Origin: an uncultured bacterium
GTDB lineage: Bacteria; Auribacterota; JACPWU01
Assembly: GCA_964640155.1 (NCBI GenBank)
Contig: CAZXEQ010000001.1
Span: 30,001 to 62,000 of the forward strand
Reading direction: 5' to 3'
DNA length: 32,000 nt
Part shown: piece after piece, positions 1 to 32,000 of the stretch
How the letters are laid out: each line of letters opens with the position of its first letter
How positions within the stretch are numbered: the stretch's first letter is position 1
Notes under the pieces: generated by a model
Told to the model about the DNA's origin: nothing
Seen by the model: only the letters and a program-made list of their open reading frames with translations
Database searches by the model: none
Made by a program: the position numbers and the translations under genes

Positions 1-1
1 C

Positions 2-3000
2 TCTGAACTGTTCTGGACGTGCATCAACCGATTCTGCTAGACGAACCCAAGAAGATAAAGCGCCTATATCCCGCGAAGAATCCAAATCTAAATGACCATA
101 CAGGACTTCCACAGCACTTCGAAAACGTTCAAGTTTATCTAACCAGGCACTTAGCTTTCTGGCTAAATCTTCAGGAGTATCATTGGCATCTTTTAAATAA
201 TTCAAAGCAAAGTTTGCCCAAGCCACATCCCGAGCCATCGAAACACTTTCTCTTGAGAGCTGCATAACAGCATTTGCCTGAGCAATATTTCCCAATGCTC
301 TCCAATAAGCAAGACGAGCCGTATCTCTTACTCTTATCTGCCCATGATAAAAACGATTTACGCGTGAATGAATAGCGCTTACCACCTCTCCTAAAGTCTC
401 GATTGAAACCCCCTGAGGGCGAGATCGTACATACGTATCCCAAACCGTCAAGTACCCCTGAGAAGCATAATTCTCATTAAATTGACGTGATGCTCCTGTC
501 ACTTGACTATAAAAACCAGCCAAAGGACCTCTCATCGCATTTCGACCTTGACTTCTCTCCCCATCTGAAACCTTTTGAAATTCTGCATTAAAAACTCTTT
601 GTCTAAAAAGTCTGTCATGATAAGCCAATCTTCTTAAATCTCTTATCGTTGGATCAACGTTTGCAGCTTCCGCAGGTTGTAAAACGGGAGAAAGCATCGC
701 CCCTTGAGGAAAACCTTCTGTCACAGAACGTCTATGAGCAACATTTGAAATTCCCCTAAAAAGAAGGGAATCATGTTCAATGTGCTCTCGTAAAGCAGCA
801 TCTGCCATAGGATGCTGCATTAAAAAAAGAGCATAATAACTAGCAAGACCTAAAAACTTTAAATTAACTCCCGCCCCAATATCACGATTAGAAAAAAGAT
901 CTAGAGTTTCCATAGGAATTAAGGCTTCAAAAGAATTGGCCAAAAAATCTGGAAGAGGACTCCCTGATAACGCCCCACTTCTTAAAAGAGGAATGACCCG
1001 ATGAATATTTGAAAAATAGGTTTGCATATCAGACGCAGACATATTCCTAGACCGAGCATAGCGATCAAAAACAAGAGTCCAATCATTTAAATTCATGACT
1101 CTGCCATCACCCACAGCAGCTCCTAAACTATTCAAAACCCCAGAAACCGCACCTCCTGAAACTAAAGATGGAGAACCTCTCATATGTCGAACATGAGGTC
1201 TTAAGCTAAAATCCCTTAAAAGACTTAACAAAGATCTTACTTCTGTGCGTGTCGCAGCTTGTCGACGTGCATAATCACGCTCTAGTTCTGCCAATCTTCT
1301 TTCTCGAATTCTTGAATCATCTTCTCTTCTTGCTTCTCGTTCATGCCATTCATCTTCAATAGCGCGTTCTCTGGCCGCTTCTCTAGATCTCCATCGTTCA
1401 ACAGACAAAGCACGATCCGAACGTCGTCGCTCAGCATCTTGTCGTGCTAATTCATTATGTTGTTCAACATTCCAAAAGGGAAAAGCATGACCATCCCATC
1501 CCGTACCAGATCTTGCTGTCAAATCGACTCTTTCATAATCCTCCTCAGGAACAACAACCGCTTGAGGAAGCTGAAGACGTGATTGACTGAGAGCCTCTAA
1601 AATTTGTCGTCCTCTTTCTAAAGTAGTTTGTCCCGATCTTAGATGAAGGTGAGGATTTGGACGAGGGGCAGGAATTTCAACATGTTGATCTCGTCGAACT
1701 TGTGCCCTTAAAACAGGATCTAATGCTTGACCCAATTCAGCCATTGTATGAATTGGATTTCTCCGATTTGGAAGATGAGTCTGTACTTGCGCTCTAAAAG
1801 CCGGGTCGGAAAGCGTATGATCTACATAATCTCCAGGATTTGCTCCTAAAGCTTGAGCTAAAGCGAGCAAACCCATCGCATCATTCAATGCAACTGTTCT
1901 TCCAACAACTTCACTTCTTTCTAAATTGACTGCATCTACCCAGCCCAAATTAGTATGATAAGCAGGCAGCTGCGCTTGAGTTGCCCCATGATCCGCTGTG
2001 GCCTCTTGAGCCTCATGACCAGGATAACGTACTCTTAAAGTCTGAAGACTTGTAGTTACATCCGTATATGAAGCAACAAAAGGTAAAGCTAAAAATGCAG
2101 CATGGGGTGTAAAAACAGTTTCATAAGAAGGATCCCAATTACGAACCATTCTTAATTCGCGAAGACCTAATTCACCTGCATAATCTCCACGATTATTAAC
2201 AAGAGATGCAGAATGTGCTGCCATCATTCCTTGACGTAAACTGACTTGATGTAAAATTAGAAAAATATCGTTCTTCTTGCTGGTGTAAGCTGCACCCAAC
2301 TGCAGGTCATCAGCGGAATCTAAAGTTCGAACCGAATCTAAAACACGCCCATCGTTATCAATATAGTGGCCATTATCTCTTAAATCTGCCCAGAGACCCT
2401 GTGTATTCAAACCTAATCCTTCAAAACTAGATGGATCCAATCTACTTCCTCTATCCACTCTCAACTGAGCTTCTCCCTGTAGCAAACTACGATACGCAGA
2501 CGCATTTTCATCTACATTTGTAAGTAAAGGAGGAATACCTATTTGAAAACTTGCACCAAAAAAACTCATTGGAGCAACTAAACCAGGCCGTGGATTATAA
2601 ACTCGTACACGCAAATCTGTAAGTCGCTCCATAGGCATTTCCCCCATCGCCACACCTAATAGTGTCGTCAAAGTAGCTTCACTTCCAAACTCACCCCCGA
2701 AAAGATTAAGATTAATATGATTAATCGGAGATGATGCAGGAGCTCCCAAAAATCGAAAAGCCCTTTGAGGAGGAAAAGGTTGACTCAAATCATCTAATGC
2801 TGGCGTCAAAACTAAAGCTAAATACTGACTATTAGGATCTTGAGGATCATGATACTGTCGATCTAAAAAGACACTCAAATCCTGAGGGGGTTGAATGACT
2901 CTGCCCTCTCGGGTCTCTCCAAAAATAATTCTATCAATGATCTGTAAAATAGCACGACCCTGCAAACTTTGATCACGCAGATAAGCACCTCTGAGCGCAA

Positions 3001-6000
3001 TTAAGGAACCTCTTAAATTCCCATTATCAATGCTAGAAATCCAGCTTTCAGCAGGTTGCAATCTCTGCTGAGGAAGTCTAGAATTTTTTGGGAAATATGC
3101 CGCATAGAAGAATCCTCTATGTCTTGGGAGTGTAGATAAGGTTTGTAAGGTACGTAGAGTAAGATCTCTAGCAAGATCTAAATCTAAAACTCCTAAATCA
3201 CGTAATACCGCAATACTGACAAGATAAAAACCAATATTGGTAATACGATGAATAGGGTTGGTTGGAACCAGGCCATTACCTCGAATAGCTGCGGTGTCAT
3301 AAATCAAACCTGTCTCAGGGTCAACTTTGCGACGCATGGACTCCCATGTGGACAACAAAGAATTTCCTAGTTCTCTTTCGTCCGGTTGTAAACCGATTGA
3401 CGCTCCAGTCACACGCGGCCGAACTGCAGTGCCAGAGTCAGGCCTAGGTTGAGCATAAGCTGTAGGAATAAGAACATCACTGATTCTATCCCATAAAGTA
3501 GGCGAAGTCGTCGTACTCATTCTTACTCCCCATCCACCTGAAGGGAGTGGAGACAGAGAAACGGGGAAACCTCCTTGAACTCTTGTGCCACTTGTTTCTG
3601 TACTAGAATCAGATAGTAGTGCGCCTAAAGAAACTCTCTCTGTTGTTAAAGGAGCGATTGAAGGCAATGTGTTTGATTCAGCTCTTGGTAAAGCTGTTTG
3701 GGATGACAACATTAAATTCCAACGCGTTTGAAAAGCAGCAATATCCTCTGGAGAGAATTGAGTTTCTTCAAAAATTTGAATAATTTGTCTTCTAATGTCT
3801 ACTAATTCATCTTCAGAAAAATGTCTTCCTCTTAAGCTTTCTAATAATGAATTTAATCTTGTTCTAGCACGCATTAACCGGACCAACGTTTCTTGAGATG
3901 GTGCAGGCGTTATTTCAGGTCCATGTGCTGCTTGCTGAGAAGTCGTAGCTCTTTGTCTTGCAGCTTCTCGCCTTTGCCTTCTTAAATCTGTCCTCAAAGA
4001 TCGAATACTCTCATCTAATTTTGCCAATTCTCCTTGCAATAAAACTTGCTCTTGACGGATTTCATCCAAAGACCTTTCAGAAGTTGAAGTCGCGACATTC
4101 CCTGATCGTTCTTCAGCATGCTCAACCAGTCTTTCCAAAGAAATACCCAAAGGTAAAAGATATGCTTTTAAAACCTCTCTTTTTTGAGAAAAATCAGAAA
4201 GAGCAGAAAGAAAAACACTTAATGCTTCTTGATATCGAGTATAAGTCATAATCCATTGTCCTGCTCCAACGGTACTTGTTGTTTCTTCCGCTGTATAGGA
4301 TTCTCGAAATTGTCTCCAAGCTGTTTTCTGAGCTTCAAAATATCTTTGAGCTTCAATCACCCTTAAAACAGAATCTTGAAAATCTTGAATTTTTGCTTCC
4401 AATTCAAGCCCCATCTCCCGACGACGTTCACGTAACTCAGATTCAGCTCCCGCTAAACGAATACGCGCAATTCTTCTTTCAGAAGAAATACGGCCTCCTT
4501 CATACAAGGCAAAAGTCCATTCAGCTCCTGCCCCTACGGCCCCTGACAAAAGTTCTAGCCCCGACCCTCTCAAATTCAAACTTCCTAAATGGTGAAAAAT
4601 TGGAGTTGTAACATCAAATTCTGCGCCTTCCACATGATGAACTTCCGGTAATACGGCACGGTTCAAAGGACTGTTCGCAGCATTTGGATTTGAAAAGAGA
4701 CTTCTAAGTCGTGCATCTACCCATGAATCAAAACCAACTTGATCTCTTAACCATGCTGGCACTTGATCATTTAATTGTGCTGTAGGAGGGAAATCCACAT
4801 CTCTTCCCAACAAGACTCTCAAGCGTTCTTCAGCCATGGCCACAGGATGCTCAGCCAATAAAAGTCTCTGAGTTGCTTCTAATCGCTGAGCATCGTTAGA
4901 GTCTCTCAATGTTGTTGATCCTGAAACAGCAGCTTGTTCAGTATATCTTCTTTGAACTGTGCTTATGAATTCTTGAACAGTCGCTTGATCAGAGCGACGA
5001 ATTTCTTCAACTCTTCTTGCTAAAAGCAAATCATGATAAGCCTGCATTAACTCAAGTGTTGCGCGAACTCTTTCTCTTTGAAAAGAAGCTTGAGCCTCAT
5101 CTAAACGATGCTGAGCTGCTCCAATAGAACGAAAATTTGACCATTGAAGATTCAATGTCGCTTCACCCGTGACAGCTTGATTAAATCCTGCACGAAGATA
5201 ATCCTGTGCGGGAGCAGGAGAAATGGATCCAATATTTGTACTGATTAAACCTGCAGAAGTCCTCATAGTTAAAGGTTCTCTAACTTGATTTGTTACAGCA
5301 TCAATTACGCCCTGTCTTGCTTCTTCAACACGGTGATGAGCCCTCTGAATTGAAGGTAAAGCATTGGGTCCTTCAGGATCCAATGCCATTGCCAAAACTC
5401 TCTCAAAACTCAAAATCTGTGGAGAACGAGTAGGCGTAGGTCTTTGTACATTTACTCTTAATGCTTCTTGCCAATCTCTAGAATAATGACTTCTCTCTTC
5501 ACCATAATGCATTAATATTCTCACAGCTGATCGAAAACTTCGTACAGCTCTATCTAATCTTTGTAAGGCTTCTACTTCTTGAACCCGATCTTCCAAGACT
5601 GTTCCTTCATGAACATTGGGGTCCATATTTGCAACAACATTAGGATCGAACTCTTGACCTGTCATGCGCAAGTGAAGCTGTAAAGCTTGTCGAATTCTCA
5701 CAAGATCCGCTTGAATTTCTCTAATCTGATTCAAACTTTGTTCATAATTTCTATGAGCAGCCGATAAATCTTGTTCCTTTTGCCGTAAATACACAGCTCT
5801 TTCTGTTTGGGCATCTTCCATGGCTTGTTCGGCCCGACGCTGAACAGCATCTCTTGAACTTCCTCCAAATCGACCTGTTAAAGTGAGCATCACTTCCCAT
5901 CCTGGAATTGGAGAAGGCGTAGGAGAGGGTGGCTGAAGAGAAAGAGGATTTTCAGGATTTGATGCTAAAACCCGATCAGGTCGGTCTACAAACCCACGTC

Positions 6001-9000
6001 CTCTTAAATCAAATTCAATGGGACGAAGACTCCCCGCAACGGATGACAAGCGACGATTTCTTGCAACATCAGCCTCTAAAACCCTTAAACGCGCTGAACC
6101 ATCATAACCTGTCGATAATTCAAGTAAGTCTCCTGATGGAATTTGTAATGCATTAATCATCTCATCGGTGACTTGACCCATCCCCATCAAATGAAGAATT
6201 TCTATTTTGATTTGACGCAATTGCGTCTCTGCTCGGGTCTTTTCAGCTTCTGCTCGTCTTAAAGCCTGCTCTTGCCCTTGTATGACCAGACTTCCATATA
6301 AATTCGTATGGGCATTCATATACTGAACAAAGGGTCGTCTAAAATTGATTTCTTGATCTAACTTTGCTATATCTTCCTGTAAATCTTGATACCTTAAAAA
6401 TTTATCCGATAAAGATTCAATCACATGGCTGCGCTCTTGATCAATTTGAGCTCGAATATGCGACTCTAAAACTTCAGCGGCATCAATTTCTTCTTGAGTA
6501 GCACCTAACCAAGGAAGCATCCCTGTAATAGCAACACCCGCACCTAAATTAGAAAAAATGCCTTGTTCAGAAAAAGTCCGATCAGGAGAGAAAAAATCAT
6601 GTCCAGAATCTGCAGCATGAAAAGTGTAGTAAACTTGAGCTCTCGCAAAAATACTCAACTGTGGCCTACGGCTAGCACTAGCTAAAGCTCGTCTAGCTTG
6701 TGCCAAACGAAGTTCTGCGTTTAATCTTTGAATATTTGGATTATTTTGAACCGCTCGAGCTAAAATATCATTGCGCTGAATACCAGATAAGGCTTCTGGC
6801 GTCAACCGTTGCGTTTGTTGAACTGTTTGAATTTCCGCTTCCATCCATTGCGCCCTAGCTTGAGTGTATCCCTGTAAAGCTTCTACTTGCCTTCTTCTCA
6901 CTTCCAAACGTTCTCGCATCGTTCCCAATCGAGCTGCCACATCGTCAGGAATAACTTCTGAGGTAGGAAGCTGCGGAATAGTTGCTAACATATTTAAAAC
7001 CGTCATACGATTTCGCCAATCCAATTCAAATTCCTCGCGATGAAATTGATTGGTTCTACGATCATTGTCTCTTGCTACCCTTAACAAACGACGCTGTTGT
7101 TCAACAACTTCTCTTGCTGCACCTGTATATCCTAAATTTGATAAAACATATCCAACTGATAAATCTGCTCCAAGCGTACCTGTCCATGCTCCTCCTACAT
7201 CAAATCGAGGATCAAAATTAATTCTCCTCATCCCTTCAACAATCACACTTGCATCAAACGTAAAACGATTACTTCGATCCATCACAGATCTTTGGGCTTG
7301 AAGAGCTCTGTCTCGAGCCGTATAAAGAAGTTCGGGATCAAGTCTGTGACTTCGAATTAAAGTTTCCTCCATAACCCCATTTACTTCGTTAATTACAGCC
7401 GTTGTAAAATCTGCTCCCTGCAAGCCTTGTATTCTTGTAACAAATTCAGGAGAAAAACCTCTCACATGAAGATTGCCTCGACGAGAAAAACCCATTTGCC
7501 GCGCTAATTCTGTCTGAGCACGATGTAAAACAGACTCAGCTTCTCTTAAAAAAACACCGGCCTGTCCTCGAGCCGCTTCAACATTACTAAACTCTGCATC
7601 AGATAAAGTTTGCCCCGTATGAAGAGCCTGAGCAGCATTGTATAAACCATTTACATCTCTTTGATATTCTCTAACCATCTCAACTTTTAATTGAGCCATT
7701 AACAAACTGACATAAGCTTGTACCGTATCCATCACCACTTGATGTCTATCTCTTTGAGCCATCTGACGAGCAACATCCCAATTCCTTAACGCAAAATGTG
7801 TAGCAGCGGCACGAACTGGATCAAACCGATAACCAAATCTTAAAACTGCCGAAACTTGCAACCAATTTAAAGGTTGTGCAAAAGATCCATCATCATCGGC
7901 ATGACCATAGAAAGTAAAATTTCGATAGTCTCCTCTTAGAATAAGATGAAGTCCTATTCCATTTGCCCCCTCTTGAAAATCATACATGGCTCTGGCAACA
8001 TCCGCTTCAGTTCTTGGAAGATGATCATGATGATTTAAAGCTTGTTCAATAGTCTGACGTAAATCCATTTCTGCAGGTGGAACGGGTTCTGGAAGAGCTC
8101 CTGTTTCAGTGGTAGGAGAAGTAGCTGCCTCGCGTGCCAGCATTTGTCCTCGATTTTCAGTCATCTTAGCTCTCAGAGTTCTTCTTCGTTCTGTGGCTTG
8201 ACCAAGATTTTGTCTCAAAGCTTGGATTGCTTCTGAACTCCCTGGTTCGAGAACAACAGAAGGCACGCCTGGTTTTTGCTCCACTGAAGAAGTTGTCGTA
8301 GTTTGAACGACCAAAGCACCATTTTGATTTGATGTTGTTGAAGTCTGTATGTCTGTGCCAACAGCCCTAGGAGTCAAAGCGGCAATTTGTTGATCCAATT
8401 GATGTTCGGCCTCCTCTAGAACTTGTACTACAGGAACAGAAGAAATAGGAGTCTCTGAAAAAAGAGTTGAAGAAGAATTATCAGGAAGAACTGTCACAAC
8501 AGGCCCTGGCGATGCCAATGGAGAATGAGAATCACCCAAAATCCCTGAACTTTCTGCTGCATGATAAGCAACCCCTCCTGCCATCACTGCAACACTGGCA
8601 TAACCTAAACCCTCCACACCTTTTAAAACTACACGCGTTGGAATAGAAAGTGCTAGAGGATTCCATGCTAGCTCTAACAATGCTCGATCTTCTTCACCCA
8701 ACTTCCCTTTATAATCCAAAAGATCTTCCGCTGTAATCTCTTCTTTTCTCTCAATCTTTTCTATCATTTCCCCTAAAACATCTCTCAAAGGACAAGCATG
8801 ATCTCTTAGAGCTTGATAAAGAACCCAAAGTCCTCCATGGGGATTCCGATCAAAATGCTGACGATGGGTCATCTCAGTCTTTAAAGTGTCCATATCGACA
8901 GGGCGAGATTGATGATATTGACCTAAAAGGGCATCAAAAACTTCTTGAGACATATCTGATCTAATTTGAAATGCTTTTGCCTGTCCTTTTACATCTACTT

Positions 9001-12000
9001 TTAAAATTGCAAAAGGTTTACCTTCATGATAAATCAATTGTACTTCTTCTCTTGCACTCACTACTTTCTCGTCTTCCAATCTTTCAGAAGACTCCACAGC
9101 TTCACCAATTAAATATTCCACCGGATCCAATTCTCTGAAATAAACAAGCCGTCCATGTACAAACTCACAAAAAAGACCCAATTCTGGATAAAATTTTGGA
9201 CCTGTAAAATCTTTTTTTGAAGCCTGAGGAAGATCAAAAACCTTTGCTGTTGTCTGATCATAAAATCTAACAGGATTACCCTTTTGATATTCCACACGGA
9301 CATTGACTTTTCGACGGGCACTGAGTAATTTCCCTTCTAAAAATTGAGCAACATAAGTCTCACTTTCCCATCGACCCGTAAAATTTTCATCGACAGGCTG
9401 AGGAATTGCTAAAGGGGCTGCTCCTTTCCCAAAAGGATCTACAAAATCATAAGCATACACAAAACCAGGTCGTTCTTTACTTTTTAGCTCTTGAACTTTT
9501 TCTGAAGTCATTACTCCTTTTTTTACCAATCGATCTAACGCTTCTGATGTGAAAAGTTCAAAATCATCTGCTGAAAAACCTGTAAAGTTGGCTGACAATT
9601 CAAAAGATTCAGGTCCAGGAATAGAATAGGCCGCTGAAGCATGGTCTCTTGCACTTAAAGAAACGCGTGAAAAACCAATTTCTTTTTTCCCCTCTCGATG
9701 GACAAATCGAACATCCTCTTTTCCTACCACATCATGAAGATCTAACCAATGACCTAATTGTTCTGGACGCAAACCTAAAGGTTTTAAACTGGAAACTCGA
9801 GCTAATTCTTCTTCAATGGCAGATGTTGCTTTTAATAATGCCTCTTTTAAATTATCCTCAAAATTTTCATCATCTAAACTTCCATAAGCCAAATTAATGA
9901 CAATTTTCTGCCCATCCCAAACAACCATTTCAGGTTTCTTTGCAAAATAGGCAGCAACTCCTTCTATTACTTTCCAAACAAGTCCTAAGGCAAATCCTAG
10001 CGTAATCGAAATAAAAGTTTTTGAAATAAACTTCCCAATCAAACTCAAAATAGAAAACGTCCAGCGGGCTGTAATTCCTTCAAGTTCCCTTATTCCCCAA
10101 ACCAAAGAAATCTCTTTCCTGAAACCCTGCCAAATAGAAGGACGAGTTTGATTGCTCTCCACTTTCAATTCAGGTTTATGAATCACAGCGACTCTCACTC
10201 TAGCGGCTTCTTGCATTTGGGCTAAAAATGGATATTGCGTCAAAAGTGTTTGACGCCACTGAACTAAACTCTGATGACCCGCTAACACCTCAGACCCTTC
10301 CATTAAAGTTTCCACACGTTCTAAATCTCCATCTGAAAACTTGCCTTCACCTTTTTGGGTAGGATCTACAAAAAGAATAACGGGAGGATATTCAACAGTC
10401 ACTTCCGGTCCTGCACGATGGGGATGAATCATTTCATCCAGCCAGGATTTTCTTTCGCTTTGAAAATTTCCGAACTTCTTAAAGAATAAGGCAAAGAAAA
10501 CAGCTACATCTTGTCCACGACCTGCCAAATCTGCCAAAACTTCCTGGGCAACACGCTTTTTCTCACCTATATTTGTAGAATGCGTCAAACAAGCAGCTAA
10601 ACGCTTCAACTGAAACTCATTCATCTCCACAAAACTTGCTTCTGGACTTAATTCTTCTGCTTTTTCAATCACTCCTACTTTTAAAATAATTCCCATCGGT
10701 TGGCCATATACAACCACAGGAATATAATAATCATCTCCTAATCTTTGAATTTTCTCTGAATCCACTTCCACGGCTGAAAGAGCATCAGAAAGTCTTTCTC
10801 TTATTGACGCAGCCTCTTCATCACTCAGAAGTCCTTCCCGGACGCGATTGAGCAAAAACCCATTTAAATGAGCTGTATGTTCTTTCGTATTACCCCGCTC
10901 CATTTCTCCAGCCTGCCCCTTTTTCCCTTCAGTAACCAATTTCGTTACTTGAGCACTCGCCAAAATTCTCATTAAACTCAAAGCTACACGGACGGAAACT
11001 TGCTGGGCTTCTGCTTTTGTTCCAGCCACTCTTCTAATCTCTGGATCTGCAATCTCTGCCAAAAAACTTGCTAATGCTGAGGGCAACATATTCAGCATCA
11101 AAGGGCCTAACTGATCGGAATTTCCACGATAAGCCACCAGTGGTATTTGCTTCGAACTCGTATCTGTTGAATCGGAAGGTTGAGAGAGAAGTTTCGATAA
11201 AGAAACTTTACCTTTTACTTCATTCTTCTTACTTAAAACTTTCATCTCTTGTTCCATCGAAGAAAGTTCATCATCCATAATGGAAAGATAAGGAGTTTTA
11301 AGCTTCAATTTGGTTACTTTTGGAGTAATAATCACATAAGAAATACCCTTTTCTTCTAACTGCTTTGCAATCCCCTCTGAATGAAATCCTCCTGCCACAA
11401 GCACAGCAACAGGACTCTTAGCTTCTTTCATGGACTCCAACATATTTTGAACCATCACCTTGTCACGCTCTTTAGCAAAATCATAAAATTGTTTTAAAGG
11501 TTGAATATTTTCATCTAAAAAATTGATATCTGGAACATCGAAAGTCCGATCTACACTTAAAGAAATTTCTTTCAATCGAACTAATAAGTTGGAGGGTTTT
11601 AATTTTTCTTCATTTTCGTAGTAGTAAGACAAACCTGAACGCAAAAGCTCTAAATGATAAAAATCGCGAAGAAGCTTTAATGATTTGCCAATCTCAAACA
11701 AATCTTTTTGTTTTGGATCTTTTAAATAGGCTGCCTGTAAATCTTTTAAAATTTGATCACATTCGCCAAATAAAGCCTCGCTATCAATTTCATTAAAAAT
11801 TTTCACCATTTCAATATAAGAAGAAAGATTAGGATAACTTTCTAAAGAAACTTGAGCCTTTAAAACAGCTTTTTCTAAAGAGCTATAAAATTCATATGCC
11901 TTTATTTTCTCCAAACGATAATAAAGCCCTTGGGTTAAAAGATCTGCGAACTCCTCTTTAGCAACCTTCTTAGAAAGAACATTCATTAAATCCTGTCGTT

Positions 12001-12853
12001 CTTGTTCTACTTTATTGATTTTGATTTTCTTCTCAAGCTCTTTGACATCCATCATCTTCTTGATATTCATGCTTCCAGAAATATTTGAAAGCCCGAGAGT
12101 CTTTACCTGAGCCAGAAGAAACTCAACATAAGCAGCAAATCCTATTTTATCCTGATTGTAGTCTTTCTCTTTTTTGAGAAGATTTTTAACTTCCGATGGA
12201 TAAATTTTATCTTCAAGAACTTTCACTTCATTTTCTAATTGAGTTAAAAGCCCATCTGCTTTTTCCTGAACGGACATAGATTTTTGGAAAGCAAGAAAGT
12301 TATTAAAATAAAGAGGAAGATTTTCAATACCTTTCATCAAAAGGGGCTTATCTTGAACAATCGAGAGATATTCAGCTCCCGTAATTTTCCCCTGTTGAAG
12401 CAAAAGTCGTGCAACTTGTTTACGAATTTCAACTTGAGGGAAAGCTGTGAATAGAGAAGTATCTACCAAACCAGAAGCAGCTTCTAAACCAATCAGTTTT
12501 AAACCATGATCAGAATGTTTTTTGAAAAATTCATTGAGAATTTTTGCAGAATTGGATTGAGCTTCGAAATTACAGTGAAGATCTTGAATGTGAATAATCA
12601 GGGGTTGATTTTGACCTTGAAACTTGGATTTTATAAACCCCAGACTGGGACTTACATGAAATTCGGATACGGTAGGAGAGCTGGATGATGATTTAGACTT
12701 TTGAACAGGTGATTCATTAATTTCCAAGCCTCTTGCAAAGGCAAAATCACTACACAAGAAGCTAAAAGCAACAAGAACTGAAGTAATTCGGATTCTTATC
12801 GAAAAACCGTTCTTTTTTGTAAAAAAATTCCGGGATTGATATTTCCTAACCAT
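2..12853 (-). CDS. Giant multidomain envelope protein; N-terminus complete, C-terminus beyond the window edge (at least 4,284 codons visible)
   Basis: I hand-translated the minus-strand frame (codon low coordinate = 2 mod 3) across all 214 sequence lines. The ATG is at 12853-12851, with GGGGAG 6 nt upstream and an in-frame upstream stop at 12884-12886. No stop codon occurs down to nt 2. The protein starts MVRKYQSRNFFTKKNGFSIRIRITSVLVAFSFLCSDFAFARGLE. A complete-ORF track would omit it because it has no stop in the window, and no other frame in 1-12853 holds a long ORF. Confidence 0.9.
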   Translation of the reverse strand, partial: MVRKYQSRNFFTKKNGFSIRIRITSVLVAFSFLCSDFAFARGLEINESPVQKSKSSSSSPTVSEFHVSPSLGFIKSKFQGQNQPLIIHIQDLHCNFEAQSNSAKILNEFFKKHSDHGLKLIGLEAASGLVDTSLFTAFPQVEIRKQVARLLLQQGKITGAEYLSIVQDKPLLMKGIENLPLYFNNFLAFQKSMSVQEKADGLLTQLENEVKVLEDKIYPSEVKNLLKKEKDYNQDKIGFAAYVEFLLAQVKTLGLSNISGSMNIKKMMDVKELEKKIKINKVEQERQDLMNVLSKKVAKEEFADLLTQGLYYRLEKIKAYEFYSSLEKAVLKAQVSLESYPNLSSYIEMVKIFNEIDSEALFGECDQILKDLQAAYLKDPKQKDLFEIGKSLKLLRDFYHLELLRSGLSYYYENEEKLKPSNLLVRLKEISLSVDRTFDVPDINFLDENIQPLKQFYDFAKERDKVMVQNMLESMKEAKSPVAVLVAGGFHSEGIAKQLEEKGISYVIITPKVTKLKLKTPYLSIMDDELSSMEQEMKVLSKKNEVKGKVSLSKLLSQPSDSTDTSSKQIPLVAYRGNSDQLGPLMLNMLPSALASFLAEIADPEIRRVAGTKAEAQQVSVRVALSLMRILASAQVTKLVTEGKKGQAGEMERGNTKEHTAHLNGFLLNRVREGLLSDEEAASIRERLSDALSAVEVDSEKIQRLGDDYYIPVVVYGQPMGIILKVGVIEKAEELSPEASFVEMNEFQLKRLAACLTHSTNIGEKKRVAQEVLADLAGRGQDVAVFFALFFKKFGNFQSERKSWLDEMIHPHRAGPEVTVEYPPVILFVDPTQKGEGKFSDGDLERVETLMEGSEVLAGHQSLVQWRQTLLTQYPFLAQMQEAARVRVAVIHKPELKVESNQTRPSIWQGFRKEISLVWGIRELEGITARWTFSILSLIGKFISKTFISITLGFALGLVWKVIEGVAAYFAKKPEMVVWDGQKIVINLAYGSLDDENFEDNLKEALLKATSAIEEELARVSSLKPLGLRPEQLGHWLDLHDVVGKEDVRFVHREGKKEIGFSRVSLSARDHASAAYSIPGPESFELSANFTGFSADDFELFTSEALDRLVKKGVMTSEKVQELKSKERPGFVYAYDFVDPFGKGAAPLAIPQPVDENFTGRWESETYVAQFLEGKLLSARRKVNVRVEYQKGNPVRFYDQTTAKVFDLPQASKKDFTGPKFYPELGLFCEFVHGRLVYFRELDPVEYLIGEAVESSERLEDEKVVSAREEVQLIYHEGKPFAILKVDVKGQAKAFQIRSDMSQEVFDALLGQYHQSRPVDMDTLKTEMTHRQHFDRNPHGGLWVLYQALRDHACPLRDVLGEMIEKIERKEEITAEDLLDYKGKLGEEDRALLELAWNPLALSIPTRVVLKGVEGLGYASVAVMAGGVAYHAAESSGILGDSHSPLASPGPVVTVLPDNSSSTLFSETPISSVPVVQVLEEAEHQLDQQIAALTPRAVGTDIQTSTTSNQNGALVVQTTTTSSVEQKPGVPSVVLEPGSSEAIQALRQNLGQATERRRTLRAKMTENRGQMLAREAATSPTTETGALPEPVPPAEMDLRQTIEQALNHHDHLPRTEADVARAMYDFQEGANGIGLHLILRGDYRNFTFYGHADDDGSFAQPLNWLQVSAVLRFGYRFDPVRAAATHFALRNWDVARQMAQRDRHQVVMDTVQAYVSLLMAQLKVEMVREYQRDVNGLYNAAQALHTGQTLSDAEFSNVEAARGQAGVFLREAESVLHRAQTELARQMGFSRRGNLHVRGFSPEFVTRIQGLQGADFTTAVINEVNGVMEETLIRSHRLDPELLYTARDRALQAQRSVMDRSNRFTFDASVIVEGMRRINFDPRFDVGGAWTGTLGADLSVGYVLSNLGYTGAAREVVEQQRRLLRVARDNDRRTNQFHREEFELDWRNRMTVLNMLATIPQLPTSEVIPDDVAARLGTMRERLEVRRRQVEALQGYTQARAQWMEAEIQTVQQTQRLTPEALSGIQRNDILARAVQNNPNIQRLNAELRLAQARRALASASRRPQLSIFARAQVYYTFHAADSGHDFFSPDRTFSEQGIFSNLGAGVAITGMLPWLGATQEEIDAAEVLESHIRAQIDQERSHVIESLSDKFLRYQDLQEDIAKLDQEINFRRPFVQYMNAHTNLYGSLVIQGQEQALRRAEAEKTRAETQLRQIKIEILHLMGMGQVTDEMINALQIPSGDLLELSTGYDGSARLRVLEADVARNRRLSSVAGSLRPIEFDLRGRGFVDRPDRVLASNPENPLSLQPPSPTPSPIPGWEVMLTLTGRFGGSSRDAVQRRAEQAMEDAQTERAVYLRQKEQDLSAAHRNYEQSLNQIREIQADLVRIRQALQLHLRMTGQEFDPNVVANMDPNVHEGTVLEDRVQEVEALQRLDRAVRSFRSAVRILMHYGEERSHYSRDWQEALRVNVQRPTPTRSPQILSFERVLAMALDPEGPNALPSIQRAHHRVEEARQGVIDAVTNQVREPLTMRTSAGLISTNIGSISPAPAQDYLRAGFNQAVTGEATLNLQWSNFRSIGAAQHRLDEAQASFQRERVRATLELMQAYHDLLLARRVEEIRRSDQATVQEFISTVQRRYTEQAAVSGSTTLRDSNDAQRLEATQRLLLAEHPVAMAEERLRVLLGRDVDFPPTAQLNDQVPAWLRDQVGFDSWVDARLRSLFSNPNAANSPLNRAVLPEVHHVEGAEFDVTTPIFHHLGSLNLRGSGLELLSGAVGAGAEWTFALYEGGRISSERRIARIRLAGAESELRERRREMGLELEAKIQDFQDSVLRVIEAQRYFEAQKTAWRQFRESYTAEETTSTVGAGQWIMTYTRYQEALSVFLSALSDFSQKREVLKAYLLPLGISLERLVEHAEERSGNVATSTSERSLDEIRQEQVLLQGELAKLDESIRSLRTDLRRQRREAARQRATTSQQAAHGPEITPAPSQETLVRLMRARTRLNSLLESLRGRHFSEDELVDIRRQIIQIFEETQFSPEDIAAFQTRWNLMLSSQTALPRAESNTLPSIAPLTTERVSLGALLSDSSTETSGTRVQGGFPVSLSPLPSGGWGVRMSTTTSPTLWDRISDVLIPTAYAQPRPDSGTAVRPRVTGASIGLQPDERELGNSLLSTWESMRRKVDPETGLIYDTAAIRGNGLVPTNPIHRITNIGFYLVSIAVLRDLGVLDLDLARDLTLRTLQTLSTLPRHRGFFYAAYFPKNSRLPQQRLQPAESWISSIDNGNLRGSLIALRGAYLRDQSLQGRAILQIIDRIIFGETREGRVIQPPQDLSVFLDRQYHDPQDPNSQYLALVLTPALDDLSQPFPPQRAFRFLGAPASSPINHINLNLFGGEFGSEATLTTLLGVAMGEMPMERLTDLRVRVYNPRPGLVAPMSFFGASFQIGIPPLLTNVDENASAYRSLLQGEAQLRVDRGSRLDPSSFEGLGLNTQGLWADLRDNGHYIDNDGRVLDSVRTLDSADDLQLGAAYTSKKNDIFLILHQVSLRQGMMAAHSASLVNNRGDYAGELGLRELRMVRNWDPSYETVFTPHAAFLALPFVASYTDVTTSLQTLRVRYPGHEAQEATADHGATQAQLPAYHTNLGWVDAVNLERSEVVGRTVALNDAMGLLALAQALGANPGDYVDHTLSDPAFRAQVQTHLPNRRNPIHTMAELGQALDPVLRAQVRRDQHVEIPAPRPNPHLHLRSGQTTLERGRQILEALSQSRLQLPQAVVVPEEDYERVDLTARSGTGWDGHAFPFWNVEQHNELARQDAERRRSDRALSVERWRSREAARERAIEDEWHEREARREDDSRIRERRLAELERDYARRQAATRTEVRSLLSLLRDFSLRPHVRHMRGSPSLVSGGAVSGVLNSLGAAVGDGRVMNLNDWTLVFDRYARSRNMSASDMQTYFSNIHRVIPLLRSGALSGSPLPDFLANSFEALIPMETLDLFSNRDIGAGVNLKFLGLASYYALFLMQHPMADAALREHIEHDSLLFRGISNVAHRRSVTEGFPQGAMLSPVLQPAEAANVDPTIRDLRRLAYHDRLFRQRVFNAEFQKVSDGERSQGRNAMRGPLAGFYSQVTGASRQFNENYASQGYLTVWDTYVRSRPQGVSIETLGEVVSAIHSRVNRFYHGQIRVRDTARLAYWRALGNIAQANAVMQLSRESVSMARDVAWANFALNYLKDANDTPEDLARKLSAWLDKLERFRSAVEVLYGHLDLDSSRDIGALSSWVRLAESVDARPEQFR
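1840..3340 (-). other. Glucoamylase-like (PF10091/DUF3131/GH144-type) (alpha/alpha)6 glycoside-hydrolase-like domain of the giant protein (aa about 3,170-3,670)
   Basis: Motifs TNPIHRITNIGFYLVSIAVLRDLGVLDLDLARDLTLRTLQTLSTLPRHRGFFYAAY...WISSIDNGNLRGSLIALRGAY and YHTNLGWVDAVNLERSEVVGRTVALNDAMGLLALAQAL. They resemble the GFFYhW...S.iD...L and GyGf.DafN...iDqGp.l motifs of that family. Recalled from memory, not searched. Confidence 0.45.
4142..8068 (-). other. Six OEP (TolC-type) repeats forming three TolC-protomer-sized units inside the giant protein (aa about 1,596-2,904)
   Basis: Three consecutive units of about 425-435 aa (about nt 8068-6800, 6799-5500 and 5499-4142). Each opens with a TolC-like N-terminal motif: MDLRQTIEQALNHHDHLP; LSGIQRNDILARAVQNNPNIQRLNAELRLAQARRAL; ILSFERVLAMALDPEGPNALPSIQRAHHRVEEARQ. 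Each also contains OEP signatures such as ATLNLQWSNFRSIGAAQHRLDEAQASFQRERVRATLELMQAYHDLLLARRVEEIRRS and AEWTFALYEGGRISSERRIARIRLAGAESELRERRRE. Confidence 0.75.
9941..10063 (-). other. Internal hydrophobic transmembrane segment(s) of the giant protein (aa about 931-971)
   Basis: Translation WTFSILSLIGKFISKTFISITLGFALGLVWKVIEGVAAYFA, flanked by charged residues. Confidence 0.5.
11300..12680 (-). other. N-terminal module of the giant protein, paralogous to the neighbouring 1,063-aa protein; ChaN/TraB/GumN/Tiki-like His motifs
   Basis: Giant PLIIHIQDLHCNFEAQSNSAKILNEF...LKLIGLEAASG aligns with neighbour TVLLVQDAHCNFEAQRNTSEILNSL...IPLIGLEGAQG. Giant FYDFAKERDKVMVQNMLESMKEAKSPVAVLVAGGFHSEGIAKQLEEKGISYVIITPKV aligns with neighbour FYEFALQRDEAMLNASLQGMEEKKVSLMMLVTGGFHTQGIAQALKEKDISFFIITPKV. 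The spacing between the two His motifs is about 390-400 aa in both proteins. The superfamily assignment is an inference from this motif pattern. Confidence 0.6.
12731..12853 (-). other. Predicted Sec signal peptide of the giant protein (aa 1-41)
   Basis: Basic n-region (RKYQSRNFFTKKNGFSIRIR), hydrophobic core ITSVLVAFSFLC and an AFA-R cleavage-like site. Assigned by eye only. Confidence 0.55.
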
Positions 12854-12904
12854 TTGCAACTCCCCGCCCCCCAGTTTATATAACTACTTCTCTCTCTTTA
12901 GTTA

Positions 12905-12913
12905 ATTATACCA
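12905..12913 (-). promoter_or_regulatory. Alternative extended -10 element (TGGTATAAT) upstream of the giant gene
   Basis: The minus strand reads TGgTATAAT at 12913-12905, about 50 nt upstream of the ATG. Confidence 0.35.
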
Positions 12914-12937
12914 TAGAGATGCAAATTTCACATATAT

Positions 12938-12966
12938 GCTATACCACATGAAATATCAGATGTCAA
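12938..12966 (-). promoter_or_regulatory. Candidate sigma-70 promoter for the giant gene (TTGACA-17 nt-TATAGC)
   Basis: On the minus strand, TTGACA is at 12966-12961, followed by a 17-nt spacer and TATAGC at 12943-12938. The site is about 85 nt upstream of the ATG. Confidence 0.4.
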
Positions 12967-13027
12967 ATTTCGACATAAAGATTCTTTAACGTATAAGTTT
13001 ATTTTATAAGCAATTTTAGATTAAGGC

Positions 13028-13552
13028 TTAAGGATTTGTATTTTTTGAATCTTGGGATGTTACTTTTTGATCAGAAGGCAGATTATTGGTGGGCCCTCGC
13101 TTCAAACCAGCCAAATAGTTCTCAAACCAGACAGGAACTTGATAACCATGGGTCTTAGCCAGCTTCAAATGGGCCTCAGATTTTGAAACATCAGGAGGGT
13201 TTTTTCTGGCAAAACTGATCGCAAGAGAATAATGGGTCAAAGCAAACTTCTCATCCATTTTCAGGCCTTTTTCAAGTTCCTGAATAGCTCTTGTAAAATC
13301 CTCTTTCCCCATCCAACATACGCCATAATACACTTGAGCTTTGACGTTGGAAGGTTCACTAGATAACACTTTTTCAAAAAGCGGCAAAGCTTCTGCATAT
13401 TGAGCTTTTTGATAAAGATCATGCGCTTGGTTAAAAATAGCTTGTGTATCTTCTTCTTTTTGAGCTGGATCAGAAGAAGAGATAGGTTCTGAATAAACAT
13501 TTAATCCAAATGTTAAAACCAAAAGAAGATTCCAAAATACAATTTTTCTCAT
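13028..13552 (-). CDS. Secreted TPR-repeat protein (174 aa)
   Basis: ORF track entry. N-terminal signal peptide MRKIVFWNLLLVLTFGLNVYS. TPR-like repeats (AIFNQAHDLYQKAQYAEALPLFEKVLSSEPSNVKAQVYYGVCWMGKEDFTRAIQELEKGLKMD). AAGGA Shine-Dalgarno about 8 nt upstream of the start. Confidence 0.75.
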   Translation of the reverse strand: MRKIVFWNLLLVLTFGLNVYSEPISSSDPAQKEEDTQAIFNQAHDLYQKAQYAEALPLFEKVLSSEPSNVKAQVYYGVCWMGKEDFTRAIQELEKGLKMDEKFALTHYSLAISFARKNPPDVSKSEAHLKLAKTHGYQVPVWFENYLAGLKRGPTNNLPSDQKVTSQDSKNTNP

Positions 13553-13656
13553 CAGTTCATTCCTTAAGTTTGGAGAGAGCTACGAGTTAAGAACCGGCAC
13601 GGCCAAGTAGGTATATAGTAGCTTTACTACAAGAACTAGCCCTATAGGGTTTGCTG

Positions 13657-13729
13657 GTCATCCCCGAATGTTTTAATCGGGGATCCATTTGTATACAGTG
13701 GATTCCCGCTTACAGATTGCGGGAATGAC
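13657..13729. repeat. Cloverleaf-like triple hairpin (GC-rich structured element) in the intergenic spacer
   Basis: Outer stem gtca 13657-13660 / tgac 13726-13729 encloses three adjacent hairpins: tccccga 13661-13667 / tcgggga 13677-13683; tcca 13684-13687 / tgga 13699-13702 around the palindrome tgtataca; ttcccgc 13703-13709 / gcgggaa 13719-13725. Confidence 0.5.
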
Positions 13730-13797
13730 AATCTTTGTAGTTAAACTTAACACGTTTGTATTAATTTCTTTATATCCCTTAACTCTTGGCCCTATTT

Positions 13798-16700
13798 TTA
13801 CGCCGATTGTCCTAAAACCTCATCTTCCATACCACCCAGCGCATTCAACTCTTGCGATGCATCCATGCTGGGCTGAGGAGGAAGATCCATATGACCTTCA
13901 ACAGCAACTCCCTTTAAAGCTCCCACAATTTTCTCTCGAGTCATTCCTGTACGAGCTAAATTCTTCTCTAATGCATCTACCAATTCTTGAGGGGGTTCAA
14001 ATTTTTCCCCTGTTCCTACTAAGCTCTTAACTTCATTGACAATCACGACAGCTTCTGTAAAAGAAGTCGCTTCTCCCAATTGACCTTGTTCAATAACAAA
14101 TGCCAAATGCTTGGCCAAACGGCCCGCTAATTTTTCCTTACTTTCTACAAAAAGAACAATGTTTTTTGCATCTATTTTTACTTTTTCAGCAATAGCTCGA
14201 GACAATGTATCCAAAATATTTTCTTCTGCCTTCTTTTCAGAAATCACATCATTAACTCCCACAAAAAGCGCTGCATCGCCAGGCAACCCAAATAAATTCA
14301 AAATATTCTGCCTGACTTGAGCATACGCAGAAGCAGGGACACTTTCATCCAAACTAATTAAAGCTAATTTTAAAGTTTGCTCTGCAGGGGTTCCTCTGAC
14401 ACGAGCAATGAGATTCTTAATTGTAGCAATGACTTCTCCTGCTTGAACGCTCGGCTTAGCTTGCACACTGCCATTTTCAACGGTCACAGATTCAAAAAGT
14501 AAATTAGTTAATAAACCAATGGCCATGGGTTCGGTAAAATCTTTTTCGTACAAACTTGCAATCGATGCACCTTTTTCCTCCAAAGTAAGCCGCGCTGATG
14601 TGGCAACTCGCTCTTTATTACGCACGTCAATACCCACTTCAGGATTTACAGCCAATTGATCTTTAAATCTAATTTTCAAATCTCCATAAAGTCTTGCAGC
14701 TATCTCAAAATCAGAAACAGAAACCGCAGCTGTATAAAGTGCATCCACCATGCGCTTGGCTTGATTCAAATCATCCAAAGCAAAAGTGATTTCTAAGTCA
14801 GCTAAAACTTTTCCTAAACTTTCAATTGTTACATCACTCGAAGCCAGACGATCAAATAAAACTTGTGCTTTGTCTCCATCCACTTCCACGCTCAAATTTT
14901 TCAAAGCTGCTATCAACCATTGATTTCTCAAAGCCGTCTGAGCATTTGAAACATTTTGGGGAGTTTCAAACGCAGAAAAAGCAATAATACCCTCACTTGA
15001 ATCCATTGAGCCGGTTACATCTCCTCCATTGACTCGCGTTGGAACCAATCCTCGAGATGCCGCGCGAGCTTGAATATTTGCTGGCGCCTTTTCTCCCTGA
15101 CTCAAAATCACAACACTTTCACGGCGACTGACTTTCCCGTCTTCACCTTTGACTTCATAGGAAATAGGCATTTCTACATAAGTGATTCCATTCTCAACCT
15201 TTAATCGAGGGGGTGAAATCCAAACTTGTTCGGCCCCTAATTTTTCTCTTAAAGACGCGAGATCTTGATAAGCCTTTAACAAGGCTAATTGTAAAGTTAA
15301 AAGAGCTTGCCCCTTTTGATAAAAAGGTTCTAGCGTCATTCGAAGAATTGCAAAAAGCTCTCTCATGCTGCGCCTGCGTCCATCGGACATGGAATCTTTT
15401 GCTGTGACCAACGGGACTTGAACAGCCAAAGCACTCCCCTGACTCAACCATTGATCGAGTGGAGACAATTCATTCATCAAAATTGAAAAATAGGGAATTG
15501 GGACATTTTTCTGAATCACTTTGGGAGTAATAATAAAAAAGCTAATATCTTTTTCTTTGAGTGCTTGGGCAATTCCTTGGGTATGAAATCCCCCTGTTAC
15601 AAGCATCATCAAAGAAACTTTCTTTTCCTCCATCCCTTGCAGTGAAGCATTCAACATCGCTTCATCTCTTTGTAACGCAAATTCGTAAAAAGCTTTAAAC
15701 AAACTTGTCACTCCTTCTAAATTCTTCAAATCTTCAGGAAACACAAGAGGAACTTGTCGATCATCTGCTATTTTAGCTAAAGGAGAAACGATTTTATCCC
15801 ATTCAAATTCATCTGAGTGCTTCTGAAAATATTCAAACTCTGAATTTGAAATACGAAAATGACAAAGGCGGGTAATCAAACCTACTTTTACATCAATTTC
15901 ATTTAATTCCTTCTCTTGAGCACTCTGAAGTAGTTTTTCTTTTAATCCATTTGTTAATCCTTCGATTTTTTCAAAAAGTTCTGGCTCCAAAATTTCTTTC
16001 ACATGATAAATATAATTGTGATAAATAGCCACTTGAGGGAAGTTTTTAAGATCAATATTTCTATCTTTTGAAAGACGAAATAAAAATCCATAATATTTCC
16101 ACGCTGAAAGGCGATTGGTTTTAAAAAGAAGAGTTTGAGAAAGTAACTGGCCTGAAATTTCAGGAGCTAAATCTTTACTCAATTGATTGATTAAGTCTGC
16201 CCTTTGTTTTTCTAACAATTCAAAATCAAGCTGCTTTTCCAGCATAAAAACATTCTGTTGCTCAGCAACAACCGATTGAGGATCAACCTTATGCCCGACG
16301 CTTTCAGCAAAATCCATCAAACTCGAGAAATAAGGTTGAAATAGAATCTCCCCTCTTTCATAAGATTGCAAAATGCGATCCAATTCAAACATCTTCTTTG
16401 AATAAACTTTTTCTTTCAGCTGATCTAAATTTTCCTGAAGTGCTTGAAAAGCAGGTTCAAACTTCTGAAAAGAACGATAAGCATTCCTAAATGCTTCCAA
16501 ATTTTTAAAATAAAGATCACGAGACTCAACGCCCAGAAGTTCTGTCCCCTTGGCCAAATCAGAATTAATCACAAAAAATTCTGGTCCGGTAAGCCAGGCG
16601 TCCTTCAAAAAAGAATATGTAATCTCTTGAACAGCCTGTCGATTAGGATCAGAGGCAAAAAGATCTTCTTCAAACTCACCTTGTGCGCCTTCTAAGCCAA

Positions 16701-16989
16701 TCAAAGGAATGGCTTTAGTTTGACTTAAAGAATTCAAAATTTCAGATGTATTACGCTGTGCTTCAAAATTGCAATGGGCATCCTGCACCAACAGAACGGT
16801 TTTACCTGATTTCCCTTTAAAAGACCCATTCACTTTTCCAAAAGCTTCACTAAAGTCCGGGGTATAAGTTTCTTGCTTGTCTGAAAAAACAGGAGAAAGG
16901 AAAATAAAACTTGAGAAATAAAGAGAAATGAATACCCAATGGAAAAGCCCTAACCGTTTTAAAGAGAAATTCTTAACTAAAAAAGGCAT
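13798..16989 (-). CDS. Large secreted or anchored protein (1,063 aa), paralog of the giant protein N-terminal ChaN/Tiki-like module; C-terminal half unassigned
   Basis: ORF track entry. Hydrophobic N-terminus LGLFHWVFISLYFSSFIFLSPVFS. The motifs VLLVQDAHCNFEAQ, LIGLEGAQG and LVTGGFHTQGIAQALKEKDISFFIITPKV are shared with the giant ORF. Confidence 0.85.
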   Translation of the reverse strand: MPFLVKNFSLKRLGLFHWVFISLYFSSFIFLSPVFSDKQETYTPDFSEAFGKVNGSFKGKSGKTVLLVQDAHCNFEAQRNTSEILNSLSQTKAIPLIGLEGAQGEFEEDLFASDPNRQAVQEITYSFLKDAWLTGPEFFVINSDLAKGTELLGVESRDLYFKNLEAFRNAYRSFQKFEPAFQALQENLDQLKEKVYSKKMFELDRILQSYERGEILFQPYFSSLMDFAESVGHKVDPQSVVAEQQNVFMLEKQLDFELLEKQRADLINQLSKDLAPEISGQLLSQTLLFKTNRLSAWKYYGFLFRLSKDRNIDLKNFPQVAIYHNYIYHVKEILEPELFEKIEGLTNGLKEKLLQSAQEKELNEIDVKVGLITRLCHFRISNSEFEYFQKHSDEFEWDKIVSPLAKIADDRQVPLVFPEDLKNLEGVTSLFKAFYEFALQRDEAMLNASLQGMEEKKVSLMMLVTGGFHTQGIAQALKEKDISFFIITPKVIQKNVPIPYFSILMNELSPLDQWLSQGSALAVQVPLVTAKDSMSDGRRRSMRELFAILRMTLEPFYQKGQALLTLQLALLKAYQDLASLREKLGAEQVWISPPRLKVENGITYVEMPISYEVKGEDGKVSRRESVVILSQGEKAPANIQARAASRGLVPTRVNGGDVTGSMDSSEGIIAFSAFETPQNVSNAQTALRNQWLIAALKNLSVEVDGDKAQVLFDRLASSDVTIESLGKVLADLEITFALDDLNQAKRMVDALYTAAVSVSDFEIAARLYGDLKIRFKDQLAVNPEVGIDVRNKERVATSARLTLEEKGASIASLYEKDFTEPMAIGLLTNLLFESVTVENGSVQAKPSVQAGEVIATIKNLIARVRGTPAEQTLKLALISLDESVPASAYAQVRQNILNLFGLPGDAALFVGVNDVISEKKAEENILDTLSRAIAEKVKIDAKNIVLFVESKEKLAGRLAKHLAFVIEQGQLGEATSFTEAVVIVNEVKSLVGTGEKFEPPQELVDALEKNLARTGMTREKIVGALKGVAVEGHMDLPPQPSMDASQELNALGGMEDEVLGQSA

Positions 16990-17044
16990 TGCCTTACCTT
17001 CTGTTCAATCCAAGAGTGGAAAATCATTAAAAAGACCTACTCTA

Positions 17045-17073
17045 AATATAGCTTAAAAACCTTCGAAAGTCAA
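17045..17073 (-). promoter_or_regulatory. Candidate sigma-70 promoter for the 1,063-aa gene (TTGACT-17 nt-TATATT)
   Basis: On the minus strand, TTGACT is at 17073-17068, followed by a 17-nt spacer and TATATT at 17050-17045. The site is about 55 nt upstream of the ATG at 16989. Confidence 0.45.
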
Positions 17074-17123
17074 GAAAGGGGGTTTATCAAAGAAGGAAAA
17101 TAGAGATACCGTTTATCTAGTTA

Positions 17124-17166
17124 GCGGGTGGCACTCGGTGGGGCGCTGTCGAGTGACAGGACCCGC
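17124..17166 (-). other. GC-rich stem with mutually exclusive inner hairpins, 11 nt downstream of the trmL stop; atypical terminator or RNA element
   Basis: Outer stem gcgggt 17124-17129 / acccgc 17161-17166. Inner pairing is either cactcg 17132-17137 / cgagtg 17150-17155 or ctgtc 17146-17150 / gacag 17155-17159. No U-tract follows. Confidence 0.35.
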
Positions 17167-17176
17167 AATTTTCACC

Positions 17177-17629
17177 CTACGCCCTCTTAAGTTGCCTATA
17201 AGATTCATATAAAACAATCCCCGCAGCTGTCGATAAATTCAAAGAACGAATAGGTGCTTGAACTGGGATCTTATATAGATACGAGGAGAATTTTTGAATC
17301 AATTCTGATCCTAGGCCGGTTGATTCTTTTCCAAAAATGAGAGAATCATTCTCACCATAGCTAATATCTGTATAAATTTTATCCGCATGAGCAGAAAAGA
17401 AATAAAAAGGACACTCTTGATACTTTAAAAGATATGAATCTAAATCAGAGTGAAAAGAAACTGAAACATCTTTCCAATAATCAAGTCCTGCCCTCTTCAC
17501 TTGCTTATCACTAAGAGAATACCCGGTAGGACCCACAATATGAAGTTGGACCCCTAAAGCCAAGCATGTTCGGCCAATATTTCCCGTATTCCAACCAATT
17601 TCAGGTTCCACAAGAACAACTTTGATCAT
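17177..17629 (-). CDS. trmL: tRNA (cytidine/uridine-34 2'-O)-methyltransferase TrmL (SpoU/TrmH family)
   Basis: 150 aa. Collinear with E. coli TrmL/YibK: VVLVEPEIGWNTGNIGRTCLALG, KRAGLDYW, LIFGKESTGL and SLNLSTAAGIVLYESYRQL. Confidence 0.85.
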   Translation of the reverse strand: MIKVVLVEPEIGWNTGNIGRTCLALGVQLHIVGPTGYSLSDKQVKRAGLDYWKDVSVSFHSDLDSYLLKYQECPFYFFSAHADKIYTDISYGENDSLIFGKESTGLGSELIQKFSSYLYKIPVQAPIRSLNLSTAAGIVLYESYRQLKRA

Positions 17630-17661
17630 AATAACTCTATTTTAATAGACTCTTATCCGTA

Positions 17662-18471
17662 TCAGGATTCTTGTATTGCTTGTCCAATAGCTTTAATTCT
17701 TGCTTCATCGAAATTTACAGGACCATTCCAAGATGCATGATAGGCACTCCAATTCGCTCTGTATTTTAAATAAAGTTTTGCTTGTTTATGAAGGGTTTCT
17801 GGAGATGCTTCAATCAGAGGAGAACAATCATTCGTTGAAATTTTATTTGAATCTTTCCAAACATTCTTATCATTTGCTTCTTCACACAAATGTTTCTCCT
17901 GATATTGAGCTTTGCTTTTCAAATTTTGACCCCACCAACTATCACCAATACAAATCACCTTTGCCCCAGGCCATATTTCATACCCGTACTTCATCCATTC
18001 TTCACATTTGCGTCTATCTCCTCCTCTACTTCCTGGCTCTGTCACAGGCTGAAAAATAATCAACTGAGTGCCCACTTTATCTTTAAGCTCATCTACAAGT
18101 TTCTTAAAATCAGAAGTAGATCGAGCCCTTACTTTTTTCGTATTCCAATTCACGACAATGATCTCAACAGTAATCCCTTTATCCCTGAATGGCTTTACCC
18201 AATTTGCTATAAAATCTGTATCTTTCTTAAAATCAATTTCAATAATCGTGTAATTTAATCCATGATTTGCTAAAGCATTTGCAAAAGCATTTGGATCTTG
18301 GCTTGCCCAATCCCACGGAGTAGCATAACCTATAAAATGCCCTATAGGTTTTTTAGGAAGAATCGTTACAGTAGAAATATGAGACGATCTCTTTTCAGCA
18401 TGACAACTCATCGATAAAAGGCAAAGAGAAGCTAAAGAAATAATAATCAGAAAAATTTTGAAACGTTTCAT
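17662..18471 (-). CDS. Secreted hypothetical protein (269 aa); possible TIM-barrel glycosidase-like fold (weak)
   Basis: ORF track entry. Signal peptide MKRFKIFLIIISLASLCLLSMSCHA. The FQPVTEPGS segment is reminiscent of the GH5-type NEP motif, and that is the only functional hint. Confidence 0.65.
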   Translation of the reverse strand: MKRFKIFLIIISLASLCLLSMSCHAEKRSSHISTVTILPKKPIGHFIGYATPWDWASQDPNAFANALANHGLNYTIIEIDFKKDTDFIANWVKPFRDKGITVEIIVVNWNTKKVRARSTSDFKKLVDELKDKVGTQLIIFQPVTEPGSRGGDRRKCEEWMKYGYEIWPGAKVICIGDSWWGQNLKSKAQYQEKHLCEEANDKNVWKDSNKISTNDCSPLIEASPETLHKQAKLYLKYRANWSAYHASWNGPVNFDEARIKAIGQAIQES

Positions 18472-18480
18472 ATGACTCTT

Positions 18481-18619
18481 GCGTGCCGGCCCCGATATTT
18501 TTCGGGGGGCCGACTTACATCGGCCTTGAGCCAGTCACTCCTCCTAGTAGTCGAATATCAGCCACTGGCTGATATGCATTCTTAATCAAATCTTCTGACC
18601 AATGGCCTTTAAGAAGTCA
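18481..18619 (-). ncRNA. tRNA-trailing structured element E1 (between the tRNA-Glu 3' end and the 269-aa gene start); same family as E2 and E3
   Basis: Shares the family core with E2 and E3. Conserved hairpin atatcagcc 18555-18563 / ggctgatat 18567-18575, flanked by tagtcg and gcat. Hairpin ccccga 18490-18495 / tcgggg 18502-18507. Left end gcgtgcc. GC-rich island within AT-rich spacer. The strand is assumed from the tRNA orientation. Confidence 0.5.
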
Positions 18620-18692
18620 CGGCCCCAACGGGATTCGAACCCGTGTCTCAGCCTTGAGAGGGCTACGTCCTAGGCCTCTAGACGATGGGGCC
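18620..18692 (-). tRNA. tRNA-Glu (anticodon CUC)
   Basis: The reverse complement folds as a cloverleaf: GGCCCCA TC GTCT AGAGGCCTA GGAC G TAGCC CTCTCAA GGCTG AGAC ACGGG TTCGAAT CCCGT TGGGGCC G. 73 nt; no encoded CCA. Confidence 0.9.
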
Positions 18693-18724
18693 AAAAAAAT
18701 CATTTTGAAAATTAAAATTTTTGG

Positions 18725-18972
18725 CTGCCGGACTAGGATTCGGCGCCTGCGCGATTCGGTTATTCACCTTTGGTAAAACCCTCGGTTGATTTTCAACCTC
18801 GGACACCTCACGCTTCGGTCGGCCACTCGGTTCTCCTAATAGTCGCAAATCATGCCCCGCATGATTTGCATCATTTCTTAGTCGAACCTCTCTTCGAATC
18901 CTAGTTTACTACTAAACTATTCCTGATGAAATTTATAGGCTTTGATACTTTTACATCTCTTACTGCGAAACT
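18725..18972 (-). mobile_element. tRNA-trailing element E2, bounded by an 18-nt duplication of the tRNA-Gln T-loop-to-3'-end; candidate miniature integrative element or structured RNA
   Basis: Direct repeat ctgccggactaggattcg at 18725-18742 and 18973-18990, the second copy lying inside tRNA-Gln. Identity breaks inside the T-loop and is followed by gcgcc. Internal inverted copy cgaatcctagt 18895-18905 pairs with 18732-18742. Conserved hairpin caaatcatg 18846-18854 / catgatttg 18860-18868. Hairpin ggttga/tcaacc 18784-18798. Confidence 0.6.
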
Positions 18973-19043
18973 CTGCCGGACTAGGATTCGAACCTAGATA
19001 CACAGATCCAGAGTCTGCGGTCCTACCATTAGACGATCCGGCA
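18973..19043 (-). tRNA. tRNA-Gln (anticodon CUG)
   Basis: The reverse complement is TGCCGGA TC GTCT AATGGTA GGAC C GCAGA CTCTGGA TCTGT GTAT CTAGG TTCGAAT CCTAG TCCGGCA G. U1-A72 and G73 are typical of bacterial tRNA-Gln. 71 nt; no encoded CCA. Confidence 0.88.
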
Positions 19044-19100
19044 AAAAAGTAGTGGATAGTGTATAGGGAATAGTGCGGAGTGAAAAGAAAAAATTCTCTC

Positions 19101-19137
19101 AAAAAAAAGCCCCCTGAAGAGCTGAGCTCTTCAGGGG
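19101..19137 (-). terminator. Rho-independent terminator of the porin gene
   Basis: Perfect 12-bp stem (cccctgaagagc 19111-19122 / gctcttcagggg 19126-19137) with a 3-nt loop. On the minus strand it is followed by GC and eight T. It lies 24 nt after the stop codon. Confidence 0.9.
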
Positions 19138-19160
19138 ACTAAAACTTCAACCTTCAACCA

Positions 19161-20540
19161 TTAGAAGCTAACTAAAATCTCGCCTCTAATTTCGAAAGCT
19201 GTATCATCTGGGGTGTAAGCTGCTCCAGGCAAGAACCAAGCCAAATAGAGCTGTGTGCTTACATCTTCAGTGTAATCATACTCAGCAACGACGTCAAATT
19301 CGTTACCAAGATCATTATCACCGCCATTGGTCAATGTTGGGATACCGCCATTGTCCTGGAAAGCATCTCCCATAGACATGACTGCATCTTCAACTTGCCA
19401 ATAGTGATAGTAATCTAATGCCAAAGTAAGATTTTCCATAGGAAGAACGCTCAATTTAGCATTGATGAAATGAATATTCTCCAGTCGAGGACTGAAAGCA
19501 TATCCGTAGTAGTTGTATTCAAAGAGTTCCTGGAACCCTTCGTAATCAGCAGTACCACCTGTACCTGGGCTATCTTCTCCAGAAGCATAAGTATATGCAA
19601 CTGAAAGAGAAGGATGCCATGCAAAATCAAAGGTATAAGAAGCACCCAAATTAGCTGCCCACGCTTCTAAATCACGTGTGGAGCTATATTGATTGAACTG
19701 ATAATCCCCTTCGGCCCATAATTGCAAAGCCTCAATAGGATTAACATCGCCTCTTAAACCAAACGTCACAGGTTGATAGTGTGTTTCACCATCAGCAATA
19801 CCCATGATATAAGCTTCAGCATTCCAACGATCAGCAGCATAATGACCATTAACAATATACAAGCTGGCATCATCTGCATTGGTCGCTGTAATAGCTTGAG
19901 AGCTTCTTTCGGCAAGACGTGCATAGACTGCATCCACAATAATTGGATAATAGTCTAATGTCGCACGAATCGCGTCGAAGTTAATCTCATGTTCGTTATC
20001 GCTGACAAGGAAACCCTTGCCGAAGTTAAGATATTGACGACCCACTTTTGCAGTCAATGGCTGATAATAAAGCTCACTGGCTTGAATGTAGGCCTGACTT
20101 ACCCTAACTTCATAACCATCTTTTTGTCTTCTGGCCTGACTGGTGGTGTTTTCATCAAGATGAAAACTACCATCGATGTCAGTGGTGCCATCAGCATTAC
20201 GGATGGTTGCACTGCTGCTAGGTAAACCAAGAGCTGCTGCTGCACTTGCAGATGTTTCATCGCTGTGAACAGCTTTGTCACCTGCAATACCAGAAGCTTC
20301 AAGCTCAATAGCTACCAGGACGTTATCTGTAAGATCGGCTTCAACATTGATTCTTGCACGTTGGGCAAAATAGCCGATATCATCATCTGCTGGTCCCGCA
20401 TCATCAATGAGATCAATGACGTTTGAGCTGAAAATACCACGATTTCTCAACTCGCCAGAGACCTTCACGTTCTGAACTTCAGCGGATACTACACCAGAGA
20501 TGAGGACAAGCATTGCGATACTCGAAAGTATCTTTCTCAT
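19161..20540 (-). CDS. Outer-membrane beta-barrel porin, alginate-export (AlgE)-like family
   Basis: 459 aa. Signal peptide MRKILSSIAMLVLISGVVSA. Motif KVGRQYLNFGKGFLVSDNEHEINFDAIRATLDY resembles the AlgE-family GRQ..fG.g.l...w.n..r.FDg motif. Alternating beta-strand pattern and a C-terminal ...ILVSF with terminal Phe. AGGAG Shine-Dalgarno 10 nt upstream of the start. Confidence 0.75.
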   Translation of the reverse strand: MRKILSSIAMLVLISGVVSAEVQNVKVSGELRNRGIFSSNVIDLIDDAGPADDDIGYFAQRARINVEADLTDNVLVAIELEASGIAGDKAVHSDETSASAAAALGLPSSSATIRNADGTTDIDGSFHLDENTTSQARRQKDGYEVRVSQAYIQASELYYQPLTAKVGRQYLNFGKGFLVSDNEHEINFDAIRATLDYYPIIVDAVYARLAERSSQAITATNADDASLYIVNGHYAADRWNAEAYIMGIADGETHYQPVTFGLRGDVNPIEALQLWAEGDYQFNQYSSTRDLEAWAANLGASYTFDFAWHPSLSVAYTYASGEDSPGTGGTADYEGFQELFEYNYYGYAFSPRLENIHFINAKLSVLPMENLTLALDYYHYWQVEDAVMSMGDAFQDNGGIPTLTNGGDNDLGNEFDVVAEYDYTEDVSTQLYLAWFLPGAAYTPDDTAFEIRGEILVSF

Positions 20541-20945
20541 CTATTTATATCTCCTTGTTTGTTTTCTTTATTGGATTTATCTGACCATCACCTGAGTAAC
20601 TTAAGGCTTAAAAAATGAAATCATCCCCCCTTTCTTGCCTGATTAAAGCTACCTATGATGTTAGGTTGCGACTTTGAATTAAAATGAATAGAAAAATAAA
20701 AACTACTCCCCTGTACAAAGAAAACCCCTTAGAAGCATTAAAAACACTAGCTAAAGAATCCCTAATACATTGAAGTAGAATCAACTGTAGAGTACTACAA
20801 AAACCCCCTTAAAGATTGAAACAAGAATAGATTAACAAAAATTAAATTAAACTGTCAATAAAATTGAAACGAAAATATAGGAACTTTTCAAAAATCGCAT
20901 TTGTAAATTCTTGTTTGACTGAAGCTAGAGTTCTCTCATATTCGT

Positions 20946-21584
20946 TCATTTTTGAACAATATTATCATGACTTCCGACAATCGCTTCTAATGGCGCCTTC
21001 CACGAAGTATCTGCCTTTTCAGTCTTTAACTTCATGAAGTACTCCAATCCTGCTTGAATATTACCTTTTGAGAAAAGGCATCGTCCTAAATTAATCTGAA
21101 CAACTGTGCTTAAAAAAGAAGATTTTTCGTCTTTTGCCAAACGATTAAAAACTGCTTCTGCCTCAGCTATTTTTCCTTCCCAAAGAAGACATTCTCCAAT
21201 TCTATTTTCAAGGAGAGAAGAAAAAGCCCCACGAGTGGAGCTTTTTAAAATTTTCTCATACATTTCTCGTGCTTGCAAAAAATGTCCTTGTTTCCACTCC
21301 TCTTCAGCAAGATTAATGAATGCAATTTGTGAAGCAACAGTCCCTGAATAATTTTTTACAAATTTTTCATATTCCTGATTTTCTTTTAAAAGAGAAAGAG
21401 CTTGAAAAGCTTTTTCTTCATGTTGGTTTTGATAGGTAAACCAACCCCAATATCCTAATGCAATAACCACTGTCATTAACAAAAATCCGATAATTATTTT
21501 TTTAAATTTTTGAAACGTTTGAATTAACCGAGAAAGTTTTGTATTCGGTTTTTGTAAAAGAGTTGCTACAGATTTATTTTTCAT
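20946..21584 (-). CDS. Membrane-anchored TPR-like protein, YfgM-like (ancillary SecYEG-associated family)
   Basis: 212 aa. Single N-terminal TM helix IIIGFLLMTVVIALGYWGWFTY, followed by TPR-like helices (FLQAREMYEKILKSS..., AEAEAVFNRLAKDE..., NIQAGLEYFMKL). The architecture matches YfgM. Confidence 0.55.
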   Translation of the reverse strand: MKNKSVATLLQKPNTKLSRLIQTFQKFKKIIIGFLLMTVVIALGYWGWFTYQNQHEEKAFQALSLLKENQEYEKFVKNYSGTVASQIAFINLAEEEWKQGHFLQAREMYEKILKSSTRGAFSSLLENRIGECLLWEGKIAEAEAVFNRLAKDEKSSFLSTVVQINLGRCLFSKGNIQAGLEYFMKLKTEKADTSWKAPLEAIVGSHDNIVQK

Positions 21585-21629
21585 GATGGTAAAGTCCCTA
21601 TCAGGTTTACATAAATACTAAAGAGCTAC

Positions 21630-21657
21630 ATCATACTCACTAAAATTTAAAAATCAA
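21630..21657 (-). promoter_or_regulatory. Candidate sigma-70 promoter for the YfgM-like gene (TTGATT-16 nt-TATGAT)
   Basis: On the minus strand, TTGATT is at 21657-21652, followed by a 16-nt spacer and TATGAT at 21635-21630. The site is about 45 nt upstream of the ATG at 21584. Confidence 0.35.
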
Positions 21658-21693
21658 AATATTTAAAAATCCTAAAACGCTGATTTCTATATT

Positions 21694-21938
21694 AAATTTT
21701 GCCCCCGAGACGAGTCGGCGCCTTTGGGTCTCGGGCTACCCCGATATGTACATCGGGGACCTTCGGACGCCTCGCCCTCCGGTCGGCCAGCCGCCCTTCA
21801 CAGCAGTCGCCAATCATCCTGTGGATGATTGGCATTATAGAGTTTCAGGGCTCCTATTCGACTCGTCAAAAAGACAGATTTGACACGAGTCCAAAGATAT
21901 ATTACCTATACGCACTGCACGTGATAAACAAAAAATTT
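21694..21938 (-). mobile_element. tRNA-trailing element E3, bounded by a 24-nt duplication of the tRNA-Arg T-loop-to-3'-end plus trailer; candidate miniature integrative element or structured RNA
   Basis: Direct repeat aaattttgcccccgagacgagtcg at 21694-21717 and 21933-21956, the second copy overlapping the tRNA-Arg 3' end. Identity breaks in the T-loop and is followed by gcgcc, as in E2. Internal inverted copy cgactcgtc 21859-21867 pairs with 21709-21717. Conserved hairpin ccaatcatcc 21810-21819 / ggatgattgg 21823-21832. Hairpin ccccgat/atcgggg 21739-21758. Confidence 0.6.
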
Positions 21939-22012
21939 TGCCCCCGAGACGAGTCGAACGTCCGACCTAGGCTTTAGGAAAGCCTCGCTCTATCCTACTG
22001 AGCTACGGGGGC
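21939..22012 (-). tRNA. tRNA-Arg (anticodon CCU)
   Basis: The reverse complement is GCCCCCG TA GCTC AGTAGGATA GAGC G AGGCT TTCCTAA AGCCT AGGTC GGACG TTCGACT CGTCT CGGGGGC A. 74 nt; no encoded CCA. Confidence 0.9.
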
Positions 22013-22052
22013 GTTAAAACGATTGCTTTTCCTAAGCCCTATCAAACTGCCG

Positions 22053-22598
22053 CTAATACTGAATTAATGAAAAAACAGGATGTCCTTCAAGTTTTTTCCT
22101 GCCTTCAAGGAATAAAAGTTCAATAAGAAAAGCGATTTCAACAATTTCACAACCAAGATTCTTAACCAATTCAATCACCGCAGAAATAGTGCCTCCAGTC
22201 GCCAAAACATCATCCACTAAAAGAACTCTATCCCCTTTTTTTAAATCTTCTTTATGAATTTCAAGGCAATCTAAACCATATTCGAGTTGATAAGTAGCTT
22301 TACATGTAGCACGAGGTAATTTACCTTTTTTTCGTACAGGAATCACTCCAACACCCAATTGCGCTGCCAATGGGGCTCCCAGTAAAAAACCTCTAGATTC
22401 AATACATACAATCGCATCAAAGGAAGAATCTTTAAGGTGGTTTGCAAAAAAATCGATTGTCTTTTTAAAAAGAGGACCATTCTTTAAAAGAGGCGTAATA
22501 TCTTTAAACAAAATTCCTTTTTTAGGAAAATCTGGAACATCGCGAATTGCTTCTTTTAATGCTACCTCGAGTGCTTTGCTCCCTTCCATCGTGATCAC
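22053..22598 (-). CDS. apt: Adenine phosphoribosyltransferase
   Basis: 181 aa. Apt-typical DFPKKGILFKDITPLL and the PRPP-binding motif VLLVDDVLATGGT. Its start overlaps the sigma gene stop by 4 nt (ATGA). Confidence 0.92.
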   Translation of the reverse strand: MITMEGSKALEVALKEAIRDVPDFPKKGILFKDITPLLKNGPLFKKTIDFFANHLKDSSFDAIVCIESRGFLLGAPLAAQLGVGVIPVRKKGKLPRATCKATYQLEYGLDCLEIHKEDLKKGDRVLLVDDVLATGGTISAVIELVKNLGCEIVEIAFLIELLFLEGRKKLEGHPVFSLIQY

Positions 22599-23446
22599 CG
22601 ATTAAAATCCTCATAATCCAATTTCATACTCTTTAAAATTTCTCTCATCTTTTTCACAGCAGCATCGCTGATTTGTCGAACACGTTCTCGAGTCACACCC
22701 AATGTTTGTCCAATTTCTTCTAAAGTTTTTGGCTTGTCACCAAAAAGCCCAAATCGCCATGATACAATTTTTGCCTCTCGCTCATCCATTTTACTTAAAA
22801 GATCCATAATATTATCTTGAATCATGCGTTCTGCTAAAGAACGATGAGGACTTGCAGCTCCTTCATCTGAAACCACATTAATAAGTTCACTGACTCCATC
22901 TTCTCCAATGGTTTCATTTAAAGATTCAGGAGATTGAGAAACTTCGAGAACTTCCACAACTTTCTCAGTTTCAATTCCAAGATGTTTGGCAATTTCTTGA
23001 GAAGTAGGAGGACGCCCCATCCTTTTTGAAAGAACTTCTAAGGCCCTGTTCACTGCCGATACTTTTTCCACCATATAAACAGGTAAACGAATCATTTTTG
23101 CTTGATTCGATAAAGCTCGAACAATGGCTTGTTTAATCCACCAAGCAGCATAGGTACTTAACTTACATCCCTTTGCAAGATCATATTTTTCAACAGACTT
23201 CATAAGCCCCAGATTTCCTTCCTCAATAAGATCTGAAAAGGAAAGACCCAGGTTCATGTATTTTTTTGCAATGGTAACAACCAAACGCAAGTTTGAACGA
23301 ATCAAGGTACGGCGGGCTTCTTCATCGCCATCTTTAGCAAGATGGGCCAGGCGTTCTTCCTCTTCTCGAGAAACAAGAGGAATCTCGCCTATTTGCTTCA
23401 GGTATATCTGTACGGGATCGCCAGTGTCTGCCATTGGATAAACCAT
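22595..23446 (-). CDS. RNA polymerase sigma factor, sigma-70 family, compact RpoD/RpoS-like (regions 1.2-4.2)
   Basis: 283 aa. YLKQIGEIPLVSREEEERLA (region 1.2/2.1), LIEEGNLGLMKSVEKYD and STYAAWWIKQAI (2.2-2.4), TLEEIGQTLGVTRERVRQI (4.2 HTH). Either ATG 23446 or ATG 23434 could be the start. Confidence 0.9.
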   Translation of the reverse strand: MVYPMADTGDPVQIYLKQIGEIPLVSREEEERLAHLAKDGDEEARRTLIRSNLRLVVTIAKKYMNLGLSFSDLIEEGNLGLMKSVEKYDLAKGCKLSTYAAWWIKQAIVRALSNQAKMIRLPVYMVEKVSAVNRALEVLSKRMGRPPTSQEIAKHLGIETEKVVEVLEVSQSPESLNETIGEDGVSELINVVSDEGAASPHRSLAERMIQDNIMDLLSKMDEREAKIVSWRFGLFGDKPKTLEEIGQTLGVTRERVRQISDAAVKKMREILKSMKLDYEDFNR

Positions 23447-23513
23447 TCACAAGTTGTTGTCTAAATAAAACTTACACTTAAGTTATTTTACATCAGAAAG
23501 GTGAAAAAATCGA

Positions 23514-23561
23514 CGATAAAAACAAAGCAGGAAACAAGATATTTAAATCTTGCCTCCTGCT
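23514..23561 (-). terminator. Rho-independent terminator after ppdK
   Basis: 15-bp stem 23526-23540 / 23547-23561. Its two mismatches become G-U pairs only in the minus-strand RNA. It is followed on the minus strand by TTGTTTTTAT and lies 23 nt after the ppdK stop. Confidence 0.75.
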
Positions 23562-23583
23562 TTTCACTTCATTTGTTGCTTCT

Positions 23584-26256
23584 TTATGAACCGTGTCTCA
23601 ATTGAGCATGAGCTGCTGCAAGTCTTGCCACAGGAACTCGATATGGAGAACAACTGACATAATCCAAACCAAGCATGTGACAGAATTCAACGGAAGAAGG
23701 ATTTCCTCCATGTTCACCGCAAATACCAAGCTTGATTTTTGGATTTACGGATCTACCCTTCTCAATCGCAATTTTCATCAACTGTCCTACTCCCTTGCGA
23801 TCAAGAATCTGGAAAGGATCATCTTGCAAAATACCCTTTTCAAGGTAATCTTTTAAGAAAACACCCGCATCATCTCGGCTGAAACCAAACGTCATCTGAG
23901 TTAAATCATTGGTTCCGAATGAGAAAAATTGAGCTATTTGAGCAATCTCATCCGCAGTCACTGCTGCTCGAGGAATTTCAATCATGGTACCAAAAAGATA
24001 TTCTAACTTTACTCCGCTTTTGGTAATGACATCCAGAGCCACTTCTTCAAGATCCGTTTTAAGGAATTTCAGCTCATTGACATCTCCCACCAATGGAATC
24101 ATAACTTCTGGAATCACTTTAATTCCTTTTTTGGTTACCTGACAAGCGGCTTCAAAAATAGCGCGCGTTTGCATTTTGTAAATTTCAGGATAGCTGATAC
24201 CCAAACGACAACCTCTGTGCCCAAGCATGGGGTTAAATTCATGGAGAGAGTCATTTTTAGCTTTAAGCTTTTCAACAGAAACATTGATTTTCTTAGCTAA
24301 ATCTTGCATTTCGGCTTCTGTGTGAGGAACAAATTCATGTAAAGGCGGATCCAGAAGACGAATGGTTACCGGCAGACCTTCCATTACCTCAAAGATTTCA
24401 ATAAAATCGCCTCTTTGAATCGGCAAAAGCTTGGTTAAAGCCTTTTCACGACCCTGTCGATCTTCCGCCAAAATCATTTCACGAACGGCGTCAATTCGAT
24501 CGCCTTCAAAAAACATATGCTCAGTACGACAAAGACCGATTCCTTCAGCTCCAAATTGTCGGGCCACCACACAATCTTTAGGTGTATCACCATTGGTTCT
24601 GACTTTGAGACGTCGAGCTTCATCTGCCCAAACCATTAACTCTCCAAATTCACCACTGAGTTCTGGACTTACCAAATTTACAGCACCAATAATCACTTCA
24701 CCGGTAGAACCATTCAGCGTAATCAAATCTCCTTCTTTAAGAACGGTTTTTCCAATAGTGCAAGTTCCCTTTTCCTCACTGATAAGAACGTCTTGGCAAC
24801 CGGCCACGCAGCATTTACCCATACCTCGAGCAACAACAGCCGCATGTGAAGTCATACCACCGCGTGCCGTTAGAATTCCCTGTGCAACCGCCATACCGCC
24901 AATGTCCTCAGGAGAAGTTTCAGCTCGAACTAAAACAACCTTCTTGCCCTGCTCATCCCATTCTTCAGCTTTGATAGCGGAAAAAACAATTTGTCCCACT
25001 GCAGCACCTGGAGATGCAGGCAAGCCTTTGGTGGCCGCTTTGTATTTTGTTTTTGGATCGATCATAGGATGAAGCAATTGATCTAATTGATCGGGCTGTA
25101 CACGCAAAATAGCTGTCTTCTTATCAATAGCCCCTTCTTTGAACATCTCCACAGCAACTTTGACAGCTGCTTGCGCCGTTCTTTTACCTGAACGGGTTTG
25201 AAGAAGATAAAGTTTTCCTTCTTGAATGGTAAATTCGATATCCTGCATGTCTTTATAATGCTGCTCTAACTTCAATGAAATCGCTTTGAATTCATTATAA
25301 GCAGACACCATCACCGTTTTTAATTCTTCAAGAGGAAGAGGTGTTCGAATACCTGCAACAACATCTTCACCTTGAGCATTCATCAAAAACTCTCCGTACA
25401 GCTTGTTCTCACCTGTAGAAGGATTTCGTGTAAAGGCAACTCCTGTTCCTGAAGTTGCTCCCATATTTCCAAAAACCATGGCTTGAATGTTTACGCCTGT
25501 ACCTACAAGTCCACGAATTTGATTGAGTTGACGATATTTAATAGCACGAGGATTATTCCAAGAATCGAACACCGCATTAATAGAAAGCCACATCTGCTCT
25601 TTTGGTTTTTCTGGGAAATCCTGTCCTGTGATCTCTCTGACAATCTTTTTATATTCACCCACCAGGGCTTTCAAATCCAAGGCATCTAATTCATGATCGA
25701 AATGAACACCTTTTTTCTCTTTTGCCTGAGTAAGTGCTTCTTCGAAGTGTTCACGATCAACTTTTAAAACAACATCTCCAAACATTTGGATAAATCTTCG
25801 GAAAGAATCCCAGGCAAAACGCTCATTTCCTGTTTTAGCAGCCAAACCATTCACGGATTGGGAATTAATTCCGAGATTCAAAATGGTATCCATCATTCCA
25901 GGCATGGACACAGCCGCGCCTGAACGAACAGACACCAATAAAGGATCATGTGCATCACCTAACTTTTTCCCCATTAATTTTTCAAGATTTTCTAAATGAG
26001 ATTCCACTTCTTTTTCAAGACCTTCAGGATATTGATTAGATCTTTCATAAAAGGCCTGACAGGCTTCCGTTGAAATGGTAAAACCTGGAGGAACAGGAAT
26101 GCCTAAATTGGTCATTTCAGCAAGGTTAGCTCCCTTACCACCCAACACTTGCTTCATTTGAGAACTACCTTCAGATTTTCCTCCACCAAAAAAATAAACA
26201 TATTTGACTGCTTTGGCCACAGGTTTTGCTATCACATCTTGAGTTGTTTTCTGCAT
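23584..26256 (-). CDS. ppdK: Pyruvate, phosphate dikinase
   Basis: PPDK hallmarks are present: [23 protein letters not shown], the phospho-His region [16 protein letters not shown], and C-terminal GICGEHGG. The ORF-track start at 26286 is a TTG. The ATG at 26256 (MQKTTQ...), with AAGGAG upstream, fits family N-termini better. Confidence 0.95.
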
Positions 26257-26298
26257 ACGTCTTGTGTCTCCTTTTCTTGTAATCAAAATAGAGTGATT

Positions 26299-28434
26299 CT
26301 ATTTATTTGACTTTTGACTGACTTTCGAAAGATCTGCAACATCATGCGCATAAAGCATATGAATCTTTTTTAATAAAACAAGCCGATTTTGTCTTATGGG
26401 CTCTTCTTTTACATTCACCAAAACTTTGTCAAAAAACACATGGAGAGGTTTGGAAAAAGCACTCACATAAGCCTCAAGCCCCTTCACAAAATGGCCCTCT
26501 CGAACAAAATTTGAGACGCTATCATAATTAGATTGATACGCTCTGTAAAGGTCTATTTCCTCTTTTTCTTTCAAAAGGCTTTCGTCGATTTTGACATTTT
26601 CTAAAGCCTGTCCCCCGGGGACTATAGAAGCTTGCCCCTTTACCATATTGGAAGTTCTTTCCATAATGACAATAGCTTCTGACAGTACGGAAGAGTTAAA
26701 CATTCCTTGAAGAGCTTGAACGATTTTATAAGCCCGGGCTGGATTGTCAACCTGACGATCTATCACCGTTCTAATCAATTCGTGATGAAAACTCTGGCCT
26801 AAAAAAAGATTTTCAAGACGTTCTTGAAAAAACTTTAACAGGGGTTCTATGGGGACTTGTTTTTTGGGCTCAAGCTTAAAGCCTTCTTCAATCAGTGTTT
26901 TTAATGATATGGAGATCTGATTTTCGTACAGAATTCTTAAAAGACCTGAGCTTAAACGTCTCAGACCGTAAGGGTCCTGAGAACCCGTTGGCATGAGTCC
27001 AGCCTTAAAAGCTACAATAATCGTGTCCAATTTATCCACGAAAGCTAAGAAGGCACCAACCCGAGTTTTAGGTAAGACTCCTTCTGAACCCGACAAAGGA
27101 AGATAATGTTCACGAATGGCATTTGCAATTTCAGTTGATTCTCCTGAAACAACCGCATATTCTCCACCCATAATGCCTTGAAGCGCAGGAAATTCCCCTA
27201 CCATGGCCGTAACAAGATCTGCTTTGCAAAGCATGGCCGCACGTTTGAAGGATTCAGTAAAAGATTTTTCTAATTTTAATACCTGAGATAAAAAATCCGA
27301 AAGAAAAACCAAACGTTCTTTTTTATCAAAATAGGTTCCTAATTTTTCTTGAAACACAACATGTTTCAAATCTTCAACTCGATCAATTAGTTTATGTTTT
27401 TGATCTTGATCCCAAAAGAAAGCTGCATCTGCTAAACGAGCTCGTAAAACACGTTGATTTCCACGAACCACTGTCTCACTGGCTTGACCAGAACCATTCA
27501 TCACTACTACAAATTTGGATAGAAGCTTTCCCGAAGTCTTATCATAAACAGGCAAATATTTTTGATGATATTGAATAGCCGTTGAAAGCAAGGCTTGAGG
27601 AATTCTTAAGAATTCATGGTCGAACTCCCCCACTCCAACTTTTGGAGATTCAACAAGATTGGCCAATTCAGAAAGTAAATCTAGATTTTCTTCATGAATG
27701 ACCCCCGTTTTTCCCAATACTTTTTGAACTTGTTCCTGAATGTCTTTCAAACGGTCTTCAATATCAGCCGTGACCCCTTTAGACATAAGCAGCTTTTTAT
27801 AAAGATCAATGTCTGCTTTAGGAATAGAAATTTTTGAATTCTTAACCCAGCGTAAACCATAGCTGATACGGTCCGAAGCAAGAGATTCTAATTTAAAAGG
27901 AATAACTTGCTTTCCCAAAAGAGCAACCACCCACGAAATAGGTCTTGCAAAAAAGATATTTCCTTCTCCCCAACGCATGGATTTTGGAAAACGAAACGAA
28001 GAAATTAAACGAGCAAGATTTTCTTTAAGCAAAATAAGAGTGCTCTTACCTTTTGTTTTCTTTTCAGAAAAGATATATTCCCCTTTATCTACATTCTCTC
28101 GAACAAGATCTGAAACTAAAATTCCCTGTTTCTGAGCAAATGCAATAGCCGCCTGAGTCCATTGTCCTTGAGCATCCACAGCGATAGAAACAGGAGGGCC
28201 TTTGATTTTTTCAGCATGATCCCCTTGCAGAGAAGAAACATTTGGAATAAAGAGGGTTAAGCGACGGGGTGTAAATAACATTTTAATATCTTCACCAAAA
28301 GAAACACGACTTGTCTTAAGAAACTGGACAATTGAATTCTTAAAATCACGAGAAGCATTCTGAATAAATCGGGCTGGAATTTCTTCAGTTCCAATTTCAA
28401 TCAAAAGATTTTCTTGTTTTAAATTTTTTGGCAT
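26299..28434 (-). CDS. glyS: Glycyl-tRNA synthetase beta subunit
   Basis: N-terminal LLIEIGTEEIPARF is the canonical GlyS start region. The ATG at 28434 lies 8 nt after the glyQ stop. The track's longer ORF, starting at 28494, would overlap glyQ by 52 nt. Confidence 0.93.
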   Translation of the reverse strand: MPKNLKQENLLIEIGTEEIPARFIQNASRDFKNSIVQFLKTSRVSFGEDIKMLFTPRRLTLFIPNVSSLQGDHAEKIKGPPVSIAVDAQGQWTQAAIAFAQKQGILVSDLVRENVDKGEYIFSEKKTKGKSTLILLKENLARLISSFRFPKSMRWGEGNIFFARPISWVVALLGKQVIPFKLESLASDRISYGLRWVKNSKISIPKADIDLYKKLLMSKGVTADIEDRLKDIQEQVQKVLGKTGVIHEENLDLLSELANLVESPKVGVGEFDHEFLRIPQALLSTAIQYHQKYLPVYDKTSGKLLSKFVVVMNGSGQASETVVRGNQRVLRARLADAAFFWDQDQKHKLIDRVEDLKHVVFQEKLGTYFDKKERLVFLSDFLSQVLKLEKSFTESFKRAAMLCKADLVTAMVGEFPALQGIMGGEYAVVSGESTEIANAIREHYLPLSGSEGVLPKTRVGAFLAFVDKLDTIIVAFKAGLMPTGSQDPYGLRRLSSGLLRILYENQISISLKTLIEEGFKLEPKKQVPIEPLLKFFQERLENLFLGQSFHHELIRTVIDRQVDNPARAYKIVQALQGMFNSSVLSEAIVIMERTSNMVKGQASIVPGGQALENVKIDESLLKEKEEIDLYRAYQSNYDSVSNFVREGHFVKGLEAYVSAFSKPLHVFFDKVLVNVKEEPIRQNRLVLLKKIHMLYAHDVADLSKVSQKSNK

Positions 28435-28442
28435 AAAAGACT

Positions 28443-29333
28443 CTATTTTTTTGTCTCTTGAGGCTGCAAACGCTCTAGATATCTCACGGCACATTCTTTT
28501 GCTAATACCCGAATTCTCATAATAAAAGCAGTTCGTTCGGTCACACTGATCGCTCGACGGGCATCTAAAATGTTAAAGGCGTGAGAGCATTGAAGCAGAG
28601 AATCATAAGCCGGGAAAATTAAATCTTGAGCTAACAAATCTTTGGATTCTTTTTCTCTTTGATCAAAAACAGAAAAATAAGTTTTTGTTTCTGCCCTCTC
28701 AAAATTAAAGCAGGAAAATTCATATTCCCACTGTTTTCGTAATTCCCCGTAAGTAACGCGCTCATTCCATTTTAAATCAAAAACATTATTTACATCTTGA
28801 AGATACATCGCAATGCGCTCAAGACCATAAGTCAATTCAACGGATACAGGTCGAAGTTCAATCCCACCCATTTGCTGAAAATAGGTAAACTGTGTGATTT
28901 CCATACCATCACACCACACTTCCCACCCCAAACCATTGGCACCTAAAGAGGGAGATTCCCAATCATCCTCTACGAAGCGAATGTCATGCTCATGAGGATC
29001 GATACCAATTTCAGCAAGGCTCTTTAAATAGAGATCCTGAACATTCACGGGAGAAGGTTTTAAAATGACTTGATATTGATGATGTTGATAAACACGGTTG
29101 GGATTATCGCCATAACGACCATCCGCGGGACGACGTGAAGGTTGCACATAGCCCACACGCCAAGGTTGAGGTCCCAAAACCTTAAAGAATGTCAGAGGAT
29201 TAGACGTTCCTGCTCCCACTTCCATGTCATAACCAAAACCCATCGCACAACCTTGTGAAGCCCAATATTTTTCAAGACGCATAATAAGATCTTGAAAGGT
29301 AAAACCTATTTTTTGATTTACTTTTTTTGGCAC
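28443..29333 (-). CDS. glyQ: Glycyl-tRNA synthetase alpha subunit
   Basis: 296 aa. Highly conserved GlyQ sequence, including [36 protein letters not shown] and [21 protein letters not shown]. Confidence 0.95.
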
Positions 29334-29360
29334 AAAAATCCCTAGACACTTAAGATTTGA

Positions 29361-30095
29361 TTAAACTGGGAGTAGAAATTTGCGAGATTTTAGCGGCTTT
29401 TCCAGATGAAAGTCAATATAAAACCAAAACAACCGACAGAGCTCTGAATGCTGTTCTATGGGAATATTTTGAAAGTCTTTTTTCTCTAAATACATGCAAG
29501 CATTCAAAGTCTGAACCTCAAAAGATTCCCCCCAATTCCGACTGGTTTGTGAACATTCCAGACAAAAAAGTTGTCCTTTAGCTGAGTTCAGAAAAATCTT
29601 GTCTTTAAAACTTTTTTTACAGGAGGGACAAGCTAAAAGGCTCGCCCACAAGCCAAATGTTTTTAAAAGAGTCCACTCAAAAAAACGAACATTCAAATCT
29701 AGATTTTGATTTTTTGAGATAGATTGAAGGATTTCAAGAGTGGCATCAAAAAGATCGGGATGGGGATCTTCAAGTTCACTAAACTGATCCAAAAGTTCTA
29801 AGATATAAGCGATTCGATATAATTGATCTAGAGTCTGATGAGATGAATTAAAATTCTGCTGAAGATGAGCTTCTCTTAAAAGACTTAAGCCTTTAAAATC
29901 TGGACGATGTAAGAATAAAAGTTCATAACAAGTTCCATGCTCAAAAGAGGCTCCATAGGAACGCGACTTTTTCTTGGCCCCCTTGATTAAAAAATGAAGT
30001 TTTCCAAAGTCTTTGGTAAAAAAAATAGTTACAAGACTTGTTTCTGAATAATCTCGTTTGCGTAAAAGAATCGCTGAAGTTCGGGCTAAGGACAT
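29361..30095 (-). CDS. recO: DNA repair protein RecO
   Basis: 244 aa. N-terminal OB-fold region AILLRKRDYSETSLVTIFFTKDFGKL and a C-terminal Cys4 zinc motif CPSC...CLEC. Confidence 0.85.
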   Translation of the reverse strand: MSLARTSAILLRKRDYSETSLVTIFFTKDFGKLHFLIKGAKKKSRSYGASFEHGTCYELLFLHRPDFKGLSLLREAHLQQNFNSSHQTLDQLYRIAYILELLDQFSELEDPHPDLFDATLEILQSISKNQNLDLNVRFFEWTLLKTFGLWASLLACPSCKKSFKDKIFLNSAKGQLFCLECSQTSRNWGESFEVQTLNACMYLEKKDFQNIPIEQHSELCRLFWFYIDFHLEKPLKSRKFLLPV

Positions 30096-30134
30096 AGGAT
30101 TGATAGTTGATCAATGGGAGTGAACTCTTGATGA

Positions 30135-30770
30135 TCAATTCGTAACAATTTTAGGGGATACAATCCCACTTGAAATAATCATTTTAAATGCATCTTCAAC
30201 CGATAAATTAATTTTTGTGAGTTTATCTTTAGCAACAAAGACCAAAAATCCTGTTGTGGGGTTTGGCGCTGTTGGAATAAAGACACTGACAGATTCGCTA
30301 GAAACTTTATCTCGAATTTCTCCGCGAGGCTCCGAAGTTATAAACCCTATCGAAAAAATTCCATCTTTTGGGAATTCAACCAAAACAACCCCACGGAAAG
30401 CTCTTTCATCCCCCCAAAAAGATTCGAAAATTTGTTTTAAAGCATAATAAATTTTATTGAGAACAGGAATTTTACTTAAAAAAGCCTCCCCCATTTGAAT
30501 AAGTTTTTTGCCAATATAATTTCGAGCAATTAATCCAATCAATACCACCGTAAAAAATAAAATTAAAAGCGCAAGAAAACGCCAAATCATTCTTTCCCAA
30601 ACGGTACTAATCGCATGAGGACTTAAAACCTGGTAAATGTAGTCTGTTACCTGTGTAAAAAGAAGGGATAAAATCCAAAACGATCCTAAAATAGGTAAGG
30701 ACACCAAAAGTCCTGTAAAAAAATAAATTTTTATTTTATGTTTTAATGATGAGTTTTGTTCAAAAACCAT
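30135..30770 (-). CDS. DUF502-family integral membrane protein
   Basis: 211 aa. Two N-terminal TM helices (YFFTGLLVSLPILGSFWILSLLF; FLALLILFFTVVLIGLIA), followed by the typical P..N.IY...K and PNPTTGFL region. Confidence 0.72.
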   Translation of the reverse strand: MVFEQNSSLKHKIKIYFFTGLLVSLPILGSFWILSLLFTQVTDYIYQVLSPHAISTVWERMIWRFLALLILFFTVVLIGLIARNYIGKKLIQMGEAFLSKIPVLNKIYYALKQIFESFWGDERAFRGVVLVEFPKDGIFSIGFITSEPRGEIRDKVSSESVSVFIPTAPNPTTGFLVFVAKDKLTKINLSVEDAFKMIISSGIVSPKIVTN

Positions 30771-30779
30771 AAATCATTC

Positions 30780-31523
30780 CTACATCTGATAAACAAATTG
30801 AAAGATAAAAAGAGAAAATAAAATTCCTAAAAAAGCCCCAAATAAAACTTCTCGAAAACGATGAGCGCCTACTTCCATACGGCTCTGCCCCACCATAATC
30901 GCCATAAAAAAAGTTAATACCATAATCAAAGTACTTCTTGAAAGAATCGTCACAATAGTTGCTATGGAAAAGGCCACTGCAGAATGAACACTGGGCATCC
31001 CACCATAAAATGGAGTCCCTTTTCCAATAAAAATTTTGACCGTAATCGCAATCATAAAAACACCTAAAAGAGCAATCAATGTCACATACCAAGGACTTGC
31101 AAGAATGTGTGTAATACCGATGGCAAAGGGATGACTGAGATATTTGGAGAGGACTAAATACCCCACAATAACGGCTGACCCCGTCGAAATCAAAACTGCA
31201 CCCGCACTTACGTCTTTGGCCAAACGAACCAAGGGATGATAACTCTCACTCATTACGTCCATCATCATTTCTAAAGCACTGTTAAACATTTCAGAAATAA
31301 GAACGGTTACAACCGCAAAAAGCAAAAATAAAAAATCAGGGAAATTAACTTTTAAAAAAACACTTAAAATTAAAAGCAAAATAGCAAAAATAAAATGCAC
31401 TTTCATATTACGCTGATGTTTAAAGACATGAATCAACCCTTGAATGGCATGATTCAAGCTTTGAACCCAGGGGTGTTTTTGTTTTTGATATTCTTTTTTC
31501 ATCAGAAATTTAAATCCCATCAT
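30780..31523 (-). CDS. dgkA: Fusion protein: DgkA-type lipid kinase (N-terminal) plus PAP2-family phosphatase (C-terminal)
   Basis: 247 aa. DgkA motifs SEMFNSALEMMMD and AKDVSAGAVL fall within aa 1-125. PAP2 motifs KIFIGKGTP, PSVHS and SRMEVGAHRFRE fall within aa 165-225. The gene overlaps the ybeY stop by 14 nt. Confidence 0.8.
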   Translation of the reverse strand: MMGFKFLMKKEYQKQKHPWVQSLNHAIQGLIHVFKHQRNMKVHFIFAILLLILSVFLKVNFPDFLFLLFAVVTVLISEMFNSALEMMMDVMSESYHPLVRLAKDVSAGAVLISTGSAVIVGYLVLSKYLSHPFAIGITHILASPWYVTLIALLGVFMIAITVKIFIGKGTPFYGGMPSVHSAVAFSIATIVTILSRSTLIMVLTFFMAIMVGQSRMEVGAHRFREVLFGAFLGILFSLFIFQFVYQM

Positions 31524-31986
31524 AATATTTTTTGAGAATATTTTCTTGCATCAACCACATCTTTTCATATTGCTTCGGCTGATGGTCTCGATATCCTAAA
31601 AGATGTAAAGTCCCATGAACAATGTATCGTGCGACTTCTTCTCTAAATCTTGAATCAAATATTTTTGCTTGTGCTTTGGCTCTTTCAACTGACACGATGA
31701 CTTCACCCAACATCCATCGTCCATTCATCATTTCTTCCATAGGAAATGCTAACACATCTGTCGCTATATTTTGAGCATGAAACTTTTGATTTAAACGCTT
31801 GATAACTCGATCTGAAACAAGAGAAATATGAAGTTCAATGGGGACTTTTTTACGAAGTCTGACCTTTTTCAAAATAATTTTAGCTAAAGCTTGAATTTTA
31901 TTTTTTCGAAAAGATCCGAAAGAACGATTATCAACCTCTACAAAAGAAACCTCATAAGATTTTTTATGTTGCGGCAAGATCTTCAA
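31510..31986 (-). CDS. ybeY: Endoribonuclease YbeY (rRNA maturation factor)
   Basis: 158 aa. Zinc motif HGTLHLLGYRDH and ATDVLAFPM. The listed start at 31986 is a TTG and the frame stays open to the window edge, so the true start is uncertain. Confidence 0.88.
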   Translation of the reverse strand: MKILPQHKKSYEVSFVEVDNRSFGSFRKNKIQALAKIILKKVRLRKKVPIELHISLVSDRVIKRLNQKFHAQNIATDVLAFPMEEMMNGRWMLGEVIVSVERAKAQAKIFDSRFREEVARYIVHGTLHLLGYRDHQPKQYEKMWLMQENILKKYYDGI

Positions 31987-32000
31987 ATCCTTGAGAAGCA

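Follow-up and report, generated by a model that had tools for sequence, protein, structure and literature searches.

A 12.85 kb stretch at the start of the window, the 32,000-nt segment of bacterial DNA analysed here, is a genuine and intact part of a single giant gene on the minus strand. The gene encodes a predicted exported protein in which a conserved head domain, three tandem TolC-like units, and a domain of the β-1,2-glucan clan are combined, and the lysine content of the chain drops abruptly about one third of the way along the part inside the window. We consider it probable that the protein is a Sec-exported giant spanning the cell envelope, with a single TolC-like channel, a glucan-clan domain displayed at the surface, and selection against lysine.

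Open Reading Frame and Assembly

The initial annotation had described one uninterrupted gene, free of in-frame stops, that runs off the window. This description held, with no stop codon, two identical assemblies, and protein homologies that all lie in frame. The reverse complement of positions 1–12,853 was translated and gave 4,284 codons from ATG 12853 down to nt 2 without a stop, with one base (nt 1) left over. The other five frames contained 177, 286, 264, 323, and 308 stops. Base composition predicts a stop probability of 0.067 per codon, corresponding to a log10 P(no stop) of −130 for the giant ORF, and the longest open run in 200 shuffles of the stretch was 166 codons. The nearest in-frame stop upstream of the start codon is TAG 12884–12886. 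The region looked free of ORFs in the supplied track because the ORF list omits frames that run off the source. GC1 > GC2 > GC3 was observed in 12 of 12 windows of 357 codons along the ORF, with GC3 of 0.20–0.30 everywhere. Apart from one weak 43-nt match, no tandem DNA repeats were detected within the gene; as self-BLAST was also empty, a repeat-built adhesin was rejected.

The Logan contig SRR8893623_72241 (28,776 nt), an independent assembly, is identical to the window across 15,637 nt. The gene called there has 7,655 residues and reaches contig position 1 without a stop (22,965 nt = 3 × 7,655), a single unbroken ORF of well over 5,000 codons. As the frame is open to the contig end, the true gene length is at least 22.97 kb, with 3,371 or more codons lying outside the window. 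A literature search found no papers mentioning SRR8893623.

It is extremely improbable that the long frame is an artefact, whether of chimeric assembly, of a pseudogene in decay, or of a frame open by chance or in antisense. The origin of the contig from a metagenome, the truncation of the gene at the end of both assemblies, and the abrupt composition change at codon ~1412 would be compatible with such an origin. However, the two assemblies agree base for base, and GC3 and codon-position GC are equal on either side of the composition switch. In-frame homologies also flank the switch, with the head domain before it and the OEP and glucan domains after it, and a P(no stop) of ~1e-130 compares with 177–286 stops in the plus-strand frames.

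Start Signals and Domain Organization

The features of the giant gene and of its two upstream neighbors are collected in Table 1. The Shine-Dalgarno-like element was read from the sequence. The putative promoter elements comprise TTGACA (12966–12961) and TATAGC (12943–12938), separated by 17 nt, and an extended −10 element, TGgTATAAT (12913–12905); they were found by eye, and an automatic promoter scan did not flag them. A signal peptide and an unusual mixture of domain types in one chain had also been proposed. The former is supported by the three N-terminal elements given in the table and by conservation of the N-terminus in the homologs P0001 and P0002, and homologs of the giant show typical signal peptides. 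The mixture can now be specified as signal peptide, head domain, three TolC-like units, and glucan-clan domain. Weak Pfam matches of the giant to DDE_Tnp_1, DnaB, and DUF6890 were below the cut-offs and were treated as noise.

Table 1. Positions of the giant gene, its predicted domains, and its upstream neighbors in the window.
Feature	Residues	Position (nt)	Strand	Remarks
1,063-aa paralog		13798..16989	-	N-terminal ~510 aa 28% identical to giant's aa 8-535 (E 5e-63)
TPR protein, 174 aa		13028..13552	-	directly upstream of giant gene
Promoter-like elements		12905..12966	-	in 174-nt gap after TPR gene; putative, consensus matches only
Shine-Dalgarno-like GGGGAG		12860..12865	-	6 nt 5' of ATG 12853
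Giant ORF	codons 1-4284	2..12853	-	open at window edge; continues to at least codon 7,655 in SRR8893623_72241
Sec signal-peptide-like N-terminus	1-41	12731..12853	-	basic n-region, hydrophobic core aa 21-39, AFA/RG
Conserved head domain	42-530	11264..12730	-	alpha/beta core with ~300-aa helical insert
Lys-rich region without assigned function	531-1411 (~880 aa)	8621..11263	-	
Lysine-poor zone	1412-4284	2..8620	-	22 Lys (0.77%), 301 Arg (10.5%) in 2,873 residues
Ser/Thr/Pro/Gln-rich linker	1434-1595	8069..8554	-	
TolC-like unit 1	1596-2016	6806..8068	-	first half vs OEP E 0.004, under Pfam cut-off
TolC-like unit 2	2017-2480	5414..6805	-	first half full-model OEP match, 44.3 bits, E 2e-11
TolC-like unit 3	2481-2905	4139..5413	-	OEP halves 25.9 and 28.0 bits, above 22-bit cut-off
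Charged coiled-coil-like segment, then Ser/Thr/Pro-rich linker	2906-3139	3437..4138	-	
(alpha/alpha)6 domain, beta-1,2-glucanase/Cgs-cyclase clan	3140-3720	1694..3436	-	GH144/GH162/GH189-like; DUF3131 and 'Glycoamylase'
Extreme Arg/Glu-rich helix-like segment	3790-3885	1199..1486	-	
Region without assigned function	3886-4284	2..1198	-	open at window edge

Head Domain

The head domain (~490 aa) carries the motifs IHIQDxHCNxEAQ (aa 86–99), E124, and GGFH (aa 488–491). Its AF2 model has a pLDDT of 85 and is dominated by the helical insert. The searches returned 15 protein matches and ~450 genomic loci, mostly from Omnitrophota, and the domain often leads proteins of 1,500–3,900 aa, with ORFs of up to 3,880 aa and beyond. 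Two family members contain sugar-nucleotide-type domains, UDPGP (L007) and PGM_PMM (L017). Past aa ~540–790, the giant showed no similarity to any member of the family; residues 531–790 are kept in the ortholog fragment of Candidatus Theseobacter exili.

The domain is weakly Tiki/ChaN/TraB-like by sequence. Weak PF04187 matches to the strand-helix around the C-terminal GGFH were obtained for 5 of the 16 family members (best E 3e-5), and PF01963 gave an E of 0.03 with the head domain; all its Tiki/ChaN/TraB-type Pfam matches fell under the curated cut-offs. Neither a head-domain profile against PDB sequences nor Foldseek against the PDB gave a significant match. EreC had the top TM-score among the (non-significant) Foldseek matches, and the helical insert drew pore-forming toxins and dynein stalks at E > 0.04.

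TolC-like Units

The giant carries three tandem TolC-like units made up of six OEP half-repeats, for which a channel fold is predicted. PF02321 (OEP; gathering cut-off 22 bits) matched the whole 4,284 aa with 70.6 bits (E 2e-19) in five stretches. Pfam detected five of the six halves, and three of them (halves 3, 5, and 6) passed the cut-off; halves 1 and 4 remained below it, with 17.3 and 16.4 bits, respectively, and half 2 was undetected. Two OEP repeats were recognized in unit 3, where TIGR01844 (TolC) also matched in a single stretch across both halves (E 3.2e-5, model positions 85–356 of 414). In unit 2 only the first half was recognized, the second giving an E of 0.008. Unit 1 is suggestive; its second half had no Pfam match and showed weak self-similarity to halves 4 and 6 only. 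The unit lengths of 421, 464, and 425 aa correspond to the usual size of a TolC protomer, and the six halves align in register. Six hairpin-like segments were picked by eye and in the six-half alignment only.

Several other comparisons of this region were negative. The phmmer search against the PDB gave nothing, the three-unit profile found no TolC in the PDB but only spurious designed PPR proteins and V-ATPase subunit G, and the six-half profile gave nothing against structures. The hhalign comparison with E. coli TolC, for which an approximate sequence was used, also gave nothing, and unit 1 against units 2 and 3 was non-significant. AF2 without an alignment on 1,200 aa of the region reached a pLDDT of 39. 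No homologs of the region were found among 5.8 billion clusters, and no genes for a membrane-fusion protein or an inner-membrane transporter were found within the window.

Glucan-Clan Domain and C-terminal Segments

On the basis of full-length homology, residues 3140–3720 belong to the GH144/GH162/GH189 β-1,2-glucan clan, with putative activity. The phmmer search gave 147 representatives at E ≤ 1e-3 (best E 3.3e-12, P0016), and those checked carry PF11329 or PF10091. The domain aligns end to end with family representatives at 22–27% identity, and the clan motifs are kept. A family profile matched Cgs residues 974–1491 with an E of 2e-88 and the structures 8wy1 and 5gzh (GH189 and GH144) with E values of 3e-79 and 7e-10, respectively. 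The giant's own sequence matched Cgs with an E of 1.5e-5 across 91 aa, and its domain alone stayed under every Pfam threshold. The near-invariant Glu of the SE motif is kept as E3392 (nt 2678–2680); the general acid of the clan is E211 in CpSGL, E262 in TfSGL, and E1356 in TiCGS (PMC10834661). An inserted module of ~60 aa (aa 3466–3525, nt 2279–2458) is common to a dockerin-rich protein of 4,946 aa. No relatives of the domain were found in GTDB genomes or JGI metagenomes.

Further along the chain, residues 3801–3900 contain 26 Arg, 14 Glu, and no Lys, resembling an E/R/K-type charged helix without its lysines. For aa 3880–4284, no homologs were found in 5.8 billion clusters, GTDB genomes, or JGI metagenomes.

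Lysine Switch

Lysine makes up 8.7% of residues before aa 1412 and becomes almost absent after it, while arginine rises. The switch lies just ahead of the first linker, at a weakly hydrophobic Gly/Ala-rich segment (aa 1408–1433), and K1411 is the final lysine of the rich zone. The lysine-poor zone includes six stretches of 150 aa or more that lack Lys altogether (471, 461, 427, 269, 230, and 159 aa). Arginine replaces lysine one for one and the charge is kept, a sign that selection acts against the lysine side chain as such; the pI is 5.8 versus 6.2 across the switch. GC3 is about the same on both sides (0.26 vs. 0.24) and GC2 rises, and the AGA share of Arg codons in the Lys-poor zone is 44%, compared with 23% in other genes. 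A recent acquisition of the Lys-poor part from a donor of high GC was rejected, its GC3 being 0.24 against 0.26–0.28 elsewhere.

The AlgE-like porin, the sole outer-membrane protein in the window, is also Lys-poor (1.5%), whereas Lys amounts to 7–11% in the TPR protein and in the head domain and 1,063-aa paralog, which are both exported. A TolC tunnel is largely periplasmic and yet the units are Lys-poor here, so a low lysine content does not cleanly mark the parts outside the cell. None of the 80 head-domain relatives inspected had a lysine-poor tail. A scan for Lys-poor ORFs across 85 related loci returned mainly antisense artefacts.

The term lysine desert applies to 150 or more consecutive residues without Lys (Szulc et al. 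2023, PMC10665810). Such deserts have been linked to the avoidance of ubiquitin or Pup, the bacterial ones occurring in high-GC Actinobacteria (PMC10665810; Kampmeyer et al. 2023, PMC10169902). A desert of ~2,900 or more residues in a low-GC bacterium was not described in the literature searched.

Genomic Neighborhood and Lineage

The 19 kb upstream contain genes for the TPR protein, the paralog, SpoU, tRNAs, the porin, PRTase, sigma-70, PPDK, GlyQS, RecO, DUF502, a DAGK-PAP2 protein, and YbeY; no type II secretion or carbohydrate import genes were found there. The initial annotation had called this a housekeeping neighborhood, which is not purely the case, as the TPR gene (by synteny) and the paralog (by the common N-terminal domain) go with the giant gene. 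The tail of the paralog is Lys-rich, unlike that of the giant. In Candidatus Theseobacter exili, an ortholog of the TPR protein with 39% identity is encoded directly upstream of the giant-gene ortholog fragment, and this synteny suggests an Auribacterota-like PVC bacterium as the source. A 2,658-aa Theseobacter ORF near another head-domain gene was considered as the missing tail of the fragment and rejected, being Lys-rich and without similarity. The earlier pointer to Omnitrophota stands for the head domain, which is commonest in that phylum, but not for the closest relatives, which are an Auribacterota MAG and a groundwater MAG labelled 'Chlamydiae'. The relatives come from groundwater and a marine-derived Antarctic lake.

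Proposed Mechanism and Alternative Readings

We propose that the protein would be exported by its N-terminal Sec signal. Its first ~1,400 residues, with ordinary high lysine content, consist of the head domain of a mostly Omnitrophota family of big exported proteins and of domains without assigned function, and they would probably remain at the inner membrane or in the periplasm. A flexible linker would then lead to the three TolC-like units, most likely folding jointly into one outer-membrane channel-tunnel, whose six hairpins would provide 12 strands, the number supplied by a TolC trimer. After a second linker, the glucanase/cyclase-clan domain and thousands more residues would most likely lie at or past the outer membrane, where the displayed part would act on environmental glycans or on those of other cells. 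From the first linker on, lysine was purged and arginine refilled, which points to lysine side chains being selected against at this part's site of action.

A bolder form of this proposal is that the three fused protomers form a single-chain 12-stranded channel-tunnel acting as a 'TolC-type autotransporter', which threads or displays more than 4,700 residues, and that the exported part was almost entirely purged of lysine by a lysine-directed hazard present on the cell surface or within a target cell. We regard this form as doubtful. Both chain ends are periplasmic in the TolC structure, and the downstream domains would therefore be periplasmic as well unless they are threaded through the channel. 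A natural single-chain TolC was not described in the literature searched, and the consulted sections of the Chem Rev review PMC8277102 do not mention fused OMF forms.

The same periplasmic termini make threading of the chain unnecessary if the protein stays inside the envelope as a glucan-handling machine, in which a Cgs-like megaenzyme makes or remodels β-1,2-glucan in the periplasm and the fused TolC-like duct is the exit for the polymer. The UDPGP and PGM_PMM domains of other head-domain family members agree with such a role, as do the alginate-export-type (AlgE-like) porin and the TPR proteins within 8 kb of the giant gene, although tRNA genes and the SpoU methylase gene separate the porin and the second TPR gene from it. 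However, neither a glycosyltransferase nor a phosphorylase domain was found in the 4,284 residues. Cytoplasmic domains are required for synthesis from UDP-glucose, but the protein begins with a signal peptide, and the lysine purge is left unexplained. We consider this reading unlikely. We give still less credence to a delivered effector or toxin, in which the Lys-poor part would be set free, perhaps through processing, to work on or inside another cell. The TolC-like units might then insert into the target membrane. That lysine would have been avoided to escape ubiquitination in a eukaryotic host, Lys-specific proteases, or amine-reactive chemistry is likewise quite unlikely. The one-for-one exchange of Lys for Arg with charge kept fits such an effector, and so does the weak link of the head domain to the Tiki/TraB superfamily, some of whose members are proteases. 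The nearest relatives belong to PVC lineages, in which predation or host association and giant 'weapon' proteins have been suggested, and the six Lys-free runs fall within the published definition of lysine deserts (PMC10665810). On the other side, Pfam and NCBIfam searches of the 4,284 aa revealed no domain of the toxin, RHS, RTX, or known effector kind, and nothing observed pointed to a host or to processing. The low lysine content of the organism's AlgE-like porin further suggests a general outer-envelope property that is not specific to an effector.

The porin would also fit a habitat adaptation, in which exposed proteins are purged of lysine, for example at high pH, under which Lys loses its charge but Arg stays charged, with nothing specific to the mechanism of the giant. 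The periplasm is expected to follow the external pH, and yet lysine is plentiful in the head domain and the paralog, both exported, and in the TPR protein; the relatives, moreover, come from groundwater and an Antarctic lake. Despite the reported depletion of Lys in secreted enzymes of alkaliphiles, sometimes with a gain of Arg (PMC13591233), this explanation appears very unlikely. The envelope-spanning protein with one TolC-like channel and a displayed glucan-clan domain remains the reading that we favor.

Comparison with Known Systems

PVC-group bacteria (Omnitrophota, Elusimicrobia, CG03, and Auribacterota) are already known to carry giant genes (West-Roberts et al. 2023, bioRxiv 10.1101/2023.11.21.568195), and a ~6,000-aa protein has been described in Ca. 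Menyafoubacter (PMC12057145), so this gene is not novel by its size; what appears new is the fusion of TolC units and the lysine desert. The present gene offers three leads on how the giant PVC proteins reach the cell surface and what they do. The head domain, widespread and confidently modelled, marks a family of large exported proteins and can serve to find and classify them. A single-chain channel would be a natural case of a trimeric channel built from one chain and would hint at how a near-megadalton protein could cross the outer membrane; a 'TolC-type autotransporter', if real, would need no separate secretion system. The switch from 8.7% to 0.8% Lys within one protein, with charge and synonymous codon usage held, is the kind of clean pattern that selection on a single side chain leaves. 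As a sequence-only marker it could show which parts of such proteins are exposed, and it points to some lysine-directed pressure at the surface of these cells.

As in the PVC giant genes, more than 5,000 codons form one ORF in an uncultivated PVC bacterium, and the product combines a secretion signal at its N-terminus with a carbohydrate-active domain and long unannotated stretches. Its head domain is common to ~450 mostly Omnitrophota loci, in many of which it leads ORFs of 1,500–3,900+ aa. Omnitrophota giants are described as rich in transmembrane regions and as carrying a SecA-DEAD-like domain (bioRxiv 10.1101/2023.11.21.568195). Hydropathy of the 4,284 aa did not show many transmembrane regions, only the signal peptide, one clear segment at aa 942–968 (nt 9950–10030), and weak others, and Pfam and NCBIfam gave no SecA or DEAD match in these residues. 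Dockerin, CASH, or RHS domains have been described for PVC giant proteins (10.1101/2023.11.21.568195; PMC12057145), and none was found in the 4,284 aa.

Like the published lysine deserts (PMC10665810, PMC10169902), the giant has Lys-free runs of at least 150 aa and Arg compensation, but its desert spans at least 2,873 residues, in an exported protein of a Lys-rich genome with 39% GC. With the GH144/GH162/GH189 clan the glucan domain has in common the full-length alignment, the clan motifs, and the near-invariant Glu, and it differs in being sub-threshold in Pfam and in its ~60-aa insertion. The head domain weakly resembles the Tiki/ChaN/TraB-PrgY/erythromycin-esterase superfamily in its α/β core and in the weak Pfam matches of the GGFH region, and is set apart by the ~300-aa helical insert.

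Known OMFs are proteins of ~450 aa that form a 12-stranded barrel as homotrimers. The units of the giant are similar to this family in their length of 421–464 aa, in their two OEP-type halves, and, for units 2 and 3, in significant Pfam or NCBIfam matches. In contrast, a single protein of 7,655 aa or more houses all three units here, and compared with the solved TolCs they are too divergent for detection by pairwise or small-profile searches.

LapA/LapE of Pseudomonas fluorescens and MpIBP of Marinomonas primoryensis represent giant type 1 secretion adhesins that are held in a TolC-like channel. In these systems the channel and the adhesin are separate, export is by an ABC transporter with a C-terminal signal, and the adhesin contains RTX and Ig-like repeats. 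The proposed model shares with them a huge surface protein threaded or anchored in a TolC-type duct, a periplasmic retention part, and a long extracellular part. The giant differs in that neither an autotransporter β-domain nor RTX nonapeptide repeats were found in its 4,284 aa with Pfam and NCBIfam, no repeat domains were detected, the signal is of the Sec type, and the channel-like units are fused into the same chain.

Extent of the Giant Gene

The initial annotation had read window positions 2–12853 as one stop-free giant gene on the minus strand that runs off the window, and both points were borne out. In the reverse complement of window 1–12853, no stop was met in the 4,284 codons from ATG 12853, compared with 177–323 stops per frame in the other five frames. 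The chance of zero stops given the base composition is about 1e-130, and 200 shuffles gave open stretches of at most 166 codons. The gene was missing from the supplied track, which made the region appear ORF-free, because the ORF list omits ORFs that run off the source. A coding signal (GC1 > GC2 > GC3) was observed in 12 of 12 windows of 357 codons, and no tandem DNA repeats were detected within the gene. The frame is coding along its entire length. The start at ATG 12853 is well supported by the closest upstream in-frame stop (12884–12886), a GGGGAG 6 nt 5' of the ATG, promoter-like hexamers within the 174-nt upstream gap, and N-terminal residues that can be aligned with homologs of other genomes.

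The protein of the TPR gene next to the giant gene on its upstream side was present on one Logan contig, SRR8893623_72241 (28,776 nt). This contig was identical to the window at 15,637 of 15,637 positions over the compared stretch. An assembly artefact is very unlikely as the source of the long ORF. The gene call on this contig starts at position 22,965 and is still open at position 1, which extends the frame to 7,655 residues without a stop. This puts the giant gene at 22.97 kb or more and its product at about 850 kDa or more. The domain survey covered the first 4,284 residues; 3,371 or more further residues lie beyond the window.

Domain Organization

The signal peptide suggested earlier was recovered, and the proposal of an unusual domain mix in one chain held as well, with TolC-family units and a glucan-clan domain behind the secretion signal.

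Features of the giant protein (first 4,284 residues) and of its neighbourhood
Feature	Residues (aa)	Window (strand)	Remarks
Sec-type signal peptide	1–41		basic n-region, hydrophobic core, AFA|RG; as in homologs
Conserved head domain	42–530
Lys-rich region	531–1411		no assigned function; conserved with the Theseobacter fragment as far as aa ~790
Linker	1434–1595		rich in Ser/Thr/Pro/Gln
Three tandem TolC-like units	1596–2905		421 + 464 + 425 aa
Charged coiled-coil-like segment, then linker	2906–3139
(alpha/alpha)6 domain, beta-1,2-glucan clan	3140–3720
Module inserted in glucan domain	3466–3525	2279–2458 (-)	~60 aa (GLWADLRDNGHYIDNDGRV...)
Extreme Arg/Glu-rich segment	3790–3885	1199–1486 (-)	26 Arg, 14 Glu, 0 Lys per 100 residues
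Paralog		13798–16989 (-)	1,063 aa; two genes upstream
269-aa ORF		17662–18471 (-)	between SpoU methylase gene and tRNA-Glu
tRNA-Glu (CTC)		18619–18693 (-)
tRNA-Gln (CTG)		18972–19044 (-)
Alginate-export-type porin		19161–20540 (-)	PF13372, E 4e-34
tRNA-Arg (CCT)		21939–22012 (-)
glyS		26299–28494	as listed
glyQ		28443–29333	as listed

PF02321 (OEP, TolC family repeat) matched the giant protein in five stretches (70.6 bits, E 2e-19). Five of the six half-units matched this family when scored singly, halves 3, 5, and 6 above the curated cut-off and halves 1 and 4 below it; half-unit 2 alone gave no PF02321 match. TIGR01844 (TolC) matched unit 3 as one stretch across both halves. The six half-units aligned in register, and by eye each had a hairpin-like segment between helices. 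Neither the three-unit profile, the six-half profile, nor the AF2 model of the region gave structural backing for a barrel.

An exhaustive HMMER search with the glucan domain gave 147 representatives, and those checked bear DUF3131 and 'Glycoamylase'. The joint family profile matched residues 974–1491 of Cgs (cyclase domain) at E 2e-88, and also GH189 and GH144 structures. The clan motifs were retained, including a near-invariant Glu (E3392); a conserved general-acid Glu has been described for this clan (PMC10834661). The inserted module had no Pfam family. It resembles a repeated module with the motif LWxELRxxxYIDxNGxV, of which P0016, a dockerin-containing protein of 4,946 aa related to the glucan domain, has several copies. 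The Arg/Glu-rich segment is like an E/R/K-type single alpha-helix made without Lys. Residues 3886–4284 had no detectable relative in any collection searched.

Lysine Content

The composition of the chain changes at about residue 1412. Residues 42–1411 held 119 Lys (8.7%) and 59 Arg, whereas residues 1412–4284 held 22 Lys (0.77%) and 301 Arg (10.5%). At the background rate, a Lys count of 22 or lower in the latter part has a probability of about 1e-70. Fourteen other window proteins contained 4.9–11.4% Lys, the exception being the AlgE-like outer-membrane porin (1.5%). GC3 was alike in the Lys-rich part (0.26), the Lys-poor part (0.24), and neighbouring genes (0.28), and foreign DNA was rejected on this ground as the origin of the tail. 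GC2 rose from 0.33 to 0.45 between the two parts. Among Arg codons, the share of AGA, which is one mutation from AAA, was 44% in the tail and 23% in other genes. The summed K+R content (Lys-rich vs Lys-poor part: 13.0% vs 11.2%), the net charge, and the pI (5.8 vs 6.2) were all maintained. The Lys-poor tail is native sequence in which Lys was replaced by Arg under amino-acid-level selection. Six Lys-free runs of 159–471 aa are lysine deserts by the published definition, a continuous Lys-free region of at least 150 aa (PMC10665810). Such a Lys-poor tail was absent from all 80 of the inspected family relatives. The porin shares the lysine avoidance, which hints that the organism's entire outer envelope may be Lys-poor.

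Head-Domain Family and Genomic Context

The head domain was 28% identical to the N-terminus of the ORF at 13798–16989 (E 5e-63), which makes this ORF a paralog. It covers the first ~530 residues of the giant protein and has its own signal-peptide-like N-terminus; its remainder is unrelated and Lys-rich. The protein collection contained 15 homologs, the best from Ca. Theseobacter exili (Auribacterota) and a 'Chlamydiota' MAG, and GTDB genomes contained 450 relatives, predominantly Omnitrophota. In 80 loci examined, the head-domain-bearing ORF was often 1,500–3,900 aa, and for many of these ORFs the length is a lower bound, set only by the edge of the 10-kb flank. The head domain therefore leads a family of large exported proteins. 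Two members match cytoplasmic-type sugar enzymes in part, which is odd given the signal peptide: a 3,367-aa protein (L007, 9716–19816, +) with UDPGP (E 6e-10) and a methyltransferase, and a 3,856-aa protein (L017, 306–11873, +) with PGM_PMM domains I/II (E 4e-13).

The AF2 model of the head domain (16-sequence alignment, pLDDT 85) had an alpha/beta core into which a helical stretch of ~300 aa is inserted. No solved structure matched it significantly by fold comparison or profile search. Its GGFH motif gave below-threshold Pfam matches pointing to the Tiki/ChaN/TraB superfamily. Beyond the head domain, a hydrophobic segment lies at residues 942–968 of the giant protein.

In the Theseobacter MAG, a contig ends inside a gene whose 852 encoded residues align to residues 14–790 of the giant protein (33% identity). 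The preceding TPR gene is 39% identical to that of the window. This is the orthologous locus, cut short in assembly; thus the host most likely belongs to the PVC group and is Auribacterota-like. In the MAG of 'Chlamydiae bacterium NC_groundwater_819', one head-domain gene (L002, 10001–12441) stops at 360 aa, with a DDE transposase gene immediately after it, and looks truncated by IS insertion; three other copies there lead ORFs of >1,500 to 3,367 aa.

All annotated window ORFs of at least 150 aa are on the minus strand, and tRNA genes are scattered among the upstream genes. The 269-aa ORF is Lys-rich (10.4%), has no Pfam match, and is called as 249 aa on the Logan contig. glyQ and glyS overlap by 52 nt (28443–28494), and glyS probably starts further downstream than listed. 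The window has a PPDK about 10 kb 5' of the giant gene. In three Omnitrophota-type loci labelled 'uncultured Planctomycetia' (L030, L050, L037), PPDK-like sequences with 27–29% identity to the N-terminal half of the window PPDK precede head-domain genes by a few kb, possibly by coincidence.

Proposed Working and Comparison with Known Systems

In the reading that we infer to be the most likely, the Lys-rich third would remain on the inner side of the envelope, at the inner membrane or within the periplasm. Its three TolC-like units would fold into a single outer-membrane channel-tunnel, because six hairpins would give 12 strands, as supplied by the TolC trimer. The Lys-free remainder would be exposed at the outer membrane or outside it, acting on glycans. 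TolC termini are periplasmic, which is a weak point for display of the downstream part beyond the outer membrane.

A Cgs-like glucan machine whose TolC-like duct serves polymer export is an unlikely competitor to the displayed glycan-acting protein. The lysine deserts could instead mark an effector that, once delivered, escapes attack directed at lysine, which we consider rather improbable, and adaptation driven by the habitat, for example an alkaline one, seems very improbable.

Giant genes are documented in PVC lineages (bioRxiv 10.1101/2023.11.21.568195; PMC12057145), so size alone is not new. The literature searched contained neither a tandem fusion of TolC-like units nor, for a genome with 39% GC, a lysine desert as long as this one (some 2,900 residues or more). 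Published Omnitrophota giants differ in their numerous transmembrane regions, SecA-like domains, and neighbouring type II secretion genes, none of which was found within the window or the 4,284 residues. Giant type 1 adhesins stay threaded through their own TolC-like channel. They offer the closest working analogy to the proposed displayed giant protein, whose channel would belong to the same chain.

Follow-up and report, generated by a model that had tools for sequence, protein, structure and literature searches.

OMFs such as TolC, OprM and CusC are obligate trimers, 40–70 Å wide, and those characterised so far are all homotrimers (PMC8277102). In the canonical OMF protomer, helices H3 and H7 span approximately 67 aa, and H4 and H8 approximately 36 aa (PMC8277102). 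Threefold symmetry of an efflux component can nevertheless be broken by non-identical subunits, as seen in the RND pump MdtBC (PMC8277102).

Here, we examined a stretch of 32,000 nucleotides (the window) for which a preliminary description had proposed three TolC protomer equivalents fused in tandem, in the middle of a protein exceeding 4,000 aa, as an arrangement not known to have been described. We found that three full-length TolC-like units are fused in one chain, as evidenced by profile matches, a structural model of the first unit, and positional orthology with a second protein. The literature and database searches, which were not systematic by domain architecture, returned no natural covalent OMF trimer, in agreement with the proposed novelty. 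The three-unit TolC arrangement is real and rare.

Three TolC-like units in a giant reading frame

The giant protein, which is from a PVC-group bacterium, is encoded by an uninterrupted ORF (nt 2..12853, minus strand) with no stop from the ATG at 12853 to nt 2. Its length of at least 4,284 aa is a lower bound, as the frame is still open at nt 2 and the C-terminus lies past the window edge. A Shine-Dalgarno-like GGGGCGGGGAG precedes the ATG, and GC3 is that of the neighbouring genes. The segment nt 8068-4142 (minus strand) is open throughout and lies within this ORF, its units beginning at aa 1596, 2022 and 2480 and the last one finishing at aa 2904:

6791..8068, minus strand: unit 1, aa 1596-2021, which diverges furthest among the TolC protomer equivalents
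5417..6790, minus strand: unit 2, aa 2022-2479, whose second hairpin contains a Pro-rich loop
4142..5416, minus strand: unit 3, aa 2480-2904, which resembles TolC most closely

The units follow one another directly, measure 425-458 aa each, and are all colinear with full-length TolC-family protomers. In alignments with TolC homologues, the N-terminal helix motifs quoted for the unit starts in the preliminary description fall in the H1/H2 region.

We used the Pfam OEP family (PF02321; cut-off 22 bits) to profile the internal repeats. The whole giant protein scored E 2e-19 and 70.6 bits, with five stretches matched. The half-units scored as follows:

U1a: 17.3 bits, below the 22-bit cut-off
U1b: no match
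U2a: 44.2 bits, a full-length repeat
U2b: 16.1 bits, below the 22-bit cut-off
U3a: 26.1 bits
U3b: 28.1 bits

Six OEP matches had been predicted; five of the six half-units match, three of them individually significant, and U1b lacks one. Scored as units, unit 2 (4.9e-13, 49.7 bits) and unit 3 (1.4e-12, 48.2 bits) each matched in two stretches, and unit 1 matched in its first half only. Because the flanks (aa 1380-1595 and 2905-3150) gave no OEP match, the number of units is exactly three.

A TolC HMM that we constructed from 13 full-length homologues traverses the giant protein three times in colinear order, at aa 1584-2014 (model positions 17-433, in fragments), aa 2024-2393, and aa 2500-2866 (3.6e-17, model positions 44-397). 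In hhalign comparisons with TolC homologues, unit 3 reached 98% as a single sequence and 97.5% (6e-12 over 369 columns) when paired with its counterpart C from the second protein described below, while U2+B reached 88% (3e-6 over 287 columns) and U1+A 55% (1.2e-4), the last aligned to the other repeat. The NCBIfam model TIGR01844, which covers the type I secretion TolC subfamily, scored 20.7 bits and did not reach its cut-off of 225, and sequence searches against solved TolC chains matched none, even with two-sequence profiles.

Fold of the most divergent unit

By sequence, unit 1 is only marginally TolC-like. Its AlphaFold model was calculated from a 16-sequence alignment (pLDDT 62.7) whose domination by TolC homologues biases the model towards the TolC fold. 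The predicted order of elements, H1-H2-S1-S2-H3(68 aa)-H4...H6-S4-S5-H7-H8, comprises four strands and is that of canonical TolC, and the modelled helices have nearly canonical OMF lengths (H3 68 aa vs 67, H4 35 vs 36, H8 36 vs 36). Foldseek matched the model full-length to TolC, ST50 and OprM (including 1ek9, 5bun, 7ng9 and 1wp1) with E 1e-13 to 1e-9 and TM 0.55-0.66 over approximately 440 columns. The best 39 matches were all TolC-family chains, aligned over approximately 430-445 columns, with coiled-coil folds (F-BAR) ranking far below.

A second protein with the same architecture

The same fusion, sought in other genomes, was found in L003, a very divergent giant ORF from a MAG of groundwater origin (JACPWU010000003.1), whose units A, B and C follow the order of units 1-3. 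Similarity between the two proteins is concentrated at matching positions (U1-A z 8.8, U2-B z 10.4, U3-C z 8.5) compared to off-diagonal unit pairs (z 0.1-5.3); orthologous units are 22-24% identical, and BLASTP is colinear over the unit 2/unit 3 boundary. Sequence comparison thus establishes a one-to-one positional orthology of the three units. Both proteins also display the same gradient of TolC-likeness, lowest in unit 1 and highest in unit 3, and in both, as read from the sequences, the Pro before the hairpins is kept in both halves of unit 2 and absent before both hairpins of unit 1. No further similar protein was found among 1.8-5.8 billion proteins or in contig collections, such that the giant protein and L003 are the two known family members. 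Within the giant protein, pairwise identity among the three units, which the preliminary description had suggested measuring to date the triplication, is below approximately 20%, and no DNA repeats connect them, indicating that the triplication is ancient.

These comparisons bear on whether the TolC signal might be an artefact of coiled-coil composition, of an assembly chimera, or of a decaying pseudogene. The region is indeed helical and rich in Arg, Glu, Gln and Ala, and phmmer applies a heavy composition penalty to it. Against this, the 12.85 kb reading frame is intact with native GC3, the matches are family-specific and colinear with the TolC family, Foldseek places F-BAR coiled coils far below TolC, and the architecture recurs in an independent MAG. 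The intact frame, the colinear family matches and the recurrence in L003 effectively refute an artefactual origin, to which we assign only a very slight probability.

Candidate hairpins and a possible degenerate scaffold

Six candidate beta-hairpins were located, most of them with an alternating hydrophobic pattern:

7823..7954, minus strand: unit 1 hairpin 1, candidate transmembrane, aa 1634-1677 (model strands at residues 40-53 and 67-80; alternating pattern)
7136..7264, minus strand: unit 1 hairpin 2, candidate, aa 1864-1906 (model strands at residues 271-283 and 300-310, in a low-confidence part of the model with pLDDT below 50; alternating pattern)
6515..6661, minus strand: unit 2 hairpin 1, candidate, aa 2065-2113 (position relative to TolC homologues; alternating pattern)
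5864..6019, minus strand: unit 2 hairpin 2, candidate, whose loop is Pro-rich, aa 2279-2330 (placed by reference to TolC homologues; pattern)
5132..5272, minus strand: unit 3 hairpin 1, candidate, aa 2528-2574 (position relative to TolC homologues; pattern; hhalign)
4493..4585, minus strand: unit 3 hairpin 2, candidate, aa 2757-2787 (position relative to TolC homologues; pattern; hhalign)

All six occupy the expected positions in both the giant protein and L003. The tip-turn motif G-x-x-(S/T)-x-x-(D/E)-hydrophobic, as read from the sequence, is recognisable in all six halves, and amphipathicity is weak in several strands (U3 S1, C S5).

The weak strands raise the question of whether the TolC-derived units still conduct, or instead form a rigid helical stalk of approximately 100-140 Å that spaces or anchors the enzymatic parts across the periplasm. 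Such a degenerate scaffold would also account for the low family scores (three of six halves below the Pfam cut-off, TIGR01844 far below its own), the failure of sequence searches to match a solved structure, and the lack of pump partners nearby: no adaptor or inner-membrane pump genes were seen among the ten upstream genes scanned, the downstream region lying outside the window, or within 10 kb upstream of L003. TolC genes frequently lie apart from the genes of their pumps. The retention of six hairpins in both proteins, mostly with the alternating pattern, and of the tip-turn motif in every half argues against loss of the channel, and exactly three complete protomer equivalents would not be required of a mere spacer. 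On balance, we regard a non-conducting stalk as rather unlikely.

Modules flanking the units

The remainder of the giant protein and the neighbouring gene contain the following features:

13798..16989, minus strand: upstream paralogue, 1,063 aa, with the head domain of the giant protein
12737..12793, minus strand: N-terminal hydrophobic segment, aa 21-39, with a basic N-terminus before it (hydropathy scan and sequence)
11249..12832, minus strand: head domain, aa 8-535, with QD-HCNFEAQ and GGFH motifs
9950..10066, minus strand: hydrophobic stretch, aa 930-968, candidate membrane segment(s) by hydropathy
8561..8632, minus strand: Gly/Ala-rich, weakly hydrophobic segment, aa 1408-1431, at a switch from Lys-rich to Lys-poor composition
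8069..8536, minus strand: Ser/Thr/Pro-rich linker, aa 1440-1595, preceding unit 1 (sequence; without OEP signal)
3404..4141, minus strand: linker after unit 3, aa 2905-3150, coiled-coil-like and Ser/Thr/Pro-rich (sequence)
2504..3361, minus strand: glycoside-hydrolase-like (alpha/alpha)6-type segment, aa ~3165-3450 (phmmer against PDB)
875..1192, minus strand: tail module, aa 3888-3993, common to the L003 protein (BLASTP 6e-6)

The preliminary description had placed the units between a membrane-anchored N-terminal part and a glycosidase-like C-terminal part, and both assignments find a counterpart. Residues 21-39 form a candidate Sec signal peptide or signal anchor (AFA|RG). Residues ~3176-3446 weakly match the glycoside-hydrolase-like domain of cyclic beta-1,2-glucan synthase in a phmmer search against PDB (8rf9/8rf0 1.5e-5, 8xuj 2.3e-5, 8wy1 1.6e-4). 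The same segment gave no Pfam match and a weak colinear match (E 0.005) to a Glycoamylase-domain protein encoded beside the L003 orthologue. For the linker at aa 2905-3150, Pfam matches were generic coiled-coil only, and the tail module is 25% identical to L003 over 126 aa by BLASTP (Smith-Waterman z 6.5).

The upstream ORF 13798-16989 begins with a sequence 28% identical (2e-62) to the head domain. Relatives at 48 loci in Omnitrophota, Auribacterota and related MAGs (23-43% identity) define a family in PVC-group candidate phyla with an N-terminal domain of approximately 520 aa and invariant D-H-C...Q...E...GG-H residues, and at many of these loci the domain opens a reading frame measuring 2,000-3,900 aa or longer. 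The MAG loci often consist of two giant genes in tandem. Similarity of the head domain to TraB/ChaN (Tiki superfamily) is weak, with Pfam TraB (0.037) and ChaN (0.054) both below cut-off.

A proposed single-chain channel

We consider it probable that the three units form one pseudo-threefold, single-chain TolC-type channel fixed in the outer membrane, a candidate duct. Closure into a single barrel is suggested by the presence of exactly three units in both proteins, their position-specific divergence, and the shortness of the linkers, which comprise approximately 14 residues from unit 1 H8 to unit 2 H1 and approximately 31 residues from unit 2 to unit 3, as estimated from the secondary structure of the unit 1 model and of a whole-chain prediction with pLDDT 39. 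The latter, an AlphaFold run on single-sequence input for aa 1596-2795, is of low confidence, and in a MAFFT whole-chain alignment the TolC homologues spread over two units.

An arrangement closer to the homotrimers of all characterised OMFs (PMC8277102) would have three giant proteins associate, with like or swapped units trimerising into three ordinary threefold channels per complex. Oligomerisation of this kind is compatible with the data, given the pLDDT of 39 for the whole chain. However, linkers of approximately 14 and 31 residues should be too short to join three side-by-side barrels of 40-70 Å in all three chains, and homotrimerisation provides no rationale for exactly three one-to-one units at approximately 22% identity, or for units that diverge strongly from one another in a position-specific manner. 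We therefore judge assembly between chains to be unlikely.

In the favoured single-chain channel, the giant chain would cross the inner membrane by Sec export, using its N-terminal signal or anchor. Units 1-3 would then pack side by side about a pseudo-threefold axis, each contributing four beta-strands and four long helix equivalents, so that a complete 12-strand outer-membrane barrel and 12-helix periplasmic tunnel would arise from a single polypeptide. Covalent linkage would have allowed the units to diverge, each in a fixed position different from the other two. The TolC-like module would anchor the giant protein to the outer membrane while forming the duct, with 1,595 aa on the N-terminal side and a C-terminal part of at least 1,380 aa, in which the glucan-hydrolase-like segment would sit, emerging side by side at the periplasmic equatorial belt. 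We know of no precedent for exporting a precursor that exceeds 4,000 aa, or for BAM-type insertion of an internal module.

Comparison with known systems

The giant proteins of Omnitrophota (West-Roberts et al. 2023, 10.1101/2023.11.21.568195; 10.64898/2026.06.07.730766) are likewise very long, modular, sequence-unique ORFs from PVC-group candidate phyla that combine membrane segments with carbohydrate-active parts. At 30-147 kaa they are far longer than the protein described here, which lacks SecA-DEAD and dockerin domains (Pfam), and neither paper mentions TolC/OEP modules.

Type V autotransporters, especially the inverse (type Ve) intimin/invasin group, resemble the proposed channel in that one chain provides a complete 12-strand barrel followed by a large C-terminal region, which by analogy could in principle be a passenger here; its passage through the duct is pure speculation. 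In contrast to these systems, the proposed barrel would have the TolC alpha/beta architecture, including a periplasmic tunnel, and the whole protein matched no autotransporter or inverse-autotransporter Pfam family at E up to 1. MdtBC, for its part, differs in consisting of separate chains that form an inner-membrane pump.

The closest likeness is to the OMFs themselves, with which the giant protein shares units of protomer size (425-458 aa) with two internal repeats, the element order H1-H2-S1-S2-H3-H4 / H6-S4-S5-H7-H8 and helix lengths in the unit 1 model, the family fold of that model, and the colinearity of units 2 and 3 with full-length homologues. It departs from them in its distant TIGR01844 score, in the lack of visible adaptor or pump genes nearby, and in the position of the units inside a chain that exceeds 4,000 aa, approximately 1,570 aa downstream of its sole signal-like segment and with neither a lipobox nor a signal peptide of their own directly before them. 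Above all, where an OMF is built from three identical chains, the giant protein carries three non-identical units in one polypeptide.

Layout of the giant open reading frame

A single open frame runs on the minus strand from an ATG at nt 12853, with GGGGCGGGGAG upstream, to the edge of the window at nt 2. It encodes a giant protein of at least 4,284 aa whose C-terminus lies outside the window, and it shares nt 1-13027 with no other ORF of 150 aa or longer. The three tandem TolC-like units (U1, U2 and U3; a and b denote their first and second halves) occupy nt 8068-4142, equivalent to aa 1596-2904, and begin at aa 1596, 2022 and 2480. The surrounding parts of the protein, all on the minus strand, are as follows.

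aa 21-39: putative Sec signal or anchor at the N-terminus, by hydropathy
aa 930-968: further hydrophobic stretches, by hydropathy
aa 1408-1431: weakly hydrophobic Gly/Ala-rich segment
aa 2905-3150: coiled-coil and low-complexity linker after unit 3
aa ~3176-3446: glycoside-hydrolase-like segment, ~1e-5 to a cyclic beta-1,2-glucan synthase domain
nt 875-1192: tail module common to the giant protein of a second locus, L003 (aa ~3347-3461 there; BLASTP 6e-6)

The preliminary description placed the units between a membrane-anchored N-terminal part and a glycosidase-like C-terminal part, which survives in a softer form: the N-terminus is signal- or anchor-like, and the glycosidase-like match C-terminal of the units is weak. 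A homologue search with the C-terminal region of the giant protein returned no match. The tail module carries the motif ...W..VF..Y...R..S..DM..YF, conserved in both giant proteins, C-terminal of the TolC units.

Profile, topology and fold of the three units

The Pfam family OEP (PF02321) matched the whole giant protein with E = 2e-19 (70.6 bits) over five stretches, and was alone in exceeding its cut-off in a Pfam scan of the entire protein. Scanning the flanks for OEP yielded no match in the 216 aa preceding the units or the 246 aa following them. Six OEP matches had been predicted; five of the six half-units do match, three of them significantly on their own, and the second half of unit 1 does not.

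Pfam OEP matches of the half-units (cut-off, 22 bits)
U1a: 17.3 bits, below cut-off
U1b: no match
U2a: 44.2 bits, entire 187-position repeat
U2b: 16.1 bits, below cut-off
U3a: 26.1 bits
U3b: 28.1 bits

A TolC HMM, built locally from 13 full-length TolC-like proteins, makes three successive, colinear passes over the giant protein.

aa 1584-2014: first pass, model positions 17-433, fragmented
aa 2024-2393: second pass
aa 2500-2866: third pass, 3.6e-17, model positions 44-397

Used as a single sequence in hhalign, unit 3 reached 98% probability over 340 columns, and an alignment with the 13 homologues places all three units colinearly from helix H1 to helix H8. Direct reading of the sequence revealed, in every half-unit, a two-strand hairpin with an alternating pattern and a helix-tip turn of the form G-x-x-(S/T)-x-x-(D/E)-hydrophobic, the counterpart in the alignment of the family's G..T..DVL motif. 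The NCBIfam TolC model scored 20.7 bits on the giant protein, far below its 225-bit threshold, and a phmmer search of the three-unit region against PDB sequences matched no chain.

Unit 1 was chosen for structure modelling because it is the weakest of the three. AlphaFold with a 16-sequence alignment, composed mostly of TolC homologues, gave a model with pLDDT 62.7 and pTM 0.54, in which the second hairpin has pLDDT < 50. The N-terminal part of the model comprises H1(3-13), H2(16-36), S1(40-53), S2(67-80), H3(84-151) and H4(157-191), and the C-terminal part H6(245-266), S4(271-283), S5(300-310), H7(316-362) and H8(384-419), where H and S are the TolC helices and strands. Its helix lengths agree with the canonical values for outer membrane factors (OMFs; TolC/OprM/CusC) of 67 aa for H3/H7, 36 for H4/H8 and 23 for H2/H6 (Chem Rev 2021, PMC8277102). 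A Foldseek comparison against the PDB returned 39 matches at E <= 0.001, all of them TolC-family chains (TolC, ST50, OprM, OprN, CusC, CmeC, VceC, MtrE and SilC), with alignments of ~430-445 columns and TM ~0.55-0.66; coiled-coil folds rank far lower. Profile, topology and fold all assign the units to the TolC/OMF superfamily.

Relatives of the giant protein and a positional orthologue

A homologue search with the three-unit region found no relative among 5.8 billion clustered proteins, and a full HMMER read of 1.84 billion representatives yielded only two ordinary TolC-like proteins (~1e-4). No match was obtained on genome and metagenome contigs with the single sequence, or on metagenome contigs with an alignment of the window and L003 regions. 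A profile of the units and TolC homologues, searched by profile and not by domain architecture, retrieved only single-unit proteins of 436-661 aa. The three-unit region is close to being an orphan.

The N-terminal ~520 aa of the giant protein, which we term the head domain, offered another route to relatives. Residues 8-535 share 28% identity (2e-62) with the beginning of an upstream 1,063-aa ORF, giving two paralogues in the window.

nt 11249-12832, minus strand: head domain, first paralogue
nt 13798-16989, minus strand: upstream 1,063-aa ORF with the second paralogue at its start

Aligning the two heads led to 48 loci in GTDB genomes, of which 25 are labelled Omnitrophota and 2 Auribacterota, the others bearing the labels 'Planctomycetia', 'Chlamydiae bacterium', FCPU426 or Firestonebacteria or being unclassified. 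Many heads open ORFs of 2,000-3,900 aa or more, and two such genes often stand in tandem. The closest head relatives (38-43% identical) belong to a groundwater 'Chlamydiae bacterium' MAG and to Candidatus Theseobacter exili (Auribacterota); the organism is placed at the level of the PVC group. Invariant residues of the domain are D91, H93, C94, Q99, E124, G488, G489 and H491, and it resembles TraB or ChaN (Tiki superfamily) only faintly; EF-hand matches, the sole output of a search of the head-domain profile against the PDB, were rejected as spurious.

The same fusion, which the preliminary description had proposed to seek in related genomes, recurs at one of these loci, with the same order and position-specific similarity; the remaining 47 show no TolC-like units of this kind within the DNA examined. 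This locus, L003:9974-21856 (contig JACPWU010000003.1, groundwater MAG), holds a giant ORF of at least 3,961 aa with a Pfam OEP match of 9.9e-10. Its first codon lies 19,332 nt (3 x 6,444) from that of L001:3-7763 on the same contig, so that the two frames are in phase and, with 7.4 kb unread between them, may form one ORF of ~9,031 aa. Its units A, B and C repeat the gradient of OEP scores seen over U1, U2 and U3.

Units of the L003 giant protein (Pfam OEP)
A: aa 1556-2000, 0.29
B: aa 2121-2610, 2.9e-4
C: aa 2611-3070, 3.8e-14

Smith-Waterman z-scores of window units against L003 units, relative to shuffles
U1: A 8.8, B 1.0, C 0.1
U2: A 1.1, B 10.4, C 5.3
U3: A 1.8, B 3.6, C 8.5

The similarity forms a clean diagonal, and the orthologous pairs U1-A, U2-B and U3-C are 22-24% identical. 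One BLASTP alignment of 668 colinear residues (1e-5) spans the U2-U3 junction of the window protein and the B-C junction of L003, and another pairs the start of U1 with the start of A (3e-4). Unit 1 lacks, in either half, the Pro that precedes the hairpins of TolC proteins, whereas unit 2 has it in each half; this holds for the window and L003 proteins alike. When the orthologous pairs were each compared, profile to profile, with 12 TolC homologues, the results were as follows.

U1+A: 55%, 1.2e-4
U2+B: 88%, 3e-6, 287 columns
U3+C: 97.5%, 6e-12, 369 columns

Against the PDB, these two-sequence profiles (U1+A, U2+B, U3+C) retrieved no TolC chain. Together, the OEP matches, the three colinear passes of the TolC HMM, the fold match of unit 1 and the L003 orthologue bear out the tandem fusion put forward in the preliminary description, and we are highly confident that three TolC-type protomer equivalents are joined in one chain.

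Age and origin of the triplication

Pairwise identity between the units, put forward earlier as a means of dating the triplication, is 14-21% in a joint alignment, and of the three pairs only U1-U3 aligns locally with significance (z 5.7; 30 identities over 92 columns). No DNA repeats occur within nt 4142-8068. A recent duplication is ruled out by the lack of such repeats and by units that can barely be aligned to each other, and the triplication is ancient. Because the units are orthologous by position at only ~22% identity, it predates the split between the window and L003 proteins, and each unit position has been maintained as a separate lineage.

The composition of the giant protein changes abruptly, coinciding with the Gly/Ala-rich segment.

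nt 8651-12853, minus strand: aa 1-1400, 121 Lys and 63 Arg
nt 2-8650, minus strand: aa 1401-4284 (2,884 aa), 23 Lys (0.8%) and 302 Arg

GC3 and Arg codon usage of the giant gene equal those of the rest of the window and are unchanged across the switch; Lys avoidance therefore acts on the amino acid, and recent horizontal transfer of foreign DNA is excluded as the source of the Lys-poor composition. Judged by these features, the three-unit arrangement is old and native, neither recently duplicated nor recently imported.

Lys is not scarce in the L003 orthologue or in the other related giant ORFs, and our literature search found nothing relevant on Lys-poor outer-membrane proteins. Elsewhere in the window, an outer-membrane protein of the alginate-export family (Pfam 4e-34) contains 1.5% Lys, compared with 7-11% in its neighbours, and Lys depletion may characterise the organism's outer-membrane or surface proteins. 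The housekeeping genes that lie upstream of the giant gene (including SpoU methylase, sigma-70 factor, PPDK and GlyQ/GlyS) are interspersed with three tRNA genes, with nothing unusual about them.

nt 18619-18693, minus strand: tRNA-Glu-CTC
nt 18972-19044, minus strand: tRNA-Gln-CTG
nt 19161-20540, minus strand: alginate-export-family protein
nt 21939-22012, minus strand: tRNA-Arg-CCT

Proposed closure of a single chain

Every protomer of an OMF, an obligate trimer, contributes four strands and the equivalent of four long helices; the assembled barrel has 12 strands and the tunnel 12 helices, with a length of ~140 Å and a width of 40-70 Å (PMC8277102). Both known giant proteins with TolC-like units, in the window and at L003, contain exactly three protomer equivalents, and from predicted secondary structure the linkers are short, with ~14 residues between H8 of unit 1 and H1 of unit 2 and ~31 residues between units 2 and 3. 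On the basis of the unit number, these linkers and the OMF trimer dimensions, the simplest reading, and one we think more likely than not, is that one chain closes on itself as a pseudo-threefold TolC-type duct. Three giant chains could instead form three ordinary homotrimeric barrels. Such an assembly seems implausible on these dimensions, since the ~14- and ~31-residue linkers would have to span separate barrels in all three chains, and it would offer no reason for a fixed set of three units with positional orthology.

AlphaFold without an alignment on aa 1596-2795 gave an unusable model (pLDDT 39). A whole-chain MAFFT alignment with the 13 TolC homologues was discarded because it split the homologues between two units, their N-terminal halves falling on unit 2 and the C-terminal ones on unit 3.

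Flanking regions and a possible route for the C-terminal part

A TolC protomer has both its termini in the periplasm, where both flanks of the module would consequently be expected to lie as well, barring export of the C-terminal part. The L003 giant gene is immediately preceded by L003:4959-9833 (plus strand), whose 1,624-aa product carries Pfam Glycoamylase (5e-44), TSP3, fn3 and PA14 domains and aligns weakly, if colinearly, with the hydrolase-like segment of the window protein (E 0.005). A hydrolase-like part that is fused in the window and adjoins as a gene in L003 hints that the channel module may cooperate with a glycan-active enzyme. Upstream of the two giant genes, across ten genes in the window and 10 kb at L003, neither an adaptor nor a pump gene was seen.

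A bolder proposal, which we consider unlikely, is a 'TolC-type autotransporter', a self-sufficient single-polypeptide TolC-type duct acting in cis to display its own C-terminal part on the surface. The linker that follows unit 3 (245 aa) would reach the periplasmic tip as a loop, and the C-terminal part, Lys-depleted and at least 1,380 aa long with the hydrolase-like segment included, would thread unfolded through the protein's own tunnel. Once on the cell surface, it might attack or harvest glycans of neighbour or prey cells. In a more remote variant, the whole Lys-poor part, channel included, would be delivered into a target cell membrane.

Comparison with known channels

TolC-family ducts are the textbook trimer-only channel, in which each chain accounts for one-third of both barrel and tunnel. 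If true, a natural single-chain TolC with three diverged positions would mean that the fold tolerates concatenation and loss of symmetry, and would provide a ready asymmetric scaffold for dissecting the roles of individual protomers in gating and adaptor docking. It also raises an assembly question, namely how 12 strands internal to a precursor longer than 4,000 aa are inserted into the outer membrane. The giant proteins of PVC-group candidate phyla, which are poorly understood, gain a putative outer-membrane channel module in their repertoire, tied to a glucan-hydrolase-like enzyme by fusion in the window and by gene neighbourhood in L003. The arrangement is relevant to both the outer-membrane/efflux and giant-protein fields.

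Neither TolC nor OEP is mentioned in two papers on Omnitrophota giant proteins (West-Roberts et al. 2023, bioRxiv 10.1101/2023.11.21.568195; bioRxiv 10.64898/2026.06.07.730766), and we found no fused or single-chain TolC in the literature; rare multi-OEP proteins may exist elsewhere. The three-unit TolC fusion in one chain is real, and a variant not previously described in the literature we found. Trimers of separate chains are the sole form covered in the OMF review (PMC8277102). Whereas OMF channels are assembled from separate identical chains, the units of the giant proteins are joined in one chain and, unlike TolC/OMF proteins, lack signal peptides of their own.

Follow-up and report, generated by a model that had tools for sequence, protein, structure and literature searches.

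Members of the TIKI, erythromycin-esterase, ChaN and TraB superfamily include enzymes as well as non-enzymatic proteins. TIKI and RRSP cleave peptide bonds, the erythromycin esterases (Ere) a lactone ester, and TraB/PrgY acts on a peptide pheromone, while ChaN binds haem and the PMT C1/C2 domains do without catalytic residues. The catalytic residues of RRSP are E3900-x-H3902, E3930, R4001 and H4030, and mutagenesis has established this set of two His, two acidic residues and one Arg as catalytic; H3902 and E3930 are 28 residues apart, as are H85 and E113 of Bcr135, and R4001 is followed by H4030 after 29 residues (PMC6254334).

Here we describe a domain found at the head of thousands of long, so far unannotated proteins of Omnitrophota and Auribacterota. 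Omnitrophota and their relatives are known for encoding the longest proteins predicted in any organism. C39 and S8 peptidase domains were found at the N-termini of such giants, whose N-terminal regions are otherwise without identifiable domains (West-Roberts et al., bioRxiv 10.1101/2023.11.21.568195). The domain presented here is mentioned neither in that study (bioRxiv 10.1101/2023.11.21.568195) nor in a 2026 preprint on Omnitrophota.

Two genes with a common N-terminal module

The window, i.e. the entire stretch of 32,000 nucleotides that was analysed, contains a giant gene, a gene for a TPR protein and a further large gene, p2 (Table 1). A check of the sequence and its open reading frames places all three on the minus strand, at the coordinates already assigned in the initial annotation. 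The giant gene is partial in the window, where 4,284 aa are encoded before the frame leaves the left end; on a Logan contig with an identical locus its product comprises at least 7,655 aa, being cut by the contig end. The leader of the giant has its hydrophobic window at aa 21-39 and, judged from its sequence, would be cleaved after AFA. The p2 leader is helical with low pLDDT in the AlphaFold2 model.

BLASTP of aa 1-600 of the giant against p2 yields a single collinear alignment (giant aa 8-537, p2 aa 6-515) with 151 of 533 positions identical (28%) and E=3e-64. By this measure the similarity is far above chance, and the two copies in the window are homologous. A shared collinear module of about 450 aa had been proposed beforehand; the module stands, its length being rather 480-520 aa. 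The motifs named for it are present as VQDAHCNFEAQ (p2 aa 68-78) and IQDLHCNFEAQ (giant aa 89-99), LIGLEG and LIGLEA, and GGFHT and GGFHS followed by ITPKV, in p2 and the giant, respectively. The distance from the first to the late motif, given before as 390-400 aa, is 397 aa between the two His in p2 and 398 aa in the giant.

The gene separating both, described as encoding a secreted TPR protein of 174 aa, indeed matches TPR_2, TPR_16 and TPR_19 at E ~1e-8, above the Pfam cut-offs (34.8 vs 27, 35.3 vs 32.7 and 33.4 vs 25 bits), and its product has, by eye, a signal-peptide-like N-terminus. The suggestion that each large gene has its own good sigma-70-like promoter is weakly borne out: sites are found upstream of both, but the region contains no more promoter-like sites than its shuffled versions do (6 vs 9.4 expected).

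The two tails differ. In the giant, PF02321 matches with E=4e-22 (79.4 bits vs a cut-off of 22) in four stretches within aa 2001-3000 and additionally at aa 1679-1788, which confirms TolC-type OEP repeats in the protein that had been described as TolC-fused; the NCBIfam TolC model matches weakly (E=1e-4, far under its cut-off). The tail of the giant also carries a domain resembling beta-1,2-glucan enzymes. The C-terminal half of p2, for which a PDB search gave no match, matches only the orthologue P0012 (64%), L008 and, weakly, an ORF that in L072 lies upstream of the gene for the TPR protein (24% over 267 aa, E=2e-5).

Table 1. Features of the locus (window positions; aa numbering of the respective protein)
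Feature	Position	Strand	Basis and remarks
Promoter-like site TTGACT-17-TATATT upstream of p2	17045..17073	-	Consensus scan, 10/12 match; not enriched over shuffles
Promoter-like sites TTGACA-17-TATAGC (12966-12938) and TGgTATAAT (12913-12905) upstream of giant	12905..12966	-	Found by eye, not reported by the scan
Giant gene	2..12853	-	ATG at 12853, open frame to the left edge of the window; signal peptide, head module, long tail
Giant leader, aa 1-41	12731..12853	-	Basic n-region, hydrophobic core, AFA/RG; signal-peptide-like, read directly
Giant head module, aa ~60-535, Tiki/Ere-like	11249..12676	-	28% identity to p2; family HMM E=6e-167
Giant motif IQDLHCNFEAQ	12557..12589	-	D91-x-H93, first acid/His pair; columns 98-100% conserved, n=166
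Giant motif LIGLEA	12479..12496	-	E124, conserved Glu at strand end; motif check and conservation
Giant ERD (R463) to AGGFHS (H491)	11378..11470	-	Basic residue and, 28 residues on, second His
TPR gene, 174 aa	13028..13552	-	Between both module genes; Pfam TPR matches
p2 (P0011), 1,063 aa	13798..16989	-	Leader, head module, 530-aa lineage-specific tail
p2 leader, aa 1-36	16882..16989	-	Signal peptide or signal anchor; hydrophobic window aa 13-31
p2 core part 1, aa 45-156	16522..16857	-	Strands 51-57, 64-70, 96-99, 150-154; D70, H72, E100, E155
p2 helical insertion, aa 157-455	15625..16521	-	~300 aa, all alpha; AlphaFold2, pLDDT ~90
p2 core part 2, aa 456-510	15460..15624	-	Strands 460-466, 483-489; GGFH (H469), ITPKV (P489), Y500
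p2 C-terminal half, aa 531-1063	13801..15399	-	Ends in acidic tail GGMEDEVLGQSA
TolC-type OEP repeats, giant aa ~1600-2900	4154..8056	-	PF02321

Fold and conserved residues of the module

AlphaFold2 models were built for p2 aa 1-530, i.e. the full module (a confident model, pLDDT 86.3, pTM 0.78), and for the core computationally excised of its helical insertion (pLDDT 91.5, pTM 0.88). In both, the strands listed in Table 1 alternate with helices, in agreement with the central, mainly parallel and helix-flanked beta-sheet that makes up the core of the superfamily. The predicted structures show the fold class of the module. The long helical insertion that had been postulated appears in the full-module model as an all-helical segment interrupting the alpha/beta core, and is presumed to be a lid or substrate-binding domain.

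Searched with Foldseek against the PDB, the full module finds EreC (6xcs_A) as its top match (probability 0.93, 421 aligned columns), with HopBA1 at rank 8. The core is matched best by HopBA1 (5t09; E=3.4e-4, probability 1.00, TM 0.42), followed by RRSP (6a8j, 6a7h and 5w6l; probability 0.72-0.96) and EreC (0.91). Chains of the TIKI superfamily make up nine of its 13 top matches out of 350,542 chains searched, and alpha/beta folds of the RecA/KaiC/helicase type reach probabilities of just 0.1-0.3. The TM-scores of the core matches, 0.40-0.43, fall short of the 0.5 commonly taken to indicate that a fold is shared, with an RMSD of 6.5-9 Å, and neither ChaN (2g5g) nor Bcr135 (3b55) is among the top 50.

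At the level of sequence profiles, PF04187 (ChaN) is the sole Pfam family that matches more than two of 23 cores (9/23 at E<=1, best E-value 1e-3, all under the cut-off). On p2 it aligns to aa 428-471 (RD...GGFH) with E=4e-4 and 20.9 bits vs a cut-off of 27.7, covering profile positions 162-204 of 213; on the giant it aligns to aa 451-495 (E=0.13). PF01963 is matched by one of the 23 cores (E=0.015), and PF05139 (erythromycin esterase) neither by the module nor by any of the 23 cores. NCBIfam contains nothing for the module, searches of the PDB sequences with single sequences and profiles gave no match to it, and hhalign against an alignment of enterobacterial YbaP-family TraB/GumN proteins, a template of low diversity (Neff 2.1), returned a probability of 3%. 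Since the ChaN matches remain under threshold, the module is to be regarded as a new family rather than as a member of an existing one.

Conservation was determined from 166 diverse sequences with ~30% identity to the window copies. Q69, H72, Q78, E100, R441, G466, G467, H469 and P489 (p2 numbering) are conserved to 100% and D70 to 98%; Y160, Y196, Y323, Y326, Y435 and Y500 are nearly invariant. The conserved positions within the insertion include Y196, E251, R263, Y323, Y326, F434, Y435 and R441. In the models the fully conserved residues and D70 all sit where core strands end on their C-terminal side, from which D70, H72, E100, R441 and H469 would be expected to cluster in space. D70 and H72 are 2 residues apart, H72 and E100 as well as R441 and H469 28 residues. 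The residues and their spacing thus reproduce the published set of two His and two Glu plus a basic residue (PMC6254334).

Might the module be a new alpha/beta family without homology to the TIKI superfamily, its likeness being the convergent one of a generic three-layer parallel sheet that has residues at its strand ends, so that any function would be possible? The low TM-scores and high RMSD, the negative hhalign and PDB profile searches and the Pfam matches below cut-off would fit such a scenario. We nevertheless judge it unlikely: the Foldseek matches concentrate in one small superfamily with other Rossmann-like folds far lower, EreC comes out on top independently with the full-length model, the Pfam match on p2 points independently to the same superfamily, and the order acid-x-H, 28, E and R, 28, H agrees with the published catalytic residues. 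The initial annotation had guessed at the ChaN/TraB/GumN/Tiki superfamily and proposed profile and structure comparisons to check this. Foldseek supports the guess, as do the conserved residues with their spacing and the sub-threshold PF04187 match, whereas the profile-profile comparison with TraB/GumN does not. Taken together, the models and comparisons support the module as a divergent member of the superfamily.

Within the superfamily, a ChaN-like function would be conceivable, i.e. a non-catalytic head that binds haem, a metal or a cofactor, for example one that captures iron or haem in conjunction with the TolC-like outer-membrane part of the giant, with the His, Glu and Arg residues acting as ligands. 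Ligands are typically His, Glu or Tyr, and the module has several nearly invariant Tyr; PF04187 is the one recurrent Pfam family, and the OEP repeats together with an alginate-export-type porin gene (19161-20540) provide an envelope context. Yet the PF04187 match is confined to the RD...GxxH region common to the entire superfamily, the structural matches HopBA1, RRSP and EreC are hydrolases, and iron or haem uptake genes were not found in the window. As, moreover, the conserved set is identical to the catalytic set of RRSP (PMC6254334), we regard a pure binding head as quite improbable.

Family size, tandem pairs and neighbourhoods

With a threshold of E<=1e-3, an exhaustive profile search retrieves 10,240 clusters; with E<=1e-30 it retrieves 7,114. 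The module starts within 80 residues of the N-terminus in all of the 150 best matches, the proteins being 482-5,568 aa long. An N-terminal hydrophobic segment is present in 143 of 165 members, 133 of them without any other. The tails that were compared are unrelated to that of the giant. Many relatives carry tails with cytoplasmic-type sugar-phosphate enzyme domains (PFK, UDPGP, PGM, GPI), which fit poorly with export.

Module genes stand in same-strand tandem at 11 loci. The partners are usually 26-37% identical and each has closer orthologues in other genomes; at one locus, L051, the copies are more similar (46-55%). Some pairs are syntenic across genomes (L044, L054 and L003; L027 and L041). 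In the window, each copy ranks only ~180-210th of ~264 matches for the other. On these sequence rankings the two genes are ancient paralogues within a very large family; a recent local duplication, named at the outset as a competing explanation, is contradicted by them and by the closer orthologues elsewhere.

The proposed test of neighbourhood conservation turned out positive. The order of p2 and TPR gene is kept in the relative L001 (57% identical), and in L072 (Ca. Theseobacter exili) the TPR gene and a module gene of the giant type stand together with an ORF that is weakly homologous to the C-terminus of p2 and truncated upstream by the end of the contig. TPR orthologues thus lie beside module genes in both (E=6e-55 in L001, E=2e-30 in L072), and the TPR gene accompanies module pairs in Auribacterota only. 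The notion of an accessory envelope system holds for the window locus but not for the module in general: because the copies are ancient paralogues of a large family and its tails are mostly unrelated to TolC, the term describes this locus alone.

The N-terminal position in all best matches, the frequent hydrophobic leader, the freely variable tails and the recurrence of syntenic tandem pairs, which suggests a partnership, would also be compatible with a non-catalytic head for export, anchoring or assembly, which would tether long proteins to one another (e.g. as tandem head-head heterodimers) or to the inner membrane and whose invariant residues would be structural. However, full conservation of polar side chains (His, Glu, Arg, Gln) where strands end, across very divergent sequences, is typical of an active or binding site and not of a scaffold. 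Furthermore, 24 of 165 proteins have no more than 600 aa; many heads therefore lack a tail and the head has a function of its own. This reading thus appears about as improbable as the pure binding head.

Proposed function and comparison with known systems

In our view the module is probably an exported His/Glu hydrolase head. A Sec-type hydrophobic leader would direct a ~480-aa autonomous domain, which opens both genes, to the periplasm or the envelope surface; the OEP repeats in the tail of the giant speak for export. There, D70-x-H72 and E100 would activate a water molecule, H469 and R441 would complete the site, and the ~300-aa insertion, similar in location and character to the helical portion of the erythromycin esterases, would serve as substrate-binding lid. 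As the known members cleave peptide bonds or a lactone, the target to be expected in the envelope would be a peptide bond or an ester, the likeliest role being the processing or release of the long tails or of a partner protein. The tails would set the job of each protein, and the small exported TPR protein may be an Auribacterota-specific partner of the pair.

A more far-reaching picture, which we hold to be rather unlikely as a whole, would see in the module the signature catalytic head of long and giant exported proteins in Omnitrophota, Auribacterota and their neighbours, which would form a class not recognised before. Tandem heads would be paired and would cut or remodel tails or the envelope of prey or host, and in Auribacterota the conserved acidic C-terminus of the shorter partner would provide the docking site for the TPR protein. 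The window locus would then be a self-contained envelope-spanning device with a periplasmic paired hydrolase head, a single-chain three-protomer TolC-like outer-membrane channel and a beta-1,2-glucan-acting domain beyond.

Returning to the exported hydrolase head, a domain found in more than 7,000 clusters, absent from Pfam and NCBIfam, strictly conserved in its putative active site and probably catalytic, would give a handle on the giant proteins: a domain to annotate, five residues and the hypothesis of hydrolytic processing or attack within the envelope. The TIKI/Ere/ChaN superfamily would be extended by a divergent branch in bacteria that has a large helical insertion.

Among the described systems, the erythromycin esterases (EreA/B/C, Bcr135/136; PF05139) share with the module an alpha/beta core with the order His...Glu...His and a large helical part inserted after the Glu strand and ahead of the second His. 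EreC is the best full-length match and also matches the core, and the H-E spacing of 28 equals that of Bcr135. In contrast to the module, they are single-domain proteins of ~400 aa without a signal-type leader and very long tails, and their helical part is smaller; the module does not match PF05139 and the TM-scores amount to 0.2-0.4. RRSP, a MARTX effector, and HopBA1 match the core best in structure, and the site pattern of RRSP agrees, with Glu as first acid where the module has Asp. Like the module, RRSP is one part of a giant multidomain exported protein, although it is no N-terminal head but an internal domain that is delivered into host cells as an effector. Both differ from the module in sequence (13-15% identity) and lack a helical insertion of such size. 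ChaN is exported like the module and represents the recurrent Pfam family of the cores, but is a small haem-binding lipoprotein of which only the C-terminal 40-45 profile positions align.

TraB/PrgY/GumN and metazoan TIKI proteins (PF01963) are extracytoplasmic and membrane-tethered, possess two His motifs, a Glu and a basic residue, and act on peptides or protein N-termini. The first motif of TraB/GumN is GxxH instead of QDAH, and the membrane segments of TraB/PrgY are C-terminal, whereas the module has its anchor at the N-terminus. Finally, the C39 and S8 giants of the same phyla resemble the module proteins in placing a hydrolase-type domain, of unrelated fold, beside the signal peptide; in L003, a C39 giant of 7,815 aa is directly followed by three module genes.

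The module shared by the giant protein and its neighbour

Every gene of the window is encoded on the minus strand (table below). The giant ORF, which carries a GGGGAG six bases 5' of its ATG, is represented on the Logan contig SRR8893623_72241 by an identical locus, where at least 7,655 aa of its product are encoded before the contig breaks off within the gene. The small ORF between the giant and the 1,063-aa protein (p2) matches TPR_2, TPR_16 and TPR_19 in a Pfam scan (E about 1e-8), and its N-terminus, MRKIVFWNLLLVLTFGLNVYS, has a signal peptide-like look. The same strand also carries, 2-4 kb upstream, a gene for an alginate-export-type porin (PF13372, E=4e-34) and one for a TPR_21 protein. 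The collinear N-terminal module that the initial annotation had described for the giant and p2 was recovered when giant aa 1-600 were compared with p2 by BLASTP (533 positions, 28% identity, E=3e-64), and the motifs quoted there are present in both copies, with the two His motifs separated by 397 and 398 residues, respectively.

Features of the window
Feature	Position (nt)	Strand	Remarks
Giant ORF	2-12853	-	ATG 12853 to left window edge; 4,284 aa within the window
Cgs/NdvB-like region of the giant	about 2924-3346	-	aa about 3170-3310
OEP/TolC region of the giant	4154-8056	-	aa about 1600-2900
Hydrophobic stretch of the giant	about 9970-10070	-	aa about 930-975
TPR ORF	13028-13552	-	174 aa; 174 bp upstream of the giant ORF
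p2	13798-16989	-	1,063 aa; 245 bp upstream of the TPR ORF
Acidic C-terminal end of p2	13801-13836	-	last 12 residues
Porin and TPR_21 protein genes	19161-21584	-
Housekeeping genes beyond the trio		-	SpoU methylase, alginate-export-type porin, sigma-70 factor, PPDK, GlyQS, RecO

Predicted fold and putative active site

PF04187 (ChaN family, Tiki superfamily) matches p2 aa 428-471 with E=4e-4 and 20.9 bits, below its cut-off of 27.7, and the giant with a likewise sub-threshold E=0.13. When the helical middle is excised, PF04187 matches nine of 23 diverse family members and PF01963 one of the 23, while none of the other Pfam families matches more than two of these cores. An NCBIfam scan of both window modules gave no match, and searches of PDB sequences with the single sequence as well as with full-module and core profiles returned chance matches only (coiled coils, MotY). 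Likewise, hhalign of the module against E. coli YbaP (TraB/GumN) yielded no significant match with either the single sequence or the alignment, which is a poor test owing to the very low diversity of the YbaP template, the relatives listed for it being without exception close enterobacterial orthologues. The DDE transposase family PF01609 was encountered at giant aa 459-547 (E=5.6e-4, below cut-off) and in two of the 23 cores; since this match overlaps the RD...GGFH motif, scores below the cut-off and has no counterpart in a transposase fold in the models, it was dismissed. Weak matches to PF23202 (PAH_ZNF598) in the helical insertion of relatives were judged helical noise. Judged by its sequence, the module is thus placed outside every existing Pfam or NCBIfam family.

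The AlphaFold2 model of p2 aa 1-530, computed from 19 sequences (pLDDT 86.3, pTM 0.78), shows an alpha/beta core with strands at 51-57, 64-70, 96-99, 150-154, 460-466 and 483-489, which is split by an all-helical insertion (aa 157-455). Foldseek against the PDB places EreC first for the full module (E=0.018, probability 0.93) and HopBA1 at rank 8, the rest of the matches being dominated by long helices. The excised core, i.e. p2 aa 45-168 joined to 428-508 and aligned to full-length relatives, was refolded with higher scores (pLDDT 91.5, pTM 0.88). It matches HopBA1 with E=3.4e-4 and probability 1.00 (TM 0.42/0.40), RRSP chains with probabilities of 0.72-0.96 and EreC with 0.91; members of the TIKI superfamily account for nine of the 13 top matches, and RecA, KaiC and helicase folds reach probabilities of 0.1-0.3.

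Across 166 aligned sequences, Q69, H72, Q78, E100, G153, R441, G466, G467, H469 and P489 (p2 numbering) are invariant, and D70, G51, E155, E251, F434 and Y435 are conserved to at least 98%. The His, Glu and Asp residues of the putative site are located at the C-terminal ends of the core strands in the models. In the RRSP structure, the superfamily site consists of two His and two Glu residues (E3900, H3902, E3930, H4030) together with the basic R4001, with H85/E113 as equivalents in Bcr135 (PMC6254334). The spacings in the module (acid-x-His, His-Glu 28, Arg-His 28) are the same as in the published sites or one residue off, and the full set is present in both window copies (D91, H93, E124, R463 and H491 in the giant). 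A ChaN-like domain that binds a ligand without catalysis is a quite improbable reading of the module. A convergent fold without TIKI kinship, for which the sub-threshold Pfam scores speak and against which the structural matches and site spacings stand, we regard as unlikely. With the superfamily-defining features of fold, structural matches and catalytic set found in predicted structures and sequence, we conclude that within the TIKI/Ere/ChaN/TraB superfamily the module forms a family of its own, both new and very divergent. The initial guess of a Tiki/ChaN-type domain is thereby upheld by the TIKI matches and the conserved 2His/2acid plus Arg set, the Pfam support being sub-threshold only.

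Family, tandem pairs and the TPR neighbour

A word-indexed homology search retrieved 10-15 relatives only; these came from MAGs of Omnitrophota, the PVC group or Elusimicrobia, and in no case did the module have a functional name. This greatly underestimated the family, and the count was put right by an exhaustive profile search, which yielded 10,240 cluster representatives at E<=1e-3 (7,114 at E<=1e-30). Among the best 150 of these 10,240 matches, the module invariably starts within 80 residues of the N-terminus, in proteins of 482 to 5,568 aa (median near 1,950) of which many are ended by contig edges. Across GTDB species representatives at least 551 module loci were confirmed, mostly labelled Omnitrophota, some Auribacterota or, per submitters, Planctomycetia; the best is from a Candidatus Auribacterota MAG with 87% identity to p2, which makes Auribacterota, a phylum of the PVC group, the most probable origin of the window.

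Free-standing versions of the module exist, and the tails are variable. Past about aa 600 none of 165 family proteins resembles the giant, and for the second half of p2 the sole match is the orthologue P0012 (57% identical); of the 140 relatives that exceed 700 aa, 106 show tail similarity among themselves. An N-terminal hydrophobic segment is present in 143 of 165 members and is the sole such segment in 133. A head that serves purely for anchoring or pairing would suit an N-terminal module in front of variable tails, but the invariant putative site speaks against it; we consider it distinctly improbable.

Tandem module genes on the same strand occur at 11 loci. Some of the pairs are syntenic between genomes: in L044, L054 and L003 a long gene precedes one of about 550 aa, and in L027 and L041 two long genes form the pair. 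The partners are usually 26-37% identical, with closer orthologues of each in other genomes; L051 carries three closer copies (46-55%). In L003 (L003:1-13592; PVC group MAG JAAEQR010000072), a 7,815-aa Peptidase_C39 giant is followed by three same-strand module genes of 1,409, 529 and 573 aa. Each window copy ranks about 180-210th of about 264 matches for the other. The nearest relative of the giant's head is a Ca. Theseobacter exili gene (L072; 37%), and those of p2 are P0012 and L008. The window pair is therefore ancient, and a recent local duplication is contradicted, as most relatives from other phyla are closer to either copy than the two copies are to one another.

Orthologues of the TPR gene adjoin module genes in two loci only. 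L001 has the order P0012, TPR gene, LysM-YkuD gene, the last in the place of a giant; in L072 the TPR gene lies ahead of a giant-type gene, and the ORF on its upstream side shows weak homology to the p2 C-terminus (24% over 267 aa, E=2e-5). Four genes upstream of P0012, L001 (L001:1-7669) encodes a protein of 3,696 aa that matches the transglutaminase core weakly and whose N-terminus lies beyond the locus. The acidic C-terminal end G(M/L)E(D/S)E(V/F)L..SA-COOH is common to p2, P0012 and L072:2-964, and a small exported-type TPR gene directly follows the acidic-tail gene in all three loci; it is conceivable that the TPR protein might clamp the acidic tail. So far as can be read from the short contig of L072, a second Auribacterota genus has retained the trio. 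A broadly conserved trio is excluded, since TPR adjacency is confined to Auribacterota loci and is not seen in Omnitrophota loci.

Tail of the giant and proposed role

OEP/TolC profiles match the giant at aa 1679-1788, 2029-2224 and 2565-2683, and additional stretches are located between these. At intervals of 436-459 aa, roughly the length of one TolC protomer, the C-terminal half of the OEP profile returns; the chain may contain three protomer equivalents forming a single-chain TolC-like channel. Self-BLAST revealed no internal repeat in this region. The region at aa about 3170-3310 resembles cyclic beta-1,2-glucan synthase Cgs/NdvB (8rf9/8rf0 aa 1019-1121, E=1.3e-6), 8xuj and the GH94-type 'Glycosyltransferase 36' (8wy1), which suggests a candidate beta-1,2-glucan-acting domain. 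A hydrophobic stretch, WTFSILSLIGKFISKTFISITLGFALGLVWKVIEGVAAYF, could provide one or two membrane helices. While the initial interpretation as a superfamily-type module is supported on the grounds it had itself named, its claim of good promoters is weak and the implied link between module and TolC is only locus-specific.

We propose that the head would be exported via its leader and would act in the envelope as a hydrolase of the His/Glu type that cleaves a peptide or ester bond, with the large, conserved helical insertion as a lid. A real difficulty for export is that the tails of many relatives contain sugar-phosphate enzyme domains of cytoplasmic type; in the three tails scanned against Pfam (P0019, P0021 and P0022, Omnitrophota), PFK, UDPGP, PGM/PMM and GPI domains stand behind a signal-type leader; the same puzzle has been raised in the recent literature on Omnitrophota giant proteins. 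The two papers on these giants mention neither such a head nor TolC, ChaN or Tiki; one of them describes the N-terminal regions of the giants as generally without identifiable domains and reports C39 and S8 domains at N-termini (bioRxiv 10.1101/2023.11.21.568195). Analogy with TIKI, RRSP and TraB/PrgY, as well as with these C39/S8 domains, leads us to prefer a role in which the head would process the tails or a partner protein; the data fit action on an external substrate as well. In architecture, i.e. a core with a helical insertion, the erythromycin esterases come closest to the module.

Follow-up and report, generated by a model that had tools for sequence, protein, structure and literature searches.

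Why does a 9-11 bp hairpin recur three times, each time with a different stem, within a few kilobases of a genome from an uncultured bacterium? We examined a window of 32,000 nucleotides (GCA_964640155.1 CAZXEQ010000001.1:30001-62000) in which an earlier note, working from the sequence alone, had described three elements (E1, E2 and E3) sharing a hairpin with compensatory changes, and had proposed a structured RNA core. The observation is confirmed by our analysis. The interpretation is supported only in part, as the three elements prove to be copies of a previously undescribed, small non-coding element found at the end of tRNA genes.

Three hairpins on the tRNA-sense strand

The hairpins are found at 18555-18575 (E1), 18846-18868 (E2, with a full stem at 18845-18869) and 21810-21832 (E3, with a full stem at 21809-21833). 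The frame that they share, ATGCNNATCANNCNNNGNNTGATNNNCGACT read on the minus strand, hits exactly these three places in the 32 kb, even with up to three mismatches allowed, and none of 100 shuffles gave a match; chance predicts none. The earlier note read the plus strand, while the structured strand is the minus, tRNA-sense strand. The conserved GGCCGA block that it described is real, and is part of GUGGCCGACCGGAG on the minus strand. Its second hairpin (ccccga/tcgggg and equivalents) exists in E1-E3, but lies in a length-variable region and is absent from the shorter copies at L137, L011 and L002 (L numbers denote loci of relatives), so it is not part of the conserved core. The second covarying helix is instead a long-range helix, P2, that encloses the hairpin. 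The span given in the note, 18481-21938, also contains two unrelated protein genes, a porin at 19161-20540 and a TPR protein at 20946-21584.

Insertion at tRNA genes

The context of the elements, which the note had missed, is provided by tRNA annotation. All three lie on the minus strand, each immediately 3' of a tRNA gene (Glu, Gln and Arg), and all three tRNAs in the window carry a copy. E2 and E3 are insertions of 248 and 239 bp, bounded by perfect direct repeats of 18 and 24 nt, respectively, of the tRNA 3' part. The repeat starts exactly at T-loop position 56. These repeats mark E2 and E3 as insertions that rebuild the tRNA. In addition, each element holds an inverted copy of its own tRNA's T-arm, which can pair with the displaced tRNA fragment. 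In order, the parts are an unconserved AT-rich spacer, the segment antisense to the T-arm, a conserved core with two covarying helices, P2 and P3, the block GUGGCCGACCGGAG, a variable hairpin region, and AGGCGC abutting the displaced tRNA fragment. The core is therefore part of a tRNA-targeting element and not a free-standing RNA gene of the tmRNA, SRP or RNase P type.

The target of E2 is tRNA-Gln(CUG) at 18972-19044 (-), found by ARAGORN and by the Rfam tRNA model (58.4 bits), whose last 18 nt (18973-18990) are the regenerated 3' end. The E2 unit (18743-18990, minus strand) runs from T-loop C56 of this regenerated end, through the spacer and the structured core, to the conserved AGGCGC, and scores 97.9 bits with our covariance model; the second repeat copy is at 18725-18742. 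The spacer occupies 18906-18972. Across copies, spacers are 53-73 nt long and 60-75% AT, with 22-58% pairwise identity. The anti-T-arm segment (ACTAGGATTCGAA, 18893-18905) is the 5' strand of helix P1, and is complementary to 13 nt of its own tRNA, against 3-9 nt for tRNAs of other kinds. In the core (18829-18888), P2 (18884-18888 with 18829-18833) encloses hairpin P3 (18845-18869) and the conserved junction GACUAUUAGGA. The block GUGGCCGACCGAAG at 18813-18826, which contains the GGCCGAC of the note and is conserved in six of six full copies, is the candidate 5' strand of a further helix, P4, pairing with GGCGCC. This pairing appears in the minimum-free-energy folds of the E2, L012 and L011 copies, and it rests on folding alone, as the pairs do not vary. 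The remainder (18743-18812) comprises the variable hairpin region (18748-18812), which measures 17-65 nt across copies, and AGGCGC (18743-18748), which precedes the distal repeat copy in all seven distinct full copies. The displaced original 3' fragment of tRNA-Gln (18722-18742) consists of C56-G73 (18725-18742) plus an encoded CCA (18722-18724) and forms the 3' strand of P1. Its downstream flank resembles the empty-site tRNA-Gln end, CCA and spacer seen in the relative L138.

E3 follows the same plan downstream of tRNA-Arg(CCU) at 21939-22012 (-). The unit (21718-21956, minus strand; 96.5 bits) contains the regenerated tRNA end (21933-21956), the spacer, the anti-T-arm segment (21857-21867), P2 (21847-21851 with 21793-21797), P3 (21809-21833), CUGGCCGACCGGAG (21777-21790), the variable region (21724-21776) and AGGCGC (21718-21723). 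The displaced tRNA-Arg fragment (21694-21717; C56-A73 plus 6 nt of flank) is the 3' strand of P1. An orthologous copy lies at the same tRNA in L012. E1 (18482-18618, minus strand), next to tRNA-Glu(CUC) at 18619-18693 (-), is a degenerate copy that scores only 33.1 bits (E = 1e-6). It keeps P2 (18596-18600 with 18533-18537), P3 (18555-18575) and a GGCCGA hairpin (18508-18525), but has lost the spacer, the anti-T-arm segment and most of the direct repeat, of which only GGGGCCG remains (18487-18493). A canonical element sits at the same tRNA-Glu in L137.

Occupied and empty sites among relatives

The same architecture occurs at five other tRNAs in two more Chlamydiota assemblies and in a Candidatus Auribacterota genome. 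Copies sit at seven kinds of tRNA in two phyla. The regenerated tRNA with its displaced fragment is seen in L012, L137, L011 and L002 as well. The direct repeats are 18, 18, 18, 18, 21, 24 and about 26 nt, with a fixed left end and a right end varying from N73 to N73 plus 8 nt, and the junction is always AGGCGC followed by C56. Only ten copies are known, from four or five genomes, and with the seven from relatives included the hairpin shows clear compensatory change. Scans of metagenomes added none, as the first found nothing and every hit examined in a second was a false positive.

The elements are polymorphic insertions. Near-identical Auribacterota strains differ by exactly one of them: L002 has a 196 bp element at tRNA-Thr(GGU), while L151, with a RmuC protein 97% identical to that of L002, has an empty site with the same downstream flank, AAGTTATGA. 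In the Chlamydiota relatives without elements (L013, L016, L138, L140 and L141), the Gln, Glu and Arg tRNAs that each locus contains are present and unoccupied, and L139 likewise has unoccupied Gln and Glu. L137 has elements at Gln and Glu but not at Arg. The polymorphism could come from deletion between the 18 nt repeats, or from homologous exchange between strains, rather than from active transposition. At the orthologous site, E3 and the L012 copy share only 38% identity in the spacer. They nevertheless keep 18 of 18 nt of the displaced fragment, and their core stays alignable (77% mean column identity across six copies), although P2 has been entirely rewritten.

Covariation and strand

To further evaluate the predicted helices, we aligned nine copies with a covariance model. 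In this alignment, which is fitted to the model, 98.5% of cells pair, against 30-41% when partners are slid by 1-3 columns. Nine of 16 pairs show changes on both sides, and no shuffle (0 of 500) reached the observed covariation score. RNAalifold predicts the same two helices on a plain MAFFT alignment. P1 is specific to its target: each anti-T-arm segment matches its own tRNA over 9-13 nt, against 3-10 nt for other tRNA genes, the off-diagonal 10 nt being the Gln tRNA of another genome. P1-P3 contain 190 Watson-Crick pairs, 5 G.U pairs and no A.C pairs on the tRNA-sense strand, and on the other strand those five pairs would be C.A mismatches. Folding energies, however, do not separate the two strands. 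An RNA product is inferred only from these five cells and from the genomic context, including co-orientation with the tRNAs.

Database searches and comparison with known systems

A search of Rfam 15 (tmRNA, SRP, RNase P, 6S, self-cleaving ribozymes, group I/II introns, HEARO and others) returned only the three tRNAs at the gathering threshold. With the E-value relaxed to 10 over 18400-22100, the best hit inside an element was twister-sister at 18.8 bits (threshold 34, E = 1.6), in E1 only. ARAGORN found no tmRNA. Searches of phage, plasmid and viral collections gave no match. The inserts (188-250 bp) have no conserved reading frame, and neighboring genes are housekeeping genes. None of the seven neighboring proteins scanned against Pfam, and no gene called in the syntenic loci, is a recombinase; none was found in the 4-32 kb around each copy.

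Comparison with genomic islands and prophages integrated at the T-loop by tyrosine integrases (Islander database, PMC4383910; mycobacteriophage Ms6, PMC1762012) shows that in both the tRNA gene is split in the T-loop, the element supplies a replacement 3' end, the displaced fragment marks the far end as a direct repeat of 18-26 nt, and precise empty sites occur among relatives. The present elements, however, are 188-250 bp rather than kilobases, carry no integrase and no gene of any kind, and sit at seven kinds of tRNA with one core family. Their covarying folded core and their segment antisense to the target T-arm are both missing from a standard phage-type attachment site. With MITEs and cis-mobilizable elements (CIMEs) they share small size, lack of coding sequence, multiple copies, an inferred dependence on a helper encoded elsewhere, and a tendency of assemblies to break at them. 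They have no terminal inverted repeats, as the left end is an unconserved spacer, the right end is AGGCGC, and the only inverted repeat is between the internal anti-T-arm segment and the tRNA-derived flank. Nor is there a short target-site duplication of fixed length (2-15 bp), since the 18-26 nt "duplication" rebuilds a gene; target choice is strict (tRNA T-loop), and the conserved secondary structure has compensatory changes.

Mobile introns and R2-type elements (group II intron EBS/IBS pairing; R2 5' ribozyme P1 with 28S sequence, PMC3414825) likewise pair an internal segment with host sequence at the insertion junction, ride on transcription of a highly expressed RNA gene (inferred here), and change their pairing with the target. 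Rfam finds no group I or group II intron and no HDV-like ribozyme signature in our elements, the core is only about 110-165 nt, no reverse transcriptase is encoded, and the long flanking direct repeat is not created by intron insertion. In folded single-strand recombination sites (integron attC, CTX phage attP) the structure is also conserved through compensatory change, and a stem rebuilds a duplex that resembles the double-stranded target. Here the sequence is conserved as well as the structure, the predicted fold is a three-way junction and not a simple hairpin, the target is a tRNA gene, and no associated integrase is known.

Alternative explanations

The rival that survives best, although we consider it unlikely, is an attachment-site-only mini-island: the attP of a family of integrated islands whose integrase acts at the tRNA T-loop, stripped of all genes and excised and integrated by a tyrosine integrase encoded elsewhere, in which the core would be a set of protein-binding arm sites or a folded single-strand attachment site like attC or the CTX phage attP, with no RNA involved. 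A regenerated tRNA plus a displaced fragment is the defining signature of islands in tRNA genes (PMC4383910); it is exactly what an ordinary tyrosine integrase produces, without need of RNA. The T-loop is a known crossover site, and the 26 nt core of the Ms6 attachment site can be retargeted to other tRNA-Ala T-loops by changing the core (PMC1762012). A classical phage attachment site is similar in size to these elements. The fixed left and variable right boundaries are those expected for identity blocks. Protein-binding arm sites, however, do not covary as helices, yet P1, P2 and P3 do. The spacer side is unconserved, so one arm would carry no binding sites. One core family at seven kinds of tRNA, the lack of an integrase gene in any locus examined, and the lack of relatives in phage, plasmid or viral collections also argue against it. 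The G.U-only exceptions to pairing favor RNA, although G.T pairs are tolerated in folded single-stranded DNA.

Two further readings are less likely still, and about equally so. In the first, a SINE-like retroelement, the RNA made with the tRNA would be copied back into DNA at tRNA genes by a reverse transcriptase encoded elsewhere, primed at a nick in the T-loop, with the 18-26 nt repeat as a target-site duplication. The one fixed and one variable repeat boundary, the sense orientation of the structured strand, and the resemblance of a co-transcribed structured RNA pairing with target sequence to R2 elements and their non-autonomous derivatives (PMC3414825) would fit. Against this, no reverse transcriptase was seen in any locus examined, there is no 3' tail or poly-A-like feature, and no truncated 5' ends were seen. 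In the second, the core would be a host-serving small RNA or processing signal (a decoy or chaperone for the T-arm, or a regulator of tRNA 3' processing) spread only by homologous recombination and gene duplication. In its favor, the core and the displaced fragment are under long-term purifying selection at the orthologous E3 and L012 site, E1 keeps P2 and P3 despite the loss of its terminal features, and every tRNA in the window carries a copy. But near-identical strains differ by one whole element in front of tuf, so the element is dispensable; many close relatives lack it at the same tRNAs; one core subtype appears at different tRNAs in different genomes (the L137 Gln core is closest to the L012 Arg core); and the family occurs in two phyla. 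Finally, recurrent terminators or palindromic operators are contradicted by the data: although the E2 hairpin read on the plus strand is listed as terminator-like, the shared frame has no chance matches, the other copies lack U-tracts, the long-range helices P1 and P2 covary, and operator half-sites would be conserved in sequence rather than covary.

A model for the element family

The explanation that we favor, with moderate confidence, is a new family of 188-250 bp non-coding, non-autonomous mobile elements that target the 3' part of tRNA genes and whose structured product is the tRNA-sense strand, most likely an RNA made with the tRNA. Our analysis establishes that an element occupies the T-loop at position 55/56 and carries at its 5' side a replacement copy of positions 56-73, so that the tRNA gene stays intact; that the original 18 nt fragment is displaced to the far end, directly after AGGCGC; that an unconstrained spacer of about 55-70 nt and a conserved core lie between the two copies; that the core is supported on the tRNA-sense strand by two covarying helices, P1 and P2 stacked on P3; and that occupied and empty sites both exist. 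P4 (GGCCGACC with GGCGCC), closing a variable arm to give a three-way junction, is suggested by folding only. The L002b copy lies between tRNA-Thr and tuf and so must let transcription through. What follows is inference, including the mechanism of transposition. No helper protein has been identified, and transcription of the structured strand is deduced from sequence alone.

In this view, the element, which has no terminator and can sit inside a tRNA-tuf operon, would be transcribed together with the tRNA and released by tRNA 3'-end processing as a stable structured RNA. A protein encoded elsewhere in the genome, a recombinase or a reverse transcriptase, would recognize this fold, or the same fold in single-stranded DNA. 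The anti-T-arm segment would act like the exon-binding sequence of an intron, reading the nearly universal T-arm of a target tRNA gene and placing the conserved AGGCGC end next to position 56, which would give the fixed left junction. Because T-arms are so similar, retargeting between tRNAs would need only a few base changes.

The hairpins and their genomic context

The three hairpins described in the earlier note are present where it placed them, and its observation is confirmed. Read on the minus strand, they share the frame ATGC-NN-ATCA-NN-C-NNN-G-NN-TGAT-NNN-CGACT. This pattern hits exactly these three places in the 32 kb window, even with three mismatches allowed, and none of 100 shuffles gave a match. 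The note's interpretation of a structured RNA core is supported only in part, as the covarying fold is borne out by the analyses below, while its existence as an RNA is inferred, and the note, made from the sequence alone, could not see the genomic context.

All genes in this part of the window are on the minus strand. ARAGORN and Rfam find three tRNA genes there, tRNA-Glu(CUC) at 18619-18693, tRNA-Gln(CUG) at 18972-19044 and tRNA-Arg(CCU) at 21939-22012, and the three elements E1, E2 and E3 each begin directly after the 3' end of one of these tRNAs. A repeat search shows that E2 and E3 are bounded by perfect direct repeats of the tRNA 3' part. For E2 these lie at 18725-18742 and 18973-18990 (18 nt), and for E3 at 21694-21717 and 21933-21956 (24 nt). 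Both repeats start at the same tRNA position, C56 in the T-loop, and in both the far copy is preceded by AGGCGC. Each element also holds an inverted copy of its tRNA's T-loop plus the 3' strand of the T-stem, at 18893-18905 in E2 and at 21857-21867 in E3 (the anti-T-arm segment).

Two smaller features accompany these repeats. Just inside the far junction, at 18737-18759, E2 repeats the junction motif (CCGAATC-GCGCAGGCG-CCGAATCC; repeat family D2), which could be the footprint of an earlier junction. The E3 spacer holds at 21882-21892 a third, imperfect T-arm-like copy (minus strand GGACTCGTGTC), which can form a hairpin with the anti-T-arm segment as an alternative to P1, the helix between that segment and the displaced tRNA fragment. 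Elsewhere in the window, one very large open reading frame on the minus strand (1-12850) begins near 12850 and runs off the start of the window, making it longer than about 4,200 codons. Its N-terminal region reads like a signal or anchor segment, and no other ORF of 120 aa or more lies in the first 13 kb. A look-up of the protein at the window's right end found no record.

Copies in other genomes

The porin gene next to tRNA-Gln places the window in a Chlamydiota ("Chlamydiae bacterium") metagenome-assembled genome. A scan of one genome per species for the hairpin frame gave 11 hits. Two of these are real, both from one Candidatus Auribacterota genome, in locus L011 after tRNA-Ser(GCU) and in locus L002 after tRNA-Thr(GGU). 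A covariance model built from six copies found a further copy in L002 after tRNA-Thr(UGU), and recovered E1 only weakly, at 33 bits. Syntenic Chlamydiota contigs added three more copies, one at tRNA-Arg in contig L012, one at tRNA-Gln in contig L137, and one at tRNA-Glu in L137 that is cut by the contig end. Only ten copies are known, from four or five genomes.

All full copies have the same order of parts on the tRNA-sense strand. The tRNA is followed by a spacer of 53-73 nt, which is 60-75% AT and not alignable between copies, then by the anti-T-arm segment ending in GAA, a purine junction (RGAG), the 5' strand of helix P2, the hairpin P3, GCGACUnnUAGG, the P2 3' strand, GnGUGGCCGACCGGAG, a variable region of 17-65 nt, AGGCGC, and finally the copy of tRNA positions 56-73 plus 0-8 nt of flank. 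Insert sizes are 188-250 bp. Each element also carries two or three purine tracts that look like Shine-Dalgarno sequences (GGGAGG, UAGGAGG, CCGGAG) in its junction strands, for example at 18834-18840 and 18888-18892 in the window, but no conserved start codon or reading frame follows them. Several metagenome contigs end inside or within about 200 nt of an element or its tRNA (L137 5736; L012 11659; L002 3977; and, in two further contigs, L151 1 and L152 1805), which is what a multi-copy repeat that breaks assemblies would produce.

Occupied and empty sites

Comparison with relatives shows that the elements are insertions. The Chlamydiota loci L013, L016, L138, L140 and L141 carry the Gln, Glu and Arg tRNAs that each locus contains, with no element. 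L139, another Chlamydiota locus, shows the same for Gln and Glu, and a truncated, element-free tRNA-Arg lies at its contig start. In L138 the Gln and Glu genes are only 22 nt apart. L137 has elements at Gln and Glu but not at Arg. The cleanest case is that of L151, which comes from a strain whose RmuC protein is 97% identical to that of L002. In L151, tRNA-Thr(GGU) is followed directly by AAGTTATGAGG and then tuf, while in L002 the same tRNA is followed by a 196 bp element, and the far copy of CGATTCCCGTTCTCGGCT is followed by the same AAGTTATGA flank. The far copy is therefore the original tRNA end, and the spacer belongs to the insert. The element is dispensable and, to judge from its position, must let transcription through to tuf.

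The window gives further support, as the flank after the far copy of E2 (CCA plus an AT-rich run up to tRNA-Glu) resembles the empty-site arrangement in L138. The displaced tRNA-Gln fragment in the window encodes CCA (18722-18724), but the regenerated gene end does not (18970-18972). In L137 both copies encode CCA (5325-5327 and about 5498-5500), and the empty-site relatives vary, with CCA present in L138 and absent in L016.

The relatives differ at these positions in other ways. In relatives without the element, the tRNA genes are flanked by G-rich palindromic repeats (TAGGGTTTAGGG...CCCTAAACCCTA, or TTCAAAGTTTAAGG in L013), at 8705-8830 and 11450-11560 in L016, 11540-11640 in L012 and 12270-12420 in L013. 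This is a different, REP-like repeat family occupying the same intergenic positions. In one relative a 232 aa ORF with a weak LAGLIDADG homing-endonuclease match (L013 11487-12185; also loci L014 and L015, 1734-2432) sits between the porin gene and tRNA-Gln, whereas in the window the porin gene is followed directly by tRNA-Gln. tRNA-Arg(CCU) lies in the same orientation as its neighbours in the window (21939-22012), L012 (8541-8614) and L141 (7863-7939), and is inverted in L013 (8805-8878), L016 (8824-8898), L137 (2594-2668) and L138 (90-166). The two genomes that carry the element at this tRNA both have the co-oriented form. The low-coverage contig L138 has, within 90-280, a second, partial tRNA-Arg-like copy next to a different tRNA. 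Between them lies a 12 nt string, GCAAATCATGCG, identical to the 5' strand of hairpin P3, which could be a remnant, a chimeric assembly or chance.

Secondary structure and strand

On an alignment of nine copies, 98.5% of cells in P2 and P3 pair, and 9 of 16 pairs show changes on both sides. No shuffle (0 of 500) reached the observed covariation score, and sliding the partners by 1-3 columns drops pairing to 30-41%. This alignment is fitted to the covariance model, which favours the structure, but RNAalifold on a plain MAFFT alignment gives the same two helices. P2 is rewritten between copies, with the observed strand pairs GGUUC/GAACC, GCCCU/AGGGC, GUCCCGAC/GUCGGGAC, GCUCCGAC/GUCGGAGC and GGCCU/GGGCC. 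P1 is target-specific. Each anti-T-arm segment is complementary to 9-13 nt of its own tRNA from T54 onward, while against tRNAs of other kinds the match is only 3-9 nt.

Minimum-free-energy folds of the window's E2 copy and of the L012 and L011 copies also pair GGCCGACC with GGCGCC. This gives a predicted helix, P4, coaxial with P1, and makes a three-way junction whose branch point faces the 55/56 junction. As these bases do not vary, P4 rests on folding alone, without support from covariation. Across P1-P3 there are 190 Watson-Crick pairs, 5 G.U pairs and no A.C pairs on the tRNA-sense strand. The minus strand is therefore the structured one, although folding energies alone do not separate the strands.

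Selection on the core and the displaced fragment

E3 and the L012 copy sit at the same tRNA-Arg locus in genomes whose porins are 83% identical. Their spacers are 38% identical in an optimised alignment, while the displaced fragment is 18 of 18 identical to the tRNA in both, and the core remains alignable even though P2 has been completely replaced. Both the core and the whole displaced fragment are therefore maintained. The L137 tRNA-Gln copy shares its P2 and junction sequence with the L012 tRNA-Arg copy rather than with the window's tRNA-Gln copy, which points to movement between tRNA kinds. Most T-arms read TTCGAATCC, so switching targets needs only one to three changes in the anti-T-arm segment.

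Rejected identities and searches for further copies

We considered whether the elements belong to a known family. Rfam scans at the gathering threshold and by E-value gave no hit. The earlier note could not match the core to tmRNA, SRP RNA, RNase P RNA, 6S RNA or hammerhead signatures. On the plus strand the sequence reads AATAGTCGCAAA, which resembles the resume-codon region of E. coli tmRNA. However, ARAGORN finds no tmRNA, the motif is simply the foot of hairpin P3 read on the wrong strand, and the tRNA-like ends are explained by the direct repeats. The junction strands (AARRGAG and GRSU), compared by eye, do not match the hammerhead core CUGANGA and GAA. A small peptide is likewise ruled out, as a reading frame across the hairpin (MQIMxCMICD) has no start codon in L137 and does not end at the same place in every copy, and changes in the stem are compensatory rather than synonymous. 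No reading frame is conserved. Insertion at a fixed distance downstream of the tRNA, in the style of Tn7 or CAST, was rejected because the spacer is absent from the empty site and is thus part of the insert. The element is not a terminator, and a promoter scan gave nothing consistent. No recombinase lies nearby, the neighbouring genes encoding RmuC, a NUDIX hydrolase, a TadA-like deaminase and methyltransferases.

Searches of viral, phage, plasmid and metagenome sequences for more copies, or for a gene-carrying parent element, added none. Three patterns run against viral contigs gave 0, 0 and 9 hits, and all 9 were false by the covariance model. BLAST against phage and plasmid sequences gave nothing. 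A first metagenome pattern gave nothing, and a second returned at least 120 hits, of which all those examined were GC-rich coding sequences. This second scan was swamped by such false positives, and true copies may have been crowded out.

Discussion

Our analyses establish a new family of gene-free, tRNA-targeting insertions with a covarying folded core, one helix of which is built from element sequence paired with the displaced tRNA fragment. Three further points are inferred from sequence and context only: that the fold is an RNA made with the tRNA, that a helper enzyme encoded elsewhere uses it, and that the anti-T-arm segment acts as a guide.

The closest known kind is an island integrated at the tRNA T-loop by a tyrosine integrase (PMC4383910). 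For the Ms6 integrase, changing the attachment-site core retargets integration to other tRNA T-loops (PMC1762012). The elements share with that kind the logic of a regenerated tRNA and a displaced fragment, but they lack an integrase gene and add a structured core that no standard attachment site has. Pairing of an internal segment with flanking target sequence recalls mobile introns and the R2 5' ribozyme (PMC3414825), but none of their sequence signatures is present. The alternatives to our interpretation are, in turn, an attachment-site-only mini-island, a SINE-like retroelement and a host-serving trailer RNA, with chance the last of them.

A further possibility, which is not excluded but which we consider doubtful, is that the element is a new class of guide-bearing mobile RNA. 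In this view, the three-way-junction RNA, made from the tRNA transcript, would use its anti-T-arm segment to base-pair with the T-arm of a target tRNA gene, a pairing that would be seen in the product as helix P1. The pairing would put the conserved AGGCGC 3' end of the RNA against position 55/56, where a partner enzyme, or the RNA itself, would join it, and repair synthesis would then create the duplicated 18-26 nt. This would be a programmable, tRNA-directed insertion system with no counterpart among known introns, bridge-RNA or omega-RNA systems, or integrases.

The family identifies a repeat that breaks assemblies of Chlamydiota and Auribacterota genomes at tRNA loci, and it flags abundant structured RNAs, as yet inferred, that derive from tRNA trailers and that annotation pipelines currently miss. 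tRNA genes are the classic landing sites for large islands that carry their own integrase, and here the same landing logic is used by a gene-free 200 bp element whose only conserved content is a folded nucleic acid that pairs with the target. This points either to a minimal parasite of tRNA-specific integrases or to a guide-based insertion system. Either answer would explain how an element with no genes can target many different tRNAs, and could also provide a compact, retargetable insertion module.

Follow-up and report, generated by a model that had tools for sequence, protein, structure and literature searches.

The window, the whole 32,000-nt stretch of DNA analyzed here, carries three tRNA genes, all on the minus strand, and behind each of them lies a member of one family of short elements. 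The element under study, E2, lies behind tRNA-Gln(CUG), a minus-strand gene at about 18973..19043 (ARAGORN; Rfam RF00005, 58.4 bits) that does not encode its CCA; AGT comes next. A sequence-only reading of this DNA had described an exact 18-nt repeat with its second copy inside the tRNA gene, a break of identity in the T-loop followed by gcgcc, a 230-nt insert and an inverted copy of the T-stem, and each of these observations held up. In a repeat search, CTGCCGGACTAGGATTCG was found at 18725-18742 and again at 18973-18990 with 100% identity; by our estimate, an exact 18-mer repeat within about 900 nt would arise by chance with a probability near 6e-6. Read on the tRNA strand, the repeat (direct-repeat family D1) is CGAATCCTAGTCCGGCAG and comprises the T-loop nucleotide C56, the 3' strand of the T-stem, the 3' strand of the acceptor stem and the discriminator G73. 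The proximal copy (18973..18990, minus strand) is C56-G73 of the functional tRNA-Gln. The distal copy (18725..18742, minus strand) is a sense copy of the same positions and is followed by CCA. Identity between the two ends between T55 and C56, and the insert that separates them runs from 18743 to 18972. AGGCGC precedes the distal copy on the tRNA strand and is the source of the plus-strand gcgcc at 18743-18747.

Within this insert we recognize a series of parts, all on the minus strand and given here in the direction of the tRNA. A spacer of 67 nt (18906..18972) leads from the end of the tRNA to a segment that we call anti-T (18893..18905), detected in an inverted-repeat search. Written on the tRNA strand, anti-T is ACTAGGATTCGAA, complementary to positions 54-66 of tRNA-Gln: 13/13 positions agree with the T-arm of its own tRNA (18893-18905 against 18980-18992), and the inverted T-stem copy noted earlier matches the distal repeat at 11/11 (18895-18905 against 18732-18742). 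The two strands of covarying helix 2, P2, follow as GGTTC (18884..18888) and GAACC (18829..18833). They enclose the P3 hairpin (18845..18869; helix 3, also found as an inverted repeat), GCAAATCATGC GGG GCATGATTTGC, which has a stem of 11-12 bp and a 3-nt loop. Next comes the block TGGCCGACCGrAG (18813..18825), the same in all intact copies, and then a variable segment containing an extra hairpin, GGTTGA AAA TCAACC (18784..18798), that is present only in the long-form copies (E2, E3 and R21). The insert closes with AGGCGC (18743..18748), which lies directly 5' of the distal copy, is invariant in 6/6 intact distinct copies and, together with C56, forms GGCGCC.

The other two tRNA genes of the window have related elements behind them, again on the minus strand. 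E3, a full member of the family (21697..21938), lies behind tRNA-Arg(CCU) (21939..22012; ARAGORN and Rfam). Its anti-T, GACGAGTCGAA on the tRNA strand, is at 21857-21867, its P3 at 21809-21833, its invariant block within 21763-21788, its AGGCGC at 21718-21723 and its distal copy, C56-A73, at 21700-21717. The direct repeat of E3 (21697-21717 = 21936-21956) consists of C56-A73 plus flanking A/T, with gcgcc next, in the same register as in E2. Thirty-one nucleotides downstream of E2 lies tRNA-Glu(CUC) (about 18620..18692; ARAGORN and Rfam), and behind it E1 (about 18472..18618), a degenerate member that scores E=3e-5 with a profile HMM and 26.2 bits with a covariance model. E1 keeps P3 and the CGACTACTAGGAG motif and has no anti-T, AGGCGC or distal copy. 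The HMM, which was built solely from three copies in the MAG described below and run on the 32-kb window, recovered E2 (9e-18) and E3 (4e-16) along with E1. The core similarity that had been proposed for E2 and E3 is thus significant when judged by a model built on another genome. The same HMM found no further element-sized site in the 32-kb window; its only extra match was E2's own palindromic hairpin, on the opposite strand (E=0.0067).

Beyond the window, we found the family in only a handful of genomes, all related. A degenerate pattern derived from the shared core, with 18 specified bases, was scanned over one genome per species (185,579 species) and yielded 17 matches, approximately the number estimated by chance, of which only two adjoin tRNA genes. 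Both of these are in one MAG, Candidatus Auribacterota SZ_szas25bin.51. One of its copies stands between tRNA-Thr(GGU) and tuf, another behind tRNA-Ser(GCU) and a third behind tRNA-Thr(UGU). A pattern scan of JGI metagenomes gave two matches, both chance-level; the patterns for genomes and metagenomes were stringent, and divergent members would escape them. We reached the loci of relatives through homologs of neighboring proteins. At one such locus (L021), where the porin is 83% identical to that of the window, an E3 ortholog lies behind tRNA-Arg(CCU). The nearest named homologs of the window's porin are in "Chlamydiae bacterium" MAGs, Candidatus Theseobacter exili and Candidatus Aureabacteria, which probably puts the window in the same wide lineage. 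Relatives of the MAG at 97% identity carry the tRNA-Thr(UGU) copy nearly unchanged, and the loci around homologs of the 269-aa protein adjoining E1 have no tRNAs. The five further copies (three in the one MAG, one in a near-identical relative and the E3 ortholog) bring the family to seven intact copies at six tRNA loci, plus the decayed E1. The intact copies stand behind tRNA-Gln, tRNA-Arg(CCU) (two orthologs), tRNA-Thr(GGU), tRNA-Thr(UGU) (two orthologs) and tRNA-Ser(GCU), and the covariance model reports eight full copies at E values from 1e-28 to 4e-38. Elements are present at all three tRNA genes of the window and at three of the six in two loci of the MAG.

All intact copies share one order on the tRNA strand: tRNA, spacer, anti-T, P2 enclosing P3, UGGCCGACCGrAG, a variable linker, AGGCGC and the copy of positions 56-73. 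The element measures about 185-250 nt, with a core of about 130 nt, and has no conserved ORF. Its spacer keeps a length of 58-75 nt across the family and is unconserved in sequence, even among copies of one genome. In the MAG copies the linker is short; in those of the window and L021 it is 40-70 nt longer and includes the extra hairpin. Anti-T is the complement of positions 54 to 62-66 of the element's own tRNA and always ends in GAA. The 18-nt C56-N73 repeat occurs in 7/7 intact copies; it always spans 56-73 and in some copies reaches beyond (by 0-7 nt; E3 +6, A14 +7, L035 +4), and the distal copy of A14 has two extra C residues. When the copies are aligned, both tRNA-derived segments match the adjacent tRNA in all seven. 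Anti-T and the distal copy are ACTAGGATTCGAA and CGAATCCTAGTCCGGCAG behind tRNA-Gln, GACGAGTCGAA and CGACTCGTCTCGGGGGCA behind tRNA-Arg, GGAATCGAA and CGATTCCCGTTCTCGGCT behind tRNA-Thr(GGU), GGATTTGAA and CAAATCCCATCACCAGCT behind tRNA-Thr(UGU), and GGGATTCGAA and CGAATCCCC...TCTCCGA behind tRNA-Ser.

The core of the element covaries. Anti-T pairs with the T-arm copy over 9-13 bp in every intact member, and this helix 1 is 100% paired. P2 takes the forms GGTTC/GAACC in E2, GCCCT/AGGGC in E3, GCTCCGAC/GTCGGAGC in A5b and GTCCCGAC/GTCGGGAC in R21. P3 is 100% paired, with three pairs changed on both sides. Over P1-P3, 94.8% of cells are paired in a seven-member covariance-model alignment, which is fitted to the model and so leans towards structure; changes on both sides are seen in 12/28 pairs of the same model-fitted alignment. 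Among 500 shuffles none reached the observed pairing, and slid controls gave 25-41%. The G-U pairs lie on the tRNA strand. We read the element as a folded single strand because a protein-binding palindrome would not keep compensatory changes. Shared architecture, matched sense and antisense segments and covarying helices together bear out the earlier view that E2 and E3 belong to one family, each fitted to its own tRNA.

Two other readings of the core were tried and set aside. P3 contains an 11-codon ORF (MQIMQCMICDC and a stop) that begins about 13-15 nt after AGGAGG, a poor spacing. We dismissed it as a small protein, given that the stop is lost in E3 and A5b and that the compensatory changes in the hairpin are non-synonymous on both sides. 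As for promoter or terminator function, consensus scans of the tRNA strand did not rise above the shuffled expectation.

Relatives with the same gene order as the window (sigma70, hpt, tRNA-Arg, TPR, porin, tRNA-Gln, tRNA-Glu) can be found without the elements. At L025 the tRNA-Gln is identical to that of the window and has no element; an unrelated palindromic repeat comes next, and then tRNA-Glu. L022 and L033 are likewise without elements. At the tRNA-Thr(UGU) locus of the MAG (L005), a 186-nt block, counted from spacer to distal copy, sits between the tRNA and rmuC, with 41 nt after the distal copy. At L036, where RmuC is 84% identical to that of the MAG, 42 nt separate tRNA-Thr(UGU) from rmuC, and there is no element. 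In all, L025, L022, L033 and L036 are empty, and the window, L021, L005, L034 and L035 are filled. Filled and empty sites behind conserved tRNAs indicate that the block is gained or lost as a unit and that the tRNA is left untouched. The start of the block is less certain: an 8-mer at the same offset is common to empty L036 and the A5b spacer (p ~0.05, at a divergence where intergenic DNA is saturated). The spacer might be native host flank, and we regard the left boundary of the element as putative.

The pattern of divergence between orthologs singles out the tRNA-derived segments. Between E3 and its ortholog the spacer (46% identical), the variable linker (38%) and the downstream flank (49%) are approximately random, whereas the core is 73% identical, anti-T is preserved at 11/11 positions and AGGCGC plus the distal copy at 24/24. 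Intact tRNA-matching segments amid such diverged flanks indicate that both segments are maintained. From the alignments, this could be a matter of host selection, of selection on the element or of conversion from the tRNA. A host function would explain the conservation of orthologous copies equally well. The cores group by genome and not by tRNA target, the MAG having short forms, the window and L021 long ones. It follows that the core was kept as targets changed, with an exact replacement of both segments at every switch. Nothing points to a recent burst, since the copies of one genome differ from each other at unconstrained positions and have unrelated spacers.

Nearest-neighbor folding of the tRNA together with its element predicts that the pre-tRNA refolds. 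In the predicted minimum-energy fold, anti-T pairs with the T-loop and T-stem of its own tRNA, and the distal copy closes the 5' acceptor strand. Compared with shuffles, the two whole transcripts tested give z = -4.7 (E2) and z = -4.0 (A5a). In constrained folds, this T-arm capture is favored over a normal tRNA plus anti-T/distal-copy pairing by 7-12.5 kcal/mol in 5/5 members; without constraints, three members reach their minimum in this form, and in a fourth it comes within 0.2 kcal/mol of the minimum. The predicted captured form has the topology of a tRNA that the element interrupts between U55 and C56. These predictions, which ignore tRNA tertiary contacts, base modification and co-transcriptional folding, speak to capacity and not to behavior. 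The sequence-only reading had also suggested a tRNA-like terminus, and structurally this fails: anti-T takes up the copied strand of the T-stem, and the copied strand of the acceptor is left unpaired within the element. A segment complementary to the copied 3' tail, which could form an acceptor-like stem, is present only in E3 (21728-21736) and is absent from its ortholog and the other copies, so we do not count it among the traits of the family.

Searches of known families place the element in none of them. At the gathering score, Rfam 15, whose families include group I/II introns, self-cleaving ribozymes, tmRNA, YrlA and retron msr, matches only the tRNAs in the three window elements and the MAG loci; it thus holds no known family that would explain E2 and E3, a possibility that had been raised at the outset. 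At E values up to 10, Rfam 15 adds only noise, including a chance-level twister-sister match confined to the degenerate E1 (E=0.31). A blastn comparison with 50,697 phage and 72,556 plasmid records gave no match, and two pattern scans of IMG/VR returned only chance matches, in GC-rich contigs. Neither within the copies nor next to them do we find a gene for an integrase, transposase, reverse transcriptase or nuclease. The neighbors are all housekeeping genes, with tRNA-Glu, a TPR protein, tuf, rmuC and a methyltransferase downstream of the copies.

Comparison with described systems yields partial likenesses. Like tyrosine-integrase islands, phages and CIMEs, the element sits directly behind an intact tRNA, is flanked by a direct repeat from the T-loop to the discriminator and is present or absent among relatives. 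Unlike those islands and CIMEs, it is only 185-250 nt long and gene-less, without an integrase, and a single family occupies at least six tRNA species; it also has a covarying hairpin core, an internal antisense copy of the target and an unconserved spacer beside the tRNA. The attP(+) site of CTX phage, used by XerCD, and integron attC sites are similar in that inverted site copies can pair as a single strand into a target-like duplex, and in that secondary structure is conserved more than sequence. In contrast to these sites, the element has neither R'/R'' GTTRRRY nor dif-like XerC/D boxes (the T-loop GTTCGAA/GTTCGAC does not fit), its distal junction GGCGC/C has no TT, and its target is a tRNA T-arm. 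With group I and II introns, IS110 bridge RNA and IS200/605 omega RNA it shares segments that are complementary or identical to the insertion site. As in guide-bearing elements, a scaffold lies beside a 3' segment of about 18 nt derived from the target, and targets vary while the scaffold is kept. It differs from guide-bearing elements in that the sense and antisense segments share target positions 56-66 and are not adjacent half-sites, and from IS110 bridge RNA, IS605 omega RNA and retron ncRNA in that no DEDD recombinase, TnpB/IscB or reverse transcriptase gene adjoins it. Group I introns are set apart by several features: U55 faces A where a U-G wobble would be expected, a C stands immediately before the distal copy, and only two helices are conserved. 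Group II core motifs are absent. Bacterial MITEs are likewise short, non-coding, multi-copy, hairpin-forming and intergenic, but the inverted repeats of this element (anti-T and the T-copy) differ from copy to copy and match the local tRNA, its left end is unconserved, and its insertion is strictly specific for the tRNA 3' end and strand. We know of no parent insertion sequence. The element lacks at least one defining feature of each of these kinds (islands, MITEs, attC sites, group I introns, bridge and omega RNAs and retrons), which puts it outside described families. Gene-less integrative elements come nearest to it, and its inverted guide, matched to the target, has no precedent that we know of.

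Our leading interpretation, tentative and held at a little below an even chance, is that E2 is a non-autonomous insertion element, specific for tRNA 3' ends, that acts through a folded single strand. Without exception the block has the orientation of the tRNA, closes with a second copy of 56-73 and leaves the tRNA intact. Its direct repeat has the geometry of T-loop integration or of an 18-nt staggered target duplication, and what is new relative to ordinary integrated elements is the antisense copy of the target together with the covarying core. That no mobility gene lies near the copies fits a non-autonomous element, but at the loci examined we also found no candidate recombinase, nuclease or reverse transcriptase and no autonomous parent element, which counts against this interpretation. 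The lack of a recent burst, the putative left boundary, the small number of genomes with the family and the two extra C residues in A14 weigh on the same side. The folded strand would be single-stranded DNA or an RNA transcribed through from the promoter of the tRNA. Anti-T would pair with the T-arm copy and build a duplex that mimics the target, and with its help a recombinase or nuclease encoded elsewhere could place the element between T55 and C56. Placement behind N73 with duplication of 18 nt would describe the same event. Mechanistically, the nearest analogs may be the folded single-strand sites of CTX phage (attP) and integrons (attC), as well as the guide-bearing group I/II introns and IS110 bridge RNA. 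Retargeting requires the concerted replacement of two segments in opposite orientation, and we know of no recombinase that does so. An improbable reading is that of a guide-bearing selfish RNA or DNA whose transcript would use its sense and antisense T-arm copies to refold the pre-tRNA into the topology of an intron in the T-loop. By means of a small new core, catalytic or protein-recruiting, it would then splice, excise or re-insert itself at 55/56, its guides being rewritten at each move.

As the main alternative, E2 could be a non-coding RNA kept by the host, a structured 3' trailer that acts on its own tRNA, for example in folding, 3' processing or quality control. We consider this a real but rather unlikely possibility, in which anti-T would invade the T-arm, the distal copy would give an alternative 3' half of the acceptor, and both segments would be kept for pairing with the tRNA. 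Several observations are in line with such an RNA. Every copy lies immediately downstream of its tRNA and on the same strand, with no terminator between tRNA and element in a consensus scan of the window; the covarying helices have their G-U pairs on the sense strand; orthologs keep anti-T and the 18-nt copy without a change although their flanks are nearly random; and the predicted T-arm-capture fold is favored in all five members folded. The frequency of elements at tRNA loci points the same way. A host RNA of this kind would nevertheless have to be dispensable, as relatives with identical or near-identical tRNAs do without it and E1 has decayed, and independent origin behind six different tRNAs, with templated copies, is not expected of it. 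The predicted refolding, moreover, may never occur in the presence of the tertiary structure, modification and co-transcriptional folding that the calculation ignores. The mobile mini-element and the RNA role had both been offered in the sequence-only reading. Presence and absence at orthologous loci support the former, compensatory changes and predicted refolding support the latter, and both may apply.

Two further explanations fare worse. The 18-nt repeat could be taken as abutting attL and attR of decayed integrase-bearing islands, with the shared core as the attP arms of one island family. A direct repeat from the T-loop to the tRNA 3' end, the classical signature, reportedly marks tyrosine-integrase integration, and 230-250 nt is near the size of a minimal lambda-type attP. 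This explanation is nonetheless very unlikely. All seven intact copies are gene-free and alike in architecture and size, which independent decay would not yield; no locus retains an integrase remnant; the P' side (the spacer) is unconserved, whereas arm-type sites would be conserved; hairpin-preserving compensatory changes are not expected of protein-binding arm sites; and an ordinary attP does not explain an antisense copy of the target. Uniformity of architecture without genes, together with the compensatory changes, upholds the earlier argument against random decay of unrelated islands, and we regard independent decay of ordinary islands as effectively excluded. About as little weight falls to an intron-like, self-processing RNA in the T-loop, which we judge very improbable. 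Here exon 1 would be positions 1-55, the intron would run from the proximal C56 to AGGCGC and exon 2 would be the distal 56-73; anti-T would serve as an internal guide, first for the 5' junction and then for the identical 3' exon, and the core would be a new small ribozyme. The predicted favored fold has exactly this topology, anti-T spans the 55/56 junction and can pair with both copies, invariant nucleotides stand beside both junctions (GAA after anti-T, AGGCGC before C56), and 186-248 nt is within the size range of the smallest self-splicing introns. Yet the tRNA is already complete, so nothing requires splicing. Apart from the chance-level twister-sister match in E1, Rfam 15 gives no group I, group II or self-cleaving ribozyme match even with E values allowed up to 10; the putative 5' splice site has no U-G wobble, a terminal G is missing, and two conserved helices are too few for a group I core.

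The tRNA-specific insertion element thus remains the interpretation that we prefer, and the family, with its core of about 130 nt, offers a compact and testable system in a phylum that, to our knowledge, has no cultured members. The 3' ends of tRNA genes are classic landing pads of bacterial mobile DNA, and the occupants that we know of bring their own integrase. A gene-less, structured element that sits at many tRNA species of a single genome, with a sense and an antisense copy of every target, implies either a templated retargeting mechanism or a tRNA-linked RNA function not yet described. If the element is mobile, it would recognize its insertion site in a programmable and possibly nucleic-acid-guided manner. 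If instead the host keeps it as an RNA, it would act in cis, as a trailer predicted to compete with the folding of the tRNA that precedes it, for which we know of no described counterpart.

E1, a decayed third member of the element family, lies behind tRNA-Glu (window 18472-18618, minus strand). It lacks the anti-T segment complementary to the tRNA T-loop and T-stem, the AGGCGC motif and the distal copy of the tRNA end, and it directly adjoins the start codon, at 18471, of a gene encoding a 269-aa protein. A weak match to twister-sister in the 3' part of E1 (18.8 bits, E=0.31) was taken as chance. No Pfam domain was found in the 269-aa protein. Its homologs in four loci from other samples (L037-L040) sit within tRNA-free clusters of numerous small ORFs, a genomic setting unlike that of the window.

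The element behind tRNA-Arg(CCU), E3, carries two additional pieces related to its target. Within the spacer, GGACTCGTGTC (window 21882-21892) nearly repeats the T-loop/T-stem in the sense direction; the second piece, GCCCGAGAC (window 21728-21736), complements the T-stem and acceptor strand of the copy. Both are absent from R21, the E3 ortholog in the 83%-identity relative, L021.

The element behind tRNA-Ser(GCU) in the Candidatus Auribacterota MAG SZ_szas25bin.51 (locus L014) has a distal copy (4308-4330, minus strand) with nine C residues, versus seven in the tRNA, and its identity with the tRNA region runs 7 nt beyond the tRNA end (AGTTTAT). Slippage in the C-run could account for these features, as could gene conversion or an error in the assembly. 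A tadA-like deaminase gene (L014 4651-5261) is located upstream of this tRNA-Ser and its element and directly downstream of tRNA-Arg(ACG), the expected substrate of the deaminase.

At the start of the window, a single stop-free frame on the minus strand (2-12883) is a gene for a giant protein of at least 4,294 codons, a lower bound, as the frame extends beyond the window start. The gene is missing from the ORF listing because the window edge cuts it.

Other features are present at the tRNA genes of relatives. In L022, a relative without the element, an ORF of 232 aa with a LAGLIDADG_3 domain (11487-12185; E=3.4e-10) lies directly upstream of tRNA-Gln, and may be a homing-endonuclease-like gene beside the same tRNA cluster. 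A second, different repeat family, consisting of long imperfect palindromes with GGGTTAGGG/TAGGGTTTAGGG-type units, also occurs beside tRNA genes of relatives (L025 8705-8815 and 11450-11560; L036 1725-1830 and 1910-2055; L021 11535-11620); in L025, such a palindrome sits at the position that E2, the element behind tRNA-Gln(CUG), occupies in the window.

The orientation of the tRNA genes themselves varies among relatives. Relative to the window and L021, tRNA-Arg(CCU) is inverted with respect to its flanking genes in L022 (8805-8878) and L025 (8824-8898). In L033 (11381-11535), another relative with the same gene order, it is the tRNA-Gln/Glu pair that is inverted. Small tRNA-gene inversions therefore accompany the presence or absence of the element.

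What the first reader, a model, noticed from the sequence alone, without database searches (positions are those of the whole stretch)
21694..22012. E3: 24-nt duplication of the tRNA-Arg T-loop-to-3'-end flanks a 215-nt GC-rich insert (att-like architecture without an integrase)
aaattttgcccccgagacgagtcg occurs at 21694-21717 and again at 21933-21956, where it forms the 3' part of tRNA-Arg(CCU) plus 6 nt of 3' trailer. Identity stops exactly inside the T-loop (TTCGA). This is the geometry known for tyrosine-integrase att sites of the T-loop sublocation class in tRNA genes. Here, however, the segment between the repeats is only 215 nt and non-coding. Just inside the element, cgactcgtc (21859-21867) is the inverted complement of the duplicated T-stem, so an RNA from this region could fold into a long closing stem that ends in a free acceptor-like 3' strand.
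Basis: partly seen in the sequence, partly recalled or inferred. Interest (0 to 1): 0.75.

Follow-up and report, generated by a model that had tools for sequence, protein, structure and literature searches.

The report
tRNA-matched structured trailer RNA family
The duplicated tRNA-Arg tail is the functional 3' end of a conserved, folded ~170-nt non-coding element that sits behind each of the three tRNA genes in this chlamydia-like genome window, with ends tailored to each tRNA. The design matches E. coli's poorly understood RtT RNA but the sequence is unrelated.

Summary
An exact 24-nt repeat (21694-21717 and 21933-21956) duplicates the T-loop-to-discriminator part of tRNA-Arg(CCU) plus 6 nt, and two independent assemblies reproduce it. 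It is not a lone att scar. The GC-rich segment is a conserved structured element on the tRNA-sense strand (RNA 21867->21700). It is also present at the same site in two relatives (86% and 75% nt identity) and absent from cleanly empty sites in others. A paralogous copy follows tRNA-Gln(CUG) in this window (18903->18725) and in a distant relative. A degenerate copy follows tRNA-Glu(CUC). Each intact copy starts with 9-13 nt complementary to its own tRNA's T-arm and ends with the conserved AGGCGC plus that tRNA's last 18 nt. This gives a 9-bp closing helix and a 9-nt free acceptor-strand tail. Four helices have covariation support. There is no Rfam hit and no integrase in 32 kb. E. coli RtT (RF00391, after tyrT/tyrV) has the same design (closing helix from a tRNA-Tyr 3' copy, 9-nt tail, 59-nt spacer) without significant sequence similarity. 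Best reading: an RtT-like tRNA-trailer RNA family. Its origin by recombination at tRNA 3' ends remains open, and its function is unknown.

The parts
21939..22012 (-). tRNA-Arg(CCU) gene, intact, no encoded CCA
   Evidence: ARAGORN; Rfam tRNA 63.3 bits
21933..21956 (-). Proximal copy of the 24-nt repeat: tRNA positions 56-73 (CGACTCGTCTCGGGGGCA) plus AAATTT trailer
   Evidence: (D2)
21868..21938 (-). 71-nt AT-rich spacer between the tRNA and the element. Similar length in all copies (62-75 nt). The sequence is conserved only between close relatives.
   Evidence: no sigma-70-like promoter above the scan threshold
21700..21867 (-). Arg copy of the structured element (RNA 5' G at 21867 to discriminator-equivalent A at 21700), 168 nt
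   Evidence: CM R1 182 bits; orthologues in L038 and L005; minus-strand fold z = -4.7 against -3.0 for the plus strand
21859..21867 (-). P1 5' strand GACGAGUCG (with the following AA = inverted copy of tRNA T-loop/T-stem 54-64)
   Evidence: I16; pairs counted (helix 1, 100% paired, 2 pairs covary with tRNA identity)
21847..21851 (-). P2 5' strand GCCCU, pairing with AGGGC at 21793-21797
   Evidence: Compensatory against L005 GUCCCGAC/GUCGGGAC, Gln GGUUC/GAACC and L014 GUUCCGGC/GCCGGGAC
21808..21834 (-). P3 hairpin: 12 bp including an invariant U.G pair, variable triloop
   Evidence: I15; helix 3 (3 pairs with double changes)
21781..21788 (-). P4 5' strand GGCCGACC (bulged C and A), invariant in the family; pairs with GGCGCC at 21717-21722
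   Evidence: MFE of L005, the Gln copy and L014; helix 4 (100% paired, invariant)
21739..21758 (-). Distal variable hairpin CCCCGAU...AUCGGGG. It is replaced by other hairpins in L005 and the Gln copies, and is flipped in L038.
21709..21717 (-). P1 3' strand CGACUCGUC = first 9 nt of the tRNA 3'-end copy, preceded by conserved AGGCGC
21700..21708 (-). 9-nt unpaired 3' tail UCGGGGGCA, identical to the acceptor 3' strand plus discriminator of tRNA-Arg
21694..21717 (-). Distal copy of the 24-nt repeat
   Evidence: D2
18972..19044 (-). tRNA-Gln(CUG) gene, partner of the second copy
18722..18903 (-). Gln copy of the element. 5' UAGGAUUCGAA is the inverted copy of the tRNA-Gln T-arm. 3' AGGCGC plus CGAAUCCUAGUCCGGCAG is the last 18 nt of tRNA-Gln, followed by CCA (18722-18724).
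   Evidence: nhmmer E = 2e-32; CM 165 bits; sequence
18619..18693 (-). tRNA-Glu(CUC) gene, partner of the third, degenerate copy
18500..18602 (-). Degenerate third copy. It keeps the P3 hairpin and GACUAcUAGGAG, distal hairpins, and ends in GGGGCCG (last 7 nt of tRNA-Glu). P1 and P4 are eroded.
   Evidence: nhmmer E = 2e-6 to 9e-6; CM E = 2e-5; sequence

Best explanation
The 24-nt duplication is the 3' end of a conserved, structured non-coding element of about 170 nt, on the same strand as the tRNA.

**Family and architecture**
- The element belongs to a family placed 62-75 nt downstream of tRNA genes in a group of environmental Chlamydiae-like bacteria.
- Every intact copy has the same layout:
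  - a 5' segment complementary to the T-loop/T-stem 3' strand of the upstream tRNA;
  - a conserved core: the P2-P3 arm, plus an invariant P4 helix GGCCGACC/GGCGCC that carries variable distal hairpins;
  - the motif AGGCGC;
  - an exact copy of that tRNA's last 18 nt.
- The first 9 nt of the copy pair with the 5' segment to close the molecule (P1). The last 9 nt (acceptor 3' strand plus discriminator) stay single-stranded.

**Proposed mechanism (inferred, by analogy with E. coli rtT RNA)**
- The element is transcribed with the tRNA as a 3' trailer or inter-tRNA spacer and released by tRNA-processing nucleases.
- The tRNA-derived end gives it a tRNA-like 3' terminus. That terminus is trimmed, and possibly CCA-tailed, like the tRNA's own.
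- It could then mimic or compete with the 3' end of the cognate tRNA, or pair with the tRNA's 5' acceptor strand.

**Origin (also inferred)**
- The att-like geometry and the patchy distribution are best explained by gain and loss through recombination at the tRNA 3' end. Loss would occur by recombination between the 18-nt repeats.

**Shown versus inferred**
- Shown: family, architecture, tRNA matching, covariation, presence/absence.
- Inferred: transcription, processing, cellular role, mode of spread.
For: **Conservation at the orthologous site**
- L038 (86% nt identity) and L005 (75% nt identity) carry the element behind tRNA-Arg.
- Against L005 there are 100%-conserved blocks: GACGAGTCGAA, TGGCCGACCGGAGnGCGAGnCGTCCGAAG and AGGCGCCGACTCGTCTCGGGGGCA. 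The spacer and other intergenic DNA are at chance-level identity (54-58%).

**Paralogues with retailored ends**
- Window 18722-18903 lies behind tRNA-Gln, and L014 6386-6526 lies behind its tRNA-Gln. A degenerate copy lies behind tRNA-Glu.
- All three tRNA genes of the window have a copy directly downstream. No copy occurs elsewhere in the 32 kb.

**Ends track the tRNA**
- All five intact copies match their tRNA at 18 of 18 positions.
- The L014 copy carries tcTggcag, like its own tRNA-Gln. The window's copy and tRNA both have tcCggcag.

**Structure**
- 92.6% of cells are paired, against 25-44% when partners are slid. Eleven pairs show changes on both sides, and 0 of 500 shuffles reach this.
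- The consensus fold is the MFE for L005 and the Gln copy, and close to it for L014 (-50.9 against -55.5 kcal/mol). It lies within 5 kcal/mol of the MFE for the Arg copy.

**Strand**
- There is an invariant U.G pair. G.U cells number 7 against 4 A.C cells. The minus-strand fold has z = -4.7.

**Precedent**
- E. coli RtT units (RF00391) follow tyrT and tyrV and end exactly at the CCA of a 19-nt copy of the tRNA-Tyr 3' end.
- The Rfam consensus has a closing helix GgGaaGGAU/AUCCuuCcC and an unpaired 9-nt tail. The spacer is 59 nt.
- rtT RNA is reported as a processing product of the tyrT operon (PMC2965389, citing Bosl & Kersten 1991; bioRxiv 10.1101/2024.07.17.603846).

**Context**
- No promoter or terminator was predicted between the tRNA and the element.
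- No recombinase is encoded in the window.
Against: - There are no expression data. Transcription, processing and 3'-end formation are all inferred.
- Only five intact copies from four genomes exist, and two are near-identical. The counted alignment was fitted to the model. P1 covariation is not independent of the tRNA sequence, and P4 never varies.
- The strand call from G.U against A.C pairs is weak (7 against 4).
- A weak promoter-like site inside the spacer (TTATCA-17-TAATAT, 8 of 12, below the scan threshold) cannot be excluded.
- Clean empty sites in relatives, two paralogues at different tRNAs, and 93-94% identity of spacer plus element between window and L038 (flanking genes 82-85%) fit a mobile DNA unit at least as well.
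- The function of the E. coli analogue is itself unknown, so the analogy explains design but not role.
- Similarity to RtT is architectural only: RF00391 gives no hit even at E <= 10, and local similarity is marginal (p about 0.04).
Confidence: 0.6

Rival explanations
1. The unit is a miniature integrase-less integrative element (CIME-like). The segment between the repeats (spacer plus core) is, or descends from, DNA inserted by a tyrosine recombinase acting in the T-loop of tRNA genes. The distal repeat is the displaced original tRNA 3' end (attR), and the proximal one was brought in by the element. The conserved folded core serves at the DNA level, or is a passenger RNA gene. A recombinase would be supplied in trans by another element in the genome.
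For: - The repeat starts in the T-loop and runs to the tRNA end, as in T-loop-class att sites (Ms6 integrates in tRNA-Ala T-loops, PMC1762012).
- A CIME is defined as an element that kept attL and attR but lost its integration genes (PMC5704250).
- Relatives have precise empty sites.
- Paralogues sit at two or three different tRNAs.
- Spacer plus element are 93-94% identical between window and L038, while flanking coding DNA is 82-85% identical.
- The locus is recombinationally active: tRNA-Arg is inverted in L006, L014, L039 and L036. L036 (90% nt identity) carries a different GC-rich segment, and L006 carries an extra ORF next to the tRNA 3' end.
Against: - No integrase is encoded in 32 kb.
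- No larger version or attP-bearing relative was found in viral contigs, JGI metagenome contigs, plasmids or phages.
- Simple integrase recombination at a new tRNA would leave a chimeric, broken tRNA unless the element already carried the right 3' end. Yet copies match three different tRNAs.
- Compensatory changes in P2 and P3, an invariant U.G pair, and an 18/18 match kept across 75%-identity lineages all indicate selection on a folded single strand, not on integrase arm sites.
- The left inverted copy lies 71 nt inside the proximal repeat, not at an element end.
Confidence: 0.27
2. The element is a cis-regulatory leader or processing signal for whatever lies downstream: the TPR_21-porin operon for the Arg copy, tRNA-Glu for the Gln copy, and a 269-aa ORF for the Glu copy.
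For: - Each copy is also upstream of a same-strand gene.
- A promoter-like site for the TPR gene lies just downstream of the Arg copy.
- Rfam types RtT as 'Cis-reg', and RtT-like sequences were proposed as attenuators (PMC2965389).
Against: - The downstream genes are unrelated to each other (a tRNA, a TPR protein, a hypothetical protein).
- The upstream partner is always a tRNA whose sequence the element copies.
- Relatives run the same TPR-porin operon without the element.
- No terminator-like hairpin with a U-tract was found.
Confidence: 0.06
3. The arrangement is a neutral leftover of a local duplication or rearrangement of the tRNA-Arg 3' end, with no function at all.
For: The locus is rearrangement-prone. 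The third copy is visibly decaying.
Against: - Blocks of 26-29 nt remain 100% identical at a divergence where neutral intergenic DNA is unalignable.
- Substitutions in the helices are compensatory.
- The same architecture was rebuilt on a different tRNA.
Confidence: 0.03
4. The distal repeat is an alternative 3' exon. The locus would encode a tRNA-Arg with a ~239-nt insertion in the T-loop (between positions 55 and 56) that can be removed or bypassed.
For: On paper, the tRNA 5' part plus the distal repeat would rebuild a complete tRNA.
Against: - An uninterrupted, high-scoring tRNA already precedes it.
- No bacterial splicing system for T-loop insertions is known (my own knowledge).
- There is no group I or group II intron signature.
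Confidence: 0.02

Closest known systems
RtT RNA / rttR of the E. coli tyrT-tyrV operon (Rfam RF00391; the 178-bp repeats of Egan & Landy 1978; Bosl & Kersten 1991)
   Same: - Both lie in the 3' trailer or inter-tRNA spacer, on the same strand as the tRNA.
- Each unit ends in a copy of the tRNA's 3' end that begins inside the T-loop (19 nt in E. coli, 18 nt here).
- The first half of that copy pairs with an upstream inverted copy to form a 9-bp closing helix, leaving a 9-nt unpaired tail.
- The spacer after the tRNA is 59 nt in E. coli and 62-75 nt here.
- The core is GC-rich with several hairpins.
- These points were checked here.
   Different: - There is no significant sequence or CM similarity.
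- The phylum differs.
- Here there is one unit per tRNA, not 3.14 tandem units.
- Units here are matched to three different tRNAs (Arg-CCU, Gln-CUG, Glu-CUC) rather than one.
- There is no conserved small ORF like tpr.
- CCA is encoded only in the Gln copies.
T-loop-class tRNA att sites of tyrosine integrases, and CIMEs (att-flanked elements that lost their integrase)
   Same: - A direct repeat runs from the T-loop to the tRNA 3' end and flanks an insert downstream of an intact tRNA.
- Relatives have empty sites.
- No integrase lies inside the unit (PMC1762012; PMC5704250).
   Different: - The insert is only 215 nt and is a conserved folded module, not decayed ICE or prophage genes.
- The distal repeat is under selection as part of that module.
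- The same core occurs with ends matched to different tRNAs.
- No cognate integrase or larger relative was found.
tRNA 3' external-transcribed-spacer sRNAs (e.g. 3'ETS-leuZ of E. coli, a sponge for RyhB/RybB)
   Same: Both are functional RNAs cut out of a tRNA operon transcript downstream of a tRNA. This is my own knowledge; the term was found in PMC6191717.
   Different: 3'ETS-leuZ is short, is not closed by a tRNA-derived helix, and does not carry a copy of the tRNA 3' end. Its targets are sRNAs.
tRNA-like RNAs (tmRNA, YrlA)
   Same: Their 3' part imitates a tRNA acceptor/T-arm region.
   Different: No acceptor 5' strand is present, so there is no acceptor helix. ARAGORN finds no tmRNA. No YrlA or tmRNA CM hit falls on the element.
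MITEs / small non-autonomous transposons
   Same: Small, non-coding, multi-copy, with 9-bp inverted termini.
   Different: The right inverted repeat lies inside the direct repeat, and the left one lies 71 nt away from the other direct repeat. The termini change with the neighbouring tRNA. The 'duplication' always spans exactly tRNA positions 56-73.

Membership tests
RtT RNA (Rfam RF00391) | Match to the family covariance model at or above the gathering score (45 bits) | tested here: not met
   There is no RF00391 hit in the window at gathering, nor at E <= 10 on 21400-22300. In the positive control the model finds 4 copies at the E. coli tyrTV locus at 133-138 bits.
RtT RNA (Rfam RF00391) | Located in the 3' trailer or inter-tRNA spacer of a tRNA operon, on the same strand | tested here: met
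   window; E. coli
RtT RNA (Rfam RF00391) | Unit ends in a copy of the last ~19 nt of the upstream tRNA, with identity starting in the T-loop | tested here: met
   18 of 18 nt in all five intact copies. E. coli has AATCCTTCCCCCACCACCA.
RtT RNA (Rfam RF00391) | Closing helix formed by the tRNA-derived copy with an upstream inverted segment, leaving a ~9-nt unpaired 3' tail | tested here: met
   Rfam consensus. Here P1 is 100% paired, 2 pairs covary, and the tail is 9 nt.
RtT RNA (Rfam RF00391) | Released from the tRNA primary transcript by processing | not testable with these tools
   No expression data. Only the absence of a predicted promoter or terminator between tRNA and element.
RtT RNA (Rfam RF00391) | Tandem repetition of the unit and an embedded small basic ORF (tpr) | tested here: not met
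   One unit per tRNA. The 57-codon frame in the Arg copy is interrupted in L038 and L005 (sequences).
Tyrosine-integrase integrated element / CIME | Direct repeats (attL/attR core) that include the 3' end of the target tRNA gene | tested here: met
   (24 nt). The repeat is 18-22 nt in the other copies.
Tyrosine-integrase integrated element / CIME | Integrase gene in the element (ICE/prophage), or recognisable decayed remains of one (CIME) | tested here: not met
   The insert is 215 nt and non-coding. Pfam scans of all ORFs >=120 aa in the 32 kb find no integrase, recombinase or transposase.
Tyrosine-integrase integrated element / CIME | Empty target sites in related genomes with an intact tRNA and no repeat | tested here: met
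   Arg site: L011-13, L014/15, L039 and L006-8, plus L010 (contig ends 66 nt after the tRNA). Gln site: L011 and L039.
Tyrosine-integrase integrated element / CIME | Excision to a circle, or mobilisation by a cognate integrase | not testable with these tools
   Needs reads or experiments.
MITE / IS-derived element | Terminal inverted repeats at the element ends, flanked directly by a short target-site duplication | tested here: not met
   The right inverted repeat (21709-21717) lies inside the distal direct repeat. The left one (21859-21867) is 71 nt from the proximal direct repeat.
tmRNA / tRNA-like RNA | Acceptor helix plus T-arm recognised by ARAGORN or the Rfam models | tested here: not met
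   No 5' acceptor strand is present in the element or the spacer.

The most novel reading that the evidence does not exclude
tRNA-trailer elements whose two ends are rewritten to match whichever tRNA they follow could be a general class of bacterial element. The orphan E. coli RtT and this chlamydial family would then be two independent or very distant members. Either they are mobile units that regenerate their termini from the target tRNA gene by an undescribed mechanism, or they are RNAs that use the copied 3' end to mimic or engage uncharged tRNA (processing enzymes, the CCA-adding enzyme, or stringent-response sensing).
Probability: 0.25. Interest if true: 0.8.

Novelty: new variant of a known kind. 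Interest (0 to 1): 0.6.

Why it matters
E. coli's rtT RNA, with its 178-bp repeats that each carry the tRNA-Tyr 3' end, has been an unexplained curiosity since the late 1970s.

This window shows an unrelated sequence family in another phylum built to the same plan. Its ends are retailored to Arg, Gln and Glu tRNAs, and its helices show compensatory changes. That turns a one-off into a design principle:
- the copied tRNA 3' end is the working part of the element, forming the closing helix and the free acceptor-strand tail;
- it is not a recombination scar.

This gives concrete handles for asking what such RNAs do. The P1 helix, the tail and the invariant P4 helix can each be targeted, and there are natural filled and empty sites to compare.

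It also bears on genome annotation. A tRNA 3'-end duplication downstream of a tRNA gene should not automatically be read as the border of a genomic island.

Tried and rejected
**Searches that found nothing useful**
- Rfam at gathering and at E <= 10 gave nothing on the element.
- Exact-pattern scans of the conserved core gave only chance hits in GC-rich DNA:
  - viral contigs (checked);
  - JGI metagenome contigs (checked);
  - a gapped P4 pattern in viral contigs, with 120+ hits of which none was confirmed by the CM.
- blastn against plasmids and phages found no match.
- The attempt to extend beyond the window through a terminal gene returned only a 1.6-kb contig.
- The TPR-protein homologue search returned only the protein itself.

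**Hypotheses considered and dropped**
- Permuted or two-piece tmRNA, SRP, 6S, RNase P: no model hit and no acceptor 5' strand.
- Retron ncRNA, bridge RNA or omega-RNA remnant: no adjacent RT, IS110, TnpB or IscB gene.
- Retroviral-type primer-binding site: the complement lacks TGG, and the G.U pattern favours the tRNA-sense strand.
- A T-arm-like hairpin AGGCG/CGUCU at the 3' end of the Arg copy: it does not hold in the Gln copies, so it is coincidental.
- Homology between trailers of filled and empty sites: not significant beyond close relatives.
- Homology of the L036 GC-rich segment to the element: not significant apart from the tRNA piece.
- Sequence homology to E. coli RtT: marginal.
- A coding reading: the frame is not conserved.
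Full report
**Observation**

- The 24-mer AAATTTTGCCCCCGAGACGAGTCG occurs at 21694-21717 and again at 21933-21956 (family D2; read directly).
- tRNA-Arg(CCT) lies at 21939-22012 on the minus strand.
- On the tRNA strand the repeat is therefore CGACUCGUCUCGGGGGCA, which is C56 of the T-loop through the discriminator, plus AAAUUU.
- The 215 nt in between contain the only GC-rich island of the window besides a tRNA (70% against 39% overall).
- The 11-nt inverted copy of the T-loop/T-stem at 21857-21867 is exact (I16).
- A Logan assembly is identical over 2.9 kb, and an ENA assembly of a diverged strain has the same arrangement. This is not an assembly artefact.

**Context**

All genes here are on the minus strand and are housekeeping. 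The order is PPDK, a sigma-70 factor, adenine phosphoribosyltransferase (APRT), tRNA-Arg, the element, a TPR_21 protein, an alginate-export-type porin, tRNA-Gln and tRNA-Glu. The best named APRT and porin relatives are 'Chlamydiae bacterium' MAGs. No integrase, transposase or reverse transcriptase is encoded in the 32 kb.

**The orthologous site in relatives**

Synteny is conserved, so the site could be compared across loci.

| Locus | Relation to window | State of the tRNA-Arg site |
|---|---|---|
| L038 | 86% nt identity | filled; 71-75-nt AT-rich spacer, then a GC-rich block ending in the same tRNA 3' copy |
| L005 | 75% nt identity | filled, same layout |
| L011-13 | more distant | clean tRNA-Arg, no repeat, no element |
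| L014/15 | more distant | clean tRNA-Arg, no repeat, no element |
| L039 | more distant | clean tRNA-Arg, no repeat, no element |
| L006-8 | more distant | clean tRNA-Arg, no repeat, no element |
| L010 | 71% nt identity | apparently empty; contig ends 66 nt after the tRNA |

Against L005 the spacer and the other intergenic DNA are at chance-level identity (54-58%). The element keeps 26-29-nt blocks at 100% and reaches 68.5% overall. That points to purifying selection on the element and not on the spacer.

**More copies, matched to other tRNAs**

A profile of the core, excluding the tRNA-derived ends, found a second copy in the window itself (sequence).
- It lies on the minus strand at 18903->18725, between tRNA-Gln(CUG) and tRNA-Glu(CUC).
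- Its 5' end, UAGGAUUCGAA, is the inverted copy of the tRNA-Gln T-loop/T-stem.
- Its 3' end is AGGCGC followed by CGAAUCCUAGUCCGGCAG, the last 18 nt of tRNA-Gln, and then CCA.

The most distant relative examined (L014/15), which lacks the Arg copy, has a Gln copy. Its 3' end carries ...tcTggcag, like its own tRNA-Gln. The window has ...tcCggcag in both the tRNA and the copy.

A third, eroded copy follows tRNA-Glu at 18500-18602. It keeps the P3 hairpin, GACUAcUAGGAG, distal hairpins and a terminal GGGGCCG.

All three tRNA genes of the window therefore carry a family member directly downstream, and no copy occurs anywhere else in the window. L011 and L039 have empty tRNA-Gln sites.

**Structure**

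- Three of the five intact copies fold spontaneously into essentially one architecture. The Arg copy reaches it within 5 kcal/mol of its MFE.
- P1 is a 9-10-bp closing helix made of the 5' segment and the first half of the tRNA copy.
- P2 and P3 form an arm ending in a 12-bp hairpin with an invariant U.G pair and a variable triloop.
- P4 is the invariant helix GGCCGACC/GGCGCC with bulged C and A. It carries variable distal hairpins and abuts P1.
- A 9-nt unpaired tail equals the acceptor 3' strand plus discriminator.
- On a CM-guided alignment of the five copies, 92.6% of cells pair, against 25-44% with slid partners. Eleven pairs change on both sides, and 0 of 500 shuffles reach that.
- Caveats: there are few sequences, the alignment was fitted to the model, P1 is tied to the tRNA, and P4 never varies.
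- G.U cells outnumber A.C cells 7 to 4, and the tRNA-sense strand folds better (z = -4.7 against -3.0). This weakly favours a tRNA-sense RNA.
- Moving from the Arg to the Gln version needs only three changes in each P1 strand, because T-arms are similar between tRNAs. The 5' strand could therefore adapt by ordinary compensatory evolution once the 3' copy is set.

**Comparison with what is known**

Rfam has no match. The architecture does have a precedent, which I checked directly.
- In E. coli K-12, four RtT units (RF00391) follow tyrT and tyrV.
- Each unit ends exactly at the CCA of a 19-nt copy of the tRNA-Tyr 3' end, and that copy begins in the T-loop.
- The Rfam consensus shows a 9-bp closing helix between that copy and an upstream inverted segment, leaving a 9-nt unpaired tail.
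- The spacer after tyrV is 59 nt, against 62-75 nt here.
[quoted passage not shown] The 1991 paper itself was not available.
- Sequence similarity between the two families is marginal.

The relationship is therefore one of design, not demonstrated homology. The membership test for RF00391 fails on the model score and on tandem repetition.

**Mechanism**

Best-supported reading (confidence about 0.6):
- The element is a tRNA-trailer RNA.
- It is co-transcribed with the tRNA. No promoter or terminator was predicted between them, though a sub-threshold promoter-like site exists in the spacer.
- It is then released by tRNA-processing nucleases.
- The copied tRNA end gives it both its closing helix and a tRNA-identical 3' terminus.
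- What that terminus does is inferred, not shown. Candidates are a processing signal, protection of the 3' end, mimicry of the tRNA 3' end, or pairing with the tRNA 5' acceptor strand.

How copies arise is a separate question. The following points fit gain by site-specific or illegitimate recombination at tRNA 3' ends and loss by recombination between the 18-nt repeats:
- the T-loop-to-3'-end repeat;
- the clean empty sites;
- the higher identity of spacer plus element than of flanking genes between window and L038;
- the instability of the locus.

Against a purely DNA-level reading:
- no integrase or larger relative turned up anywhere I could search;
- a simple integrase jump to a new tRNA would break that tRNA;
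- selection clearly acts on a folded single strand.

I give the mobile-DNA-only reading about 0.27. The two readings are not mutually exclusive.

**Limits**

- The family is therefore documented in only four genomes and six loci.
- No expression data exist.

**Verdict**

- The feature is a new variant of the RtT kind of tRNA-trailer element. It is notable because its ends are retailored to different tRNAs.
- Interest: 0.6.

Noticed in passing
window 2-12883 (minus strand): A single open frame of at least 4,294 codons runs off the start of the window. Its only Pfam hit is an OEP/TolC-like outer-membrane efflux domain at residues 2039-2234.
   Followed up: partly
L006-8, L014/15, L039, L036 versus window, L038, L005, L010, L011: The tRNA-Arg(CCU) gene sits between the same two genes (APRT and TPR_21) but is inverted in four lineages and direct in five. 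One inverted case is a strain 90% identical to the window, so the tRNA gene has flipped repeatedly.
   Followed up: partly
L036 2999-3239 (GCA_041907445.1, JAYRHG010000024.1): This strain is 90% identical to the window up to the APRT stop codon. It then carries a different ~125-nt GC-rich, well-folding segment and an inverted tRNA-Arg. The segment shares only a CCCCG...GGGG hairpin plus AAGGCGCC with the element and ends in GCAGGGGGCAA. The contig breaks inside the T-loop.
   Followed up: partly
L006/L007 4745-5506; L008 814-1575: A 253-aa ORF with no Pfam match is inserted next to the 3' end of the inverted tRNA-Arg in this lineage. This is another insertion at the same tRNA end.
   Followed up: partly
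window 21820-21822 and 21744-21755 versus L038 885-887 and 955-966: Between the window and L038 the loops of two hairpins are reverse-complemented rather than point-mutated: ACA against UGU in P3, and GAUGUACAUAUC against GAUGUGUACAUC in the distal hairpin. These are small loop inversions of the kind produced by template switching at palindromes.
   Followed up: no
L039 6440-6560 and 6640-6690: The tRNA-Gln/tRNA-Glu spacer of this relative holds runs of TTAGGG-like repeats (tagggtt, tagggat) followed by their complement, forming a long inverted repeat. Similar repeats follow tRNA-Glu.
   Followed up: no
window 18722-18724; L014 ~6520-6522: Both Gln copies of the element are followed by an encoded CCA. 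The window's own tRNA-Gln gene lacks an encoded CCA, whereas L014's has one. The Arg copies are followed by AAA.
   Followed up: no
window 21868-21938 versus L038 768-839: Spacer plus element are 93-94% identical between the two strains, while the flanking coding regions are 82-85% identical (third codon positions 65%). This hints at more recent shared ancestry of this segment, or at constraint on the spacer at short range.
   Followed up: partly
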